Shown: positions 1 through 64,000 of the stretch, piece after piece
How the letters are laid out: each line of letters starts with the position of its first letter
How positions within the stretch are numbered: position 1 is the stretch's first letter
NCBI GenBank assembly: GCA_046563655.1
Contig: CM102286.1
Span: 9,424,001 to 9,488,000, forward strand
Source: Yuukianura sp. NJ FZ-2021
Taxonomy: Eukaryota
Reading direction: 5' to 3'
DNA: 64,000 bases
Translations under genes and position numbers: made by a program
Notes under the pieces: model-generated
Seen by the model: the letters and a program-made list of their open reading frames with translations, nothing else
Told to the model about the DNA's origin: nothing
Databases searched by the model: none

Positions 1-52
1 AGGTTATTTTCACTAGGTTGTTTTATGCTGTTTATGGTTTGGTTAGGTTATT

Positions 53-386
53 AAATAGCGAAAGCTATTTTATAATCTGATTCATGTCTGTCTGTCTGTC
101 CGTCTGTCCAGCTCAATTATCTCGGAAACTACTGGACCAATTGTACCTGGGTTTCCACCAATGGACATCCCATGGCGGCCGCCAAATCAAGTTTATCTTT
201 TTTCCCGGGTCTATGACCTTTTACCGTGTCAAAGGTCAAGGTCATTGACCTTTTCAATATAAAACCGGAAAAATGACCCTAGCAAAAGTTGTTCCTCTCA
301 TTGAGGGGAGCAACTTTGGTATATAAACCATGGGTCTCTGACCCCTCCAAGGGGGTCAAAACCGGGATCAAAAGTCAACATATTAG
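53..386 (+). mobile_element. DINE-1/Helentron-like non-autonomous element fragment
   Basis: Perfect hairpin AAATAGC-GAAA-GCTATTT (53-70), then a (GTCT/GTCC)n microsatellite (~86-109) and 'atctcggaaactactggaccaat'. This layout is typical of DINE/HINE-like repeats. Interrupted at 387 by an LTR; boundaries approximate. Confidence 0.4.
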
Positions 387-506
387 TGTTAGGTATGCTT
401 ACCGACGTCATTGTATGACGTCTGCCCTTTCCCCTATATAAGGCAATTGAATAAAGTACCGAGGGGTCAGTCGTCACTGATCACTCCACTCGTTCAACTT
501 GTAACA
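387..506 (+). repeat. 5' LTR (120 bp) of a Gypsy-type LTR retrotransposon
   Basis: Starts TGTTA and ends TAACA (inverted termini). Contains hairpin GACGTCA-TTGTA-TGACGTC (404-422), TATATAA and AATAAA (450-455), and is immediately followed by a PBS. Confidence 0.8.
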
Positions 507-507
507 G

Positions 508-520
508 TGGTAGCAGAGGA
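508..520 (+). promoter_or_regulatory. Primer-binding site, tRNA-iMet type
   Basis: TGGTAGCAGAGGA 1 nt after the LTR end; complementary to the 3' end of animal initiator tRNA-Met. Confidence 0.8.
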
Positions 521-636
521 GGAAGATCCCATCTCGGCCACTCTACCTTCCCAATTCAAACTCAGCTGATTCGCGCCTCTCAAATACCCAACAAATCCCA
601 TGAGGGGATTCCCATCGCTTTCCACACAAAACACCG

Positions 637-1075
637 TGTTGGCGGGTAAACCGACAGTTCATGATTTAGGCTAATTTTACTTTATACTTCTCATGCATTT
701 TCAATTCTTAGAATAAGGTTATTTGTACTTTAGTGACAGGGATTAGAAACACTCGTTTCTTCCTTTTCTCAACTTCTAACTTACACACACTAATTTACAT
801 TGTGTTCTCATTCTGTGCTTTTCATAACTAGGAATACTCATTCCTCCCTTTACAATTCAGTTTGTCTTTCTTAGGTTATAAATACTAGTGACACACAGTC
901 ACTCAGGGCTCAGTCTTTCTCAGTATTATTCCAATCTTGTAACCGTCTTCTTTCTCGCTAAACATTCAATAAACCTAAATAACGTAAATCTCGATGTCCT
1001 GACTTTTCTGTGGCTTCACCACAATTTACTTGCTCTCCCACAATTCTCATCTGAGGTCACAAAGGTCAGCGAACA
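637..1075 (+). repeat. BEL/Pao 5' LTR
   Basis: Direct repeat of 6682-7120 with 3 mismatches seen by eye; contains TATAAA and AATAAA. Confidence 0.95.
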
Positions 1076-1078
1076 TTT

Positions 1079-1089
1079 TGGTGCCGAAA
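1079..1089 (+). promoter_or_regulatory. Primer-binding site, tRNA-Phe-like
   Basis: TGGTGCCGAAA 3 nt after the LTR; matches the complement of the tRNA-Phe 3' end. Confidence 0.65.
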
Positions 1090-1141
1090 GACGGTTACTG
1101 CCGAAAGCCTGGACCCAGACTAACACTACTTCACATTCAAC

Positions 1142-4100
1142 ATGGCGGAAGTCCTCTCACTCGTCCTTAAGCGAACAGCCCAGAAGCACAAACTGGCGAA
1201 AATCCTAAGGGACGTAAGTAACGTCGACTCACCGCCTACACAGTTTGAACTCCACAAACTGCTGGATCAAACTGAAAAGATCGAAGGTACTGTTCAATCC
1301 ATTCAAAACGAAATTCTAACGTACATGTCTAATGAAGAGGATTTAATTCCTCAACTTGAAGCTTCAGAACAGATTGATGACATGATTGTTAAGATCCATG
1401 GTCTTATCAATGGAGAGTTAGCGAAGCTGGACTCCAACACCCAGAGTGGATCCACCCTAACCTCTGCTCCGTCAGTCGTTCATCCATCGTCAAAGGTCAA
1501 GTTACCTAAGCTTGACCTTCCTACTTTCTCTGGCAGTTACGAAGACTGGCCATCCTTCCGAGATCAATTCGAGGCTTCCATCGTCAACAATGGTGGTTTG
1601 TCTGGTTGCGAAAAGCTGCAGTATCTAAAGTCATCTCTCAAGGACGATGCACTAAAGATAGTCTCGCCATTCGTAATCACTAATGCTAATTTTCAGGATG
1701 CTTGGGATTTGTGTATCGAGCGATACAACAACACGCGCGAGATCGCATTTTCATTGTTGCGAAAATTGTTTAATCTCTCTAAACTGTTTCAGGAAAATGC
1801 GACTTCACTGAGGAACCTGGTTGATACTTTCGACCAGTGCGTGAGACAGTTGCGGAACCTTAACCGTAACGTTGACCAATGGGATGATGTTCTGGTCTTT
1901 ACCATAATGGAAAAGTTGGATCCTGACACAAAACGGGAATTCGCCATCCAACTGTCAGGAACGAACGTTCCTACTTACAAGGAGGTCAAGGACTTTCTTG
2001 AACAACATATCCGTGGTCTCCAGAGCATCTCATCAGCGTCAACGAGACAACCTCAGAAGTCGTCTGACCGTAAGAAGGTCCATGCAGTGAACACTGCAAA
2101 ATGCGTTCTTTGCTCAGAGCCACACCCACTATTCAAATGTGGAAAGTTCAATGCCATGACCATTGCTCAACGGATGGACACTGCCAAGGCTCAGCATCGA
2201 TGCTTCAATTGTCTTGGTCTTGCTCATACTCCCAAGAACTGTCATTCCAAGTCTCGTTGTCGTGTGTGTCAGAAGCCACATCACACTCTTTTGCATATTA
2301 ACAATGACTTCGTTCCCTTTGCAAATCAGGTAAATAATCCTAATGCTCATGTGACTAATCCTTCTACTTCTGTTCCCACAGCCAGTTGTAATCACAACTC
2401 CGGCCATGGGGTCCTACTTGGAACTGCAGAAGTCTACGTAATGGATGCTACTGGAGCCTACCAAACCTGTCGTGTCCTTCTGGATCCAGGAGCTGAGGTT
2501 TCCTTTAGCACCGATCGGTGCTGTCAGCGACTTGGTCTCTCACAGACAAAGTCCAACGTCACCATCAACGGAGTTGGTGCTACTACAGTTGGTAAAGCAA
2601 AGGGAAAAACAATGTTGAAAATCAAATCTATGTGTAATGATTTTACGTTGTCGGTGGAAGCTCTTGTTCTCTCCCAGGTCACAGGTCAACTGCCCTCCTT
2701 TAGGTGCGGTGACACCTGGAAGGAATGGACCCACCTACAAAATCTGACCTTGGCTGACCCCAGATACATTGACCCAAGAGAAGTCGACATTCTCCTTGGG
2801 GCTGAGGTCACACACCGGATCTTCACTGGTCAGACGCTTTCTTCTCGGGTTGATCAACCCGCTGCTTGCTCGAGCCACTTCGGTTGGGTGGTCATGGGAC
2901 CTGTCCATACTCCACCAGTGCAGTCGTACACGGCCCACTGCCACACAGTCTCTCTGGATGGAGCCATCCAACGCTTGTGGGAACTCGATCACGTCCCAAC
3001 TCGGATGCAGTTGACACAGGAAGAGAGTGACGCAGAGAACCACTTTACAACTCACCACTCTCGTACACAGGATGGAAGATACATTGTTCCACTTCCTTTC
3101 AAACCCAACATTTTGGAACTCGGATCATCACGATCAATCGCATTACGGAGACTCCACCACACTGAACGTCGGCTGGATAAACTCCCGCAGCACAAAAGTG
3201 AGTACGTAAAGTTCATGACTGATTATCTAACTTTAGGTCATATGGAACAAGTCCCACCATCGGAAGAAGGAGAACGATTCAAGGATGGATCCATCCAAAC
3301 GTACTACCTCCCACATCACTTCGTTTTGAAGGAGGATAGTACAACAACCAAACTTCGTGTGGTTTTTGATGGTTCGTGTGAATCAAATTCAGGTTTGTCA
3401 CTGAATAAGTGCCTAATGGTAGGGCCAACTATTCAACCTGATTTATTTACACATCTAATCAAATTCCGATTGGATCCAATTGTTCTAAAGGCTGACATAA
3501 CAAAAATGTATCGCCAGTTCTCAGTTTTAAATTCTGACTCCAACTTCCAGCGGATCCTATGGCGGCCAACTCCTGATCAGCCTATTCGGGAGTACAGGCT
3601 CAAAACAATCACTTATGGAACCTCCTCGGCTCCATTCGGTGCCATTCGGGCCCTCAACCAACTTGATGTGGACGAAGGAGATCACTTTCCCTTGGCCAGG
3701 CAAGCAATAATTGAGCGTTTTTATGTAGATGATTATTTAGGTGGTGACTCATCAGTTCCAAAAGTGGTGGAAACTTACCACCAATTGACCAGACTACTCG
3801 CTCGTGGACAACTGTCAATCACGAAGTGGACTTCAAACTCTCCAGAAGTCCTAAAGGAGATTCCTTCACACCTAGTGGAGATCTCCACTCAATCACTGGC
3901 GGAGGGATCAAGCACAAAGGCATTGGGCGTTCAATGGACTCCAAATTCTGATCTCCTCCATTTCACTGGATTTAGGTTTGACCAAACCTCGGTAATAACA
4001 AAACGTACCATTTTGAGTGACATCGCAAAGTTATTTGATCCATTGGGGCTACTCGCTCCATTCGTCGTTTCGGTAAAAGTCTTCTTTCAGAGTCTTTGGG

Positions 4101-6268
4101 CCTTGGGAATTGGTTGGGATGACAACCTGCCCGAGGACATGGTAGAAAGGTGGACCCACCTTGGCTCATCATTGTCATGTCTTGGTGACATTGCCATTCC
4201 ACGTTGTGTGATTATACCAAATTACCAACGAATGGAATTACATGGATTTTCGGATGCCTCCGAAAGAGCCTATTGTGCCGTGGTCTACCTCAGGACATTT
4301 AACAACAATCTACCAATATGCCGACTTCTGACTTCCAAAACTAAAGTAGCGCCTGTCAAGGCACAGAGCATACCGAGGCTCGAACTTTGTGGTGCTTTGT
4401 TATTATCGAAACTAATTTCTTTTCTTTTGTCTAGTTTGGATCCAAACTGTCACGTCTACTGTTGGACTGACAGTGAAATTACTTTGCGGTGGATCTCGTC
4501 TTCTTCTCGTCGCTGGGTCCCATTCGTGGCCAATCGGGTTTCGCAAATCCAAGAGCTCACACCAGTCGAATCTTGGCATTTCATCCCTGGGACACTCAAC
4601 CCTGCCGATTGCGGAACAAGAGGGATCCCTCTTAATGAGCTCGTCGACAATCAGCTCTGGTGGAACGGACCGGAGTTTCTGTCACAACTTCAATTACCTT
4701 CGTTCTCCAATTCACAAACACTCTCATCTGAGCATCTCAAGGAGGAACGTAAGGTCAAGGTCCTAACTGTTCAAGTGTCTTTTCCCATTCTGAACAGGTA
4801 CTCGTCATTTCTGCAACTCCTTCGTGTCATCGGGTCACTTCTCGTGTTCATGCTTAGAGCTAAGCAGAAGTCGGCACCGATGCTACGATCAGTCGAGTTT
4901 TACCGAATGGCTACTCAGAAGGTCATTCAACTGGCACAACAGGAACACTTCCAAGAGGACGTTCAGTCACTGACTAAAAATGGTAAAGTCAAACAGTCCA
5001 GTTCGTTGCTGTCGCTTTCTCCATTTTTGGATTCGGACGGATCTCTTCGTGTTGGTGGTCGGCTCCACCTGGCATCGCTCCCAGAAGCTGCCAAACACCC
5101 TCTGATCATTCACGGGAAGTCATCAGTCACCAAACTACTCGTCCAGCATTACCACCACAAGCATCATCATGCTGGGAATCGTCTTCTGCTCTCACTTCTC
5201 CGCCAGGACTATTGGATTGTCCACGCACGAGATTTGATCAAATCTGTCATCTCTCGCTGCCTCAGATGTAAGCTGTTGAGACAAAAGACGGCAACACAAC
5301 TCATGGGTACACTGCCTCAACCAAGAGTCACGATGTCACCTACGTTTCATCACACTGGTTTGGACTACGCTGGTCCATTTACACTCCAATCTGTCAAAGG
5401 ACGAGGTCAGAAACAATTTAAAGGCTACTTCTGCATCTTCATTTGCCTCTCCACGAAAGCCGTTCATGTGGAATTCGGAACCGAACTATCCACCGAATCC
5501 TTCCTCGCGACTTTCAAACGGTTTGTGTCACGTCGGGGTAACCCACTACATTTGTATTCTGATTGTGGTACCAATTTTGTAGGTGCTAATAACGAGTTGA
5601 TGGATTTGGTGAACTCTCACCAGTTCAACTCGGAAGTTTCTTCTTACTTTGCAGAGTCACAAACCCACTGGCATTTCAATCCTCCGTCTGCTCCTCATCA
5701 TGGTGGAATCTGGGAGGCAGCAGTACGTTCTGTTAAATTCCATTTGAAGAGGATCATTGGGACCACCACTTTAACGCTTGAGGAATTTGCTACAATTCTT
5801 TGCCAAGCGGAAGCAGCGCTGAACTCCCGACCTCTTCTACCGATGTCCAGTGACACATCCGATTTAGGTGTGATCACACCTGGCCATTTCCTCGTCGGCA
5901 GACCTCTCCTCGCCGCTCCTCAACCAGATCATGCTGATGTCAAGGTCAATCGCCTCTCACGTTGGCAGTTGCAGGAGAAGCTATTCCAAACGTTCTGGAA
6001 GGTCTGGTCTCTCGAATACCTCACATCCCTTCAACAACGAGTCAAGTGGACCAAGAAAACCAACAATTTGACAATCGGAGATCTCGTGGCCATCAAAGAT
6101 GACAATTTACCCCCTCTAAAGTGGAAACTGGCTCGCGTCATCAACGTTCATCCTGGTCCAGACGGACTAGTCAGAGTCGTCACTCTTCGTACGGCCCTCG
6201 GAGAACTTCAACGCCCAATTGTCAAAGTGGTTCCACTTTTATCTAACGACGAGTTATCTACAACTTAA
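1142..6268 (+). CDS. gag-pol: BEL/Pao Gag-Pol polyprotein (Gag with 3 Cys/His knuckles, aspartic protease, RT, RNase H, integrase)
   Basis: KLPKLDLPTFSG Gag motif; CxxC/H knuckles (CVLCSEPHPLFKC, CFNCLGLAHTPKNC, CRVCQKPHHTLLH); protease LLDPG; RT YLPHH...KLRVVFD...YVDD; RNase H GFSDAS...IPRLEL...DS...NPAD; integrase DYAGP/SDCGTNF/GIWE. Domain order is that of BEL/Pao. Confidence 0.97.
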   Translation: MAEVLSLVLKRTAQKHKLAKILRDVSNVDSPPTQFELHKLLDQTEKIEGTVQSIQNEILTYMSNEEDLIPQLEASEQIDDMIVKIHGLINGELAKLDSNTQSGSTLTSAPSVVHPSSKVKLPKLDLPTFSGSYEDWPSFRDQFEASIVNNGGLSGCEKLQYLKSSLKDDALKIVSPFVITNANFQDAWDLCIERYNNTREIAFSLLRKLFNLSKLFQENATSLRNLVDTFDQCVRQLRNLNRNVDQWDDVLVFTIMEKLDPDTKREFAIQLSGTNVPTYKEVKDFLEQHIRGLQSISSASTRQPQKSSDRKKVHAVNTAKCVLCSEPHPLFKCGKFNAMTIAQRMDTAKAQHRCFNCLGLAHTPKNCHSKSRCRVCQKPHHTLLHINNDFVPFANQVNNPNAHVTNPSTSVPTASCNHNSGHGVLLGTAEVYVMDATGAYQTCRVLLDPGAEVSFSTDRCCQRLGLSQTKSNVTINGVGATTVGKAKGKTMLKIKSMCNDFTLSVEALVLSQVTGQLPSFRCGDTWKEWTHLQNLTLADPRYIDPREVDILLGAEVTHRIFTGQTLSSRVDQPAACSSHFGWVVMGPVHTPPVQSYTAHCHTVSLDGAIQRLWELDHVPTRMQLTQEESDAENHFTTHHSRTQDGRYIVPLPFKPNILELGSSRSIALRRLHHTERRLDKLPQHKSEYVKFMTDYLTLGHMEQVPPSEEGERFKDGSIQTYYLPHHFVLKEDSTTTKLRVVFDGSCESNSGLSLNKCLMVGPTIQPDLFTHLIKFRLDPIVLKADITKMYRQFSVLNSDSNFQRILWRPTPDQPIREYRLKTITYGTSSAPFGAIRALNQLDVDEGDHFPLARQAIIERFYVDDYLGGDSSVPKVVETYHQLTRLLARGQLSITKWTSNSPEVLKEIPSHLVEISTQSLAEGSSTKALGVQWTPNSDLLHFTGFRFDQTSVITKRTILSDIAKLFDPLGLLAPFVVSVKVFFQSLWALGIGWDDNLPEDMVERWTHLGSSLSCLGDIAIPRCVIIPNYQRMELHGFSDASERAYCAVVYLRTFNNNLPICRLLTSKTKVAPVKAQSIPRLELCGALLLSKLISFLLSSLDPNCHVYCWTDSEITLRWISSSSRRWVPFVANRVSQIQELTPVESWHFIPGTLNPADCGTRGIPLNELVDNQLWWNGPEFLSQLQLPSFSNSQTLSSEHLKEERKVKVLTVQVSFPILNRYSSFLQLLRVIGSLLVFMLRAKQKSAPMLRSVEFYRMATQKVIQLAQQEHFQEDVQSLTKNGKVKQSSSLLSLSPFLDSDGSLRVGGRLHLASLPEAAKHPLIIHGKSSVTKLLVQHYHHKHHHAGNRLLLSLLRQDYWIVHARDLIKSVISRCLRCKLLRQKTATQLMGTLPQPRVTMSPTFHHTGLDYAGPFTLQSVKGRGQKQFKGYFCIFICLSTKAVHVEFGTELSTESFLATFKRFVSRRGNPLHLYSDCGTNFVGANNELMDLVNSHQFNSEVSSYFAESQTHWHFNPPSAPHHGGIWEAAVRSVKFHLKRIIGTTTLTLEEFATILCQAEAALNSRPLLPMSSDTSDLGVITPGHFLVGRPLLAAPQPDHADVKVNRLSRWQLQEKLFQTFWKVWSLEYLTSLQQRVKWTKKTNNLTIGDLVAIKDDNLPPLKWKLARVINVHPGPDGLVRVVTLRTALGELQRPIVKVVPLLSNDELSTT

Positions 6269-6681
6269 GTTCGTATTTCACTTCATTTTTTTTTTAATTC
6301 ATTTTAATTTTAATTTATCTTAATTTAAGGCTAAGTTTAGGTTAAGTCATCCTTTCACTTTAGTTAAGATCTTAACTTTTAACTTTTAACATTTAATTTA
6401 TAATTTTAAGTTTAACTGATCGATTTATCAACCAGCATGTCAAAGAGTTTCCCACACATTTGTAAGCGGTTTGCTGAGGCCCTTTGGTTAGAGTCGCTTG
6501 AGCTGTAGGAGGTCATGCAAATTGGGTCTCCTTTTAGTTTTGACGGAGGACGAGGGTGACGTTTCGCACTGCCCGAATGACCCATCCGACCTACAGTAAG
6601 AGTGATTTTGGCCGAGGACTTAGTAGTCCTTACTAATGTATAACGTATTTTTCCGACACGATCGTGTCAGGGGTGGCGGCA

Positions 6682-7120
6682 TGTTGGCGGGTAAACCGAC
6701 AGTTCATGATTTAGGCTAATTTTACTTTATACTTCTCATGCATTTTCAATTCTTAGAATAAGGTTATTTGTACTTTAGTGACAGGGATTAGAAACACTCG
6801 TTTCTTCCTTTTCTCAACTTCTAACTTACACACACTAATTTACATTGTGTTCTCATTCTGTGCTTTTCATAACTAGGAATACTCATTCCTCCCTTTACAA
6901 TTCAGTTTGTCTTTCTTAGGTTATAAATACTAGTGACACACAGTCACTCAGGGCTCAGTCTTTCTCAGTATTATTCCAATCTTGTAACCGTCTTCTTTCT
7001 CGCTAAACATTCAATAAACCTAAATAACGTAAATCTCGATGTCCTGACTTTTCTGTGGCTTCACCACAATTTACTTGCTCTCCCACCATTCTCATCTGAG
7101 GTCACGGAGGTCAGCGAACA
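6682..7120 (+). repeat. BEL/Pao 3' LTR
   Basis: Copy of 637-1075, preceded by purine-rich AGGGGTGGCGGCA and followed by TSD CACCG. Confidence 0.95.
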
Positions 7121-7237
7121 CACCGGCTGCCCAAGTTTTATTCACCCCTCACTAAAATCTTTATTTACCTAAACACACTATGCCCCTACTAAACGTCCAA
7201 TGAACAAGAACCTCGCAAATCCAAACGTTTAAGAAAT

Positions 7238-8665
7238 TTGGAACCCAGCCCACAAGAACCTCTACCTAGCCGCAATATCCCAAAACCCAAAAGAACCAAT
7301 ATTATTATAAATATCCACACACCAGCGACTGTCGCCCCCCCTCTAACACCCTCTAAAACGGAATCCTCTGATTTATTTCAGACCCCCAACACGTCTCCTT
7401 CTCAACTTAATACCGATTCTACTGTTTTATCTCACACGTCACTAGAGGAAAGTAAATTTTTTTCAGACAACGATATAACTATAGTGGCTCGCAACCCCCC
7501 ACCCACGCCGATTGCTCCCCAGAGATTATCCCTAGTTTCACTGGATAGAATCCTAGACCAAGATATTTTTCCAACAGTCACAGTTAATCACAAAATTCAC
7601 ATACCCACAACCGAACCGAATACGTCAACAATGGCCACCACCAACGCACTTGTGACCATTCATGAGAAAATTGCTAAGTACACTGCAACATTACTATCTC
7701 GACAAGAGCTCGAGATTTTCCTCAATTTATTTGAGATATGGGCCCAACAAAAGAATCTTAGCGACCCGCAAGCCAAACTACAATTACAAATGGCTATCCC
7801 CCTCAAGGTCGCACAACAGTGGTTCGCGATTAACAAGAATCTTATCAATGACGCAACCACCTCCTGGGCTTTATACAAAACTACATTTTTAGAAGGATGC
7901 CCCACTGAGAATGGCGATGACGACTTGTCCTTCGCCGAAATCATCTCTAAATCTCAAGGTCACAAAGAAAAGGCGACTATTTTCATTCAAAAAATCCGAT
8001 ATTTTTTTGGGACCCAATGGGGGAACTACCCGGAGAAAGAAATTGTTAAAGGCATGGTTCATCAGTTGAACCTGAATACGCGGCGATATATCGAATGCCG
8101 CGGGGTCCCCGAGACATATGCCGAATTAATGCGGCAATTGCAGCAGTACGAAGCAAAAGGCGGGGTTCAAGACATTGATAATATTACCGTTAAAACGGAA
8201 ATACCAACACATCTTATACAAACTGACCAACTGAAAGAACTAGAAGAATCCATTAAAAACATGAGTATCCTCCTCACCCAAACACGTCCCGAACGGCAAC
8301 CCTATTTTCGAGGATTCCAAAGCGAACCCAACTACCCCCCACGGCCTAGAAACCTAAATCCGTGGTTTCGACAAAGTTTTCAACCCCGCTTTTTTACTCC
8401 CCGAACCACTCCACGCACCCAATACAGACTACAAGACTTACCGGATTTACAAGTTAATACGGCTAACGGTGCTCGCACTGTGGCTCGAACCTATCCACAA
8501 GGATCCCGGGGAAATGAACCTCGGCCAAAGTGCGGATATTGTGGACGCTTAGGACACATCACCGCTACATGTTATTTAGCAGCACGCCACCGCAACGGGC
8601 GCCCACCCGTGTTACACACATACTTCAGTGCAAGGACATTGTATGCCCTTGCACTGAGAGTGTGA
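7238..8665 (+). pseudogene. gag: Gypsy-type gag, truncated; no pol follows
   Basis: Pro/Ser/Thr-rich N-terminus, capsid-like helical core (AQQWF...WALYKTTFL) and CCHC knuckle CGYCGRLGHITATC. The likely start ATG (~7180) is out of frame. The last ~18 codons (from 8610) read into unrelated LTR-like DNA. Confidence 0.8.
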
Positions 8666-8697
8666 GTGTGTGTGAGTGGATCTATGAATAAACGACA
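8610..8697 (+). repeat. Truncated LTR-like fragment related to the 387-506 LTR
   Basis: Starts TGTTA; hairpin TCAGTGCAAGG...CCTTGCACTGA centred on CATTGTATG, the same core as in the first LTR; TGAATAAA at 8685-8692. Confidence 0.55.
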
Positions 8698-9190
8698 CAT
8701 TTATTGTGTGGTAAAACTACAACGGAGTGGGGGATGCATCTGATTTTCTCAAAAACCACACCTCCCAAAGAAACATGGTTTAGCCAGTAAAACTGAGATG
8801 GAAAGTTCCCATCTCAGTTCCATGTGCTAAACTAACATAACTAATTTTTTTGTCAAACCGCATTTTGCAAGGCCAGATTTGTTGACAATTTTTGTGTGGT
8901 AAAACTACAACGGAGTGGGGGATGCACTTGACTATGAAACTCAACATCTCCAGAGTCTCAACAAATTACTCAAAAAAAAGTTCAACTTTAGAAGCACTGA
9001 TTCCTGGCTAGAGACACATCAGGGTGGGAATGAGGAGTGTGAAATGCATCTGATTTTCTCAAAAACCACACCTCCCAAAAAACATGGTTTAGCCAGTAAA
9101 ACTGAGATGGAAAGGTCCCATCTCATTTCCACGGGCTAACCTAAGATTACTAATTTTTTGTCAAACAGCATTTTGTATTTGTTGACATTT
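8698..9190 (+). repeat. Left subterminal/TIR repeat block of the Polinton
   Basis: Two copies (the first internally deleted) of a ~310-bp unit that is the imperfect reverse complement of 26650-27250. Confidence 0.85.
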
Positions 9191-9255
9191 TTAACCGCAA
9201 ACTCTTTACTTGTGAGGAAACTTGTGAGGGGAGGTTGGGGTGTCATTTTTTAACA

Positions 9256-9282
9256 TATAAGAGCAACGAAACTGAATTCAGT
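9256..9282 (+). promoter_or_regulatory. Putative TATA + TCAGT initiator for the pPolB gene
   Basis: TATAA at 9256-9260 and TCAGT at 9278-9282, just upstream of ATGs at 9309 and 9327. Confidence 0.4.
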
Positions 9283-9326
9283 TGTTCAAATACCTTGAAC
9301 CAGTACACATGCAGGGGAGGAGAAAA

Positions 9327-12300
9327 ATGTCTGGTTTCAGTTCTAGTAGATTTTACTCTTGTGACAGATGCCAATTGCAAAATTTAGGTGCACAACAATT
9401 CTTACATCACGTCCAAACAACCCATCTGGACATTGAAATACCTGGTAAGCTTAAAACAATTGAGACAGAAATGCGCATTGTAATAAAAATTCTTGTTACA
9501 ATAGGTGAATTGTTAGAAGACATTCAAACTGAACATTATGATACCTCGGGAGCATTCGCTGGAAGACAGTACGGATGTGAAACATGTAACTTGAGGGGTC
9601 TTTCTGAACGAGATTTTATAAGTCACATTCAACAAGTCCATCCAAGTATTCAATTACCAGGTATTCGCAAATTAGCAATTCGAGAGCACAGCATGTTTTA
9701 TTTGTTGTTGGTTATTTTTAGGTCTCATTGCTGGTACAAGTAGTTCACGGTCGGTATCTGTACCACTTCAGCACCAGCCGACGGACGGTTAGGATGTCAT
9801 GATGATGAAATTTTTTTGTAAAAATAATCTTGTCTTTCAATTTAGAACGAGAAGCTGTTGCGTTGGAATTGAAGAATTACAAGAGACGATTTTGTGCGCA
9901 GTGTGGAATAAATTTTGAGTATCCTGGGCAGTTGGATGAGCACCAGTACAATACTCACCCAGAACTGTATCCTTCTGTTCAAAACCAACAGGGCGGAAGT
10001 GCTCCAGAGAATGAAGTACATTTCGATGAATTGAGTGCTTTCCGCGGTACCACTCGTGAGTATACCACAACGTTTGATGAAGATGTGTTTGTGGATGTGG
10101 CTGGTGTCTTTGCTCACTGTTCAGCAACTTTGCGGGAATTGATGAGAAGGACTCATGGGGAAATCGGGTCGTACTTGGTGAGCAGTGTTGCACTAGTAGA
10201 AATGACACGACAAGTTCATGGAAGTAACACTGAACAACAAGTCGAGGATTTTCCATTCCGTTCATTTACGCACATCACCTTAGAACCCAGAATGATTCAA
10301 AATACTCTTCGGCTTATGTCAAATAAAATTGGAGATACAATAGCCGTATTCTTGAGGAAGGGCTCTGGATGGCGTGTTAGTCGATTCAAATGGATTACAT
10401 TCAAATTTTCAGTGTACCGAATGCAGCGTGGAAATGGCTGGATTGCGACGCCTGCGCATATGACAAGGAAAGGATGTGTTGTGAACATTAGAAATTCTGA
10501 TGACCAGTGCTTCAAATATGCAATTTTGTCGGAGTTGTACCCGCTGTATAAGAATGAGTCTGCTCACTGGTATGAAATTACGGACCCCAGAAGCTACGAC
10601 AATTTTCCCCATTCAGTGGACTGGGATTGTATCCAGTTTCCCATGGATTTTGAGCAAATGGACAAGTTTTTACACTTTAACCCTAAACTTTCCGTGAATG
10701 TGTATGGCTATGAAGCTGTGGATGAACTAGATCCAAATTACGCAAAACAGAAAATGAAAGTGTTTCCGTTATATGTTTGTCGTGAAAAAAGACAAAAGCA
10801 CATTGATCTGTTGTTATTAATTGAAGGATGCAACTCGCATTTTGTTCTGCTAAAACAAACGGAGGACAATCCTTCGTTTGGTTTATCTCGTCTGTTGGGA
10901 AGAAATGAGCGCTGCAATGAAAAGTACATTTGCAACTTTTGTCTTCATTTTTGGAAGTCCAAGGCTACACTAGAAAGACATCAACTTTTTAGTTCCGCTG
11001 TGGAACCCCAGGGTGTATGCTTTCCACCAGAATTCAAGTATACATTCAAGCACATTCGTCACACACTTCCTGTGTCGTTTGTCATTTTCTGTGACTTTGA
11101 GTGCATTTTACGACAAGAAAGTGGAACAATGCGGATTGGAACTGTGCTCAATGAACACGTAGACTGTGGCTACTGTTTTGTCGTTGTAGGACCAACCGGT
11201 AGGATGTGCACTGAACCGTTGACGTTTTGTGGTCGAAACGCTGCTCAGCATTTACTAGAAGATTTGGTGAACATAACCGAACAATATTTTATAAAATTGA
11301 AGCAGGATGTTGGACGCGACCCATCATACACTGAAATTGATTTTTATAATATGAGAACAGCTGCCACGAATTGCAACCACTGTGGTGTTCAGTTTCAACA
11401 TGTGAGAGACACAGTAATTGACCACTGTCACCTCACGGGACGTATCAGAGGAGTGAGTTGTAACAACTGCAACATACAACTTCAAGTCACCAAAAAAATC
11501 CCCATCATTTTTCACAATTTTCGAAACTATGACTCTCACTTCATAGTTCAAGCGTTGAAAAGCAACTTGTTCAAACATGTTTTACCTCTACCTACGTCAG
11601 AAGAAAAGTTTACATCTGTGGAGTGTACAACTCATGCCGGAAATGCACTCAAGTTTGTAGACTCTTATCAGTTTATCAGTTCCAGCTTGGCAGACTTGGT
11701 GGAAATGATGGCGAAAAAGGATGTGAACAAGTTCCAAGTGACCAAAAGTGCTTTTCGTCATCATCCAAGAGCAATGACTTTTTTGCTTCAAAAGGGGGTC
11801 TACCCATACGAGTACATGGACAGTTTTGGAAGGATGGATGAGACTGGACCGCCAGGCAAGGAAGCATTCTACAGTGAATTGAGAGGGGAAGGAATTTCCG
11901 ACGAAGATTACGAAAGAGCACTGAAGGTGTGGGAAGAGTTTGGGTGTAGAACCTTGAGAGACTACCACAACCTTTATGTGAAGTTGGATGTTTGCTTGCT
12001 AGCCGATTGCTTCCAGGACTTGAGAGATACGATGATTACAAATTTCCGCTTAGACCCCGCTCATTACATCACCCTTCCAGGAATTGCATACGATGCTGCA
12101 ATGTTGATTGGAAGAGTCGATTATGACTACCTGAAAGTGGATGACATGTACATGTGGTGTGAGAGGGGAATTCGAGGTGGAAACTGTGCCGTAGGACTTC
12201 GATATGCCAAAGCAAACAACCCCTACATGGGAGCTCAATACGACCCCTCGAAACCAACCAGCTACCTGTGCTTGTTGGACGCAAATCTTTTGTACAGTAC

Positions 12301-13651
12301 ATGTTTGAGATGCTACGTTCCGTGGAAGAATTTCCGATGGGATCCAAGCTTCGAGGCACGAACCGCAGATTTGGAGAGTGCAGTTGCAAGAATTTTGAGG
12401 ATGGGAGATGAGGACAGAGAAGGGCTCATTTTGGAAGTGGACTTGGACTATCCGGATGAACTGCATGATCAGCACAATGACTATCCTCTGGCAGTAGAAC
12501 GAGGAATCATTGAATATGAAAACTTGTCCCCCTACACAAAAAACGTGATGGATAATTTGGGTGTTAGTCCGACCTCAGTCAACAAATCCAAACTGATGGG
12601 GACCTTTTACCCAAAGAAAAATTACATTATCCACTATAGACTGCTCAAGTTGTTTTTGCGGTTGGGGCTGAAGATGTCAAAAGTACATCGAGCGCTTCGA
12701 TTCACACAAGCGCCTCTTATGCGTCCCTACATTGAAATGTGCATCGAGAGAAGGAGAAGTGCCACAAATCCTGTTGATGTTAAGTTTTGGAAAGCGATGG
12801 GTAACATTGTGTTTGGGAAACTTTTACAAAATGTTCGAAAGCACAAGAGAATTAACATTGCGCTGACTCGTCAAAAAGTTTTCGAGTATGGAAAAAAACC
12901 AACTGTGAAACGTTTCAAAATTTTACACGAAGAGTGCGTTTTGTTCATGATGAAAAAGCTCTCAGTTTGCTTAAACAAACACATAAGTGCTGGACTAACA
13001 GTTTTGGATGATAGCAAACGAATCATGTACGATTTCTACTACAATGTGATGCAGAAAAAGTATGGAGAGAACATGAGGCTGGTTATGACGGACACGGACA
13101 GCCTCCTCTTGCATATCAAGACTCCAGTTCTCTACCAAGACTTTTACCAAATGACACAAGATCCAGATTGTCGACTTGACACTTCCAACTATGATCCCAA
13201 GCATCCGAAGGTTGGACACTTGTCTTCCCAGCAACATCAAAGAAAGTGCGGCTACTTCAAGGACGAATTTGCCAACTCAATTGTAACTGAGGTGGTTGCA
13301 CTCAAGCCAAAACTGTACTGTGTCCGCTCTCTTGACCAGAACAGCATCGTCTCGGATAGAAAAAAAGCCAAGGGAACGGTGAGAGCAGCGGTGAGAAATG
13401 AACTCCGTTTTGAAGACTATCTTTGTGTTTTGGACGAGTCATCTTCACTCAGCGTAAAAATGACAACAATTCGAAGCATGGACCACCGAGTGTACACTAC
13501 GACCGTATGTAAACAAAGCCTTTCCGCCTTTGAAGACAAGTCTGGCTACTACATTTCTCCAATTGAGTTTCTCCGATTTGGTCACTACCAAATCCCAATG
13601 TACCAACAACAAGAAGAAGAACAACAGGAACAAATGCAACAACAAGTTTAA
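9327..13651 (+). CDS. polB: Protein-primed family B DNA polymerase with a spliced N-terminal triple C2H2 zinc-finger leader; predicted exons 9327-9444, 9505-9660, 9722-9787, 9846-13651 (~1381 aa)
   Basis: ExoI DFE, ExoII HNFRNYD, ExoIII YVKLD; Pol motifs DANLLY, KAMGNIVFGK, TDTDS; endonuclease VII-like insert (CNHC...DHCHLTG...CNNCN). The large ORF has no ATG at its start, and three GT-AG phase-1 introns join the upstream exons in frame. Confidence 0.92.
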
Positions 13652-13742
13652 GTCCTAATATAAGCCAATTTAATAAATATTTAAATTTTAGTTTGAATTT
13701 GAACGTTTGACCAATAGCAAGTGTTTAAAAGTTGAATTAGAG

Positions 13743-14399
13743 ATGAGTTTTCATTTCGGGCTGAGTCATCCGTTTGTGATGGTTTGTGCAGGAGCCACGC
13801 AATCTGGAAAGAGTACATTAATTCATCAATTAATTTTGAGAAAGGATGAAGTGATTGAGCCTAAAATTGAGCGAGTAATCTACTGCTACGGCGAAGATTT
13901 GCCTTCGATTGCAAGTTCTGTGCATGAAGCTTTCAAGGACAAGGAGGACGTTTGTGTGGAATTTCAAAAGGGTATGGAGGTGGACGTGGTCGAGGGGAAC
14001 CGAGTTCCCACTCTCGTAATTCTCGACGACTTTATGGAAGAGATTGCAATGTCCAAGGAAGTTTGCACAATGGTGACACGAGGGAGTCATCATAGATCAA
14101 TGTCTCTAATCATTACAATGCAAAACTTTTTCTACAAAAACTGCAGAAACTTGACGTTAAACAGCAAATACTTGGCGTTATTTCGAAATCCAAGAGACTC
14201 TACAATTGTTCAGTTTCTGGGAAGACAGATGAACAATGGAAAAAGTCATCCCGTCCTTGAAGCTGCTTACGAGGATGCAACCAAAAACAAGCCAAACAGT
14301 TACTTGTTTTTGGACTTGAGTCAACAGCAGGATGACGAACACCGTTTCCGTTCAAATCTTTTTCCCGACCCGTCATGCATCGTCTATTTGAAAAAATAG
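13743..14399 (+). CDS. Polinton packaging ATPase (A32/FtsK-like)
   Basis: Walker A GATQSGKST, Walker B LVILDD, and RGSHH...ITMQN motif. Confidence 0.93.
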   Translation: MSFHFGLSHPFVMVCAGATQSGKSTLIHQLILRKDEVIEPKIERVIYCYGEDLPSIASSVHEAFKDKEDVCVEFQKGMEVDVVEGNRVPTLVILDDFMEEIAMSKEVCTMVTRGSHHRSMSLIITMQNFFYKNCRNLTLNSKYLALFRNPRDSTIVQFLGRQMNNGKSHPVLEAAYEDATKNKPNSYLFLDLSQQQDDEHRFRSNLFPDPSCIVYLKK

Positions 14400-14417
14400 A
14401 TTCAAGGTAACTTACCC

Positions 14418-14942
14418 TCAAGTTCGTTTGAGTTCTAGTAGTCCTTGAACTAGACAGTCAAACAAATCTGCAGGAATGCAGATTCCAACACCCGGTTCCG
14501 ACTGGTTTCGGATGTGAAGATACGAGTTGTCTGTAGTATTTCCAAGATGATCAGCAAGAAACAGGGTCCATCCATTCTCGAGCATGACTTGAGGTGGAGG
14601 TAGAGGATTTGGGAATTGCTTGCGAATCTCCACAATCATGGGAACCGATGATACTTTGCGGGTGTGGGCTGGATAATGCTTCTTTTTCTTTTGACGAGTT
14701 GAGTGTAGAGTGTATGGTGGAGAACTTTCGTGACCTTCCATGTCTTCGGATGGTACAAAGTTTGGTCCCGGAGTAGCCATTTCTTGAGTTGGATGAAGTT
14801 TCACAGATTGTCCTCGTGACGATTTGTTCAAGTTGCAGTTGCAAGAAAAGGATTTACACACTGTGATTGTAGTTGTAGAATTCCGTTTACACAAAAATTC
14901 CGAAAATGATCTCCAGATACTAAAAATGCAACCACAGTTCAT
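14418..14942 (-). CDS. Small protein with a PC4-like ssDNA-binding C-terminal domain (start may be ATG 14780)
   Basis: C-terminal YLHIR...GICIP..LF..L pattern resembles the PC4/Sub1 fold; lies directly downstream of the integrase on the same strand. Confidence 0.5.
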   Translation of the reverse strand: MNCGCIFSIWRSFSEFLCKRNSTTTITVCKSFSCNCNLNKSSRGQSVKLHPTQEMATPGPNFVPSEDMEGHESSPPYTLHSTRQKKKKHYPAHTRKVSSVPMIVEIRKQFPNPLPPPQVMLENGWTLFLADHLGNTTDNSYLHIRNQSEPGVGICIPADLFDCLVQGLLELKRT

Positions 14943-14960
14943 CACAAGTCGACTGCAAGG

Positions 14961-15893
14961 TTAGGAATGAAGAACTTTCTGGAGTTCCGGATCATAAAAT
15001 ACACCAAATATGAACTCTCCTTTCAAATCCTGAAGCTGATAGCTGATTGGAGTAGTATAAAAAACTTTGGAAACCTTGAACTGCTCTCGATTCCAAGACC
15101 TAGAGTAGCCTTTTTCAAAGATTTTCTTGATTTTACTAATTAGAACAGTGTCCCCAACGGAAAATTTCGTCTTTTTACGACGTTTCACGACTCTGTCATT
15201 GTAGAGATTTAGAAAAACGTCAGTTTTCGTTTCTTCGTTGACTTGATTTGGTGTGCATTTGATGGATGAGTGGTATGAATTGTTGTAATTCTCAACGATC
15301 GCAGCCAGGACGTCGTAAAATTTTTCTGTGCCCTTGTATGTCATGTAACGAGCAATTCTATTCATAAGAGTCTGATTGAATCTCTCTACAATGACCGCCT
15401 TCAACTCGGATCCTGTACTGAACATGTGGATTCCATGCTGTTTGAGTAGCTTCTCCAGAGTTTTGTTGATGAATTCTTTGCCCCGGTCTACTTGTAAGTA
15501 TTTGCAAGGTCCTCGCTTCTCAATAATCTTTGCCAAAGCATTCCTTACAGTGGGTGCATTTTTGTTTTTCAGAGGGATTGCATCCGCAACTTTACTAAAC
15601 CCATTGATGCAAGTCAACAAGAACTTGTATCCGTTGTTTGAGTCGCTATACTTGCTTACGTCAATCAAATCTGCAACCATTTGTTGCTTGAGTCCAGGAA
15701 TGAATACTCTTCTCCTAGGATATCTTTTTCGAGCGCGTTTGTGCAGAGTATAAGCAGGGATGGAAGAGAGTGACCGCTCGACATCCTTTGAATGATTTTT
15801 CAAACTTTTTTTAACTTGATGTGCACCCGAAAAGCTATGTTGGACATTTGGATTTACGTAATTCTCTTTGATTTGTTTGTCTAGCTCTGACAT
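14961..15893 (-). CDS. int: Retroviral-like (rve) DDE integrase of the Polinton
   Basis: YTLHK motif; catalytic ADLID / VDRGKEF / VERFN; YNNSYHSSI; C-terminal F.VGD.V.IS...FEKGY...W. No chromodomain visible. Confidence 0.95.
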   Translation of the reverse strand: MSELDKQIKENYVNPNVQHSFSGAHQVKKSLKNHSKDVERSLSSIPAYTLHKRARKRYPRRRVFIPGLKQQMVADLIDVSKYSDSNNGYKFLLTCINGFSKVADAIPLKNKNAPTVRNALAKIIEKRGPCKYLQVDRGKEFINKTLEKLLKQHGIHMFSTGSELKAVIVERFNQTLMNRIARYMTYKGTEKFYDVLAAIVENYNNSYHSSIKCTPNQVNEETKTDVFLNLYNDRVVKRRKKTKFSVGDTVLISKIKKIFEKGYSRSWNREQFKVSKVFYTTPISYQLQDLKGEFIFGVFYDPELQKVLHS

Positions 15894-15995
15894 ATTTACG
15901 ACTAAGTCAAAAAACCTCAAGCGTCATGGTCTTATTTGTGGGGCAGCTTCTTGAAGGAAAAGGTTCATTGACGCCCAACTCTTTGGCTGGTCAAC

Positions 15996-16361
15996 ATGTC
16001 CAAGTGTGTAGCGCAAAACCGAGAATTTTTGAGCTATTTGTCCAAAGCAACGTCACCAAAGCAGCGGCGAGAATTGATTAAAAACGCAAGCAGAGGAAAT
16101 TCAAGGCATTTGTGAATGTATACTCAACGTATACAAAGGGAACGTGAGCGTCAAGGCAAGCACTGTGAAACGTCTCAAACCCTTCAAGAGAACAATTCTA
16201 GCTCTAATCAAGGGGCGACGCAGGTCGAGTCTCAAGTTTAAGAAAAACGACTGTTGTGTCAAAGGGGGGGAGCGATACTACCTCTTTTGTTGGGAGCTGT
16301 ACTACCGTCTTTAGTTAGTACTGCCGTAGGATTTTTCAAAAAGAAAACTCAACCACAATGA
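15996..16361 (+). pseudogene. Conserved small basic Polinton protein with two frameshifts
   Basis: Reconstructs as MSKCVAQN...KNA/AEEIQGICECILNVYKGN...LKFKK/RLLCQRGGAILPLLLGAVLP...*, with frameshifts near 16090 and 16245. The stop overlaps the next ATG (ATGA). Not in the ORF track. Confidence 0.7.
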
Positions 16362-17365
16362 AACGGATGAGATTAGTCAACGAAACAGATTTTCAAAAAA
16401 TTCAGCAACTGCAACATACTAATTTTGCTGGAAATTACGCATCTCTTTCTCCTGCGGCTGCTGAGTTGGATCCAAAACAAAGCATTTTGTCAAATTCAAA
16501 CATTCCAGATGACATAAAAGCCATATTATATCAAGATTTGGCCCGTCGTCTCCATCAAAAACGTCAAATTTTGGAATCCAAACCAGTTTTGGTGAAAAAT
16601 GTTGGTGGTAGCAACGACCATGAACATGAGGGATTTCAACAAGACGACAATGAATCAAATTTATTATACGGTACTCAACTTGGAGATAGTTTAATTTCCA
16701 ACCCCAGCATCAGAGTTGAGAATCTTCTAGATGTTACTGAACCATACATTTTGGAGCAACTGAAGGGGAGTAAAAATGCAAGAAAACTTTTGCATCTGAT
16801 GCGCTACAATGATATTGTTTGGAATGAAAAGTTTGAAGTTTTGATTCAAAAGCAACGTCTACCAGGCTCTGACATTGTAAGCATTCTACAATATTTCATA
16901 AACCTCAAGGATCGAAAACATATTCGAGCTCCCGAAGGATTCATACAAGTCCGAGACCAATTGCAGAGGTACATTTCTCCAAAAACTTCAGATGCATCTG
17001 CTCCAAACTCTGGAATATCACGCCTAATCACTTCCCCAGCAATATTTTTTGACCAAAGACAACAACAACAACAAGAGCAGAACCCGGCGGGATCAAATTA
17101 TAATACACCAAGTGCTAGCCAGAATGAAAGAATAACCGATGAAGAGGATGAGGAGGAAGAGGTCGAAGACGTTTTTGAACAAAACCCCCAACCGCCATTT
17201 CAAATTCATCGTCCCTCACCTACTCGACCTAAAGCTACACCTATTGCAAAGAGACTTGTAAGGAGAGCTGCTAATCCAACTGGAAAAGATGTATTCCGAA
17301 GAGGAGGGACCAAGAGTCAAAAAGGGGGAGGAGGAGGAGGAGTCTGTCGTTGGGAAAAGTTTTGA
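16358..17365 (+). CDS. Conserved Polinton protein of unknown function (335 aa)
   Basis: WN...E......LPGSDI..L......PEGF motif of the kind seen in Polinton conserved ORFs; acidic/basic low-complexity tail ending W-x-x-F. Confidence 0.75.
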   Translation: MKRMRLVNETDFQKIQQLQHTNFAGNYASLSPAAAELDPKQSILSNSNIPDDIKAILYQDLARRLHQKRQILESKPVLVKNVGGSNDHEHEGFQQDDNESNLLYGTQLGDSLISNPSIRVENLLDVTEPYILEQLKGSKNARKLLHLMRYNDIVWNEKFEVLIQKQRLPGSDIVSILQYFINLKDRKHIRAPEGFIQVRDQLQRYISPKTSDASAPNSGISRLITSPAIFFDQRQQQQQEQNPAGSNYNTPSASQNERITDEEDEEEEVEDVFEQNPQPPFQIHRPSPTRPKATPIAKRLVRRAANPTGKDVFRRGGTKSQKGGGGGGVCRWEKF

Positions 17366-17464
17366 AGGAAAGGTGGAGTCGGAGGCAAGGTCCCCCTTGC
17401 GCGCGCGAGAGGGACTGATCGGGCAGCCGAACGTTGAGGGGGGAAGCTCCTGCGTGATCATTTT

Positions 17465-17730
17465 TTAAGGATTCGTGCTCTGCGATTCAGTTTATTCGTG
17501 CTTTTGCTTCTTTTGGATCAACACAAACTGTTGAGAAAAGATTTTTTGGATTCGTGCCAACCATACTTGTGGATTCGAGCTTACAAATCTACTCATCCCT
17601 GCCTACGTTTTTTTTTGGATTTGAGGTACGTATATTTAGATTAAAAGGATTCGTGCTAGCAATTTAAAAGGATTCGTGCTTTACATATTTATGGATTCGT
17701 GCTTTCATTTAAAAGGATTCGTGCTTTGAC
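17465..17730 (+). repeat. Cluster of ~8 GGATTCGTGCT motifs upstream of the capsid module
   Basis: Motif or 1-mismatch variants near 17469, 17494, 17548, 17571, 17647, 17670, 17693 and 17716; the last four have ~23-bp periodicity. Confidence 0.8.
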
Positions 17731-17736
17731 GGCAAG

Positions 17737-18675
17737 ATGATGACTGCAACTGGTTCGAGTACATCCAACTCTTTCTACGTAACACTTCAATCGAATGCTT
17801 CGATGGACTATTTTCCAGGCAATCTAATTTGTGATTTCAAGAATAAATTGGCAAGTTCCATCAGTCTGCCTGGAGATCAATTGGAGGTGGCCCTGACCGA
17901 CTTGAGCTATACTTATGGAAACGCGTTTGTCGGAGCAGGAAGAACAATTTTTACGAAACGGGTCCAGTTGCCACCACCATCTTTCGTCGCTGCCCCAACA
18001 GGTGCAGAGACAGTCGCTGCTGCTGTACATGATTTGGATATGAATGACAAGAGCATTTCGTTTCGAGAAAGACAGCGTCGCTCTGCTAATCAGCGTGCAT
18101 TTTCACCTCCAAAAGTTTTGGAAATTCCAATGAAAACACACCGACGTTTGATGACTGACACTCAACTGTTGAGTTTTCTGCACGATATGCTACCCAACTC
18201 TCAGTGTCGAATCGAATCTAGCATTTTCAAGTATCGCATACCCTTGAAGGAGGGAACGACAATCAAGTTTTCTCCACAAGTAGCCGACATTCTGGGGATG
18301 GGTGGAGGAGAATTGCAGATTGCGAACCAAATCGTCCGAGGAGCCCTACCTGCAGATGGATTCTCTCTATACGAAGGAGAAGGCGCTTATCCAGTCTTTT
18401 TGAATGCTGGACAAACAAAACTTTTCGTCTACTGCAACCTAATCCGGCCTCAATTCATTGGAGATGCTCTTGCACCAATTCTTCGAGTGGTCAACTATGA
18501 GGGAAAATTTCGAAAACAACACTCTCATGAATTCACTCATGCACACTACATGCAGCTGGCCGTCTCTCAATTTGATACGATTCATTTGTATATAATGAAC
18601 GAGGCGGGGGAGAGAATGCCATTCGAGTTTGGTAACCTCACCGCTACACTTCGTTTTCGTGAACGCAAGACATGA
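17737..18675 (+). CDS. Polinton minor capsid (penton-like) protein
   Basis: N-terminal FYVTL.SN.S...FP.N...F...L...EVAL and C-terminal LFVYCNLI..Q..GD...P.LR...Y......FDTI......G...PF......TL.F motifs. Confidence 0.85.
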   Translation: MMTATGSSTSNSFYVTLQSNASMDYFPGNLICDFKNKLASSISLPGDQLEVALTDLSYTYGNAFVGAGRTIFTKRVQLPPPSFVAAPTGAETVAAAVHDLDMNDKSISFRERQRRSANQRAFSPPKVLEIPMKTHRRLMTDTQLLSFLHDMLPNSQCRIESSIFKYRIPLKEGTTIKFSPQVADILGMGGGELQIANQIVRGALPADGFSLYEGEGAYPVFLNAGQTKLFVYCNLIRPQFIGDALAPILRVVNYEGKFRKQHSHEFTHAHYMQLAVSQFDTIHLYIMNEAGERMPFEFGNLTATLRFRERKT

Positions 18676-19282
18676 GGTCATCGGCTGGACTCTCGTCCCT
18701 ACCTTACAATTGTGCTGGAGACTTTCCTGCAGATGCATTTTTTTCACAAAATCAATTTGGTAGTGGGTTTTCCCCAACTACAATCTACTTTAGTGGGGTT
18801 CGTCGTCAAAAAGGTTAAAAAAAGCAAATAAAAATTTAAAAATGTAATAATTTTGAAAATGCTGGTTTTTGGAGTTTGGTCGTATCAATTATTCAATTTT
18901 ATGTGACCCGTCAGGGGCTGGTCTTGGAGGAGTTTTTGGTGCAATTGCACGGCAACTTTTTCCATTTCTTAAGCAGTACGTACTGCCACATGCGGCGGAT
19001 GCCGTAGGAGGTGTCGCCTCGGACTTAATTTTGAACAAAAGACCAATCAAGGAATCTCTGAAATCGCACGGCTGGGAAGCACTTAAGAGTATGGGTAGGG
19101 ATGTTATGAATCAGACGGGTTCGGGCATTCGAGGTGTGAGGTCAAGGAAGCGACGCATCAAACGACGAGGAAAACCAGCATACGGTCCAAAGCGAAAAAA
19201 GTCAAGGAAGGTTAGGAGCAAAAACAAGCGGCGTCGTACAAAGAGTCGTAAGAGAGTCGGTGGTACGAGGTACATTTTCTAA
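18672..19282 (+). CDS. Polinton core-like basic protein, spliced (exons 18672-18813 and 18915-19282; ~169 aa)
   Basis: ATG overlaps the penton stop (ATGA). A 101-bp AT-rich GT-AG intron restores F.G..RQKG/AGLGG.F...R..P.LK; three QxGxG motifs and an Arg/Lys-rich tail. Confidence 0.78.
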
Positions 19283-19283
19283 A

Positions 19284-20633
19284 ATGCCACGCGTAAAAAC
19301 AACAAAAGGGTACGGTGGAACATCATCAGGGCCGGCTGCGCCATACACTTTTATCCGTTCAGAAACAAATTTGTTTGAAGAACCTGCCTTTGATGTCAGC
19401 CTTTTGTCTACAATTCAAACCGAATATCATCCAATTACATCTCTGGCGGACAGTTTGGCACCCGTCGAATTTTATATTCAAGGAAATGATACACATTTTT
19501 TGGACTTGTCCGAGACAAAGTTGTACGTCAAGGCAAGAATTGTTGCTGAAAATGGATCTGCTCTGACGGCGGAGGAACTTGTCGCACCTGCAAACAATTT
19601 TCTCCATACCCTGTTTCAGCAACTCAGCGTTTATTTCAACGAGACTCTCATCACACCATCCTCAAATCAATACGCTTACCGAAGTTACCTTGAAACTCTA
19701 CTCGGCTACAACAAGGAATTCAAAAAGTCGCAAGCACAGGGTTCTCTATACTACAAGGATAAGGATCCCAGCAACAAGAGCACAACAGTGGAGGATGGTT
19801 ATAAAACTCGATTCGATTTGACAAAGGGAAGCAAAAGTGTGGAATTGATTGGGCGTCCATTTGGAGACATTTTCGCACAAAACAAATTCCTAATTCCTGG
19901 CATTGATGTTCGCATCAGCTTCTTACGATCCTCTCCTGCATTTTGTTTAATTGCTGACAAAGCAGATGGAAGGTATCAAGTTCAAATTTCTGAGGCAAGA
20001 ATCATTGTTCAAAAGCATACTCTTCTTCCCTCACTCGTGACGTCAATCCTCAAAGAGTGGGAGCTGGGGCGATCAATTACATATCCTCTTCGTCGGGTGG
20101 AACTCAAAACCTACACGATTGGACCTGGGAGTTTGCAAAGCATAAATGAAAATCTGCTGAGTGGGCTCCTTCCAGACAGAATAATTGTTGGACTTTTGGA
20201 ATCGGAAGACTACATGGGAACAATCACCACGAATCCCTACAACTTTTCACACTTTGACTTCAACCATCTCAACGTAACTGTCAAAGGAGATCAAAGTTCA
20301 TCTCTGGCTATGCATTTGGATTGGGAAGGGGATCAGTACATACAGCTCTACAACAATCTTTTTTATGGACTTGGAATGTCCAACGAAGATGTCGGAATTG
20401 ACATGACCAGAGCCGAGTACAAGAAACAACCTTTGATGATTTACAACTTGCGTCATGTCCGCGAAGGCTTTGCACCTCCAAAACATGGAAATGTGAAAAT
20501 TGAGTTGAAATTCAAAAAGGCTGTGGCCAAGGCTATTACTGTGATGGTCTATGCCGAATACCAGGCAGTTCTCTACATTGACTCGAGCAAGAACGTCTTT
20601 TGGAAAGATTACAGCACCACCAGCACCGGTTAG
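19284..20633 (+). CDS. Polinton major capsid protein (double jelly-roll type)
   Basis: SE..LF, YHP....P.EF.I.G....LDL..T.L, NNFLH.LF.Q, Y.YR.Y.ETLL.Y, LPDRI...G motifs; ~449 aa; located before the protease. Confidence 0.9.
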   Translation: MPRVKTTKGYGGTSSGPAAPYTFIRSETNLFEEPAFDVSLLSTIQTEYHPITSLADSLAPVEFYIQGNDTHFLDLSETKLYVKARIVAENGSALTAEELVAPANNFLHTLFQQLSVYFNETLITPSSNQYAYRSYLETLLGYNKEFKKSQAQGSLYYKDKDPSNKSTTVEDGYKTRFDLTKGSKSVELIGRPFGDIFAQNKFLIPGIDVRISFLRSSPAFCLIADKADGRYQVQISEARIIVQKHTLLPSLVTSILKEWELGRSITYPLRRVELKTYTIGPGSLQSINENLLSGLLPDRIIVGLLESEDYMGTITTNPYNFSHFDFNHLNVTVKGDQSSSLAMHLDWEGDQYIQLYNNLFYGLGMSNEDVGIDMTRAEYKKQPLMIYNLRHVREGFAPPKHGNVKIELKFKKAVAKAITVMVYAEYQAVLYIDSSKNVFWKDYSTTSTG

Positions 20634-20638
20634 AGACG

Positions 20639-21166
20639 ATGGAGACGCGACAAATTTTCACCTACCTGTCATCATTTTTGAAGCCAACGCAGGCCACGTT
20701 TCGAGTCATTCCGTGTGACTATTTGGATCACCTTGAGGTTGAACGTTATCCTCTGCTGCTAGTTGTCAATTCGGATCCATCCACATCTCCTGGAAGTCAT
20801 TGGTTGGCCCTGTTTCGAGAAAATTCCAAAGCTCCCCTCAAATTCATCGACTCGTACGGGATGGGAGTAGAGTTTTACGACAAGGCCTTTTCCAACTTTG
20901 CATCTCGGCTCCAGACTTCAATTGTGGAAAACATCCGGACTCTTCAAAGCCCAAACTCTCAAGTGTGTGGAGAATATGCAATCTATTTTCTATACAAGCT
21001 TTACCACACTTGCTGTCTAATGTCCATCTACTGCAACTTCCATTCCAATTCCAAAAGAAATGATATGCTAGTTAGACAATTTGTAAGAAAAAAGCTTAGG
21101 AGACTCTCAAAAAACTCTTCTCCCTCCTCATCTAACCTTAATCAATGCTGTACTCCATTCAGTTAA
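20639..21166 (+). CDS. Adenain-like cysteine protease
   Basis: N.D.....G.HW, F.DSYG, Q.....CG.Y motifs (His-Asp-Gln-Cys). Confidence 0.92.
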   Translation: METRQIFTYLSSFLKPTQATFRVIPCDYLDHLEVERYPLLLVVNSDPSTSPGSHWLALFRENSKAPLKFIDSYGMGVEFYDKAFSNFASRLQTSIVENIRTLQSPNSQVCGEYAIYFLYKLYHTCCLMSIYCNFHSNSKRNDMLVRQFVRKKLRRLSKNSSPSSSNLNQCCTPFS

Positions 21167-21370
21167 AAAAAACAAATAAAATTTCCAAAATCCAATTCTC
21201 TTTTTCGTTCCGAATCAAGTAAAAAGATTAAAATTTTATTTTAACCACCAAGTGAAAAGAGAGAGAGGGAGTTTTAGTCGTGTGGGACGTGTTCCAGCTC
21301 CTGGTTGAAGGTTTCAATGCCTCTGAGACAAGTCTCCAGAGTCGTCTTGAGGGTTGCCACTTGTTCCGAC

Positions 21371-22162
21371 TAGGGGTCGCAAAGTCGAACGAAATCTGAA
21401 AGTCGACTTTCGACTCTGGGAATTGAGCTTCGACTCTAGAGTCGACTTTGGAGTCGACTTTTAACCTTCAATAGAATGCCCCGAAAGAAACCTAAAAATC
21501 GCATTCCAAATCCGCATGATTTTCAAAAATACACGGATTTCGGATTTCTGCGGACCAAATATGGTTTCTGATCCAGATTTTTCGGGCAAACACTCATGAA
21601 TAATTTTTTTTTTTTTTAAATAGTTTTTTTTAGGTTTTTTTTTTTTGTTTTTGTAGCAACAAAATAGTGGGGTTTAAGCACCGAAGCGGAAATGTTGATT
21701 CAAGACTATTCAAATATCTGCACGAAAACTGCGAAAACTTAAGAAATTCTTTTTGTTCAAATCTATTTTTTTTTCTAAAAATACACATTTCGAATTTCGA
21801 TATTTTGCATATGGTTTCTAGAATTTGTCTTTGGTGCGAACTTAATTCGCAGGTTCATTAAAAATTTCCACAAGTTCCGTCAATGCTTTAAACTAAACTC
21901 AAATCCGGATTCAAAGTCTTCAAACCCGGATATATACATCATATTTCGAATACACCCAAAAGGAAAATAGCTAATTTGTTTTCAATTAAATGATTTACAG
22001 TGCTTAGGCATTAAGTTGCATGTCGCTTTCCTAGGCTCAAATTACCTCATTTTTTAAGGCAAAGTCGAATTTCGAAGGTTGTAAAGTCGACTTTCGACTT
22101 TCCAAAAAATGGTCAAGAAATCGACTTCGACTTTACTCGAAAAGTCGACTTTGCGACCCCTA
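21371..22162 (+). mobile_element. Non-autonomous hAT-type DNA transposon (MITE), copy 1
   Basis: TIR TAGGGGTCGCAAAGTCGA, 8-bp TSD GTTCCGAC, many subterminal AGTCGA(CT) motifs, no coding capacity. Confidence 0.92.
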
Positions 22163-22345
22163 GTTCCGACCCTCCTCCAGTTGTCCTCAAGTAAAAGGTT
22201 GAGAGTCGACGCAAAACGTACGGGACGGAGCTGACCTCAAAGTTGACCGTGTGCTTGTTTCGGCGAAAGTAGACCCAGTGGTACATCTTCCCCTTGTACA
22301 TGGTCTCCCTGCTGAAAACCGACAACCGCTTGTCCTCATCAAAAG

Positions 22346-23132
22346 TAGGGGTCGCAAAGTCGACTTTTCGAGTAAAGTCGAAGTCGATTTCTTGACCATT
22401 TTTTGGAAAGTCGAAAGTCGACTTTACAACCTTCGAAATTCGACTTTGCCTTAAAAAATGAGGTAATTTGAGCCTAGGAAAGCGACATGCAACTTAATGC
22501 CTAAGCACTGTAAATCATTTAATTGAAAACAAATTAGCTATTTTCCTTTTGGGTGTATTCGAAATATGATGTATATATCCGGGTTTGAAGACTTTGAATC
22601 CGGATTTGAGTTTAGTTTAAAGCATTGACGGAACTTGTGGAAATTTTTAATGAACCTGCGAATTAAGTTCGCACCAAAGACAAATTCTAGAAACCATATG
22701 CAACATATCGAAATTCGAAATGTGTATTTTTAGAAAAAAAAATAGATTTGAACAAAAAGAATTTCTTAAGTTTTCGCAGTTTTCGTGCAGATATTTGAAT
22801 AGTTTTGAATCAACATTTCCGCTTCGGTGCTTAAACCCCACTATTTTGTTGCTACAAAAACAAAAAAAAAACCTAAAAAAAACTATTTAAAAAAAAAAAT
22901 TATTCATGAGTGTTTGCCCGAAAAATCTGTATCAGAAACCATATTTGGTCCGCAGAAATCCGAAATCCGTGTATTTTTGAAAATCATGCGGATTTGGAAT
23001 GTGATTTTTAGGTTTCTTTCGGGGCATTCTATTGAAGGTTAAAAGTCGACTCCAAAGTCGACTCTAGAGTCGAAGCTCAATTCCCAGAGTCGAAAGTCGA
23101 CTTTCAGATTTCGTTCGACTTTGCGACCCCTA
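22346..23132 (-). mobile_element. Non-autonomous hAT-type DNA transposon (MITE), copy 2, inverted
   Basis: Reverse complement of copy 1; same TIRs; its own 8-bp TSD ATCAAAAG. Confidence 0.92.
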
Positions 23133-23441
23133 ATCAAAAGCCGCATCGCTGGGAGCAAACATTCTCACGTCCAAAGATTCGTCGTCTGAAACAAAGAAGA
23201 AAAAAAAATTTTTTTAAACTTTTGAAACATTGCAACTTTCCAAATCAAATTTGTACGGAGAGAGAGTTTTGTTTTGACTTACTTTGATCGTTTGACGCCA
23301 TTGGTGCCAACAAAACAAGTAGTAAGAGTAGTGTTGAGATGGTGAAGGTTCGAGTAGAAATGAAGTGGAACATGAAAGAGAAGAAGGGTAAAGTAGAAGA
23401 AGAAAAACGATTTGGGAGTGTGGGAAACTGCTGACGTTGCT

Positions 23442-23974
23442 TCAGTTGGAGCTTGGAATTTCTTCACTCTTACTAGCATCAACTTCGTCTTGGTTCTTGG
23501 AATCCCCGTCATCCACTGAGAACGTTGACAAGTCGTTGAGGTCGTCAGAAGTTGAACCATGCTCGGAACATAGCCAATCATAAAATTCCACGTCATCTAC
23601 TCCTTCCCCAAACCTCCCAACTCCCCAAACATCTTCTTTCCATTTGTCTTCCTTCATTTCCTTCACCCGATGAAGAATCTTACTTTTTGCAGACTCACCA
23701 GCGTACCTCAAATCCCTCTGTTTGTTCAAGTAGTCAATGTTCGCCTCTCCCACAATTTTTTTGAATTCTGGAAGGTTTTTGGACTGTTTCCGGCATGAAT
23801 GTAGCACTGAATTAGTTTTTCAACGATGAAAGGAGTGTCCCTCATGAGGATTTCCGCATGCCAGCCATCTCTCTTGAATGTGACCTTCTTCTGCCAGCTG
23901 AATTCGTCTCGTGTGTACCAACACTTCAACTCCTTCCCTCCCTTCTCACTTGGGTAGTATCGCCCGGATTCCAT
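23442..23974 (-). pseudogene. Orphan Polinton gene with one frameshift and an acidic C-terminus
   Basis: Overlapping ORFs 23726-23974 (MESGRYY...) and 23442-23807 join with a single frameshift at ~23760-23810. Confidence 0.55.
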
Positions 23975-24055
23975 AATTTTATTCTTCTTAAATTTGAACA
24001 TCTTTGGTCGAGTGATAAAGTAGAACTGACAAATTTTTTCTCCAAAATCACTGTC

Positions 24056-25719
24056 CTAATCCGAAAAGTACAAGTTGTGGAGTTCCGGATAATATCGTTG
24101 CCGCTTTCCATGTATTCGACTCCTCCTCTCCTCCTTATCATACTCTGAAATCAGCCTCCTCACCTTTTTCACAAATTCTTGTTTTTTCCGACCCTCTGGG
24201 AAAGTGAAATGGCATACGGATCTTGGATTTCGTGTTGGATGTACACTTGCCATGCCCAAGTTCCGTCCAGCATAAATTATGTCCGTCCACAGCCGATCAT
24301 CTTCGTCATTGTTAACAAACGAGGTTCCGGAAATATCTTCCAACCTCAAAATCTTTAAACTCTTGCATTTTTTTACAATGTCAAGAAACACATATGCATT
24401 CACTCCGCATGTGTCGTCGTAACGGTCGCCAAGTTTAAAAAGGCAGAGTGTGCCTAAATTAGGTAAAGCAGCCACCAAATTGACGAGATGTTCTCTTTCC
24501 ATCCGACAACGGCCGAGCACCAACTTCCTCAAACAAGGTGGTACAACCAAGTTTAGTGTTGCTGTGAAATATGGATTCCTGATTCCAAACCCTGGATTAA
24601 ACGCCAAACGACTTGTACCTTCAAAATGAAGTGACAACTTCAACAAGGACGTACAATCCTTCACCCAATCCAAATTTCCAAGGAGTCCATGGTCATAATC
24701 CAGATATTCAAACCGGATCCTCTTCAGTGTGGATATTGAATTTTTCACAATTGTAGCTGCTTCCTGAAGATTCAAGGCTTCCAGCCCATGCTTGAGTTCT
24801 TCGAAAGAATTCGGAAGGGTGAAGAAGATCCTCCAAAGTGGGTGAATTAACCTGCATGTGGCTGGGTACATCGCCATGGTCCACATGAAACTTTCAGAAT
24901 TTTAAGATTTTGAAACTTTTCCAGCTTTGTATTTGAAACAAGTTGCGTAATTTCCTCTTCAACAAACTTTTTCACACCACCGCATTCGATTGTTAGCACT
25001 TGGAGGGTGTCGGAATGTAAATTTAGGAATTTGATCACATCACGGAGGTTGTCCACATCCATCAGTTTTCCCTCAAAACTAAACTGTTGAAGTGTAGAAA
25101 TTTTGAAAGGGGACGATGTAACAGTCCTGAATATTGTTGGTATATGCGGTTGGTCAGTGTGACTCTCCCCACGAATCTTCAAACACTTCAACTCCTTGAA
25201 TCGCTTAAACACAGTTTCGTATGCAAAGTTTTCAGTCTCCTCAAAGAGATTCTCATACTGGTGGTTGTAGTTGAAAATGATGGATGTTAGCGACGTACAA
25301 CGTGCCAGAAATTTTCGAATAAGTGGGGCATGTCGCACTTCAAAAAATTCAATTTCACGAATCTTGTCGATGTGCTTCAGCTCCAGAAAATCAGAAACAT
25401 CCTCCATCTGGGGATTATGTGGAAATACTCGAAGCGTAAGAGAACGAATCCTTAGGTTCCAGTGAGGGCGGATCAAGTCAATTCTCATACCAGCTCCAAC
25501 AATATCAACATCGAAGGCGGCTACACCATCGACGACATTTTTCAATTTGCGAGATGTTTCCCTCAGATTACACAAGTCCTTGTTGTCCAGTTTCTTCATA
25601 ATCAGTCCCAAAATCTGTTGCAAAACAGTCAATATGTCACAAGGAGCAAATTCTTATTAGTATTATTCATCATTTTCAAAACTGAAAAGTAATCTTACCT
25701 CATTTGGTAAACCCTCCAT
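24056..25719 (-). pseudogene. F-box / LRR-like cargo protein (exon 1 25719-25699, intron 25698-25615; one frameshift at ~24890)
   Basis: Splicing gives MEGLPNEILGLIMKKLDNKDLCNLRETSRKLKNVVD, an F-box consensus. Followed by LxxLxL repeats (CTSLTSI, LKCLKI, LKILKV, LRKLVL, LPNLGTLCL, CKSLKILRL). Confidence 0.8.
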
Positions 25720-26278
25720 CTTGTTTAATCACAAAAAGAACTTAAGAATTTTGCGGAAGGTTGTGTCTCAACTTTTTCTGTGGTGAACAACAAAGTACAA
25801 GTTGTGAACAAGTAGTTTTCAAAAGATTTAGTTTGAAGAAACTTCTTTGTGAACTATTCGGCAGCAACTGAACTGTGGATTTTCTTCAAAATGTTACCCT
25901 GTTTCCTCAAATGTTAGAGTTACAAGTTCCAAACCACACTCTCTTCAGGAGTCTAAATGCGAAAAAATCCTCCCAAAAAATCCCGACACAAATCGAGGGG
26001 GAGGGGGATGATATGTGACGACCACACACTCTTCACAACAGTGACATAAAGTGAGGGAGATTGTAGGTTTGGGCAACTCATCTCACAACCAAATTGAACA
26101 AAAAAAAATTACTCCTAAGAAGATTCGAACTCAAAACTACAAAACAGAAGACTATTGCTCAATGAATCAACAGCGAGCTCGTACTCCACCAGGGCAGTAG
26201 CCTTCTGACTAGAAACTTAAACAATTTTCTTCCAAGTTCAAAGTTCAAGTTTTACTTCTAGATGTTTAACTAACTTAA

Positions 26279-26520
26279 AAATCCCGAGACATAAACAGCT
26301 TATTGTCATTTTCACAGATTTTTTTTGCCTCCTCCAAACATTGAAAACCTCATATGTACATTTTAAATTAGTAATGAATTGAATCTATTTTAAATTTTAA
26401 ATCCCGAGTAATATACAACTTATTGTCATAACTTTTGAACACTGTTTCTTTTTCCTAACAACAATTTTTAACCTCATATGTACATTTTCAATTAGTGAAG
26501 AAATATTGAATTAAAATTTT
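26279..26520. repeat. Diverged tandem duplication of ~120 bp
   Basis: aaatcccgag...cttattgtcat...aacctcatatgtacatttt.aattagt occurs twice in tandem. Confidence 0.75.
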
Positions 26521-26649
26521 TTTAAATATTTAACTCAAACTTTGAACTACTAGACAAAACAAAACATAAACTAATGGTCCGACTCCTCCCCTGTCACAAG
26601 AGTAAAATCAAGAGTAAAGGTTTTCGAACAACTAAACTCAGTTTCGTTT

Positions 26650-27400
26650 TTCGTTTAGCCCGTGGAACTGAGATGGGACCTTTTCATCTCGGTTCTACTT
26701 GCTAAACCATGTTTTTTGGGAGGTGTGGTTTTTGAGAAAATCAGATGCATCCCCCAGTCCTCATTCCCACCCTGATGTGTCTCTAGCCAAGAAGCAGTGC
26801 TTCTAAAGCTGAACTTTTTTTTTTGAGAAGTTTTTCGAGACTCTGGAGATGTTGAGTTTCATAGTCAAGTGCATCCCCATTCCGTTGTAGTTTTACCACA
26901 CAAAAAATGTCAACAAATCTGGCCTTGCAAAATGCGGCTTGACAAAAAAATTAGTAATCTTAGTTTAGCCCGTGGAACTGAGATGGGACCTTTCCATCTC
27001 AGTTTTTCTGTCTAAACCATGTTTTTTTGCCAGGTGTGGTTTTTGAGAAAATCATATGCATCCCCCAGTCCTCATTCCCACCCTGATGTGTCTCTAGCCA
27101 AGAAGCAGTGCTTCTAAAGCTGAACTTTTTTTTTGAGAAGTTTGTCGAGACTCTGGAGATGTTGGGTTTCATAGTCAAGTGCATCCCCGACTCCGTTGTA
27201 GTTTTACCACACAAAAAATGTCAACAAATCTGGCCTTGCAAAATGCGGTCGTATACTCTTCTCCACTGGGAGAAGGAATGACATCATCATTTTCTCATGC
27301 ACTCTGAAAGCGCAAGTGGGTCATGTTTACATTTTTTTGACTAAAGTTCAAGTTTGTTTTTGTTATTGTTTTTACTAGTAGTCATGCGATGGTTACTACT
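26650..27400 (-). repeat. Right TIR/subterminal block of the Polinton
   Basis: Two ~310-bp tandem units (26653, 26963) inverted relative to 8698-9190, plus ~150 bp of unique terminus ending in ACTACT. Confidence 0.88.
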
Positions 27401-30400
27401 TCTTTGATTAAAATTCTGAAAAATTTTCCACCGTTTTAAGAAATCAAAACAAATGCTTAATTGTCAATTAATGAGACGCGCGAAGTTGATGCTGTGCATT
27501 TAGAGTTGCTTGACCGCCACATTTTGAGGGCAAGCGAAGCGGTAGTTGTTCTTGGCGATAGTGAAACGGCTTCATGGGTTTTCTCTTTGATTAAAATTCT
27601 GAAAAATTTTCCACCGTTTTAAGAAATCAAAACAAATGCTTAATTGTCAATTAATGAGACGCGCGAATTGGATGCTGTGCATTTAGAGTTGCTTGACCGC
27701 CACATTTTGAGGGCAAGCGAAGCGGTAGTTGTTCTTGGCGATAGTGAAACGGCTTCATGGGTTTTCTCTATGATTAAAATTCTGAAAAATTTTCCACCGT
27801 TTTAAGAAATCAAAACAAATGCTTAATTGTCAATTCATGAGACGCGCGAAGTTGATGCTGTGCATTTAGAGTTGCTTGACCGCCACATTTTGAGGGCAAG
27901 CGAAGCGGTAGTTGTTCTTGGCGATTGTGAAACGGCTTCATGGGTTTTCTCTTTGATTAAAATTCTGGAAAATTTACCACCGTTTTAAGAAATCAAAACA
28001 AATGCTTAATTGTCAATTATCGAGACGCGTGAAGTTGATGCTGTGCATTTAGCATTGCTTGACCGCCACATTTTGAAGGCAAGCGAAGCGGTCGTTGGTC
28101 TAGGCGATAGTGAAACGGCTTCATGGGTTTTCTCTTTGATTAAAATTCTGAAAAAATTTTCGCCGTTTTAAGAAACCAAAAGAAATGCTTAATTGTCAAT
28201 TATCGAGACGCGTAAAGTTGATGCTGTGCATTTAGTGTCGCTTGACCGCCAAATTTTTAGGCAAGCGAAGCGGTCGTTGGTCTAGGCGATAGTGAAACGG
28301 CTTCATGGGTTTTCTCTTTGATTAAAATTCTGAAAAATTTTCCACCGTTTTAAGAAATCAAAACAAATGCTTAATTGTCAATTAATGAGACGCGCGAATT
28401 GGATGCTGTGCATTTAGCGGTGATTGACCGCCACATTTTGAGCGCTTGCGAAGAGGTCGTTGTTCTTGGCGATAATGAAACGGCTTCATGGGTTTTCTCT
28501 TTGATTAAAATTCTGAAAATTTTTCCTCCGTTTTAAGAAACCAAAAGAAATGCTTAATTGTCAATTATCGAGACGCGAAGTTGATGCTGTGCATTTAGAG
28601 TTGCTTGACCGCCACATTTTGAGGGCAAGCGAAGCGGTAGTTGTTCTTGGCGATAGTGAAACGGCTTCATGGGTTTTCTCTATGATTAAAATTCTGAAAA
28701 ATTTTCCACCGTTTTAAGAAATCAAAACAAATGCTTAATTGTCAATTAATGAGACGCGCGAATTGGATGCTGTGCATTTAGCGTTGCTTGACCGCCACAT
28801 TTTGAGGGCAAGCGAAGTGGTCGTTGTTCTTGGCGATAGTGAAACGGCTTCATGGGTTTTCTTTTTGATTAAAATTCTGGAAAATTTTCCACCGTTTTAA
28901 GAAACCAAAAGAAATGCTTAATTGTCAATTATCTAGACGCGTGGAGTTGATGCTGTGCATTTAGTGTCGCTTGACCGCCCAATTTTAGGGCAAGCGAAGC
29001 GGTCCTAGCTTTTGGCGATCATGAAACGGCTTCATGGGTTTTCTCTTTGATTAAAATTCTGAAAAAATTTTCGCCGTTTTAAGAAACCAAAAGAAATGCT
29101 TAATTGTCAATTATCGAGACGCGCGAATTGGATGCTGTGCATTTAGCGTTCCTTGACCGCCAAATTTTTAGGGCAAGCGAAGCGGTCGTAGCTTTTGGCG
29201 ATAGTGAAACGGCTTCATGGGTTTTCTCTTTGATTAAAATTCTGAAAAAATTTTCACCGTTTTAAGAAACCAAAAGAAATGCTTAATTGTCAATTATCGA
29301 GACGCGTGAAGTTGATGCTGTGCATTTAGTGTCGCTTGACCGCCAAATTTTTAGGGCAAGCGAAGCGGTCGTAGCTTTTGGCGATAGTGAAACGGCTTCA
29401 TGGGTTTTCTCTTTGATTAAAATTCTGGAAAAATTTTCACCGTTTTAAGAAACAAAAAGAAATGCTTAATTGTCAATTATCGAGACGCGTGGAGTTGATG
29501 CTGTGCATTTAGTGTCGCTTGACCGCCAAATTTTTAGGGCAAGCGAAGCGGTCGTTGGTCTAGGCGATAGTGAAACGGCTTCATGGGTTTTCTCTTTGAT
29601 TAAAATTCTGAAAAATTTTCCACCGTTTTAAGAAATCAAAACAAATGCTTAATTGTCAATTAATGAGACGCGCGAATTGGATGCTGTGCATTTAGCGTTT
29701 CTTGACCGCCACATTTTGAGGGCAAGCGAAGCGGTAGTTGTTCTTGGCGATAGTGAAACGGCTTCATGGGTTTTCTCTATGATTAAAATTCTGAAAAATT
29801 TTCCACCGTTTTAAGAAATCAAAACAAATGCTTAATTGTCAATTAATGAGACGCGCGAATTGGATGCTGTGCATTTAGAGTTGCTTGACCGCCACATTTT
29901 GAGGGCAAGCGACGCGGTAGTTGTTCTTGGCGATTGTGAAACGGCTTCATGGGTTTTCTCTTTGATTAAAATTCTGAAAAATTTTCCACCGTTTTAAGAA
30001 ATCAAAACAAATGCTTAATTGTCAATTATCGAGACGCGTAAAGTTGATGCTGTGCATTTAGTGTCGCTTGACCGCCAAATTTTTAGGCAAGCGAAGCGGT
30101 CGTTGGTCTAGGCGATAGTGAAACGGCTTCGTTGGTTTTCTTTTTGATTAAAATTCTGAAAAAATTTTCACCGTTTTAAGAAACCAAAAGAAATGCTTAA
30201 TTGTCAATTATCGAGACGCGTGAAGTTGATGCTGTGCATTTAGTGTCGCTTGACCGCCACATTTTGAAGGCAAGCGAAGCGGTCCTAGCTTTTGGCGATC
30301 ATGAAACGGCTTCATGGGTTTTCTCTTTGATTAAAATTCTGAAAAAATTTTCGCCGTTTTAAGAAACCAAAAGAAATGCTTAATTGTCAATTAATGAGAC

Positions 30401-33400
30401 GCGCGAATTGGATGCTGTGCATTTAGTGTCGCTTGACCGCCAAATTTTTAGGGCAAGCGAAGCGGTCGTTGGTCTAGGCGATAGTGAAACGGCTTCATGG
30501 GTTTTCTCTTTGATTAAAATTCTGAAAAAATTTTCACCGTTTTAAGAAACCAAAAGAAATGCTTAATTGTCAATTATCGAGACGCGTGGAGTTGATGCTG
30601 TGCATTTAGAGTTGCTTGACCGCCACATTTTGAGGGCAAGCGAAGCGGTAGTTGTTCTTGGCGATTGTGAAACGGCTTCATGGGTTTTCTTTATGATTAA
30701 AATTCTGAAAAATTTTCCACCGTTTTAAGAAATCAAAACAAATGCTTAATTGTCAATTAATGAGACGCGCGAATTGGATGCTGTGCATTTAGCGTTGCTT
30801 GACCGCCACATTTTGAGGGCAAGCGAAGCGGTAGTTGTTCTTGGCGATAGTGAAACGGCTTCATGGGTTTTCTCTTTGATTAAAATTCTGAAAAAATTTT
30901 CGCCGTTTTAAGAAGTCAAAACAAATGCTTAATTGTCAATTAATGACACGCGCGAAGTTGATGCTGTGCATTTAGAGTTGCTTGACCGCCACATTTTGAG
31001 GGCAAGCGAAGCGGTAGTTGTTCTTGGCGATTGTGAAACGGCTTCATGGGTTTTCTTTATGATTAAAATTCTGAAAAATTTTCCACCGTTTTAAGAAATC
31101 AAAACAAATGCTTAATTGTCAATTAATGAGACGCGCGAATTGGATGCTGTGCATTTAGCGTTGCTTGACCGCCACATTTTGAGGGCAAGCGAAGCGGTAG
31201 TTGTTATTGGCGATAGTGTAACGGCTTCATGGGTTTTCTCTTTGATTAAAATTCTGAAAAATTTTCCACCGTTTTAAGAAATCAAAACAAATGCTTAATT
31301 GTCAATTCATGAGACGCGCGAAGTTGATGCTGTGCATTTAGCGTTGCTTGACCGCCACATTTTGAGGGCAAGCGAAGCGGTAGTTGTTCTTGGCGATAGT
31401 GAAACGGCTTCATGGGTTTTCTCTTTGATTAAAATTCTGAAAAAATTTTCACCGTTTTAAGAAATCAAAAGAAATGCTTAATTGTCAATTCATGAGACGC
31501 GTGAAGTTGATGCTGTGCATTTAGCGTCGCTTGACCGCCACATTTTGAGGGCAAGCGAAGCGGTCGTAGCTTTTGGCGATAGTGAAACGGCTTCATGGGT
31601 TTTCTCTTTGATTAAAATTCTGAAAAAATTTTCACCGTTTTAAGAAACCAAAAGAAATGCTTAATTGTCAATTATCGAGACGCGTAAAGTTGATGCTGTG
31701 CATTTAGAGTTGCTTTACCGCCACATTTTGAGGGCAAGCGAAGCGGTATTGTTCTTGGCGATAGTGAAACGGCTTCATGGGTTTTCTCTTTGATTAAAAT
31801 TCTGGAAAATTTTCCACCGTTTTAAGAAATCAAAACAAATGCTTAATTGTCAATTAATGAGACGCGCGAATTGGATGCTGTGCATTTAGCGTTCCTTGAC
31901 CGCCACATTTTGAGCGTAAGCGAAGCGGTAGTTGTTCTTGTCGATAGTGAAACGGCTTCATGGGTTTTCTCTTTGATTAAAATTCTGGAAAATTTTCCAC
32001 CGTTTTAAGAAATCAAAACAAATGCTTAATTGTCAATTCATGAGACGCGCGAAGTTGATGCTGTGCATTTAGCATTGCTTGACCGCCACATTTTGAAGGC
32101 AAGCGAAGCGGTCGTTGGTCTAGGCGATAGTGAAACGGCTTCATGGGTTTTCTCTTTGATTAAAATTCTGAAAAAATTTTCACCGTTTTAAGAAACAAAA
32201 AGAAATGCTTAATTGTCAATTAATGAGACGCGCGAATTGGATGCTGTGCATTTAGCGTTGCTTGACCGCCACATTTTGAGGGCAAGCGAAGTGGTCGTTG
32301 TTCTTGGCGATAGTGAAACGGCTTCATGGGTTTTCTTTTGATTAAAATTCTGGAAAATTTTCCACCGTTTTAAAAAATCAAAACAAATGCTTAATTGTCA
32401 ATTATCTAGACGCGTGAAGTTGATGCTGTGCATTTAGAGTTGCTTGACCGCCACATTTTGAGGGCAAGCGAAGCGGTAGTTGTTCTTGGCGATTGTGAAA
32501 CGGCTTCATGGGTTTTCTCTTTGATTAAAATTCTGGAAAATTTTCCACCGTTTTAAGAAATCAAAACAAATGCTTAATTGTCAATTCATGAGACGCGCGA
32601 ATTGGATGCTGTGCATTTAGCGTTGCTTGACCGCCACATTTTGAGGGCAAGCGAAGCGGTCGTTGTTCTTGGCGATAGTGAAACGGCTTCATGGGTTTTC
32701 TCTTTGATTAAAATTCTGAAAAATTTTCCACCGTTTTAAGAAATCAAAACAAATGCTTAATTGTCAATTAATGAGACGCGCGAAGCTGATGCTGTGCATT
32801 TACAGTTGCTTGACCGCCACATTTTGAGGGCAAGCGACGCGGTAGTTGTTCTTGGCGATTGTGAAACGGCTTCATGGGTTTTCTCTTTGATTAAAATTCT
32901 GAAAAATTTTCCACCGTTTTAAGAAATCAAAACAAATGCTTAATTGTCAATTAATGAGACGCGCGAATTGGATGCTGTGCATTTAGCGTTCCTTGACCGC
33001 CACATTTTGAGGGCAAGCGAAGCGGTCGTTGTTCTTGGCGATAGTGAAACGGCTTCATGGGTTTTCTTTTTGATTAAAATTCTGGAAAATTTTCCACCGT
33101 TTTAAGAAATCAAAACAAATGCTTAATTGTCAATTAATGAGACGCGCGAAGTTGATGCAGTGCATTTAGAGTTGCTTGACCGCCACATTTTGAGGGCAAG
33201 CGAAGCGGTAGTTGTTCTTGGCGATTGTGAAACGGCTTCATGGGTTTTCTCTTTGATTAAAATTCTGAAAAATTTTCCACCGTTTTAAGAAATCAAAACA
33301 AATGCTTAATTGTCAATTAATGAGACGCGCGAATTGGATGCTGTGCATTTAGCGTTCCTTGACCGCCACATTTTGAGGGCAAGCGAAGCGGTCGTTGTTC

Positions 33401-36400
33401 TTGGCGATAGTGAAACGGCTTCATGGGTTTTCTCTTTGATTAAAATTCTGAAAATTTTCACCGTTTTAAGAAATCAAAACAAATGCTTAATTGTCAATCA
33501 ATGAGACGCGCGAAGTTGATGCTGTGCATTTAGAGTTGCTTGACCGCCACATTTTGAGGGCAAGCGAAGCGGTAGTTGTTCTTGGCGATTGTGAAACGGC
33601 TTCATGGGTTTTCTTTATGATTAAAATTCTGAAAAATTTTCCACCGTTTTAAGAAATCAAAACAAATGCTTAATTGTCAATTAATGAGACGCGCGAATTG
33701 GATGCTGTGCATTTAGCGTTGCTTGACCGCCACATTTTGAGGGCAAGCGAAGCGGTAGTTGTTCTTGGCGATAGTGAAACGGCTTCATGGGTTTTCTCTT
33801 TGATTAAAATTCTGAAAAAATTTTCGCCGTTTTAAGAAGCCAAAAGAAATGCTTAATTGTCAATTATCGACACGCGCGAAGTTGATGCTGTGCATTTAGA
33901 GTTGCTTGACCGCCACATTTTGAGGGCAAGCGAAGCGGTAGTTGTTCTTGGCGATTGTGAAACGGCTTCATGGGTTTTCTTTATGATTAAAATTCTGAAA
34001 AATTTTCCACCGTTTTAAGAAATCAAAACAAATGCTTAATTGTCAATTAATGAGACGCGCGAATTGGATGCTGTGCATTTAGCGTTGCTTGACCGCCACA
34101 TTTTGAGGGCAAGCGAAGCGGTAGTTGTTCTTGGCGATAGTGTAAACGGCTTCATGGGTTTTCTCTTTGATTAAAATTCTGAAAAAATTTTCACCGTTTT
34201 AAGAAACCAAAAGAAATGCTTAATTGTCAATTATCGAGACGCGTGAAGTTGATGCTGTGCATTTAGTGTCGCTTGACCGCCAAATTTTTAGGGCAAGCGA
34301 AGCGGTCGTTGGTCTGGGCGATAGTGAAACGGCTTCATGGGTTTTCTCTTTGATTAAAATTCTGAAAAAATTTTCACCGTTTTAAGAAATCAAAACAAAT
34401 GCTTAATTGTCAATTCACGAGACACGTGAAGTTGATGCTGTGCATTTAGCGGTGCTTGACCGCCACATTTTGAGCGCATGCGAAGAGGTCGTTGTTCTTG
34501 GCGATAGTGAAACGGCTTCATGGGTTTTCTCTTTGATTAAAATTCTGAAAATTTTTCCTCCGTTTTAAGAAATCAAAACAAATGCTTAATTGTCAATTGA
34601 CGAGACGCGTGGACTTGATGCTGTGCATTTAGAGTTGCTTTACCGCCACATTTTGAGGGCAAGCGAAGCGGTATTGTTCTTGGCGATAGTGAAACGGCTT
34701 CATGGGTTTTCTCTTTGATTAAAATTCTGGAAAATTTTCCACCGTTTTAAGAAATCAAAACAAATGCTTAATTGTCAATTAATGAGACGCGCGAATTGGA
34801 TGCTGTGCATTTAGCGTTCCTTGACCGCCACATTTTGAGCGTAAGCGAAGCGGTAGTTGTTCTTGTCGATAGTGAAACGGCTTCATGGGTTTTCTCTTTG
34901 ATTAAAATTCTGGAAAATTTTCCACCGTTTTAAGAAATCAAAACAAATGCTTAATTGTCAATTCATGAGACGCGTGGAGTTGATGCTGTGCATTTAGTGT
35001 CGCTTGACCGCCAAATTTTTAGGGCAAGCGAAGCGGTCGTTGGTCTAGGCGATAGTGAAACGGCTTCATGGGTTTTCTCTTTGATTAAAATTCTGAAAAA
35101 ATTTTCACCGTTTTAAGAAGCCAAAAGAAATGCTTAATTGTCAATTCATGAGACGCGCGAATTGGATGCTGTGCATTTAGCGTTGCTTGACCGCCACATT
35201 TTGAGGGCAAGCGAAGCGGTCGTAGCTCTTGGCGATAGTGAAACGGCTTCATGGGTTTTCTCTTTGATTAAAATTCTGGAAAAATTTTCACCGTTTTAAG
35301 AAATCAAAAGAAATGCTTAATTGTCAATTCATGAGACGCGCGAAGTTGATGCTGTGCATTTAGAGTTGCTTGACCGCCACATTTTGAGGGCAAGCGAAGC
35401 GGTAGTTGTTCTTGGCGATTGTGAAACGGCTTCATGGGTTTTCTCTTTGATTAAAATTCTGGAAAATTTTCCACCGTTTTAAGAAATCAAAACAAATGCT
35501 TAATTGTCAATTCATGAGACGCGCGAAGTTGATGCTGTGCATTTAGCGTTGCTTGACCGCCACATTTTGAGGGCAAGCGAAGCGGTAGTTGTTCTTGGCG
35601 ATAGTGAAACGGCTTCATGGGTTTTCTCTTTGATTAAAACTCTGAAAAATTTTCCACCGTTTTAAGAAATCAAAACAAATGCTTAATTGTCAATTAATGA
35701 GACGCGCGAATTGGATGCTGTTAATTTAGCGTTGCTTGACCGCCACATTTTGAGGGCAAGCGAAGCGGTAGTTGTTCTTGGCGATAGTGAAACGGCTTCA
35801 TGGGTTTTCTCTTTGATTAAAATTCTGAAAAAATTTTCACCGTTTTAAGAAACCAAAAGAAATGCTTAATTGTCAATTATCGAGACGCGTGAAGTTGATG
35901 CTGTGCATTTAGTGTCGCTTGACCGCCAAATTTTGAAGGCAAGCGAAGCGGTATTGTTCTTGGCGATAGTGAAACGGCTTCATGGGTTTTCTCTTTGATT
36001 AAAATTCTGAAAAATTTTCCACCGTTTTAAGAAATCAAAACAAATGCTTAATTGTCAATTAATGAGACGCGCGAAGTTGATGCTGTGCATTTAGAGTTGC
36101 TTTACCGCCACATTTTGAGGGCAAGCGAAGCGGTATTGTTCTTGGCGATAGTGAAACGGCTTCATGGGTTTTCTCTTTGATTAAAATTCTGGAAAATTTT
36201 CCACCGTTTTAAGAAATCAAAACAAATGCTTAATTGTCAATTAATGAGACGCGCGAATTGGATGCTGTGCATTTAGCGTTCCTTGACCGCCACATTTTGA
36301 GCGTAAGCGAAGCGGTAGTTGTTCTTGTCGATAGTGAAACGGCTTCATGGGTTTTCTCTTGATTAAAATTCTGAAAAATTTTCCACCGTTTTAAGAAATC

Positions 36401-39400
36401 AAAACAAATGCTTAATTGTCAATTATCGAGACGCGTGAAGTTGATGCTGTGCATTTAGCGTTGCTTGACCGCCACATTTTGAGGGCAAGCGAAGCGGTCG
36501 TTGGTCTAGGCGATAGTGAAACGGCTTCATGGGTTTTCTCTTTGATTAAAATTCTGAAAAATTTTCCACCGTTTTAAGAAATCAAAACAAATGCTTAATT
36601 GTCAATTCATGAGACGCGCGAAGTTGATGCTGTGCATTTAGAGTTGCTTTACCGCCACATTTTGAGGGCAAGCGAAGCGGTATTGTTCTTGGCGATAGTG
36701 AAACGGCTTCATGGGTTTTCTCTTTGATTAAAATTCTGGAAAAATTTTCACCGTTTTAAGAAATCAAAACAAATGCTTAATTGTCAATTAATGAGACGCG
36801 CGAAGTTGATGCTGTGCATTTAGAGTTGCTTTACCGCCACATTTTGAGGGCAAGCGAAGCGGTATTGTTCTTGGCGATAGTGAAACGGCTTCATGGGTTT
36901 TCTCTTTGATTAAAATTCTGAAAAAATTTTCACCGTTTTAAGAAGCCAAAAGAAATGCTTAATTGTCAATTATCGAGACGCGTAAAGTTGATGCTGTGCA
37001 TTTAGCATTGCTTGACCGCCACATTTTGAAGGCAAGCGAAGCGGTCGTTGGTCTAGGCGATAGTGAAACGGCTTCATGGGTTTTCTCTTTGATTAAAATT
37101 CTGAAAAAATTTTCACCGTTTTAAGAAACCAAAAGAAATGCTTAATTGTCAATTATCGAGACGCGTGGAGTTGATGCTGTGCATTTAGCAGTGCTTGACC
37201 GCCACATTTTGAAGGCAAGCGAAGCGGTCGTTGTTCTTGGCGATAGTGAAACGGCTTCATGGGTTTTCTCTTTGATTAAAATTCTGAAAAATTTTCCACC
37301 GTTTTAAGAAATCAAAACAAATGCTTAATTGTCAATTAATGAGACGCGCGAATTGGATGCTGTGCATTTAGCGTTGCTTGACCGCCACATTTTGAGGGCA
37401 AGCGAAGCGGTAGTTGTTCTTGGCGATAGTGAAACGGCTTCATGGGTTTTCTCTTTGATTAAAATTCTGAAAAATTTTCCACCGTTTTAAGAAATCAAAA
37501 CAAATGCTTAATTGTCAATTCATGAGACGCGCGAAGTTGATGCTGTGCATTTAGAGTTGCTTTACCGCCACATTTTGAGGGCAAGCGAAGCGGTATTGTT
37601 CTTGGCGATAGTGAAACGGCTTCATGGGTTTTCTCTTTGATTAAAATTCTGGAAAATTTTCCACCGTTTTAAGAAATCAAAACAAATGCTTAATTGTCAA
37701 TTAATGAGACGCGCGAATTGGATGCTGTGCATTTAGCGTTCCTTGACCGCCACATTTTGAGGGCAAGCGAAGCGGTCGTTGGTCTAGGCGATAGTGAAAC
37801 GGCTTCATGGGTTTTCTCTTTGATTAAAATTCTGAAAAAATTTTCGCCGTTTTAAGAAACCAAAAGAAATGCTTAATTGTCAATTATCGAGACGCGTAAA
37901 GTTGATGCTGTGCATTTAGTGTCGCTTGACCGCCAAATTTTTAGGCAAGCGAAGCGGTATTGTTCTTGGCGATAGTGAAACGGCTTCATGGGTTTCCTCT
38001 TTGATTAAAATTCTGAAAATTTTTCCTCCGTTTTAAGAAATCAAAACAAATGCTTAATTGTCAATTGACGAGACACGTGGACTTGATGCTGTGCATTTAG
38101 CGGTGCTTGACCGCCACATTTTGAGGTCAAGCGAAGCGGTCGTTGTTCTTGGGGATAGTGAAACGGCTTCATGGGTTTTCTCTTTGATTAAAATTCTGAA
38201 AAAATTTTCACCGTTTTAAGAAACCAAAAGAAATGCTTAATTGTCAATTAATGAGACGCGCGAATTGGATGCTGTGCATTTAGCGTTGCTTGACCGCCAC
38301 ATTTTGAGGGCAAGCGAAGCGGTCGTTGGTCTGGGCGATAGTGAAACGGCTTCATGGGTTTTCTCTTTGATTAAAATTCTGAAAAAATTTTCACCGTTTT
38401 AAGAAACCAAAAGAAATGCTTAATTGTCAATTATCGAGACGCGTGGAGTTGATGCTGTGCATTTAGAGTTGCTTGACCGCCACATTTTGAGGGCAAGCGA
38501 AGCGGTATTGTTCTTGGCGATAGTGAAACGGCTTCATGGGTTTTCTCTTTGATTAAAATTCTGGAAAATTTTCCACCGTTTTAAGAAATCAAAACAAATG
38601 CTTAATTGTCAATTAATGAGACGCGCGAATTGGATGCTGTGCATTTAGCGTTCCTTGACCGCCACATTTTGAGCGTAAGCGAAGCGGTAGTTGTTCTTGT
38701 CGATAGTGAAACGGCTTCATGGGTTTTCTCTTTGATTAAAATTCTGGAAAATTTTCCACCGTTTTAAGAAATCAAAACAAATGCTTAATTTTCAATTCAT
38801 GAGACGCGCGAAGTTGATGCTGTGCATTTAGCGTTGCTTGACCGCCACATTTTGAGGGCAAGCGAAGCGGTCGTTGTTCTTGGCGATAGTGAAACGGCTT
38901 CATGGGTTTTCTCTTTGATTAAAATTCTGAAAATTTTTCCTCCGTTTTAAGAAATCAAAACAAATGCTTAATTGTCAATTCATGAGACGCGCGAATTGGA
39001 TGCTGTGCATTTAGCGTTCCTTGACCGCCACATTTTGAGCGTAAGCGAAGCGGTAGTTGTTCTTGTCGATAGTGAAACGGCTTCATGGGTTTTCTCTTTG
39101 ATTAAAATTCTGAAAAAATTTTCACCGTTTTAAGAAACCAAAAGAAATGCTTAATTGTCAATTCATGAGACGCGTGAAGTTGATGCTGTGCATTTAGCGT
39201 TGCTTGACCGCCACATTTTGAGGGCAAGCGAAGCGGTCGTTGCTCTTGGCGATAGTGAAACGGCTTCATGGGTTTTCTCTTTGATTAAAATTCTGGAAAA
39301 ATTTTCACCGTTTTAAGAAACCAAAAGAAATGCTTAATTGTCAATTATCGAGACGCGTGGAGTTGATGCTGTGCATTTAGTGTCGCTTGACCGCCAAATT

Positions 39401-41930
39401 TTTAGGGCAAGCGAAGCGGTCGTTGGTCTAGGCGATAGTGAAACGGCTTCATGGGTTTTCTCTTTGATTAAAATTCTGAAAAAATTTTCACCGTTTTAAA
39501 AAACCAAAAGAAATGCTTAATTGTCAATTATCGAGACGCGTAAAGTTGATGCTGTGCATTTAGCATTGCTTGACCGCCACATTTTGAAGGCAAGCGAAGC
39601 GGTCGTTGGTCTAGGCGATAGTGAAACGGCTTCATGGGCTTTCTCTTTGATTAAAATTCTGAAAATTTTCCACCGTTTTAAGAAATCAAAACAAATGCTT
39701 AATTGTCAATTAATGAGACGCGCGAATTGGATGCTGTGCATTTAGCGTTGCTTGACCGCCACATTTTGAGGGCAAGCGAAGCGGTAGTTGTTCTTGGCGA
39801 TAGTGAAACGGCTTCATGGGTTTTCTCTTTGATTAAAATTCTGAAAATTTTCACCGTTTTAAGAAATCAAAACAAATGCTTAATTGTCAATTCATGAGAC
39901 GCGCGAAGTTGATGCTGTGCATTTAGAGTTGCTTTACCGCCACATTTTGAGGGCAAGCGAAGCGGTATTGTTCTTGGCGATAGTGAAACGGCTTCATGGG
40001 TTTTCTCTTTGATTAAAATTCTGGAAAATTTTCCACCGTTTTAAGAAATCAAAACAAATGCTTAATTGTCAATTAATGAGACGCGCGAAGTTGATGCTGT
40101 GCATTTAGAGTTGCTTTACCGCCACATTTTGAGGGCAAGCGAAGCGGTATTGTTCTTGGCGATAGTGAAACGGCTTCATGGGTTTTCTCTTTGATTAAAA
40201 TTCTGGAAAATTTTCCACCGTTTTAAGAAATCAAAACAAATGCTTAATTGTCAATTAATGAGACGCGCGAATTGGATGCTGTGCATTTAGCGTTCCTTGA
40301 CCGCCACATTTTGAGCGTAAGCGAAGCGGTAGTTGTTCTTGTCGATAGTGAAACGGCTTCATGGGTTTTCTCTTTGATTAAAATTCTGAAAAATTTTCCA
40401 CCGTTTTAAGAAATCAAAACAAATGCTTAATTGTCAATTCATGAGACGCGCGAAGTTGATGCTGTGCATTTAGAGTTGCTTGACCGCCACATTTTGAGGG
40501 CAAGCGAAGCGGTAGTTGTTCTTGGCGATTGTGAAACGGCTTCATGGGTTTTCTCTTTGATTAAAATTCTGAAAATTTTTCCTCCGTTTTAAGAAATCAA
40601 AACAAATGCTTAATTGTCAATTGACGAGACACGTGGACTTGATGCTGTGCATTTAGCGGTGCTTGACCGCCACATTTTGAGCGCATGCGAAGAGGTCGTT
40701 GTTCTTGGCGATAGTGAAACGGCTTCATGGGTTTTCTCTTTGATTAAAATTCTGAAAATTTTTCCTCCGTTTTAAGAAATCAAAACAAATGCTTAATTGT
40801 CAATTATCGAGACGCGTAAAGTTGATGCTGTGCATTTAGCATTGCTTGACCGCCACATTTTGATGGCAAGCGAAGCGGTCGTTGGTCTAGGCGATAGTGA
40901 AACGGCTTCATGGGTTTTCTCTTTGATTAAAATTCTGAAAAAATTTTCACCGTTTTAAGAAACCAAAAGAAATGCTTAATTGTCAATTATCGAGACGCGC
41001 GAATTGGATGCTGTGCATTTAGTGTCGCTTGACCGCCAAATTTTTAGGGCAAGCGAAGCGGTCGTAGCTTTTGGCGATAGTGAAACGGCTTCATGGGTTT
41101 TCTATTTGATTAAAATTCTGAAAAAATTTTCGCCGTTTTAAGAAGCCAAAAGAAATGCTTAATTGTCAATTATCGAGACGCGTAAAGTTGATGCTGTGCA
41201 TTTAGCATTGCTTGACCGCCACATTTTGAAGGCAAGCGAAGCGGTCGTTGGTCTAGGCGATAGTGAAACGGCTTCGTTGGTTTTCTTTTTGATTAAAATT
41301 CTGGAAAATTTTCCACCGTTTTAAGAAATCAAAACAAATGCTTAATTGTCAATTAATGAGACGCGCGAATTGGATGCTGTGCATTTAGCGTTCCTTGACC
41401 GCCACATTTTGAGCGTAAGCGAAGCGGTAGTTGTTCTTGGCGATAGTGAAACGGCTTCATGGGTTTTCTCTTTGATTAAAATTCTGGAAAATTTTCCACC
41501 GTTTTAAGAAATCAAAACAAATGCTTAATTGTCAATTCATGAGACGCGCGAAGTTGATGCTGTGCATTTAGCGTTGCTTGACCGCCACATTTTGAGGGCA
41601 AGCGAAGCGGTCGTTGTTCTTGGCGATAGGGAAACGGCTTCATGGGTTTTCTCTTTGATTAAAATTCTGGAAAATTTTCCACCGTTTTAAGAAATCAAAA
41701 CAAATGCTTAATTGTCAATTCATGAGACGCGCGAAGTTGATGCTGTGCATTTAGAGTTGCTTGACCGCCACATTTTGAGGGCAAGCGAAGCGGTATTGTT
41801 CTTGGCGATAGTGAAACGGCTTCATGGGTTTTCTCTTTGATTAAAATTCTGAAAAATTTTCCACCGTTTTAAGAAATCAAAACAAATGCTTAATTGTCAA
41901 TTCATGAGACGCGCGAAGTTGATGCTGTGC
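27401..41930. repeat. Satellite DNA, ~183-bp monomer, ~79 copies
   Basis: Head-to-tail repeat with measured period 183 (27418, 27601, 27784); mosaic sequence variants. Confidence 0.97.
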
Positions 41931-44900
41931 TTCTTGTCGCCTCTCTGTCCACCCTAATTTTATAGCCATATGGACTACCAAGCCAAAAAACGCGTGTAGT
42001 AGAGACAACGCAAACTTGTTGGCCAACATTCCATACTGTAGAATGAATAAGGCAAGCACGGACTATTAGCATTCGTAAACAACATCAAGAAACTTTTATC
42101 CTGAACTTTGACAACGCGATGTTTCTCAAAATTAGAAGTAGATAAATGAGGCTTGGTAAACTTTATTTGTCTGAAACACGTTATCCCCGACAAGAAAGTC
42201 TTGTTGTAGTTCTAGTGCCACCAAGAAGCATTTTTGAATTTGCGAATAGTATCACAGGCACGCTTAAAATTAGGTCAAGCAGTGAGGTCAAGGTCCTGAT
42301 TATTCCAATTGATATCGAATTAATTACAACTGCAGCATCTAGCATGCTACTGCAATTCCCTGTAGTATTTTGGTTGAAATTTTTCAAGTGCAACAATGAT
42401 TAATCGTTTGAGCCTACTTCTTGTCGCCTCTCTGTCCACCCTAATTTTATAGCCATATGGACTACCAAGCCAAAAAACGCGTGTAGTAGAGACAACGCAA
42501 CTTGTTGGCCAACATTCCATACTGTAGAATGAATAAGGCAAGCACGGACTATTAGACTTCGTAAACAACATCAAGAAACTTTTATCCTGAACCTTGACAA
42601 CGCGATGCTTCTCAAAATTAGAAGTAGATAAATGAGGCTTGGTTAATTTTATTTGTCTCAAACACGTTATCCCCGACAAGAAAGTCCTGTTGTAGTTTTA
42701 GTGCCACCAAGAAGCATTTTTGAATTTGCGAATAGTATCACAGGCACGCTTAAAATTAGGCCAACCAGTGAGGTCAAGGTCCTGATTATTCCAATTGATA
42801 TCGAATTAATTACAACTGCAGAATCTAGCATGCTACTGCAATTCCCTGTAGTATTTTGGTTGAAATTTTTCAAGTGCAACAATGATTAATCGTTTGAGCC
42901 TACTTCTTGTCGCCTCTCTGTCCACCCTAATTTTATAGCCATATGGACTACCAAGCCAAAAAACGCGTTTAGTAGAGACAACGCAAACTTGTTGGCCAAC
43001 ATTCCATACTGTAGAATGAATAAGGCAAGCACGGACTATTAGCCTTCGTAAACAACATCAAGAAACTTTTATCCTGAACTTTGACAACGCGATGTTTCTC
43101 AAAATTAGAAGTAGATAAATGAGGCTTGGTAAACTTTATTTGTCTGAAACACGTTATCCCCGACAAGAAAGTCTTGTTGTAGTTCTAGTGCCACCAAGAA
43201 GCATTTTTGAATTTGCGAATAGTATCACAGGCACGCTTAAAATTAGGTCAAGCAGTGAGGTCAAGGTCCTGATTATTCCCAATTGATATCGAATTAATTA
43301 CAACTGCAGAATCTAGCATGCTACTGCAATTCCCTGTAGTATTTTGGTTGAAATTTTTCAAGTGCAACAATGATTAATCGTTTGAGCCTACTTCTTGTCG
43401 CCTCTCTGTCCACCCTAATTTTATAGCCATATGGACTACCAAGCCAAAAAACGCGTGTAGTAGAGACAACGCAACTTGTTGGCCAACATTCCATACTGTA
43501 GAATGAATAAGGCAAGCACGGACTATTAGACTTTGTAAACAACATCAAGAAACTTTTATCCTGAACCTTGACAACGCGATGCTTCTCAAAATTAGAAGTA
43601 GATAAATGAGGCTTGGTTAACTTTATTTGTCTCAAACACGTTATCCCCGACAAGAAAGTCTTGTTGTAGTTCTAGTGCCACCAAGAAGCATTTTTGAATT
43701 TGCGAATAGTATCACAGGCACGCTTAAAATTAGGTCAAGCAGTGAGGTCAAGGTCCTGATTATCCCAATTGATATCGAATTAATTACAACTGCAGAATCT
43801 AGCATGCTACTGCAATTCCCTGTAGTATTTTGGTTGAAATTTTTCAAGTGCAACAATGATTAATCGTTTGAGCCTACTTCTTGTCGCCTCTCTGTCCACC
43901 CTAATTTTATAGCCATATGGACTACCAAGCCAAAAAACGCGTGTAGTAGAGACAACGCAACTTGTTGGCCAACATTCCATACTGTAGAATGAATAAGGCA
44001 AGCACGGACTATTAGACTTTGTAAACAACATCAAGAAACTTTTATCCTGAACCTTGACAACGCGATGCTTCTCAAAATTAGAAGTAGATAAATGAGGCTT
44101 GGTTAACTTTATTTGTCTCAAACACGTTATCACCGACAAGAAAGTCCTGTTGTAGTTTTAGTGCCACCAAGAAGCATTTTTGAATTTGCGAATAGTATCA
44201 CAGGCACGCTTAAAATTAGGCCAACCAGTGAGGTCAAGGTCCTGATTATTCCAATTGATATCGAATTAATTACAACTGCAGAATCTAGCATGCTACTGCA
44301 ATTCCCTGTAGTATTTTGGTTGAAATTTTTCAAGCGCAACAATGATTAGTCGTTTGAGCCTACTTCTTGTCGCCTCTCTGCCCACTCTAATTTTATAGCC
44401 ATATGGACTATCAAGCCAAGAAACGCGTGTAGTAGAGACAACGCAAACTTGTTGGCCAACATTCCATACTGTAGAATGAATAAGGCAAGCACGGACTACT
44501 AGCCTTCGTAAACAACATCAAGAAACTTTTATCCTGAACCTTGACAACGCGATGTTTTTCAAAATTAGAAGTAGATAAATGAGGCTTGGTTATCTTTATT
44601 TGTCTCAAACACGTTATCCCCGACAAGAAAGTCCTGTTGTAGTTTTAGTGCCACCAAGAAGCATTTTTGAATTTGCGAATAGTATCACAGGCACGCTTAA
44701 AATTAGGCCAACCAGTGAGGTCAAGGTCCTGATTATTCCAATTGATATCGAATTAATTACAACTGCAGAATCTAGCATGCTACTGCAATTCCCTGTAGTA
44801 TTTTGGTTGAAATTTTTCAAGTGCAACAATGATTAATCGTTTGAGCCTACTTCTTGTCGCCTCTCTGTCCACCCTAATTTTATAGCCATATGGACTACCA

Positions 44901-47900
44901 AGCCAAAAAACGCGTGTAGTAGAGACAACGCAAACTTGTTGGCCAACATTCCATACTGTAGAATGAATAAGGCAAGCACGGACTACTAGCCTTCGTAAAC
45001 AACATCAAGAAACTTTTATCCTGAACCTTGACAACGCGATGTTTTTCAAAATTAGAAGTAGATAAATGAGGCTTGGTAAACTTTATTTGTCTCAAACACG
45101 TTATCCCCGACAAGAAAGTCTTGTTGTAGTTCTAGTGCCACCAAGAAGCATTTTTGAATTTGCGAATAGTATCACAGGCACGCTTAAAATTAGGTCAAGC
45201 CAGTGAGGTCAAGGTCCTGATTATTCCAATTGATATCGAATTAATTACAACTGCAGAATCTAGCATGCTACTGCAATTCCCTGTAGTATTTTGGTTGAAA
45301 TTTTTCAAGTGCAACAATGATTAATCGTTTGAGCCTACTTCTTGTCGCCTCTCTGTCCACCCTAATTTTATAGCCATATGGACTACCAAGCCAAAAAACG
45401 CGTGTAGTAGAGACAACGCAAACTTGTTGGCCAACATTCCATACTGTAGAATGAATAAGGCAAGCACGGACTATTAGACTTTGTAAACAACATCAAGAAA
45501 CTTTTATCCTGAACCTTGACAACGCGATGCTTCTCAAAATTAGAAGTAGATAAATGAGGCTTGGTTAACTTTATTTGTCTCAAACACGTTATCCCCGACA
45601 AGAAAGTCCTGTTGTAGTTCTAGTGCCACCAAGAAGCATTTTTGAATTTGCGAATAGTATCACAGGCACGCTTAAAATTAGGCCAACCAGTGAGGTCAAG
45701 GTCCTGATTATTCCCAATTGATATCGAATTAATTACAACTGCAGAATCTAGCATGCTACTGCAATTCCCTGTAGTATTTTGGTTGAAATTTTTCAAGTGC
45801 AACAATGATTAATCGTTTGAGCCTACTTCTTGTCGCCTCTCTGTCCACCCTAATTTTATAGCCATATGGACTACCAAGCCAAAAAACGCGTGTAGTAGAG
45901 ACAACGCAAACTTGTTGGCCAACATTCCATACTGTAGAATGAATAAGGCAAGCACGGACTATTAGACTTTGTAAACAACATCAAGAAACTTTTATCCTGA
46001 ACCTTGACAACGCGATGCTTCTCAAAATTAGAAGTAGATAAATGAGGCTTGGTTAACTTTATTTGTCTCAAACACGTTATCACCGACAAGAAAGTCCTGT
46101 TGTAGTTTTAGTGCCACCAAGAAGCATTTTTGAATTTGCGAATAGTATCACAGGCACGCTTAAAATTAGGCCAACCAGTGAGGTCAAGGTCCTGATTATT
46201 CCAATTGATATCGAATTAATTACAACTGCAGAATCTAGCATGCTACTGCAATTCCCTGTAGTATTTTGGTTGAAATTTTTCAAGTGCAACAATGATTAAT
46301 CGTTTGAGCCTACTTCTTGTCGCCTCTCTGTCCACTCTAATTTTATAGCCATATGGACTACCAAGCCAAAAAACGCGTGTAGTAGAGACAACGCAAACTT
46401 GTTGGCCAACATTCCATACTGTAGAATGAATAAGGCAAGCACGGACTATTAGCCTTCGTAAACAACATCAAGAAACTTTTATCCTGAACCTTGACAACGC
46501 GATGTTTTTCAAAATTAGAAGTAGATAAATGAGGCTTGGTTAACTTTATTTGTCTCAAACACGTTATCCCCGACAAGAAAGTCCTGTTGTAGTTTTAGTG
46601 CCACCAAGAAGCATTTTTGAATTTGCGAATAGTATCACAGGCACGCTTAAAATTAGGCCAACCAGTGAGGTCAAGGTCCTGATTATTCCAATTGATATCG
46701 AATTAATTACAACTGCAGAATCTAGCATGCTACTGCAATTCCCTGTAGTATTTTGGTTGAAATTTTTCAAGTGCAACAATGATTAATCGTTTGAGCCTAC
46801 TTCTTGTCGCCTCTCTGTCCACCCTAATTTTATAGCCATATGGACTACCAAGCCAAAAAACGCGTGTAGTAGAGACAACGCAAACTTGTTGGCCAACATT
46901 CCATACTGTAGAATGAATAAGGCAAGCACGGACTATTAGACTTCGTAAACAACATCAAGAAACTTTTATCCTGAACCTTGACAACGCGATGTTTTTCAAA
47001 ATTAGAAGTAGATAAATGAGGCTTGGTTAACTTTATTTGTCTCAAACACGTTATCACCGACAAGAAAGTCCTGTTGTAGTTTTAGTGCCACCAAGAAGCA
47101 TTTTTGAATTTGCGAATAGTATCACAGGCACGCTTAAAATTAGGCCAACCAGTGAGGTCAAGGTCCTGATTATTCCAATTGATATCGAATTAATTACAAC
47201 TGCAGAATCTAGCATGCTACTGCAATTCCCTGTAGTATTTTGGTTGAAATTTTTCAAGTGCAACAATGATTAATCGTTTGAGCCTACTTCTTGTCGCCTC
47301 TCTGTCCACTCTAATTTTATAGCCATATGGACTACCAAGCAAAAAACGCGTGTAGTAGAGACAACGCAAACTTGTTGGCCAACATTCCATACTGTAGAAT
47401 GAATAAGGCAAGCACGGACTATTAGACCTTCGTAAACAACATCAAGAAACTTTTATCCTGAACCTTGACAACGCGATGCTTCTCAAAATTAGAAGTAGAT
47501 AAATGAGGCTTGGTTAACTTTATTTGTCTCAAACACGTTATCCCCGACAAGAAAGTCCTGTTGTAGTTTTAGTGCCACCAAGAAGCATTTTTGAATTTGC
47601 GAATAGTATCACAGGCACGCTTAAAATTAGGCCAACCAGTGAGGTCAAGGTCCTGATTATTCCAATTGATATCGAATTAATTACAACTGCAGAATCTAGC
47701 ATGCTACTGCAATTCCCTGTAGTATTTTGGTTGAAATTTTTCAAGTGCAACAATGATTAATCGTTTGAGCCTACTTCTTGTCGCCTCTCTGTCCACCCTA
47801 ATTTTATAGCCATATGGACTACCAAGCCAAAAAACGCGTGTAGTAGAGACAACGCAAACTTGTTGGCCAACATTCCATACTGTAGAATGAATAAGGCAAG

Positions 47901-50900
47901 CACGGACTATTAGACTTTGTAAACAACATCAAGAAACTTTTATCCTGAACCTTGACAACGCGATGCTTCTCAAAATTAGAAGTAGATAAATGAGGCTTGG
48001 TTAACTTTATTTGTCTCAAACACGTTATCCCCGACAAGAAAGTCCTGTTGTAGTTTTAGTGCCACCAAGAAGCATTTTTGAATTTGCGAATAGTATCACA
48101 GGCACGCTTAAAATTAGGCCAACCAGTGAGGTCAAGGTCCTGATTATTCCAATTGATATCGAATTAATTACAACTGCAGAATCTAGCATGCTACTGCAAT
48201 TCCCTGTAGTATTTTGGTTGAAATTTTTCAAGTGCAACAATGATTAATCGTTTGAGCCTACTTCTTGTCGCCTCTCTGTCCACCTCTAATTTTATAGCCA
48301 TATGGACTACCAAGCCAAAAAACGCGTGTAGTAGAGACAACGCAAACTTGTTGGCCAACATTCCATACTGTAGAATGAATAAGGCAAGCACGGACTATTA
48401 GCCTTCGTAAACAACATCAAGAAACTTTTATCCTGAACCTTGACAACGCGATGCTTCTCAAAATTAGAAGTAGATAAATGAGGCTTGGTTAACTTTATTT
48501 GTCTCAAACACGTTATCACCGACAAGAAAGTCCTGTTGTAGTTTTAGTGCCACCAAGAAGCATTTTTGAATTTGCGAATAGTATCACAGGCACGCTTAAA
48601 ATTAGGCCAACCAGTGAGGTCAAGGTCCTGATTATTCCAATTGATATCGAATTAATTACAACTGCAGAATCTAGCATGCTACTGCAATTCCCTGTAGTAT
48701 TTTGGTTGAAATTTTTCAAGTGCAACAATGATTAGTCGTTTGAGCCTACTTCTTGTCGCCTCTCTACACTCTAATTTTATAGCCATATGGACTATCAAGC
48801 CAAAAAACGCGTGTAGTAGAGACAACGCAAACTTGTTGGCCAACATTCCATACTGTAGAATGAATAAGGCAAGCACGGACTACTAGCCTTCGTAAACAAC
48901 ATCAAGAAACTTTTATCCTGAACCTTGACAACGCGATGTTTTTCAAAATTAGAAGTAGATAAATGAGGCTTGGTTAACTTTATTTGTCTCAAACACGTTA
49001 TCCCCGACAAGAAAGTCCTGTTGTAGTTTTAGTGCCACCAAGAAGCATTTTTGAATTTGCGAATAGTATCACAGGCACGCTTAAAATTAGGCCAACCAGT
49101 GAGGTCAAGGTCCTGATTATTCCAATTGATATCGAATTAATTACAACTGCAGAATCTAGCATGCTACTGCAATTCCCTGTAGTATTTTGGTTGAAATTTT
49201 TCAAGTGCAACAATGATTAATCGTTTGAGCCTACTTCTTGTCGCCTCTCTGTCCACCCTAATTTTATAGCCATATGGACTACCAAGCCAAAAAACGCGTG
49301 TAGTAGAGACAACGCAAACTTGTTGGCCAACATTCCATACTGTAGAATGAATAAGGCAAGCACGGACTATTAGCCTTCGTAAACAACATCAAGAAACTTT
49401 TATCCTGAACCTTGACAACGCGATGTTTCTCAAAATTAGAAGTAGATAAATGAGGCTTGGTTAACTTTATTTGTCTCAAACACGTTATCACCGACAAGAA
49501 AGTCCTGTTGTAGTTTTAGTGCCACCAAGAAGCATTTTTGAATTTGCGAATAGTATCACAGGCACGCTTAAAATTAGGCCAACCAGTGAGGTCAAGGTCC
49601 TGATTATTCCAATTGATATCGAATTAATTACAACTGCAGAATCTAGCATGCTACTGCAATTCCCTGTAGTATTTTGGTTGAAATTTTTCAAGTGCAACAA
49701 TGATTAATCGTTTGAGCCTACTTCTTGTCGCCTCTCTGTCCACCCTAATTTTATAGCCATATGGACTACCAAGCCAAAAAACGCGTGTAGTAGAGACAAC
49801 GCAAACTTGTTGGCCAACATTCCATACTGTAGAATGAATAAGGCAAGCACGGACTATTAGACTTCGTAAACAACATCAAGAAACTTTTATCCTGAACCTT
49901 GACAACGCGATGCTTCTCAAAATTAGAAGTAGATAAATGAGGCTTGGTTAACTTTATTTGTCTCAAACACGTTATCACCGACAAGAAAGTCCTGTTGTAG
50001 TTTTAGTGCCACCAAGAAGCATTTTTGAATTTGCGAATAGTATCACAGGCACGCTTAAAATTAGGCCAACCAGTGAGGTCAAGGTCCTGATTATTCCAAT
50101 TGATATCGAATTAATTACAACTGCAGAATCTAGCATGCTACTGCAATTCCCTGTAGTATTTTGGTTGAAATTTTTCAAGTGCAACAATGATTAATCGTTT
50201 GAGCCTACTTCTTGTCGCCTCTCTGTCCACCCTAATTTTATAGCCATATGGACTACCAAGCCAAAAAACGCGTGTAGTAGAGACAACGCAAACTTGTTGG
50301 CCAACATTCCATACTGTAGAATGAATAAGGCAAGCACGGACTATTAGCCTTCGTAAACAACATCAAGAAACTTTTATCCTGAACCTTGACAACGCGATGC
50401 TTCTCAAAATTAGAAGTAGATAAATGAGGCTTGGTTAACTTTATTTGTCTCAAACACGTTATCACCGACAAGAAAGTCCTGTTGTAGTTTTAGTGCCACC
50501 AAGAAGCATTTTTGAATTTGCGAATAGTATCACAGGCACGCTTAAAATTAGGCCAACCAGTGAGGTCAAGGTCCTGATTATTCCAATTGATATCGAATTA
50601 ATTACAACTGCAGAATCTAGCATGCTACTGCAATTCCCTGTAGTATTTTGGTTGAAATTTTTCAAGTGCAACAATGTTTAATCGTTTGAGCCTACTTCTT
50701 GTCGCCTCTCTGTCCACTCTAATTTTATAGCCATATGGACTACCAAGCCAAAAAACGCGTGTAGTAGAGACAACGCAAACTTGTTGGCCAACATTCCATA
50801 CTGTAGAATGAATAAGGCAAGCACGGACTATTAGACTTTGTAAACAACATCAAGAAACTTTTATCCTGAACCTTGACAACGCGATGCTTCTCAAAATTAG

Positions 50901-53900
50901 AAGTAGATAAATGAGGCTTGGTTAACTTTATTTGTCTCAAACACGTTATCACCGACAAGAAAGTCCTGTTGTAGTTTTAGTGCCACCAAGAAGCATTTTT
51001 GAATTTGCGAATAGTATCACAGGCACGCTTAAAATTAGGCCAACCAGTGAGGTCAAGGTCCTGATTATTCCAATTGATATCGAATTAATTACAACTGCAG
51101 AATCTAGCATGCTACTGCAATTCCCTGTAGTATTTTGGTTGAAATTTTTCAAGTGCAACAATGATTAATCGTTTGAGCCTACTTCTTGTCGCCTCTCTGT
51201 CCACCCCAATTTTATAGCCATATGGACTACCAAGCCAAAAAACGCGTGTAGTAGAGACAACGCAAACTTGTTGGCCAACATTCCATACTGTAGAATGAAT
51301 AAGGCAAGCACGGACTACTAGCCTTCGTAAACAACATCAAGAAACTTTTATCCTGAACCTTGACAACGCGATGTTTTTCAAAATTAGAAGTAGATAAATG
51401 AGGCTTGGTTAACTTTATTTGTCTCAAACACGTTATCACCGACAAGAAAGTCCTGTTGTAGTTTTAGTGCCACCAAGAAGCATTTTTGAATTTGCGAATA
51501 GTATCACAGGCACGCTTAAAATTAGGCCAACCAGTGAGGTCAAGGTCCTGATTATTCCAATTGATATCGAATTAATTACAACTGCAGAATCTAGCATGCT
51601 ACTGCAATTCCCTGTAGTATTTTGGTTGAAATTTTTCAAGTGCAACAATGATTAATCGTTTGAGCCTACTTCTTGTCGCCTCTCTGTCCACTCTAATTTT
51701 ATAGCCATATGGACTACCAAGCCAAAAAACGCGTGTAGTAGAGACAACGCAAACTTGTTGGCCAACATTCCATACTGTAGAATGAATAAGGCAAGCACGG
51801 ACTATTAGACTTTGTAAACAACATCAAGAAACTTTTATCCTGAACCTTGACAACGCGATGCTTCTCAAAATTAGAAGTAGATAAATGAGGCTTGGTTAAC
51901 TTTATTTGTCTCAAACACGTTATCACCGACAAGAAAGTCCTGTTGTAGTTTTAGTGCCACCAAGAAGCATTTTTGAATTTGCGAATAGTATCACAGGCAC
52001 GCTTAAAATTAGGCCAACCAGTGAGGTCAAGGTCCTGATTATTCCAATTGATATCGAATTAATTACAACTGCAGAATCTAGCATGCTACTGCAATTCCCT
52101 GTAGTATTTTGGTTGAAATTTTTCAAGTGCAACAATGATTTAATCGTTTGAGCCTACTTCTTGTCGCCTCTCTGTCCACCCTAATTTTATAGCCATATGG
52201 ACTACCAAGCCAAAAAACGCGTGTAGTAGAGACAACGCAAACTTGTTGGCCAACATTCCATACTGTAGAATGAATAAGGCAAGCACGGACTATTAGACCT
52301 TTCGTAAACAACATCAAGAAACTTTTATCCTGAACCTTGACAACGCGATGCTTCTCAAAATTAGAAGTAGATAAATGAGGCTTGGTTAACTTTATTTGTC
52401 TCAAACACGTTATCCCCCGACAAGAAAGTCCTGTTGTAGTTTTAGTGCCACCAAGAAGCATTTTTGAATTTGCGAATAGTATCACAGGCACGCTTAAAAT
52501 TAGGCCAACCAGTGAGATCAAGGTCCTGATTATTCCAATTGATATCGAATTAATTACAACTGCAGAATCTAGCATGCTACTGCAATTCCCTGTAGTATTT
52601 TGGTTGAAATTTTTCAAGTGCAACAATGATTAATCGTTTGAGCCTACTTCTTGTCGCCTCTCTGTCCCACTCTAATTTTATAGCCATATGGACTACCAAG
52701 CCAAAAAACGCGTGTAGTAGAGACAACGCAAACTTGTTGGCCAACATTCCATACTGTAGAATGAATAAGGCAAGCACGGACTATTAGACCTTCGTAAACA
52801 ACATCAAGAAACTTTTATCCTGAACCTTGACAACGCGATGCTTTCTCAAAATTAGAAGTAGATAAATGAGGCTTGGTTAACTTTATTTGTCTCAAACACG
52901 TTATCACCGACAAAGAAAGTCCTGTTGTAGTTTTAGTGCCACCAAGAAGCATTTTTGAATTTGCGAATAGTATCACAGGCACGCTTAAAAATTAGGCCAA
53001 CCAGTGAGGTCAAGGTCCTGCTTATTCCAATTGATATCGAATTAATTACAACTGCAGAATCTAGCATGCTACTGCAATTCCCTGTAGTATTTTGGTTGAA
53101 ATTTTTCAAGTGCAACAATGATTAATCGTTTGAGCCTACTTCTTGTCGCCTCTCTGTCCACCATAATTTTATAGCCATATGGACTACCAAGCCAAAAAAC
53201 GCGTGTAGTAGAGACAACGCAAACTTGTTGGCCAACATTCCATACTGTAGAATGAATAATGCAAGCACGGACTATTAGACTTCGTAAACAACATCAAGAA
53301 ACTTTTATCCTGAACCTTGACAACGCGATGTTCTCAAAATTAGAAGTAGATAAATGAGGCTTGGTTAACTTTATTTGTCTCAAACACGTTATCCCCGACA
53401 AGAAAGTCCTGTTGTAGTTTTAGTGCCACCAAGAAGCATTTTTGAATTTGCGAATAGTATCACAGGCACGCTTAAAATTAGGCCAACCAGTGAGGTCAAG
53501 GTCCTGATTATTCCAATTGATATCGAATTAATTACAACTGCAGAATCTAGCATGCTACTGCAATTCCCTGTAGTATTTTGGTTGAAATTTTTCAAGTGCA
53601 ACAATGATTAGTCGTTTGAGCCTACTTCTTGTCGCCTCTCTGCCCACTCTAATTTTATAGCCATATGGACTATCAAGCCAAGAAACGCGTGTAGTAGAGA
53701 CAACGCAAACTTGTTGGCCAACATTCCATACTGTAGAATGAATAAGGCAAGCACGGACTACTTAGCCTTCGTAAACAACATCAAGAAACTTTTATCCTGA
53801 ACCTTGACAACGCGATGTTTTTCAAAATTAGAAGTAGATAAATGAGGCTTGGTTATCTTTATTTGTCTCAAACACGTTATCCCCGACAAGAAAGTCCTGT

Positions 53901-56900
53901 TGTAGTTTTAGTGCCACCAAGAAGCATTTTTGAATTTGCGAATAGTATCACAGGCACGCTTAAAATTAGGCCAACCAGTGAGGTCAAGGTCCTGATTATT
54001 CCAATTGATATCGAATTAATTACAACTGCAGAATCTAGCATGCTACTGCAATTCCCTGTAGTATTTTGGTTGAAATTTTTCAAGTGCAACAATGATTAAT
54101 CGTTTGAGCCTACTTCTTGTCGCCTCTCTGCCCTCTAATTTTATGCAGCCATATGGACTACCAAGCCAAAAAACGCGTGTAGTAGAGACAACGCAAACTT
54201 GTTGGCCAACATTCCATACTGTAGAATGAATAAGGCAAGCACGGACTACTAGCCTTCGTAAACAACATCAAGAAACTTTTATCCTGAACCTTGACAACGC
54301 GATGTTTCTCAAAATTAGAAGTAGGTAAATGAGGCTTGGTTATCTTTATTTGTCTCAAACACGTTATCCCCGACAAGAAAGTCCTGTTGTAGTTTTAGTG
54401 CCACCAAGAAGCATTTTTGAATTTGCGAATAGTATCACAGGCACGCTTAAAATTAGGCCAACCAGTGAGGTCAAGGTCCTGATTATTCCAATTGATATCG
54501 AATTAATTACAACTGCAGAATCTAGCATGCTACTGCAATTCCCTGTAGTATTTTGGTTGAAATTTTTCAAGTGCAACAATGATTAATAGTTTGAGCCTAC
54601 TTCTTGTCGCCTCTCTGCCCACTCTAATTTTACAGCCATATGGACTACCAAGCCAAAAAACGCGTGTAGTAGAGACAACGCAAACTTATTGGCCAACATT
54701 CCATACTGTAGAATGAATAAGGCAAGCACGGACTACTTAGCCTTCGTAAACAACATCAAGAAACTTTTATCCTGAACCTTGACAACGCGATGTTTCTCAA
54801 AATTAGAAGTAGGTAAATGAGGCTTGGTTAACTTTATTTGTCTCAAACACGTTATCCCCGACAAGAAAGTCCTGTTGTAGTTTTAGTGCCACCAAGAAGC
54901 ATTTTTGAATTTGCGAATAGTATCACAGGCACGCTTAAAATTAGGCCAACCAGTGAGGTCAAGGTCCTGATTATTCCAATTGATATCGAATTAATTACAA
55001 CTGCAGAATCTAGCATGCTACTGCAATTCCCTGTAGTATTTTGGTTGAAATTTTTCAAGTGCAACAATGATTAGTCGTTTGAGCCTACTTCTTGTCAACT
55101 CTCTGCCCACTCTTATTTTATAGCCATATGGACTATCAAGCCAAAAAACGCGTGTAGTAGAGACAACGCAAACTTGTTGGCCAACATTCCATACTGTAGA
55201 ATGAATAAGGCAAGCACGGACTATTAGCCTTCGTAAACAACATCAAGAAACTTTTATCCTGAACCTTGACAACGCGATGTTTCTCAAAATTAGAAGTAGG
55301 TAAATGAGGCTTGGTTAACTTTATTTGTCTCAAACACGTTATCCCCGACAAGAAAGTCCTGTTGTAGTTTTAGTGCCACCAAGAAGCATTTTTGAATTTG
55401 CGAATAGTATCACAGGCACGCTTAAAATTAGGCCAACCAGTGAGGTCAAGGTCCTGATTATTCCAATTGATATCGAATTAATTACAACTGCAGAATCTAA
55501 GAATCTAGCATGCTACTGCAATTCCCTGTAGTATTTTGGTTGAAATTTTTCAAGTGCAACAATGATTAGTCGTTTGAGCCTACTTCTTGTCCCTCTCTGC
55601 CCACTCTAATTTTATAGCCATATGGACTATCAAGCCAAAAAACGCGTGTAGTAGAGACAACGCAAACTTGTTGGCCAACATTCCATACTGTAGAATGAAT
55701 AAGGCAAGCACGGACTATTAGCCTTCGTAAACAACATCAAGAAACTTTTATCCTGAACCTTGACAACGCGATGTTTCTCAAAATTAGAAGTAGGTAAATG
55801 AGGCTTGGTTAACTTTATTTGTCTCAAACACGTTATCCCCGACAAGAAAGTCCTGTTGTAGTTTTAGTGCCACCAAGAAGCATTTTTGAATTTGCGAATA
55901 GTATCACAGGCACGCTTAAAATTAGGCCAACCAGTGAGGTCAAGGTCCTGATTATTCCAATTGATATCGAATTAATTACAACTGCAGAATCTAAGAATCT
56001 AGCATGCTACTGCAATTCCCTGTAGTATTTTGGTTGAAATTTTTCAAGTGCAACAATGATTAATAGTTTGAGCCTACTTCTTGTCGCCTCTCTGCCCACT
56101 CTAATTTTACAGCCATATGGACTACCAAGCCAAAAAACGCGTGTAGTAGAGACAACGCAAACTTATTGGTCAACATTCCATACTGTAGAATGAATAAGGC
56201 AAGCACGGACTACTAGCCTTCGTAAACAACATCAAGAAACTTTTATCCTGAACCTTGACAACGCGATGTTTCTCAAAATTAGAAGTAGGTAAATGAGGCT
56301 TGGTTAACTTTATTTGTCTCAAACACGTTATCCCCGACAAGAAAGTCCTGTTGTAGTTTTAGTGCCACCAAGAAGCATTTTTGAATTTGCGAATAGTATC
56401 ACAGGCACGCTTAAAATTAGGCCAACCAGTGAGGTCAAGGTCCTGATTATTCCAATTGATATCGAATTAATTACAACTGCAGAATCTAGCATGCTACTGC
56501 AATTCCCTGTAGTATTTTGGTTGAAATTTTTCAAGTGCAACAATGATTAGTCGTTTGAGCCTACTTCTTGTCAACTCTCTGCCCACTCTTATTTTACAGC
56601 CATATGGACTACCAAGCCAAAAAACGCGTGTAGTAGAGACAACGCAAACTTATTGGTCAACATTCCATACTGTAGAATGAATAAGGCAAGCACGGACTAC
56701 TAGCCTTCGTAAACAACATCAAGAAACTTTTATCCTGAACCTTGACAACGCGATGTTTCTCAAAATTAGAAGTAGGTAAATGAGGCTTGGTTAACTTTAT
56801 TTGTCTCAAACACGTTATCCCCGACAAGAAAGTCCTGTTGTAGTTTTAGTGCCACCAAGAAGCATTTTTGAATTTGCGAATAGTATCACAGGCACGCTTA

Positions 56901-59900
56901 AAATTAGGCCAACCAGTGAGGTCAAGGTCCTGATTATTCCAATTGATATCGAATTAATTACAACTGCAGAATCTAGCATGCTACTGCAATTCCCTGTAGT
57001 ATTTTGGTTGAAATTTTTCAAGTGCAACAATGATTAGTCGTTTGAGCCTACTTCTTGTCGCCTCTCTGCCCACTCTTAATTTTACAGCCATATGGACTAT
57101 CAAGCCAAAAAACGCGTGTAGTAGAGACAACGCAAACTTGTTGGCCAACATTCCATACTGTAGAATGAATAAGGCAAGCACGGACTATTAGCCTTCGTAA
57201 ACAACATCAAGAAACTTTTATCCTGAACCTTGACAACGCGATGTTTCTCAAAATTAGAAGTAGGTAAATGAGGCTTGGTTAACTTTATTTGTCTCAAACA
57301 CGTTATCCCCGACAAGAAAGTCCTGTTGTAGTTTTAGTGCCACCAAGAAGCATTTTTGAATTTGCGAATAGTATCACAGGCACGCTTAAAATTAGGCCAA
57401 CCAGTGAGGTCAAGGTCCTGATTATTCCAATTGATATCGAATTAATTACAACTGCAGAATCTAAGAATCTAGCATGCTACTGCAATTCCCTGTAGTATTT
57501 TGGTTGAAATTTTTCAAGTGCAACAATGATTAGTCGTTTGAGCCTACTTCTTGTCCCCTCTCTGCCCACTCTAATTTTATAGCCATATGGACTATCAAGC
57601 CAAAAAACGCGTGTAGTAGAGACAACGCAAACTTGTTGGCCAACATTCCATACTGTAGAATGAATAAGGCAAGCACGGACTATTAGCCTTCGTAAACAAC
57701 ATCAAGAAACTTTTATCCTGAACCTTGACAACGCGATGTTTCTCAAAATTAGAAGTAGGTAAATGAGGCTTGGTTAACTTTATTTGTCTCAAACACGTTA
57801 TCCCCGACAAGAAAGTCCTGTTGTAGTTTTAGTGCCACCAAGAAGCATTTTTGAATTTGCGAATAGTATCACAGGCACGCTTAAAATTAGGCCAACCAGT
57901 GAGGTCAAGGTCCTGATTATTCCAATTGATATCGAATTAATTACAACTGCATAGAATCTAGCATGCTACTGCAATTCCTCTGTAGTATTTTGGTTGAAAT
58001 TTTTCAAGTGCAACAATGATTAATCGTTTGAGCCTACTTCTTGTCGCCTCTCTGCCCACTCTAATTTTACAGCCACATGGACTACCAAGCCAAAAAACGC
58101 GTGTAGTAGAGACAACGCAAACTTGTTGGCCAACATTCCATACTGTAGAATGAATAAGGCAAGCACGGACTATTAGCCTTCGTAAACAACATCAAGAAAC
58201 TTTTATCCTGAACCTTGACAACGCGATGTTTCTCAAAATTAGAAGTAGATAAATGAGGCTTGGTTAACTTTATTTGTCTCAAACACGTTATCCCCGACAA
58301 GAAAGTCCTGTTGTAGTTTTAGTGCCACCAAGAAGCATTTTTGAGTTTGCGAATAGTATCACAGGCACGCTTAAAATTAGGCCAACCAGTGAGGTCAAGG
58401 TCCTGATTATTCCAAGTGATATCGAATTAATTACAACTGCAGAATCTAGCATGCTACTGCAATTCCCTGTAGTATTTTGGTTGAAATTTTTCAAGTGCAA
58501 CAATGATTAATCGTTTGAGCCTACGTCTTGTCGCCTCTCTGCCCACTCTAATTTTACAGCCATATGGACTACCAAGCCAAAAACGCGTGTAGTAGAGACA
58601 ACGCAAACTTGTTGGCCAACATTCCATACTGTAGAATGAATAAGGCAAGCACGGACTATTAGCCTTCGTAAACAACATCAAGAAAGTTTTTATCCTGAAC
58701 CTTGACAACGCGATGTTTCTCAAAATTAGAAGTAGATAAATGAGGCTTGGTTAACTTTATTTGTCTCAAATACGTTATCCCCGACAAGAAAGTCCTGTTG
58801 TAGTTTTAGTGCCACCAAGAACCATTTTTGAATTTGCGAATAGTATCACAGGCACGCTTAAAATTAGGCCAACCAGTGAGGTCAAGGTCCTGATTATTCC
58901 AATTGATATCGAATTAATTACAACTGCAGAATCTAAGAATCTAGCATGCTACTGCAATTCCCTGTAGTATTTTGGTTGAAATTTTTCAAGTGCAACAATG
59001 ATTAGTCGTTTGAGCCTACTTCTTGTCCCTCTCTGCCCACTCTAATTTTATAGCCATATGGACTATCAAGCCAAAAAACGCGTGTAGTAGAGACAACGCA
59101 AACTTGTTGGCCAACATTCCATACTGTAGAATGAATAAGGCAAGCACGGACTATTAGCCTTCGTAAACAACATCAAGAAACTTTTATCCTGAACCTTGAC
59201 AACGCGATGTTTCTCAAAATTAGAAGTAGGTAAATGAGGCTTGGTTAACTTTATTTGTCTCAAACACGTTATCCCCGACAAGAAAGTCCTGTTGTAGTTT
59301 TAGTGCCACCAAGAAGCATTTTTGAATTTGCGAATAGTATCACAGGCACGCTTAAAATTAGGCCAACCAGTGAGGTCAAGGTCCTGATTATTCCAATTGA
59401 TATCGAATTAATTACAACTGCATAGAATCTAGCATGCTACTGCAATTCCCTGTAGTATTTTGGTTGAAATTTTTCAAGTGCAACAATGATTAATCGTTTG
59501 AGCCTACTTCTTGTCGCCTCTCTGCCCACTCTAATTTTACAGCCACATGGACTACCAAGCCAAAAAACGCGTGTAGTAGAGACAACGCAAACTTGTTGGC
59601 CAACATTCCATACTGTAGAATGAATAAGGCAAGCACGGACTATTAGCCTTCGTAAACAACATCAAGAAACTTTTATCCTGAACCTTGACAACGCGATGTT
59701 TCTCAAAATTAGAAGTAGATAAATGAGGCTTGGTTAACTTTATTTGTCTCAAACACGTTATCCCCGACAAGAAAGTCCTGTTGTAGTTTTAGTGCCACCA
59801 AGAAGCATTTTTGAGTTTGCGAATAGTATCACAGGCACGCTTAAAATTAGGCCAACCAGTGAGGTCAAGGTCCTGATTATTCCAAGTGATATCGAATTAA

Positions 59901-62659
59901 TTACAACTGCAGAATCTAGCATGCTACTGCAATTCCCTGTAGTATTTTGGTTGAAATTTTTCAAGTGCAACAATGATTAATCGTTTGAGCCTACGTCTTG
60001 TCGCCTCTCTGCCCACTCTAATTTTACAGCCATATGGAATACCAAGCCAAAAAACGCGTGTAGTAGAGACAACGCAAACTTGTTGGCCAACATTCCATAC
60101 TGTAGAATGAATAAGGCAAGCACGGACTATTAGCCTTCGTAAACAACATCAAGAAAGTTTTATCCTGAACCTTGACAACGCGATGTTTCTCAAAATTAGA
60201 AGTAGATAAATGAGGCTTGGTTAACTTTATTTGTCTCAAATACGTTATCCCCGACAAGAAAGTCCTGTTGTAGTTTTAGTGCCACCAAGAACCATTTTTG
60301 AATTTGCGAATAGTATCACAGGCACGCTTAAAATTAGGCCAACCAGTGAGGTCAAGGTCCTGATTATTCCAAGTTGATATCGAATTAATTACAACTGCAG
60401 AATCTAGCATGCTACTGCAATTCCCTGTAGTATTTTGGTTGAAATTTTTCAAGTGCAACAATGATAAATCGTTTGAGCCTACTTCTTGTCGCCTCTCTGC
60501 CCACTCTAATTTTACAGCAATATGGACTACCAAGCCAAAAAACGCGTGTAGTAGAGACAACGCAAACTTGTTGGCCAACATTCCATACTGTAGAATGAAT
60601 AAGGCAAGCACGGACTATTAGCCTTCGTAAACAACATCAAGAAACTTTTATCCTGAACCTTGACAACGCGATGTTTCTCAAAATTAGAAGTAGGTAAATG
60701 AGGCTTGGTTAACTTTATTTGTCTCAAACACGTTATCCCCGACAAGAAAGTCCTGTTGTAGTTTTAGTGCCACCAAGAAGCATTTTTGAATTTGCGAATA
60801 GTATCACAGGCACGCTTAAAATTAGGCCAACCAGTGAGGTCAAGGTTCTGATTATTCCAATTGATATCGAATTAATTACAACTGCAGAATCTAGCATGCT
60901 ACTGCAATTCCCTGTAGTATTTTGGTTGAAATTTTTCAAGTGCAACAATGATTAGTCGTTTGAGCCTACTTCTTGTCTCCTCTCTGCCCACTCTAATTTT
61001 ATAGCCATATGGACTATCAAGCCAAAAAACGCGTGTAGTAGAGACAACGCAAACTTGTTGGCCAGCATTCCATACTGTAGAATGAATAAGGCAAGCACGG
61101 ACTATTAGCCTTCGTAAACAACATCAAGAAACTTTTATCCTGAACCTTGACAACGCGATGTTTCTCAAAATTAGAAGTACGTAAATGAGGCTTGGTTAAC
61201 TTTATTTGTCTCAAACACGTTATCCCCGACAAGAAAGTCCTGTTGTAGTTTTAGTGCCACCAAGAAGCATTTTTGAATTTGCGAATAGTATCACAGGCAC
61301 GCTTAAAATTAGGCCAACCAGTGAGGTCAAGGTCCTGATTATTCCAATTGATATCGAATTAATTACAACTGCATAGAATATAGCATGCTACTGCAATTCC
61401 CTTGTAGTATTTTGGTTGAAATTTTTCAAGTGCAACAATGATTAGTCGTTTGAGCCTACTTCTTGTCGCCTCTCTGCCCACTCTAATTTTACAGCCATAT
61501 GGACTACCAAGCCAAAAAACGCGTGTAGTAGAGACAACGCAAACTTGTTGGCCAACATTCCATACTGTAGAATGAATAAGGCAAGCACGGACTATTAGCC
61601 TTCGTAAACAACATCAAGAAACTTTTATCCTGAAACTTGACAACGCGATGTTTCTCAAAATTAGAAGTAGATAAATGAGGCTTGGTTAACTTTATTTGTC
61701 TCAAACACGTTATCCCCGAAAAGAAAGTCCTGTTGTAGTTTTAGTGCCACCAAGAAGAATTTTTGAATTTGCGAATAGTATCACAGGCACGCTTAAAATT
61801 AGGCCAACCAGTGAGGTCAAGGTCCTGATTATTCCAATTGATATCGAAATAATTACAACTGCAGAATCTAGCATGCTACTGCAATTCCCTGTAGTATTTT
61901 GGTTGAAATTTTTCAAGTGCAACAATGATTAATCGTTTGAGCCTACTTCTTGTCGCCTCTCTGTCCACTCTAATTTTATAGCCATATGGACTACCAAGCA
62001 AAAAACGCGTGTAGTAGAGACAACGCAAACTTATTGGTCAACATTCCATACTGTAGAATGAATAAGGCAAGCACGGACTATTAGCCTTCGTAAACAACAT
62101 CAAGAAACTTTTATCCTGAACCTTGACAACGCGATGTTTCTCAAAATTAGAAGTAGATAAATGAGACTTGGTTAACTTTATTTGTCTCAAACACGTTATC
62201 CCCGACAAGAAAGTCCTGTTGTAGTTTTAGTGCCACCGAGAAGCATTTTTGAATTTGCGAATAGTATCACAGGCACGCCTAAAATTAGGCCAACCAGTGA
62301 GGTCAAGGTCCTGATTATTCCAATTGATATCGAATTAATTACAACTGCATAGAATCTAGCATGCTACTGCAATTCCCTGTAGTATTTTGGTTGAAATTTT
62401 TCAAGTGCAACAATGATTAATCGTTTGAGCCTACTTCTTGTCGCCTCTCTGCCCACTCTAATTTGACAGCCATATGGACTACCAAGCCAAAAAACGCGTG
62501 TAGTAGAGACAACGCAAACTTATTGGTCAACATTCCATACTGTAGAATGAATAAGGCAAGCACGGACTATTAGCCTTCGTAAACAACATCAAGAAACTTT
62601 TATCCTGAACCTTGACAACGCGATGTTTCTCAAAATTAGAAGTAGGTAAATGAGGCTTG
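41930..62659. repeat. Satellite DNA, ~487-bp monomer, ~42 copies
   Basis: Head-to-tail repeat with period 487 (41930, 42417); highly homogeneous. Confidence 0.97.
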
Positions 62660-64000
62660 AGTTTGAGTTTGAGTTTGAGTTTATTGTACTGCAAGTACCC
62701 TGCATGCAGGCCATTACACTTGAGTTTGAGTTAAGTTAAGAAAAGATGTGTAGTTTAGTTACTTGGTAGGTCAATGAAAACAAATTCTGAAAAATATGAG
62801 TCAATTTAAAAAGAGTTACATTGGTAAAATTGAGATTAAAAGTTAAAATTAATATTATTAAAATTATTTCAGACAAAAGAATTACTTAGGGTAGAGTCAA
62901 GACAGGACATATTTGCTAGGTTTGAACTTTTTGTCGTCGTCAAGATTTGTAAATTCAGAAAATGTTTGTGAAGGGCATTCCGGAAGTGTGCAAATGGTTT
63001 GCCAATTCGAAGATCCTGAAGTTCAGTCGGTAGAGCACAGATTATTTTGGCAATTGTAGGAATAAAGGCCTTTGAATGGAAATGTTTGTCATTCACTGAA
63101 ACGTAGGATCCGCTTCGTGTTGATTTTTTTTTTGTTTTAGACAGTTTTCAATTTGTAAGATGGTCTCCTGGAAGTATGGAATTTGATGAGACTTCATTTT
63201 AGCAAATACTTGAACCAATTCGAACAGGTTGTGATGAGTAGGTAGTAACCATTGGAGTTCAAAGTTTAGCTTCTCCATGACACAGTCACGTTTTCTGAGT
63301 TGATAGATGAATCTTATACTTTTCCGAAAAATCTTGTTGATGCACTTAAATTGGGAGGTTTTGCAGTTTGCCCAAATGATCAGCATGTATTGCAGAATTG
63401 GAGAGATGTATGAAGTCACCATTAGCTTCCTGTGTTGTTCGGAGAGAAGATTTTGAATTGGGTAGAGTGACCACAGAATTGAATTGCATTTCTTGATTAT
63501 GGAGATGTGATGTTCACACCATGTTAACGTATTATCAATTGTAAGACCGAGTGATTTGAAAGATGTTACACTTGTCACACTAGTGTTTCCCACTTGTAGT
63601 TGAATTAAGCCAATTTTGTCAATTATTTTCTTCTTCCCAATCAAAAGCACTTTGGTTTTTTCTATGTTCAGTGACATATGATTCTTTTCCATCCAGTTAT
63701 TAATTTTTCCAATTAGTATTTCTGCTCTTTGAATTAAGGAATTCACATGGTCTGGATGATCTGCAAGCACAATGTTGTTGTCGTCTGCAAATAGAATTGC
63801 AGACGCATCAGTTATGATATCCAAAAGGTCATTGATCATAATGGCAAACAGTAGAGGACCAAGTACTGAGCCTTGAGGAACTGACAAAATGGTTTGACGG
63901 GAAGTTGAACTTGACTTGTGAATTTCTACATGCTGTGACCTACTGCTCAGATAGGATTCAAACCATTTAGTTGAAATATTGTACCACCGCATTTTATCAA
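62660..64000 (-). mobile_element. 3' part of a non-LTR retrotransposon (CR1/L2-like LINE)
   Basis: RT ORF, AT-rich 3' UTR, stem-loops CCTGCATGCAGG and GTACTTGCAGTAC, and an AATAAA plus (CTCAAA)n tail abutting the satellite. Confidence 0.9.
62869..64000 (-). pseudogene. LINE ORF2 reverse transcriptase, C-terminal part, frameshifted near the end
   Basis: WFESYLS.R.Q, VPQGSVLGPLLF...INDL, LFADD, LN.EKTK, LG..ID..L.W..H. The C-terminal 'ALPTELQD...F...L' segment lies in another frame (62869-63096). Runs off the window. Confidence 0.88.

Follow-up and report, generated by a model that had tools for sequence, protein, structure and literature searches.

The DNA polymerase gene of an adintovirus/Polinton-like element in the window (the entire stretch of 64,000 nucleotides that was analysed) is probably a split gene, in which the spliceosome joins short zinc-finger exons in frame to the polymerase. 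Judged from the sequence, splicing would be the best explanation for the start codon of this polymerase and the most economical route to it.

The element occupies approximately 8.7-27.2 kb of the window and is an integrated provirus bounded by terminal inverted repeats (TIRs): the internally repetitive left repeat (8697-9159) pairs with the right repeat (26650-27249), the two being 91-96% complementary. The protein-primed PolB was recognised by Pfam DNA_pol_B_2 at 11495-12205 (25.9 bits against a cut-off of 25.8), and 17 homologues of the protein of the main open frame (exon 4, see below) were retrieved at E <= 1e-5, among them a named adintovirus PolB, with the best being 44% identical. Together with the conserved motifs, these matches bear out the first-pass annotation, in which the gene had been assigned to the Polinton/adintovirus-type polymerases. 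An rve integrase (PF00665, 44.1 bits against 32.6) is encoded by the ORF at 14961-15923 on the minus strand, and, for the FtsK-like packaging ATPase and the adenain-like protease of such elements, sub-threshold Pfam matches were obtained at 13692-14399 (Adeno_IVa2, 17 against 21; Pox_A32, 16.8 against 22.8; FtsK, 16.4 against 24) and at 20582-21166 (Peptidase_C5, 17.9 against a cut-off of 21.3). The ORFs at 16319-17365, 17713-18675 and 19140-20633 match no Pfam family significantly. Many weak candidates, none of them clear, were obtained for a short intron that would connect the two F-box ORFs. On the plus strand, TATAAGAG at 9256-9263 and TCAGTT at 9278-9283 form a possible core promoter (9256-9283), as a putative TATA box and a putative initiator.

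The polymerase itself is a canonical TP-vOTU-Exo-Palm protein-primed PolB, all parts of which lie on the plus strand. Its terminal-protein-like (TP) domain (residues 57-192 of the structural model; 10016-10423) has a little-finger/PAD-like fold, which matches 2r8j with Z 9.5 (107 aligned positions, rmsd 2.6) and 4ir1 with Z 8.7 (98 aligned positions, rmsd 2.7) at Foldseek probabilities of 0.99-1.0 and a model pLDDT of 86-96; the same fold resemblance has been described for the TP domains of Polintons (PMC11161782). [quoted passage not shown] An HNH/Endonuclease VII-like insert follows at 11354-11485 (PF02945, 35.4 bits, cut-off 23.6), whose Cys, His and Asn columns do not vary among the 12 sequences aligned, and the rest of the exonuclease and polymerase part (DNA_pol_B_2) extends over 11495-13648. 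The alignment with 11 homologues (A1) reaches the C terminus, and all invariant columns and motifs are kept. Structure prediction, which had been proposed as a check, recovered the TP-like and OTU folds and gave the fingers low pLDDT. The homology, the TP-like fold, the OTU domain with its Cys and His, and the exonuclease/polymerase motifs are thus common to this protein and the known TP-vOTU-Exo-Palm/adintovirus-type PolBs. In contrast to these, the polymerase described here carries an extra three-finger leader before the TP domain, and its gene is apparently interrupted by mini-introns and devoid of its own ATG.

As the first-pass annotation had noticed, the polB ORF has no ATG start. The frame of 1280 codons is open from 9809, no ATG occurs in it between 9809 and 10142, and the first one (10142-10144) is codon 112, which corresponds to model residue 99, in helix 84-106 and 42 residues into the TP-like fold. 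In the remaining main ORFs of the element, a Met occurs no more than 20 codons from the opening of the frame, with the exception of a 497-codon ORF (at codon 48). Among the 55 related loci whose upstream frame is complete, a Met within 30 codons was found in 48; three of the 55 likewise have no Met upstream of the homologous part. Upstream of 9809, the PolB frame is closed by TGA TGA TGA, the reading of an (ATG)n microsatellite in this frame, and some sibling copies contain a 3-nt ATG insertion after 9798 in the same interval. Two other ways of starting the polymerase were considered and rejected. Translation from the ATG at 9799, 9802 or 9805 would follow a frame of only 39 codons that is out of phase with PolB. 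A ribosomal frameshift was excluded because the three frames concerned, namely the leader frame (which closes at 9741), a middle frame (open only from 9676 to 9789) and the PolB frame (which opens at 9809), do not overlap in a way that would link them.

Removal of three intervals with GT..AG ends restores one open frame. In the proposed gene model, all on the plus strand, exon 1 (9327-9444, 118 nt) contains the ATG and finger 1 (9360-9425) and ends in phase 1, and it is followed by proposed intron 1 (9445-9504, 60 nt, GTAAGC..ATAG), exon 2 (9505-9660, 156 nt) with finger 2 (9576-9641), and proposed intron 2 (9661-9721, 61 nt, GTATTC..TTTAG), which shifts the frame. Proposed exon 3 (9722-9787, 66 nt), a Ser-rich linker, is the least certain part of the model; it is separated by proposed intron 3 (9788-9845, 58 nt, GTTAGG..TTTAG), which holds the (ATG)n microsatellite, from exon 4 (9846-13651), which encodes the protein-primed PolB body and includes the stop codon. 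On translation, the joined exons gave 1381 codons with one terminal stop, and every junction is in phase 1; the three introns, their coordinates, lengths (60, 61 and 58 nt), GT..AG ends and phase, as well as the length of the product, were thereby reproduced as first annotated. A second in-frame ATG lies upstream at 9309; because all of the sibling contigs that cover position 9314 lack one base there, which places ATG 9309 out of frame, 9327 is taken as the conserved start. A 19-nt stretch near the 3' end of intron 1 resembles a stretch in intron 3.

We consider the leader to be real coding sequence because fingers are far more numerous than in shuffled sequence, because exons 1 and 2 are paralogous, and because of the codon usage of these two exons. 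In a six-frame translation of positions 1-27400 of the window, the pattern C..C.{12}H.{4}H has exactly three matches, at 9360, 9576 and 9893, all on the plus strand and within 600 nt, compared with a mean of 0.02 matches in 200 block shuffles. The claim of three C2H2-like fingers on separate exons is thus upheld, and all three show the C-x2-C-x12-H-x3-5-H ligand spacing, as H-x4-H. The peptides of exons 1 and 2 align without gaps to the last residue of each, with 14 of 38 residues identical (E 2e-10), both terminate in I-x-(I/L)-P-G, and the exon ends plus the first GTA share 13 of 16 nucleotides. Judged by these alignments, exons 1 and 2 go back to the duplication of a single finger unit with the same phase-1 donor at the end, as had been suggested from their shared terminal motif.

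The fingers are termed C2H2-like only, because their scores stay under the curated Pfam cut-offs: the best C2H2 family, zf-C2H2_ZNF462, reached 20.8 bits against a cut-off of 27, and finger 3 alone matches no Pfam family. The best solved-structure match of finger 2 is the Di19-type finger of KCMF1 (chains 9hyf_C and 9qx1_C, E 0.013-0.015), and its match to Pfam zf-Di19 has an E value of 0.0056, with a score below the curated cut-off; this likeness to Di19/KCMF1-type C2H2 fingers is weak, and no function is transferable from it. A beta-beta-alpha arrangement was predicted at low confidence for all three fingers (pLDDT about 55-64), the model of the leader being built from a single sequence with a mean pLDDT of 43.3. 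Finger 3 (9893-9958, plus strand), which was located by the pattern within the main ORF, adopts this arrangement at residues 14-36 of the AF2 model (pLDDT about 57-64), and it is conserved together with the following stretch in one homologue (P0001, 44% identical overall). The leader fingers may bind nucleic acid, and splicing may control expression of the polymerase, as the first-pass annotation had proposed. The leader ORF had no match among proteins of similar length, and a search against 1.84 billion representatives returned only 11 weak multi-finger matches; that this leader is found on no protein of two very large libraries counts against the model. Similarly, no fragment of 138-440 residues matched the N-terminal 251 residues of exon 4, and scans seeded with the alignment of the window and P0001 found nothing in viral or metagenome contigs.

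Several features bear directly on splicing. The G + C contents of introns 1, 2 and 3 are 0.283, 0.328 and 0.241, compared with 0.38-0.55 in the exons (0.38-0.39 in those flanking intron 1); within exon 4, a value of 0.30 or less is seen in only 1.1% of 60-nt windows, and exon 3 (0.545) forms a peak between two low-GC intervals. The codon-usage score of exon 1 is best in the proposed frame (0.083 versus -0.033 and -0.479) and that of exon 2 is 0.177 in frame, with PolB windows at 0.203 +/- 0.095, while exon 3 shows no codon-usage signal in any frame (-0.189). Against splicing, the frames that read through introns 2 and 3 reach scores as high as that of exon 1, codon usage failing to separate introns from exons at such lengths, and intron 1 is a stop-free multiple of three that could be coding and would add 20 residues if retained. 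A crude, post hoc splice scan, based on the donor consensus, the pyrimidine tract, the exclusion of AG, the G + C content and an intron length between 50 and 75 nt, identified 19 candidates in 54.8 kb versus 21.9 +/- 4.9 in shuffles, which places the signals no higher than background, and clusters of at least three candidates were present in 46 of 200 shuffles. Donor 1 is the best, with 5 of 7 consensus positions, and donors 2 and 3 match 4 of 7. As 13 GT donors and 3 AG acceptors are in phase, the fit of the frames could by itself be due to chance.

It is possible, though we consider it unlikely, that the same gene is spliced differently, with a single 185-nt intron (9661-9845), with intron 1 retained, or into several isoforms. 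Every exon is symmetric (1-1) and any combination would therefore stay in frame, the acceptor at 9845 is compatible with the donor at 9444 as well as with that at 9660, and such variants agree with the missing codon-usage signal of exon 3 and with the lack of a stop in the 60 nt of intron 1. However, exon 3 coincides with the GC peak, is open only in the frame needed and is alignable at 9705-9771 in a sibling contig, and intron 1 has both the best donor and a low G + C content.

The proposed three-intron model was also compared with sibling copies, which were 80-99% alike and came from the contigs of four runs guessed to be DNA. In run X4, the depth of similar copies is 2.16 in the bin 9157-9313 versus 153.4 in the bin 9314-9470; one X4 contig turns alignable at 9324, and the similarity in diverged siblings begins at the ATG. 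Contigs that are 5.7-15.8% diverged are colinear and gap-free from exon 2 through exon 4, and in an X4 contig the segment 9705-9771 (mostly exon 3) aligns and both of its flanks do not. The intron parts of sibling contigs showed no gaps, which speaks against relaxed intron sequence, though only about 1-2 events would be expected. As expected for DNA, the four runs contained no joints at the proposed exon borders, and the X4 joints 9618>9705 and 9771>9850 were rejected as splice junctions, being alignment breaks in diverged sequence.

These copies weigh on a further explanation, namely that the PolB of this element family is defective and has lost its start, and that the GT..AG intervals arose by chance in a decaying provirus, which is mobilised in trans by other copies. 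Although 96% of vertebrate Maverick loci are degraded (PMC8097293), the splice-signal scan is at chance level and the three related loci without an upstream Met could be read in the same way, we regard this as highly improbable: the 1280-codon frame is intact and keeps every invariant column of A1, the colinear leader recurs in numerous diverged copies, found in runs of two organisms, the upstream closure consists of three tandem TGA codons and not of a single lesion, and the finger exons retain their zinc ligands and their paralogy.

In unspliced RNA, the leader frame would be open from 9327 until the stop at 9741-9743 and encode 138 residues. The leader might then be a separate two-finger gene, with PolB starting from a non-AUG codon, from ATG 10142 or from an outside exon. 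Such an arrangement is not without precedent, as the Oncoid ORFs of adintoviruses, the only proteins for which zinc is mentioned in the main text of PMC8502044, have paired CXXC motifs and are typically located upstream of PolB, and one related locus (L002) has an 8-finger ORF situated 0.9-1.5 kb upstream of the PolB frame, the latter having a Met of its own. The window leader resembles the Oncoid ORFs in its position immediately ahead of PolB, with the same orientation, and in being a small, putatively zinc-binding ORF; however, it has C2H2 fingers and not paired CXXC motifs, its translation contains neither an LxCxE motif (by eye) nor a CR1-like motif, and it can be joined to PolB. Moreover, with a start at 10142, finger 3 would be lost and the TP-like fold would be without its two leading strands and half of a helix, no earlier ATG is available in the frame, and the last 27 residues of the separate protein would be derived from AT-rich read-through of intron 2. 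We therefore find a wholly separate gene very unlikely. A small protein from unspliced RNA and a fusion from spliced RNA are compatible uses of the same sequence.

The core genes of intact Mavericks are described as intronless (PMC8097293; bioRxiv 10.1101/2022.07.12.499685), in agreement with the premise that Polinton genes usually lack introns. No description of a leader of the present kind was found in the literature searched (main texts), and zinc is mentioned nowhere in the main text of the TP-vOTU-Exo-Palm PolB paper (PMC11161782). Nevertheless, related PolBs carry one to four N-terminal C2H2 fingers, or Rho_N, in one uninterrupted ORF: four Pfam-significant C2H2 fingers were found in L100 and two in L082, in both cases within the ORF that encodes PolB, a single N-terminal finger is present in P0004 and in P0001, and Rho_N scored above the cut-off in five loci (L012, L027, L028, L053 and L081). 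These metagenomic PolBs are 30-44% identical to that of the window, and their DNA-binding-type modules are likewise N-terminal of TP but, unlike those of the proposed split gene, belong to a continuous ORF that has a Met of its own. Between the L100 fingers and those of the window, the similarity is not significant (E 0.45), and thus the leaders may have arisen more than once. By sequence comparison, a finger leader appears to be a variable trait of the family, and the special feature here would be its interruption by introns. The earlier proposal that the leader was added by exon shuffling stands only in part: exons 1 and 2 are indeed paralogues, but finger 3 resides in the main ORF and is common to P0001, and the N-terminal C2H2 or Rho_N modules of related PolBs are held without introns.

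In human adenovirus, Pol and pTP obtain their ATG from a short shared upstream exon. The replication genes of adenoviruses (E2B pTP, Pol, IVa2 and DBP), which are relatives of Polintons, are expressed from spliced mRNAs whose upstream exons supply or extend the N terminus. For instance, pTP of the turkey siadenovirus is a two-exon ORF and the start codon of IVa2 forms across the junction (PMC11304566), and pTP and DBP of fowl adenovirus 4 gain 30 and 95 N-terminal residues, respectively (PMC9962806). Adenoviral introns are long and the donated pieces have no folded domain, whereas the introns here are about 60 nt and each donated exon encodes a zinc finger.

In the split-gene model that we favour, transcription would probably start just inside the left TIR, and the host spliceosome would remove two or three mini-introns of about 60 nt. 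The exon with the ATG and finger 1 and the duplicated finger 2 exon would thereby be joined to the polymerase, probably via the short linker exon, and exon 4, which has no usable start, would contribute finger 3, TP, vOTU and the exonuclease/HNH/polymerase parts to a 1381-residue ZnFx3-TP-vOTU-PolB. Because the fingers precede TP, they would stay on it if vOTU makes the cut between TP and vOTU that has been proposed for Polintons, and they may tether the priming protein to DNA or chromatin. The corresponding position in related PolBs is taken by a Rho_N/SAP-like domain or by C2H2 fingers without introns. A more elaborate version, which we think quite unlikely, is that the symmetric phase-1 finger exons constitute an alternative-splicing switch through which the host spliceosome controls replication, with the fingers staying on the TP that caps the genome ends. 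Unspliced RNA would then yield the free 138-residue two-finger protein, alternative splicing would yield TP/polymerase precursors with one, two or three fingers, and the fingers on TP would tether the genome ends to TIR origins or to host chromatin.

Gene finders that rely on ORFs alone would start such a PolB at an internal Met and lose part of the priming domain. If the splicing is real, the replicase of such elements can depend on the host spliceosome, as in their adenovirus relatives, and short exons can duplicate within the core gene of a virus. TP would then have, at its N terminus, a docking place for interchangeable DNA-binding-type modules (C2H2 or Rho_N), which may provide a testable account of the way in which the genome ends are found by the priming protein.

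A single mobile element spans 8.7-27.2 kb of the window, and inverted repeats that are themselves internally repetitive bound it on both sides (8697-9159 and 26650-27249). Among its genes are a 1280-codon frame (9809-13651) that matches Pfam DNA_pol_B_2 and Endonuclease_7, an rve integrase on the minus strand (14961-15923), and further ORFs in which the likeness to FtsK/IVa2-type ATPases and the adenovirus protease is sub-threshold. Of 4278 candidates, 17 were homologous to the polymerase at E <= 1e-5; the closest, P0001, is an 824-residue fragment with 44% identity, and the other 16, one of them named as the PolB of a dragonfly adintovirus, are 23-33% identical. Given this gene content and these homologues, the element is an adintovirus/Polinton-like provirus.

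The element also contains a large internal inverted repeat (21368-23135), the 557-nt arms of which (21609-22165 and 22343-22899) are 97% complementary, and an F-box gene on the minus strand (24056-25653; PF00646, 26 bits) that is broken into two ORFs in different frames with a 55-nt overlap. The split reflects either a frameshift or an intron, and none of the candidate GT-AG introns inspected clearly joined the two ORFs. To the left of the element lies a Pao/BEL retrotransposon (1124-6268) with a complete-looking polyprotein of 1714 codons, and a 490-codon ORF without a Pfam family (7193-8665) is located between it and the left terminal inverted repeat. Two long satellite arrays (27401-41930 and 41930-62659), one with 79.5 copies of a 183-nt unit and the other with 42.5 copies of a 487-nt unit, adjoin the right end, and a reverse-transcriptase fragment (63093-63998) is present at the window end.

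The first ATG of the long PolB frame is codon 112, at 10142. The fold of the first 451 residues of the proposed exon 4 (9846-13651) was predicted from a 45-sequence alignment with a mean pLDDT of 79.7. Residues 14-36 of the model form a predicted beta-beta-alpha finger (finger 3), residues 57-192 are modelled as a terminal-protein (TP)-like priming domain, with the fold given to the TP domain of Polinton PolBs in the sections of PMC11161782 on these proteins, and residues 200-343 match OTU proteases (Z 6.9-5.0), with a Cys and a His that are invariant among the aligned sequences. The first ATG corresponds to model residue 99, midway through the TP-like domain; a product begun at 10142 would, on this model, be missing one third of the priming domain as well as the conserved finger. 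In the other main ORFs of the element, a Met follows the frame opening within 20 codons, with the exception of a 497-codon ORF (Met at 48). Of 100 related loci sampled, 60 combined a match from query residue 220 or earlier with an upstream stop within the locus, and five of these, with fewer than 20 codons ahead of the match, were set aside; among the remaining 55, a Met was found within 30 codons in 48, further in in four, and not at all in three.

The first-pass annotation had placed a leader of zinc-finger exons, joined by three short introns, ahead of this frame, and its sequence statements were all correct: exon 1 (9327-9444) begins with an ATG at 9327, the GT..AG intervals 9445-9504, 9661-9721 and 9788-9845 measure 60, 61 and 58 nt, all junctions are phase 1, and the joined frame has 1381 codons. 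The leader frame closes at 9741, a middle frame is open only over 9676-9789, and the PolB frame is open from 9809, after three consecutive TGA codons; a frameshift is ruled out, as none can connect the three. These TGA codons are the PolB-frame reading of an (ATG)n microsatellite (9794-9808) inside the proposed intron 3, which is length-polymorphic in sibling copies, with an ATG inserted after 9798 in contigs of three sequencing runs (X1, X2 and X4). Within the region, GC is lowest in the three intervals (0.283, 0.328 and 0.241, against 0.38-0.55 in the exons); of the 60-nt windows in exon 4, just 1.1% have a GC of 0.30 or less. Codon usage favours the proposed frames of exons 1 and 2 (9505-9660), gives no signal for exon 3 (9722-9787), and does not mark the proposed introns as non-coding.

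Translation of 1-27400 in all six frames gives three matches to C..C.{12}H.{4}H (0.02 in shuffles), all of them in this leader or at the start of exon 4. The exon 1 and exon 2 peptides align without gaps over 38 residues, 14 of them identical (E 2e-10); since this alignment stops at the final residue of either exon and the nucleotide likeness continues into the first GTA of each interval, the two exons are copies of one finger unit ending at a phase-1 donor, in agreement with the exon duplication suggested earlier. Finger 3 has no significant similarity to fingers 1 and 2 apart from the ligands. The ligand spacing is that of C2H2 fingers, yet the leader fingers reach no Pfam cut-off (best match 20.8 bits against 27); among solved sequences, KCMF1 comes closest with its Di19-type finger (E 0.013). 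Searches of two very large libraries gave no protein with this leader.

Splice signals alone prove nothing here. A scan on donor consensus, pyrimidine tract, AG exclusion, GC and length (50-75 nt), with thresholds set post hoc, performed no better than chance, yielding 19 intervals in 54.8 kb where shuffles that preserve composition gave 21.9 +/- 4.9, and clusters of three such intervals arose in 46 of 200 shuffles. By these crude criteria, an intron-like interval (18844-18914, plus strand) also lies between the ORFs at 17713-18675 and 19140-20633, the latter with its first Met at codon 49. Frame fit is likewise cheap, with 13 donors and three acceptors in phase. Intron 1 is a multiple of three in length and free of stops and, because each internal exon is phase-symmetric, alternatives are possible in which 9661-9845 forms one 185-nt intron, intron 1 is retained, or more than one isoform is made.

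Sibling copies, 80-99% alike, were drawn from contigs of four runs, presumed to be DNA, from two organisms, and the element is highly repeated in all four. In run X4, depth was 2.16 in the bin 9157-9313 and 153.4 in the bin 9314-9470, and one X4 contig is alignable from 9324, three bases ahead of the ATG. At 9314, one base is missing from all contigs that reach this position; the ATG at 9309 thereby falls out of frame in them, leaving 9327 as the common start. In the stretch 9309-9329, the window copy has one G more (at 9314-9317) than any sibling contig, and its 9309 ATG is in frame; in the siblings this ATG would begin a short ORF that overlaps the main start from upstream. Contigs diverged by 5.7-15.8% are gapless from exon 2 into exon 4, and one X4 contig aligns over the block 9705-9771 but over neither flank. 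Taken together, splicing onto 9846 is the best explanation of the PolB start that the sequences offer; it is likely that the start is supplied from 9327 by a splice of some form into 9846, and the three-intron form is itself reasonably probable.

Intact Maverick core genes are described as intronless in the pertinent section of PMC8097293, the nematode Maverick account excerpted from bioRxiv 10.1101/2022.07.12.499685 places introns only in cargo genes, and the introns of dinoflagellate Polinton-like proviruses have been tied to introner transposons (PMC12166617). Adenoviruses descend from Polintons, according to a passage of PMC11161782, and their replication genes, in the portions of PMC11304566 and PMC9962806 that treat them, are expressed from spliced RNAs, with N termini supplied or lengthened by upstream exons. 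Adintoviruses carry small zinc-binding Oncoid ORFs upstream of PolB (PMC8502044, in its description of these ORFs); the window leader occupies the same position but lacks the LxCxE motif. By comparison with these known systems, the polymerase is a canonical PolB with a TP and a viral OTU-like protease (vOTU), to which splicing most probably adds a finger leader. The vOTU has been proposed, again in part of PMC11161782, to cut between TP and vOTU; in that case the fingers would remain attached to the TP at the DNA ends, where they may act in tethering or origin finding.

Within PolB, an HNH/Endonuclease VII-like module (11354-11485; PF02945, 35.4 bits) separates the first exonuclease motif from the remainder. 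The Cys/His/Asn columns of this module do not vary across the 12 PolBs aligned, and a precomputed Pfam match to it exists for 10 of the 17 homologues; one published description gives HNH domains only to the second class of Polinton PolB, pPolB2.

Ahead of the TP domain, related PolBs carry four Pfam-significant C2H2 fingers (locus L100, with no detectable relationship to the window fingers), two fingers (L082) or one (proteins P0004 and P0001). A Rho_N (SAP-like) domain, very N-terminal and before the TP, was found in seven of the 55 loci (L009, L012, L027, L028, L046, L053 and L081; duplicated in L027), above the cut-off in five, a 2C_adapt domain in two (one above the cut-off), and a single sub-threshold NDT80_PhoG match in L005; nothing recognisable precedes the TP domain in 43. 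These modules all lie in uninterrupted ORFs. A further locus, the related viral contig L002, has an array of eight C2H2 fingers (2014-2690) 0.9-1.5 kb upstream of its PolB frame, on the same strand in another frame, representing either a separate zinc-finger gene or additional upstream exons. The first-pass interpretation is therefore partly supported, with splicing as the best explanation at the sequence level. Because related PolBs carry other modules in the same place, the leader is, by sequence comparison, a variable, exchangeable module on the priming domain and not peculiar to this element.

Follow-up and report, generated by a model that had tools for sequence, protein, structure and literature searches.

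Predicted spliceosomal introns in a Polinton/Maverick lineage of Yuukianura sp. NJ FZ-2021 and their probable origins

Do the genes of animal Mavericks carry introns of the kind their hosts use, and were such introns gained by the elements or brought in with captured genes? The question is raised by an element lying in a 64,000-nucleotide stretch of the genome of Yuukianura sp. NJ FZ-2021 (GCA_046563655.1, contig CM102286.1, positions 9,424,001 to 9,488,000), referred to here as the window, in which an earlier note had proposed six introns in at least four genes. Maverick core genes are called intronless in the portion consulted of a study of nematode cargo genes (bioRxiv 10.1101/2022.07.12.499685), one survey predicted genes with a prokaryotic tool on the grounds that endogenous viruses 'do not contain introns' (PMC10120064), and a second discarded pPolB ORFs shorter than 900 aa (PMC10748475). 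Surveys of Mavericks take ORFs to be unbroken; a lineage with spliced genes would come out shortened or be counted among the pseudogenes, so that the diversity and intactness of such lineages may be underestimated. Among the papers that our literature search listed, none describes spliceosomal introns inherited within the core genes of animal Mavericks, though Repbase annotations, supplements or the early Polinton papers may record spliced ORFs. Our analyses indicate that the six segments are very probably ordinary U2-type spliceosomal introns, of three origins, in a Maverick lineage long resident in an animal host lineage. A BEL/Pao element and the myosin repertoire mark the host as an animal.

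The element is a Polinton/Maverick belonging to one (family A) of several families in this genome (Table 1). Terminal inverted repeats (TIRs), AGTAGT//ACTACT ends and a 6-bp target duplication are all present in a sister copy on C10; the window copy retains its right end and, of each TIR, a part, and its target duplication is unreadable because the left end is lost. A search for Mavericks next to the 183-bp satellite that adjoins the right end gave no hit. Its DNA polymerase is of the protein-primed family B (PF03175, 26 bits for a cut-off of 25.8; one of 16 homologues is named adintovirus PolB) and its integrase of retroviral type (PF00665, E 2.4e-11). The packaging ATPase and adenain-type protease are recognized from Pox_A32, Adeno_IVa2 and Peptidase_C5 matches, each below the curated cut-off, and from a gene order that is as expected. 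The major capsid candidate has no Pfam, NCBIfam or PDB-sequence match, and one of its 61 homologues is named F54H12.2-like, a label that we take to be a marker of the Maverick capsid. The window copy is decaying, with two MITE insertions, three frame breaks and a truncated left end, events that vary between the element copies compared. The lack of introns in core genes, which the literature gives as a descriptive rather than diagnostic trait, does not extend here to the polB leader and the gene in the PW slot, whereas catalytic polB and five other core genes are intronless.

Table 1. Features of the element in the window (position 1 is the first nucleotide of the window).
Feature	Coordinates	Strand	Remarks
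Polinton/Maverick, family A	8697..27400		left end truncated; right end ...GGTTACTACT at 27400, a motif that also closes the intact-ended sister
Left TIR, surviving part	8697..9192		90-92% match to 26650-27249
polB exon 1	9327..9444	+	ATG and C2H2-type finger (zf-C2H2 E 0.012, below cut-off)
polB intron 1	9445..9504	+	60 nt, phase 1; multiple of three, stop-free here
polB exon 2	9505..9660	+	second C2H2-type finger (E 2e-4, below cut-off); paralogous to exon 1
polB intron 2	9661..9721	+	61 nt, phase 1; 57-71 nt in 5/5 A1 sisters; absent in B
polB exon 3	9722..9787	+	short linker
polB intron 3	9788..9845	+	58 nt, phase 1; 57-62 nt in 4/5 A1 sisters (pattern match); absent in B
polB exon 4	9846..13651	+	third finger, endonuclease-VII-like insert (PF02945), whole catalytic protein-primed PolB (PF03175); no intron
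Packaging ATPase	13743..14399	+	no intron; Pox_A32, Adeno_IVa2 below cut-off
Conserved ORF	14418..14942	-	no Pfam family
Retroviral-type integrase	14961..15893	-	no intron; rve E 2e-11
Small conserved gene	15927..16345	+	frame break near 16092; limits approximate
Conserved ORF, 335 aa	16358..17365	+	conserved
Putative minor capsid gene	17737..18675	+	named from gene order; no intron; stop overlaps next ATG
Core-like (PW-slot) exon 1	18672..18813	+	start ATG overlaps stop of putative minor capsid gene
Core-like intron	18814..18914	+	101 nt, phase 1; AATAAA at 18827
Core-like exon 2	18915..19282	+	Arg/Lys-rich tail
Putative major capsid gene	19284..20633	+	no intron
Adenain-type cysteine protease	20639..21166	+	no intron; Peptidase_C5 E 0.002, below cut-off
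Orphan exon 2	21240..23185	-	three pieces; 3' limit approximate
MITE 1	21371..22162		TAGGGG ends, 8-bp target duplication; inside orphan gene; absent in L017, L100
MITE 2	22346..23132		99% like MITE 1, opposite orientation, own 8-bp duplication
Orphan intron	23186..23282	-	97 nt, phase 1
Orphan exon 1	23283..23301	-	six codons and one base
Accessory gene	23442..24010	-	frame break near 23779
F-box/LRR-like exon 2	24056..25614	-	PF00646 E 1e-5; frame break near 24855
F-box intron	25615..25698	-	84 nt, phase 0; after LPxE motif
F-box/LRR-like exon 1	25699..25719	-	seven codons
Right TIR region	26650..27400		internal duplication; adjoins 183-bp satellite

All six proposed introns are present in four genes, and the limits that had been given for the core-like, orphan and F-box introns are right, with GT...AG ends; the polB introns, for which the note gave no coordinates, are placed as in Table 1. 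The six measure 58-101 nt with a GC content of 0.24-0.34, and were scored with a matrix built from 79 introns of host myosin genes (85 called, six with GC of at least 0.40 dropped). On that scale the donors fall at percentiles 93-100 among 433 GT sites of element coding DNA and the acceptors at percentiles 86-100 among 501 AG sites, signals that lie above chance and resemble those of the host. The description of the introns as host-sized also holds (host median 86 nt, 10-90% range 66-199), the three polB introns standing at the short edge. Group I and group II self-splicing introns have a structured ribozyme core of several hundred nucleotides, for which 58-101 nt is far too short, and the combination of host-like GT...AG signals, length and low GC is that of U2-type spliceosomal introns. 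Unspliced, the reading frames end after 138 (polB), 48 (core-like), 18 (orphan) and 18 (F-box) codons, and on these features all six segments are predicted to be spliced. Homologues aligning straight through the segments, named in the earlier note as contrary evidence, were not encountered where the comparison could be made: homologues of the core-like gene are continuous across the site and skip the segment, and family B is without polB introns 2 and 3. For polB intron 1 and the orphan and F-box sites, no intron-less Maverick homologue was seen.

All three polB introns lie within the zinc-finger leader, whose first two exons share a likeness reached in none of 2000 shuffles. Since intron 1 is stop-free and a multiple of three in the window copy, as it is in four of the five closest sisters (the fifth gave no pattern match), the case for it rests on its orthologues, which have a stop or a length not divisible by three in all four A2 copies and in B. 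Leader introns, all in phase 1 as read by eye, number three in A1, four in A2, one in B, two in C1 and three in C2, a pattern consistent with a leader that would grow and shrink through duplication or loss of phase-1 exons; in three A2 copies (L016, L087, L090) the acceptor corresponding to intron 2 reads CG, not AG. A comparison of the window copy with its nearest sister gives 39 differences over 353 intron sites and 79 over 1419 exon sites (Fisher p=5e-4), and the main polB ORF shows 191 synonymous versus 82 non-synonymous codon changes. The divergence of intron 3 (0.048) does not exceed that of exons (0.03-0.09), and in comparisons of the leader exons with B and A2 non-synonymous changes are as many as synonymous ones (11/11, 15/15, 15/11, 20/12). 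Annotation from ORFs only, said to miss these products, would instead yield a truncated polymerase (1169 aa, first Met at 10142) and a mangled core-like gene. Additional calls of the spliced aligner in polB, near positions 290-300, 420-430 and 590-600 (in-frame, mostly with GC 0.4-0.56) and of 43 nt at 367, were rejected as protein inserts or misalignment.

The core-like gene offers the clearest comparison between families. Its intron occupies the same codon and phase in all seven A copies, the window included (98-101 nt), and in both B copies (117-120 nt), where its interior is unrelated; GT-AG outscored the CT-AC and GA-TG controls at the site in each of these nine copies, with an acceptor that in the window reaches only percentile 86. 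It is absent from 12 loci of families C, D, E and F, two of them giving only marginal coverage of the site, as well as from metagenomic homologues, and the gene runs contiguously across the site in P0001, L121 and L122. On the capsid tree A and B form one clade (support 100). Judged from this distribution, the intron is specific to the lineage and was probably gained, in a single event at an AG|G site, on the branch leading to A and B.

Might such introns serve a regulatory function? The core-like intron could hide the polyadenylation signal of the minor capsid gene, so that the choice between splicing and intronic polyadenylation would control how much the structural genes downstream yield, and retention of polB intron 1 would give a longer leader. 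Downstream of the minor-capsid stop, no AATAAA precedes the one at 18827; the hexamer is present in eight of the nine A and B introns, comparable signals follow polB (13672) and the protease (21175), and in none of six intron-less relatives does such a signal lie 430 nt or less from where the minor-capsid match ends. Against this, 21% of shuffles of the A-rich intron (1067/5000) contain the hexamer, it sits at 14-17 in A but at 37-47 in B, one copy is devoid of it, and the copies are not independent; a regulatory role is unlikely. A bolder reading, by analogy with the processing of the adenovirus late unit, would be a Maverick radiation that depends on the spliceosome and gains introns gene by gene, in which the core-like intron of A and B acts as a switch between splicing and polyadenylation within the structural-gene cluster; we consider it rather improbable. 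On that reading, the intron-free state of the capsid and protease genes would reflect a constraint on late, high-level expression.

Introners, transposons that generate introns, are present in roughly a quarter (about 25%) of the viral elements of dinoflagellates according to the part of PMC11957031 considered here, and could be invoked for the six introns, several of which sit at AG|G-like sites. The polinton-like elements described there likewise hold spliceosomal-type introns, but these form repeated introner families that mostly arrived once the elements had integrated, whereas the introns of the window are unique and inherited along the element lineage. The six are mutually unlike, none of them has a match at the loci compared other than the corresponding site of sister copies, apart from one 17-nt low-complexity hit, and terminal repeats are not visible in them; ancient introner products would have lost such signs, and we see only a small chance that introners made these introns. 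Slightly smaller still is the likelihood of an ancestral core-like intron that C, D, E, F and the outside relatives lost on repeated occasions. The branching of C and D on the capsid tree is weak (42-68), and a polB intron at position 776 is common to D/E and F although the two are not sister groups, an indication that introns are indeed lost or gained in parallel among these Mavericks; an ancestral intron nonetheless needs several losses in place of one gain. That the segments are insertions and frameshifts of a dead copy with chance GT-AG ends can hardly be credited, in spite of the decay of the window copy and of insertions in degraded Mavericks being called 'introns' by Genewise (Barreat & Katzourakis, PMC8097293, in the part consulted), given that positions and phases recur in families whose capsid proteins are only 86% and about 60% identical while the interiors are unalignable, that these introns also occur in sisters whose terminal repeats are 97-99% identical, including one that has kept its ends intact and shows a target duplication, and that genuine decay events differ between copies.

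The idea that introns reach core genes is supported for polB and the core-like gene, and not for catalytic polB, ATPase, integrase, both putative capsid genes and protease, which are intron-free here; 'intron-rich' overstates the window copy, even as inheritance of its introns along the lineage stands. Other Maverick families of the same genome do carry introns in catalytic polB (one site, 13/13 loci), ATPase and integrase. Capsid and protease genes are intron-free at the loci compared (0/9 and 0/12), two long calls in the minor capsid gene of L036 having been rejected as protein inserts or misalignment.

Polintons copy their DNA directly into DNA with their own polymerase and integrase, so that daughter copies inherit any intron that has been gained. 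Host Pol II presumably transcribes the genes of the element in the nucleus, and the spliceosome of the host would then remove the introns. As full-length products would require splicing, splice sites would be kept and intron interiors would drift. CACTA (PMC4158355) and mollusc Tc1-like (10.1101/656579) cut-and-paste DNA transposons reportedly keep spliceosomal introns in essential genes, but have one or two genes and no polymerase or capsid module, unlike the element of the window. As far as the consulted part of PMC8097293 goes, vertebrate Mavericks share with it pPolB, ATPase, integrase and the order minor capsid-PW-major capsid-protease, as well as TIRs, AGTAGT//ACTACT ends, a 6-bp target duplication, a similar size and an accessory region; they differ in that intact elements are reported without gene introns, and in that most genes of the window element lie on one strand. 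Among adintoviruses, the homologue named Ladona dragonfly adintovirus PolB is 24% identical over the searched region, PolBs from outside are uninterrupted, and the portion of PMC8502044 at hand leaves splicing unmentioned, its lone 'intron' being a group II maturase. The introns imply nuclear transcription and long residence in the host, which bears on whether animal Mavericks are transposons or viruses; inherited intron positions provide independent markers of ancestry and module exchange, and a compact system of many families with dated gains is tractable for studying intron origin.

The two remaining introns belong to the accessory region. The F-box intron lies at an identical site in L015, L019, L120, L023 and L031, and 10 of 30 host F-box loci have an intron there, compared with 100 of 3600 random positions; being common to host F-box genes, it probably came with a host gene captured as DNA and was not gained by the element. 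A search for a close host paralogue of the F-box/LRR protein found none, its six matches lying in known or window Maverick copies (five) and at a locus without context assignment (one). Nematode Mavericks also bear intron-bearing host-type cargo near a TIR, but in them, in the part of the study consulted, introns are confined to cargo and core genes are called intronless, whereas here polB and the core-like gene are predicted to be spliced too (bioRxiv 10.1101/2022.07.12.499685). The orphan gene, whose second exon is in three pieces because two MITEs cut it, retains its first exon in no A sister; a phase-1 intron behind a short first exon occurs also in B (L023) and in C (clear in L027 and L031, with an uncertain acceptor in L029 and L033), which suggests that this intron is older than the split of A, B and C. 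The orphan protein has no Pfam family, no Atlas match of at least 0.9 and no PDB sequence match. Its structural model (pLDDT 61) has a best fold match of Z 6.0, and Pur-alpha/Whirly chains appear at Z 4.2-4.9 among unrelated matches, so that a PC4/Pur-like fold is only a lead.

The six segments that the earlier note had proposed as spliceosomal introns all run from GT to AG, measure 58-101 nt and have a GC content of 0.24-0.34, against about 0.42 in the surrounding sequence. Host myosin introns were taken as reference (85 called, 79 kept); they have a median length of 86 nt and a mean GC of 0.27 (n=79), and when scored with a matrix built from them the six donors fall at percentiles 93-100 of background sites and the six acceptors at 86-100. 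Relative to the closest sister element, differences are twice as frequent in the five comparable introns (39/353) as in exons (79/1419; p=5e-4); polB intron 3, taken singly, shows no excess divergence. Host-like splice sites, size and low GC, together with the early stops that the reading frames reach without splicing, support the prediction of six GT-AG introns.

Positions in the window of the element, its predicted introns and neighbouring features
Feature	Position	Remarks
Polinton/Maverick	about 8697-27400	pPolB, ATPase, integrase, two putative capsid genes, protease
polB intron 1	9445-9504	
polB intron 2	9661-9721	
polB intron 3	9788-9845	
polB main ORF (exon 4)	9846-13651	catalytic pPolB
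Core-like gene intron	18814-18914	
Orphan intron	23186-23282	minus strand
F-box intron	25615-25698	
Frame breaks	near 16092, 23779, 24855	window copy
MITEs 1 and 2	21371-22162, 22346-23132	hAT-like, 99% identical, 183 nt apart, opposite orientation, same small gene
Element terminal sequence	27377-27400	similar to part of array region
BEL/Pao polyprotein ORF	1124-6268	1714 aa, intact-looking
Gag-like ORF	7193-8665	no Pfam match
183-bp satellite	27400-42000	about 80 copies
Second array	42000-62000	period about 487 bp, estimated from spacing of ORFs

The strongest case among the six is the intron of the core-like gene, named for its basic tail, which lies between the putative minor and major capsid genes, the PW slot of vertebrate Mavericks (PMC8097293). 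The name pVII was not found for the PW-slot gene in the papers searched, and an intron-less paralogue of the gene scored 0.96 to a Preplasmiviricota cluster. Families of Mavericks in this genome were named by capsid identity to the window element (A, about 97%; B, 86%; C, about 60%; then D, E and F). In spliced alignments to intron-less homologues, the intron occupies the same codon, in phase 1, in 7/7 A and 2/2 B copies; it is 98-101 nt long in A and 117-120 nt in B, with interiors differing between the families, and GT-AG outscored two control dinucleotide pairs in each copy. No such intron was found in 12 C-F loci, two of them barely spanning the site, and in locus L013 and the metagenomic homologues P0001, L121 and L122 the homology of exons 1 and 2 is contiguous, with no gap between. 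Homologues aligning through the segment had been named as evidence against splicing; here they skip it, which supports the intron. Because A and B form a single clade, a single gain at an AG/G site is the simplest history.

We consider it very probable that the introns would persist because Mavericks are copied as DNA, that host Pol II and the spliceosome would process the messages, and that selection would preserve the splice sites, since reading without splicing gives truncated products. A regulatory role of the introns, to which the AATAAA just after the minor-capsid stop in 8/9 core-like introns might point, is improbable because the motif also occurs in 21% of shuffles. An introner origin is unsupported. 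Decay as the origin of the segments is ruled out by conservation across families.

The description of the element as intron-rich even in core viral genes stood for the polB leader (the zinc-finger exons upstream) and the core-like gene, but not for catalytic polB, one uninterrupted frame of 1280 codons, nor for the window ATPase, integrase, capsids and protease, in which no intron was found. This general inference fits D, E and F better. Their catalytic polB (loci L034-L052) carries short, low-GC GT-AG introns, GT-AG scoring above controls in 13/13 loci. Numbered on the window main ORF, one lies at position 776 in all 13 D/E/F loci covering the site, and the others are family-specific: 816 (7/8 loci) and 1083 (8/8) in D/E; 530, 554, about 840 and 869 in F (5/5). 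Introns also occur in the ATPase of 5/5 F loci and the integrase of 3/4 E loci, with none in the major capsid (0/9 loci) or protease (0/12). The 776 intron occurs in both D/E and F, groups that are not each other's sisters in the polB tree; A, B, C, locus L053 and outside homologues lack it. Either parallel gain at an AG/GT site or repeated loss would account for this.

Exon 1 of the leader encodes one C2H2-type finger and exon 2 another, the two exons being paralogous, and a third finger starts the main ORF; fingers likewise lie upstream of polB in D, E and F, and that they might bind DNA or terminal repeats is a guess. Leader introns, read by eye, are all phase 1 and number three in A1 (the window's subfamily), four in A2, one in B, two in C1 and three in C2, the pattern expected from symmetric-exon duplication and loss. 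In A1, intron 1 keeps the reading frame and contains no stop; in 4/4 A2 copies and in B, the orthologous intron either carries a stop or has a non-3n length. Introns 2 and 3 differ among sisters by lengths that are not multiples of three. Subfamily A2 (L084, L087, L089, L090) has an additional short phase-1 leader exon similar to the end of exon 1, despite which its catalytic polB region is 95% like the window's. Family C loci L026, L028, L032, L093, L094 and L096-L098 share a motif upstream of polB whose appearance makes it a candidate BIR (apoptosis-inhibitor) domain.

The F-box intron, in phase 0 directly after LPxE, is shared by families A and B and by a single C copy, and 10/30 host F-box loci have an intron at the same site, against 2.8% of random positions; no close host donor of the gene was found. 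It is best read, from its sequence, as a probable inherited cargo intron, a likeness to nematode Mavericks, whose core genes are described as intronless and whose cargo as bearing introns (10.1101/2022.07.12.499685). F-box genes of loci L027, L029 and L033 show, by eye, an apparent second intron after the F-box. The orphan has a short first exon followed by a phase-1 intron in B and C, and its second exon is conserved. Two MITEs interrupt the window copy; MITE 1 is absent from its site in two sisters, and the MITE 2 region is kept in no sister. Genome-wide, 13/17 MITE matches are full length.

Intact vertebrate Mavericks are described without introns (PMC8097293), in contrast to the window's polB leader and core-like gene, and a protist survey assumes that introns are absent (PMC10120064). 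Introners are recorded from dinoflagellate elements (PMC11957031) and group I introns from cryptophyte polinton-like viruses, and other DNA transposons are known to have introns. Within the literature covered, which excluded key older papers and Repbase, no paper was found to describe spliceosomal introns inherited in core genes of animal Mavericks. Judged from sequence, the departure from the intron-free picture appears real and inherited, and modest in the window element.

A BEL/Pao element and the set of myosin genes suggest that the genome is an animal's. The Maverick population of this genome is large and diverse. Genome-wide (98.7 Mb), capsid genes gave 96 matches and polB 98, many grouped on contigs C10, C5, C3 and C8. 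The window element has inverted repeats and a right end of ACTACT; a sister on C10 ends in AGTAGT//ACTACT, with a 6-bp duplication and TIRs of about 1290 bp, 97% identical. The gag-like ORF adjoins the truncated left TIR, and the 183-bp satellite begins immediately at the element's right end.

Follow-up and report, generated by a model that had tools for sequence, protein, structure and literature searches.

A candidate SCF-adaptor gene of the F-box/LRR type in one clade of Polintons of Yuukianura sp.

The stretch of DNA analysed herein (64,000 nucleotides of contig CM102286.1 of Yuukianura sp. NJ FZ-2021; hereafter the window) contains a Polinton that carries a spliced gene for a predicted F-box/leucine-rich repeat (LRR) protein, and homologues of this gene are carried by other Polintons of the same genome, which fall into four families (A to D, the window element belonging to family A). 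We conclude with high confidence that the gene is a stable and selected accessory gene of one Polinton clade. As judged from its domains, the product is probably a working adaptor of SCF ubiquitin ligases, and the overall explanation that we favour on balance is that this adaptor would remove a conserved host protein. The evidence for these conclusions comes from essentially one genome.

Gene set of the window Polinton and structure of its F-box/LRR gene

By its gene content the element in the window is classed as a Polinton/Maverick. It extends from the remnant of a left terminal inverted repeat (8697..9192), for which no outer end was found, to a right terminal inverted repeat (26650..27400), which contains internal 311-bp repeats and has its terminus, ACTACT, at 27400, where it abuts a 183-bp satellite. 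On the forward strand, a small ORF with two zinc fingers (9276..9743; C2H2 Pfam match below the cut-off, with a homologue in family B) is located 5' of the protein-primed DNA polymerase B (pPolB; 9809..13651, an open frame of 1280 aa; PF03175, 25.9 bits against a cut-off of 25.8), which is followed by the packaging ATPase (13692..14399; matches to Adeno_IVa2 and Pox_A32, both below the cut-off). A retrovirus-like integrase is encoded on the reverse strand (14961..15923; PF00665, 44.1 bits). Again on the forward strand are found a probable minor capsid protein (17713..18675), proposed from its position and its conservation across the families and giving no Pfam match, the major capsid protein (19140..20633; 93 homologues) and the adenovirus-type maturation protease (20582..21166; PF00770, E = 0.0027, below the cut-off). 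Within this set pPolB and integrase thus exceed the Pfam cut-offs, ATPase and protease stay under them, and the major capsid was assigned from homologues and position. Its best named homologue is a Folsomia candida 'F54H12.2-like' protein (44%), a name that we take to denote a Polinton capsid; such a relative is in keeping with a springtail-like host.

The copy in the window is damaged at its left end, in the small ORF neighbouring the F-box/LRR gene and by two insertions. Since no terminus was found at the left arm, the element is incomplete on that side, and with the right terminus only, no target duplication can be read. The two insertions are opposed copies of about 0.8 kb (21368-22165 and 22343-23135), 177 nt apart on the 3' side of the protease gene, which are present in none of the sibling elements and are skipped in the sibling alignments; together they form a large inverted repeat, with short GTCGAC-rich repeats near the outer ends. 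A second small ORF on the reverse strand, split by insertion, remains in pieces at 21277..22493 (profile matches at 22116-22493, E = 7e-21, and at 21277-21369, E = 7e-05); its homologue in families C and D is the ORF on the 3' side of the F-box gene. The downstream small ORF at 23442..24055, also on the reverse strand, is broken near 23816 in the window and forms an open frame of 194 aa in the siblings on C5 and C10; it has a 49% homologue in family B, and gave no match in Pfam and none in the Atlas at 0.9. A PC4-type identity of the downstream small ORFs was considered, was supported by neither Pfam nor Atlas, and is not claimed. In family A the F-box gene has two small ORFs on its 3' side, of the A/B type (23442-24055) and of the C/D type (22116-22493), which may be distant homologues of each other (cross-match E = 0.07-0.5); from the C5 and C10 siblings most of the C/D-type ORF is gone.

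On the right side of the element, the Polinton terminus is joined directly, with no base between, by 79.5 copies of the 183-bp satellite, after which come 42.5 copies of a 487-bp satellite; the two arrays extend over 27401-62659. Derivation of the 183-bp satellite from the inverted repeat was rejected after comparison with four sibling end regions, which gave no match between the satellite and the inverted repeats. On the left side, a BEL/Pao polyprotein ORF (1124-6268; 1714 aa, intact) is followed by a gag-like ORF (7193-8692 region), and the segment 8609-8692, which adjoins the Polinton at its truncated left arm, matches two places on C3 located 7.4 kb apart, in the manner of LTR ends.

The F-box/LRR gene is encoded on the reverse strand between the inverted-repeat arms at 8697-9192 and 26650-27249, as had been proposed in the first-pass annotation of this DNA. 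It begins with ATG at 25719 in a micro-exon of 7 codons (25699..25719) that ends in LPxE and is directly followed by a phase-0 donor; an 84-nt GT-AG intron within the F-box (25615..25698, GT at 25698 and AG at 25615) leads to exon 2, which begins at 25614 in phase 0, and the predicted splice from the micro-exon to the long exon is as annotated before. The first piece of exon 2 (24850..25614) carries the remaining F-box and the N-terminal LRRs and is 89% identical to sibling residues 1-255, while the second piece (24056..24849), past a frame break, carries the C-terminal LRRs and a helical cap and is 91% identical to sibling residues 254-519. After alignment of the window with the C10 sibling, the break in the assembled sequence was placed at about 24850, from which the other frame runs to a stop at 24056; a single break had been predicted correctly, but at about 24890, that is, about 40 nt away. 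As assembled, the window copy is a broken member of its family. The uninterrupted siblings consist of 7 + 519 = 526 codons, where a protein of about 525 aa had been reconstructed from the window copy.

The presence of an F-box was confirmed by Pfam, PF00646 matching the exon-2 frame without the micro-exon, from which the LPxE part is derived, with an E value of 8.2e-06 and 26 bits against a cut-off of 20.5. Three families (A, C and D) pass the Pfam threshold for the F-box, and family B gave no F-box match on exon 2 alone. For the LRR-like repeats of the first annotation, support was obtained from the predicted solenoid and from fold matches to COI1 and TIR1, but not from Pfam, in which no LRR match above the cut-off was found for the window copy (best E = 0.027) or for the other families (best 26.2 of 27, family C). 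The AlphaFold model of an uninterrupted sibling (mean pLDDT 73.9, pTM 0.76) predicts a strand-helix LRR solenoid with 12 LxxLxL-type strands and a helical cap, the F-box part of the model being weak (pLDDT 44-50 over residues 1-30). The top PDB fold matches include COI1, TIR1, LRRC8 and NLRC4 (E = 1e-6 to 2e-5, TM 0.3-0.4), and these Foldseek matches of the model are generic LRR matches that name no substrate. The top Atlas matches are F-box clusters (0.96-0.97). The combination of F-box and predicted LRR solenoid corresponds to the F-box/LRR (FBXL-type) architecture.

Position of the gene in four Polinton families and selection on it

Two sibling elements, located at C5:769-785k and C10:1088-1105k, share about 92% identity with the window and carry the F-box/LRR gene with an uninterrupted 519-codon exon 2. 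Neither of the outcomes that would have spoken against the first-pass annotation, lack of an F-box match or a gene missing from all siblings and bearing an insertion signature of its own, was observed. The inverted repeats of the two siblings measure 1046 and 1640 bp, respectively; with AGTAGT...ACTACT ends and differing 6-bp target duplications, the siblings are separate complete insertions. Between them dS is 0.005-0.045 in most genes and 0.21 in pPolB, and the outer inverted repeats have also diverged, which suggests recombination between elements.

When the genome was searched with the sibling protein, 24 matches were obtained, which correspond to 21 loci (25 of 25 candidates scored); a family-C query led to the same locus set. 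Twenty of these loci are of the Polinton type (5 in family A, 2 in B, 6 in C and 7 in D) and one is cellular. The F-box/LRR proteins of the four families are 23-36% identical to each other, and the gene is kept in one slot, 3' of the protease and/or capsid gene and on the opposite strand, in 18 of the 20 Polinton-type loci, the other two being decayed fragments with no protease or capsid gene nearby. In families A to D the 3' neighbour of the F-box gene is always a small ORF in the same orientation. In the C10 element about 150 nt separate the inverted repeat from the F-box start, and about 35 nt separate it from the left-end ORF preceding pPolB, so that the F-box and left-end units share upstream DNA.

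The long exon is uninterrupted in 10 of the 20 Polinton-type loci and broken in the other 10, and four family-A elements (C17:157k, C10:996k, C10:271k and C4:8350k) are without the F-box gene, two of them having one deletion junction in common. These losses indicate that the gene is not needed in cis, and are consistent with a factor that acts in trans. A further element of 4.9 kb (C4:10601800-10606660) has the same inverted-repeat arms and no core genes; it carries ORFs of 214 aa, found again at C10:270k, and 151 aa, and is adjoined by an ORF of 919 aa, the start of which is presumably similar to superfamily-3 helicases (parvovirus NS1-like).

The capsids of the gene-bearing families are 55-87% identical to the window capsid, out of a total of 96 capsid matches in the genome. 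For the sister capsid clades, 20 further loci, all from capsid families of at least 42% identity, were opened over 2.5-5 kb past the capsid, and no F-box/LRR homologue was found within that distance; the genome-wide searches with F-box/LRR proteins also gave none elsewhere.

The presence of the gene and its dN/dS in other Polinton copies, proposed as a check in the first-pass annotation, were followed over the 20 Polinton-type loci for presence and in pairs from families A, C and D for dN/dS, with purifying selection as the outcome. The dN/dS ratio was 0.25-0.27 in family A (pieces of the window copy against C10 and C5), and 0.13-0.15 and 0.16-0.18 for diverged pairs of families C and D, respectively, the bootstrap intervals of the diverged pairs being all below 0.41; near-identical pairs (0.42-1.31) gave intervals spanning 1 and are uninformative. 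For the core genes we obtained 0.04-0.08 (capsid, with 0.04-0.05 for the major capsid gene of the window element) and 0.08-0.11 (pPolB plus integrase), and the F-box/LRR gene evolves faster than these genes. Both the F-box and the LRR parts are under purifying selection, with pN of 0.079 and pS of 0.40 in the F-box part, 0.071 and 0.33 at the exposed LRR strand positions and 0.075 and 0.31 in the rest of the protein, the buried LRR positions being the most constrained (pN 0.017). By identity counts, residues 361-420 form the best-conserved block in five of the six family comparisons. Within families, neither diversifying selection nor an arms-race signature was detected on the predicted substrate (concave) face of the LRRs.

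The broken window copy and the siblings without the gene are what one would expect of a neutral passenger, or of an independent insertion into the window element, but such an origin is contradicted by the use of one slot in four families of 23-36% identity, by dN/dS far below 1 and by the retention of the splice sites, and its probability appears negligible. The agreement in selection between F-box and LRR parts, as expected for a complete adaptor, also speaks against a decoy, which would bind Skp1 or the substrate of the host homologue without ubiquitination, and thereby stabilise a host protein or dampen SCF activity. A decoy could compete for one substrate with the single cellular homologue, which has the same C-terminal motifs, and the tryptophan of the third F-box helix, a consensus position, is kept in families C and D and missing from A and B, as a decoy would allow. 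Weighing both sides, we consider a decoy unlikely.

Origin of the F-box/LRR gene

The gene tree has the form ((A,B),(C,D)), with support of 100/99 for A+B and 97/98 for C+D together with P0003. The same form was obtained for the capsid tree (A+B 100, C+D 99; whole clade 91 SH-aLRT), in which the clade of families A to D excludes the families without the F-box gene; the agreement between the two trees is limited to the branching of the four families. A common origin of all F-box/LRR genes of the Polintons, with support of 80/82 without and 65/61 with the mixture model, is weakly supported, the alternative being two captures, one for A+B and one for C+D. Both gene trees were built without the window copy and the other broken copies, and included, together with the cellular homologue, 9 (gene tree) or 6 (second, mixture-model tree) of the 23 host long-exon genes extracted; they are unrooted, and do not fix the direction of transfer for the cellular homologue. 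The comparison with host F-box genes, suggested in the earlier annotation, placed all 10 host genes of the gene tree outside the Polinton families.

The host genome contains at least 140 F-box matches. The LPxE|GT donor, kept in all of the 12 Polinton copies tested, precedes the F-box exon in 17 of the 29 host F-box loci examined, against 1 of 29 in the opposite-strand control, and this intron position common to Polinton and host F-box genes indicates a host origin and a capture as DNA. A second intron directly after the F-box is present in family D and in none of families A to C. The cellular homologue at C3:12417k is 19-22% identical to the Polinton proteins, has a second intron, is free of Polinton core genes over a distance of 10 kb, and has relatives of 48-60% in other datasets; among the 51 loci tested with the family profile, it gave the highest host score (72 and 53 bits for its two exons, the next locus having 34). 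The shared intron and this one cellular homologue point to an old capture of the gene at the DNA level. The earlier proposal of a captured host gene therefore stands as to the host-type F-box/LRR gene in a Polinton, but has to be revised from loose cargo to an old accessory gene fixed in a clade. Dicer-type ORFs (Helicase_C, PAZ; C3:12408800-12418900) are located within about 4.6 kb upstream of the cellular homologue on the same strand; this neighbourhood may be due to chance, and leaves open a link to RNA silencing while showing nothing by itself.

The same first annotation had also offered the element as a vehicle for spreading F-box genes. As such it would ferry genes that serve the host and seed the host expansion, or the cellular homologue would be a domesticated Polinton copy; the large number of host F-box matches with the exon plan in common and the unrooted state of the trees would agree with this. 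The data did not bear it out: just one of the 21 homologous loci is cellular, and that one is 19-22% identical to the Polinton proteins and has relatives of 48-60% in other datasets, no host gene of the tree nests in a Polinton family, and both copies stranded without core genes have decayed. A vehicle role is, in our judgement, very unlikely.

Outside this genome, word-index protein searches with a single protein and with an 8-sequence alignment gave no match at E = 0.001 among 8000 candidates each, a PDB sequence search gave three uninformative matches (best E = 0.02), and no relative was found in scans of viral contigs with the alignment, P0006 and the capsid as queries. A full HMMER search gave five weak matches, all of them unnamed environmental proteins, and as far as can be told from sequence the actual relatives are one host gene plus these five proteins. 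In addition, a frameshifted relative with 31% identity to families C and D is present on L176, a metagenome contig of 2.2 kb. Behind this relative the C/D-type small ORF is weakly matched (E = 0.009, 4647 frames compared), and the cassette of F-box gene and small ORF probably exists outside the Yuukianura sp. genome.

That the next gene in families A to D, and probably in L176, is always a co-oriented small ORF would suit an adaptor that degrades a protein of the element itself, either as a timing switch or as an antidote to a harmful product such as that of the linked small ORF; in the window copy both the F-box gene and the small ORF are broken. F-box antidotes exist in nematodes, and toxin cargo can also be cited. 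The latter is described for nematode Mavericks in the main text of 10.1101/2022.07.12.499685. Against a self-directed adaptor, elements without the F-box gene retain pieces of the C/D-type small ORF, no homologue is detectable in the sister capsid clades, and the cellular homologue implies an originally cellular substrate. We regard this explanation as distinctly unlikely.

Predicted function and comparison with known systems

SCF ligases use the F-box for attachment to Skp1 and the LRRs for choice of the substrate; the host genome contains four Skp1 genes. According to the explanation that we favour, removal of a conserved host protein, the gene would have been captured as DNA, with its first intron, from the expanded F-box/LRR family of the host before the split of families A to D, and then inherited together with the capsid gene in the slot between protease and right inverted repeat, where it is read inward. 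Its spliced transcript would be expressed from a repeat-proximal promoter together with the replication genes, the shared upstream DNA suggesting that the F-box and left-end units may be co-expressed as early genes. The F-box would then bind Skp1/Cul1 of the host, and the LRR solenoid a conserved host protein, possibly a silencing, DNA-damage or cell-cycle factor, the ubiquitination of which would help replication or integration of the element. Acting in trans, the protein could be lost from single copies. A wider version, in which a whole clade of animal Polintons, in this host and in at least one other dataset, would retain near the end of the element an early gene with an intron, the product of which would be an SCF adaptor for the destruction of a conserved host silencing or DNA-damage factor, is offered as a tentative proposal.

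If true, Polintons would possess a dedicated counter-defence gene, reached in parallel with the right-hand (RH) genes of atadenoviruses, and the counter-defence reading would be evidence for selection of these elements as infecting viruses. The proteins bound by the adaptor would name the host pathway that limits Polintons. In a more general sense, intron-containing Polinton 'cargo' can become a fixed and co-evolving gene, not passing freight. Viral F-box proteins in general are well known, which makes the finding less surprising; in the titles and abstract openings of the open-access Polinton/Maverick papers surveyed, no F-box gene in a Polinton was found.

Adenoviruses and Polintons are related, and the closest analogy by position and function is provided by the RH F-box genes of atadenoviruses, for which homology is not claimed. 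As described in the text of PMC7551158, these genes occupy a site close to the right end of a linear dsDNA genome of middle size and are not part of the capsid/protease block, and their products are proposed to engage SCF. RH0 is, however, a protein of 205 aa (PMC7551158), whereas the Polinton protein has 526 aa, a predicted LRR solenoid and a host-type intron, and no adenoviral protein was among the 50 viral fold matches listed. On the viral side, the top fold matches come from giant viruses, entomopoxviruses and a nudivirus; they are LRR or F-box/LRR proteins, among them F-box/LRR proteins of giant viruses and LRR proteins of entomopoxviruses, and their sequence identity is 10-15%. Cellular FBXL-type adaptors such as COI1 and TIR1 resemble the Polinton protein in having an N-terminal F-box plus an LRR solenoid, also at an identity of 10-15%.

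Among the mobile elements, nematode Mavericks carry wasp/msft-1 proteases and krma kinases as cargo, and here too a host-type gene with an intron is found beside the terminal inverted repeat (10.1101/2022.07.12.499685, main text). This cargo is poorly conserved and is swapped between elements and species (10.1101/2022.07.12.499685), unlike the F-box/LRR gene, which is fixed in four families, occupies the same slot in 18 of 20 loci and follows the capsid in its tree; the term 'F-box' has no occurrence in the main text of that paper. Adintoviruses are animal Polintons with conserved accessory genes that modulate the host, namely Oncoid, Bcl2, IAP, PLA2X and gasdermin-like genes (PMC8502044, main text). 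In the main text of PMC8502044, 'F-box' and 'leucine' have no occurrence. The small zinc-finger ORF that adintoviruses carry 5' of PolB, as described in the main text of PMC8502044, is also present in the window Polinton.
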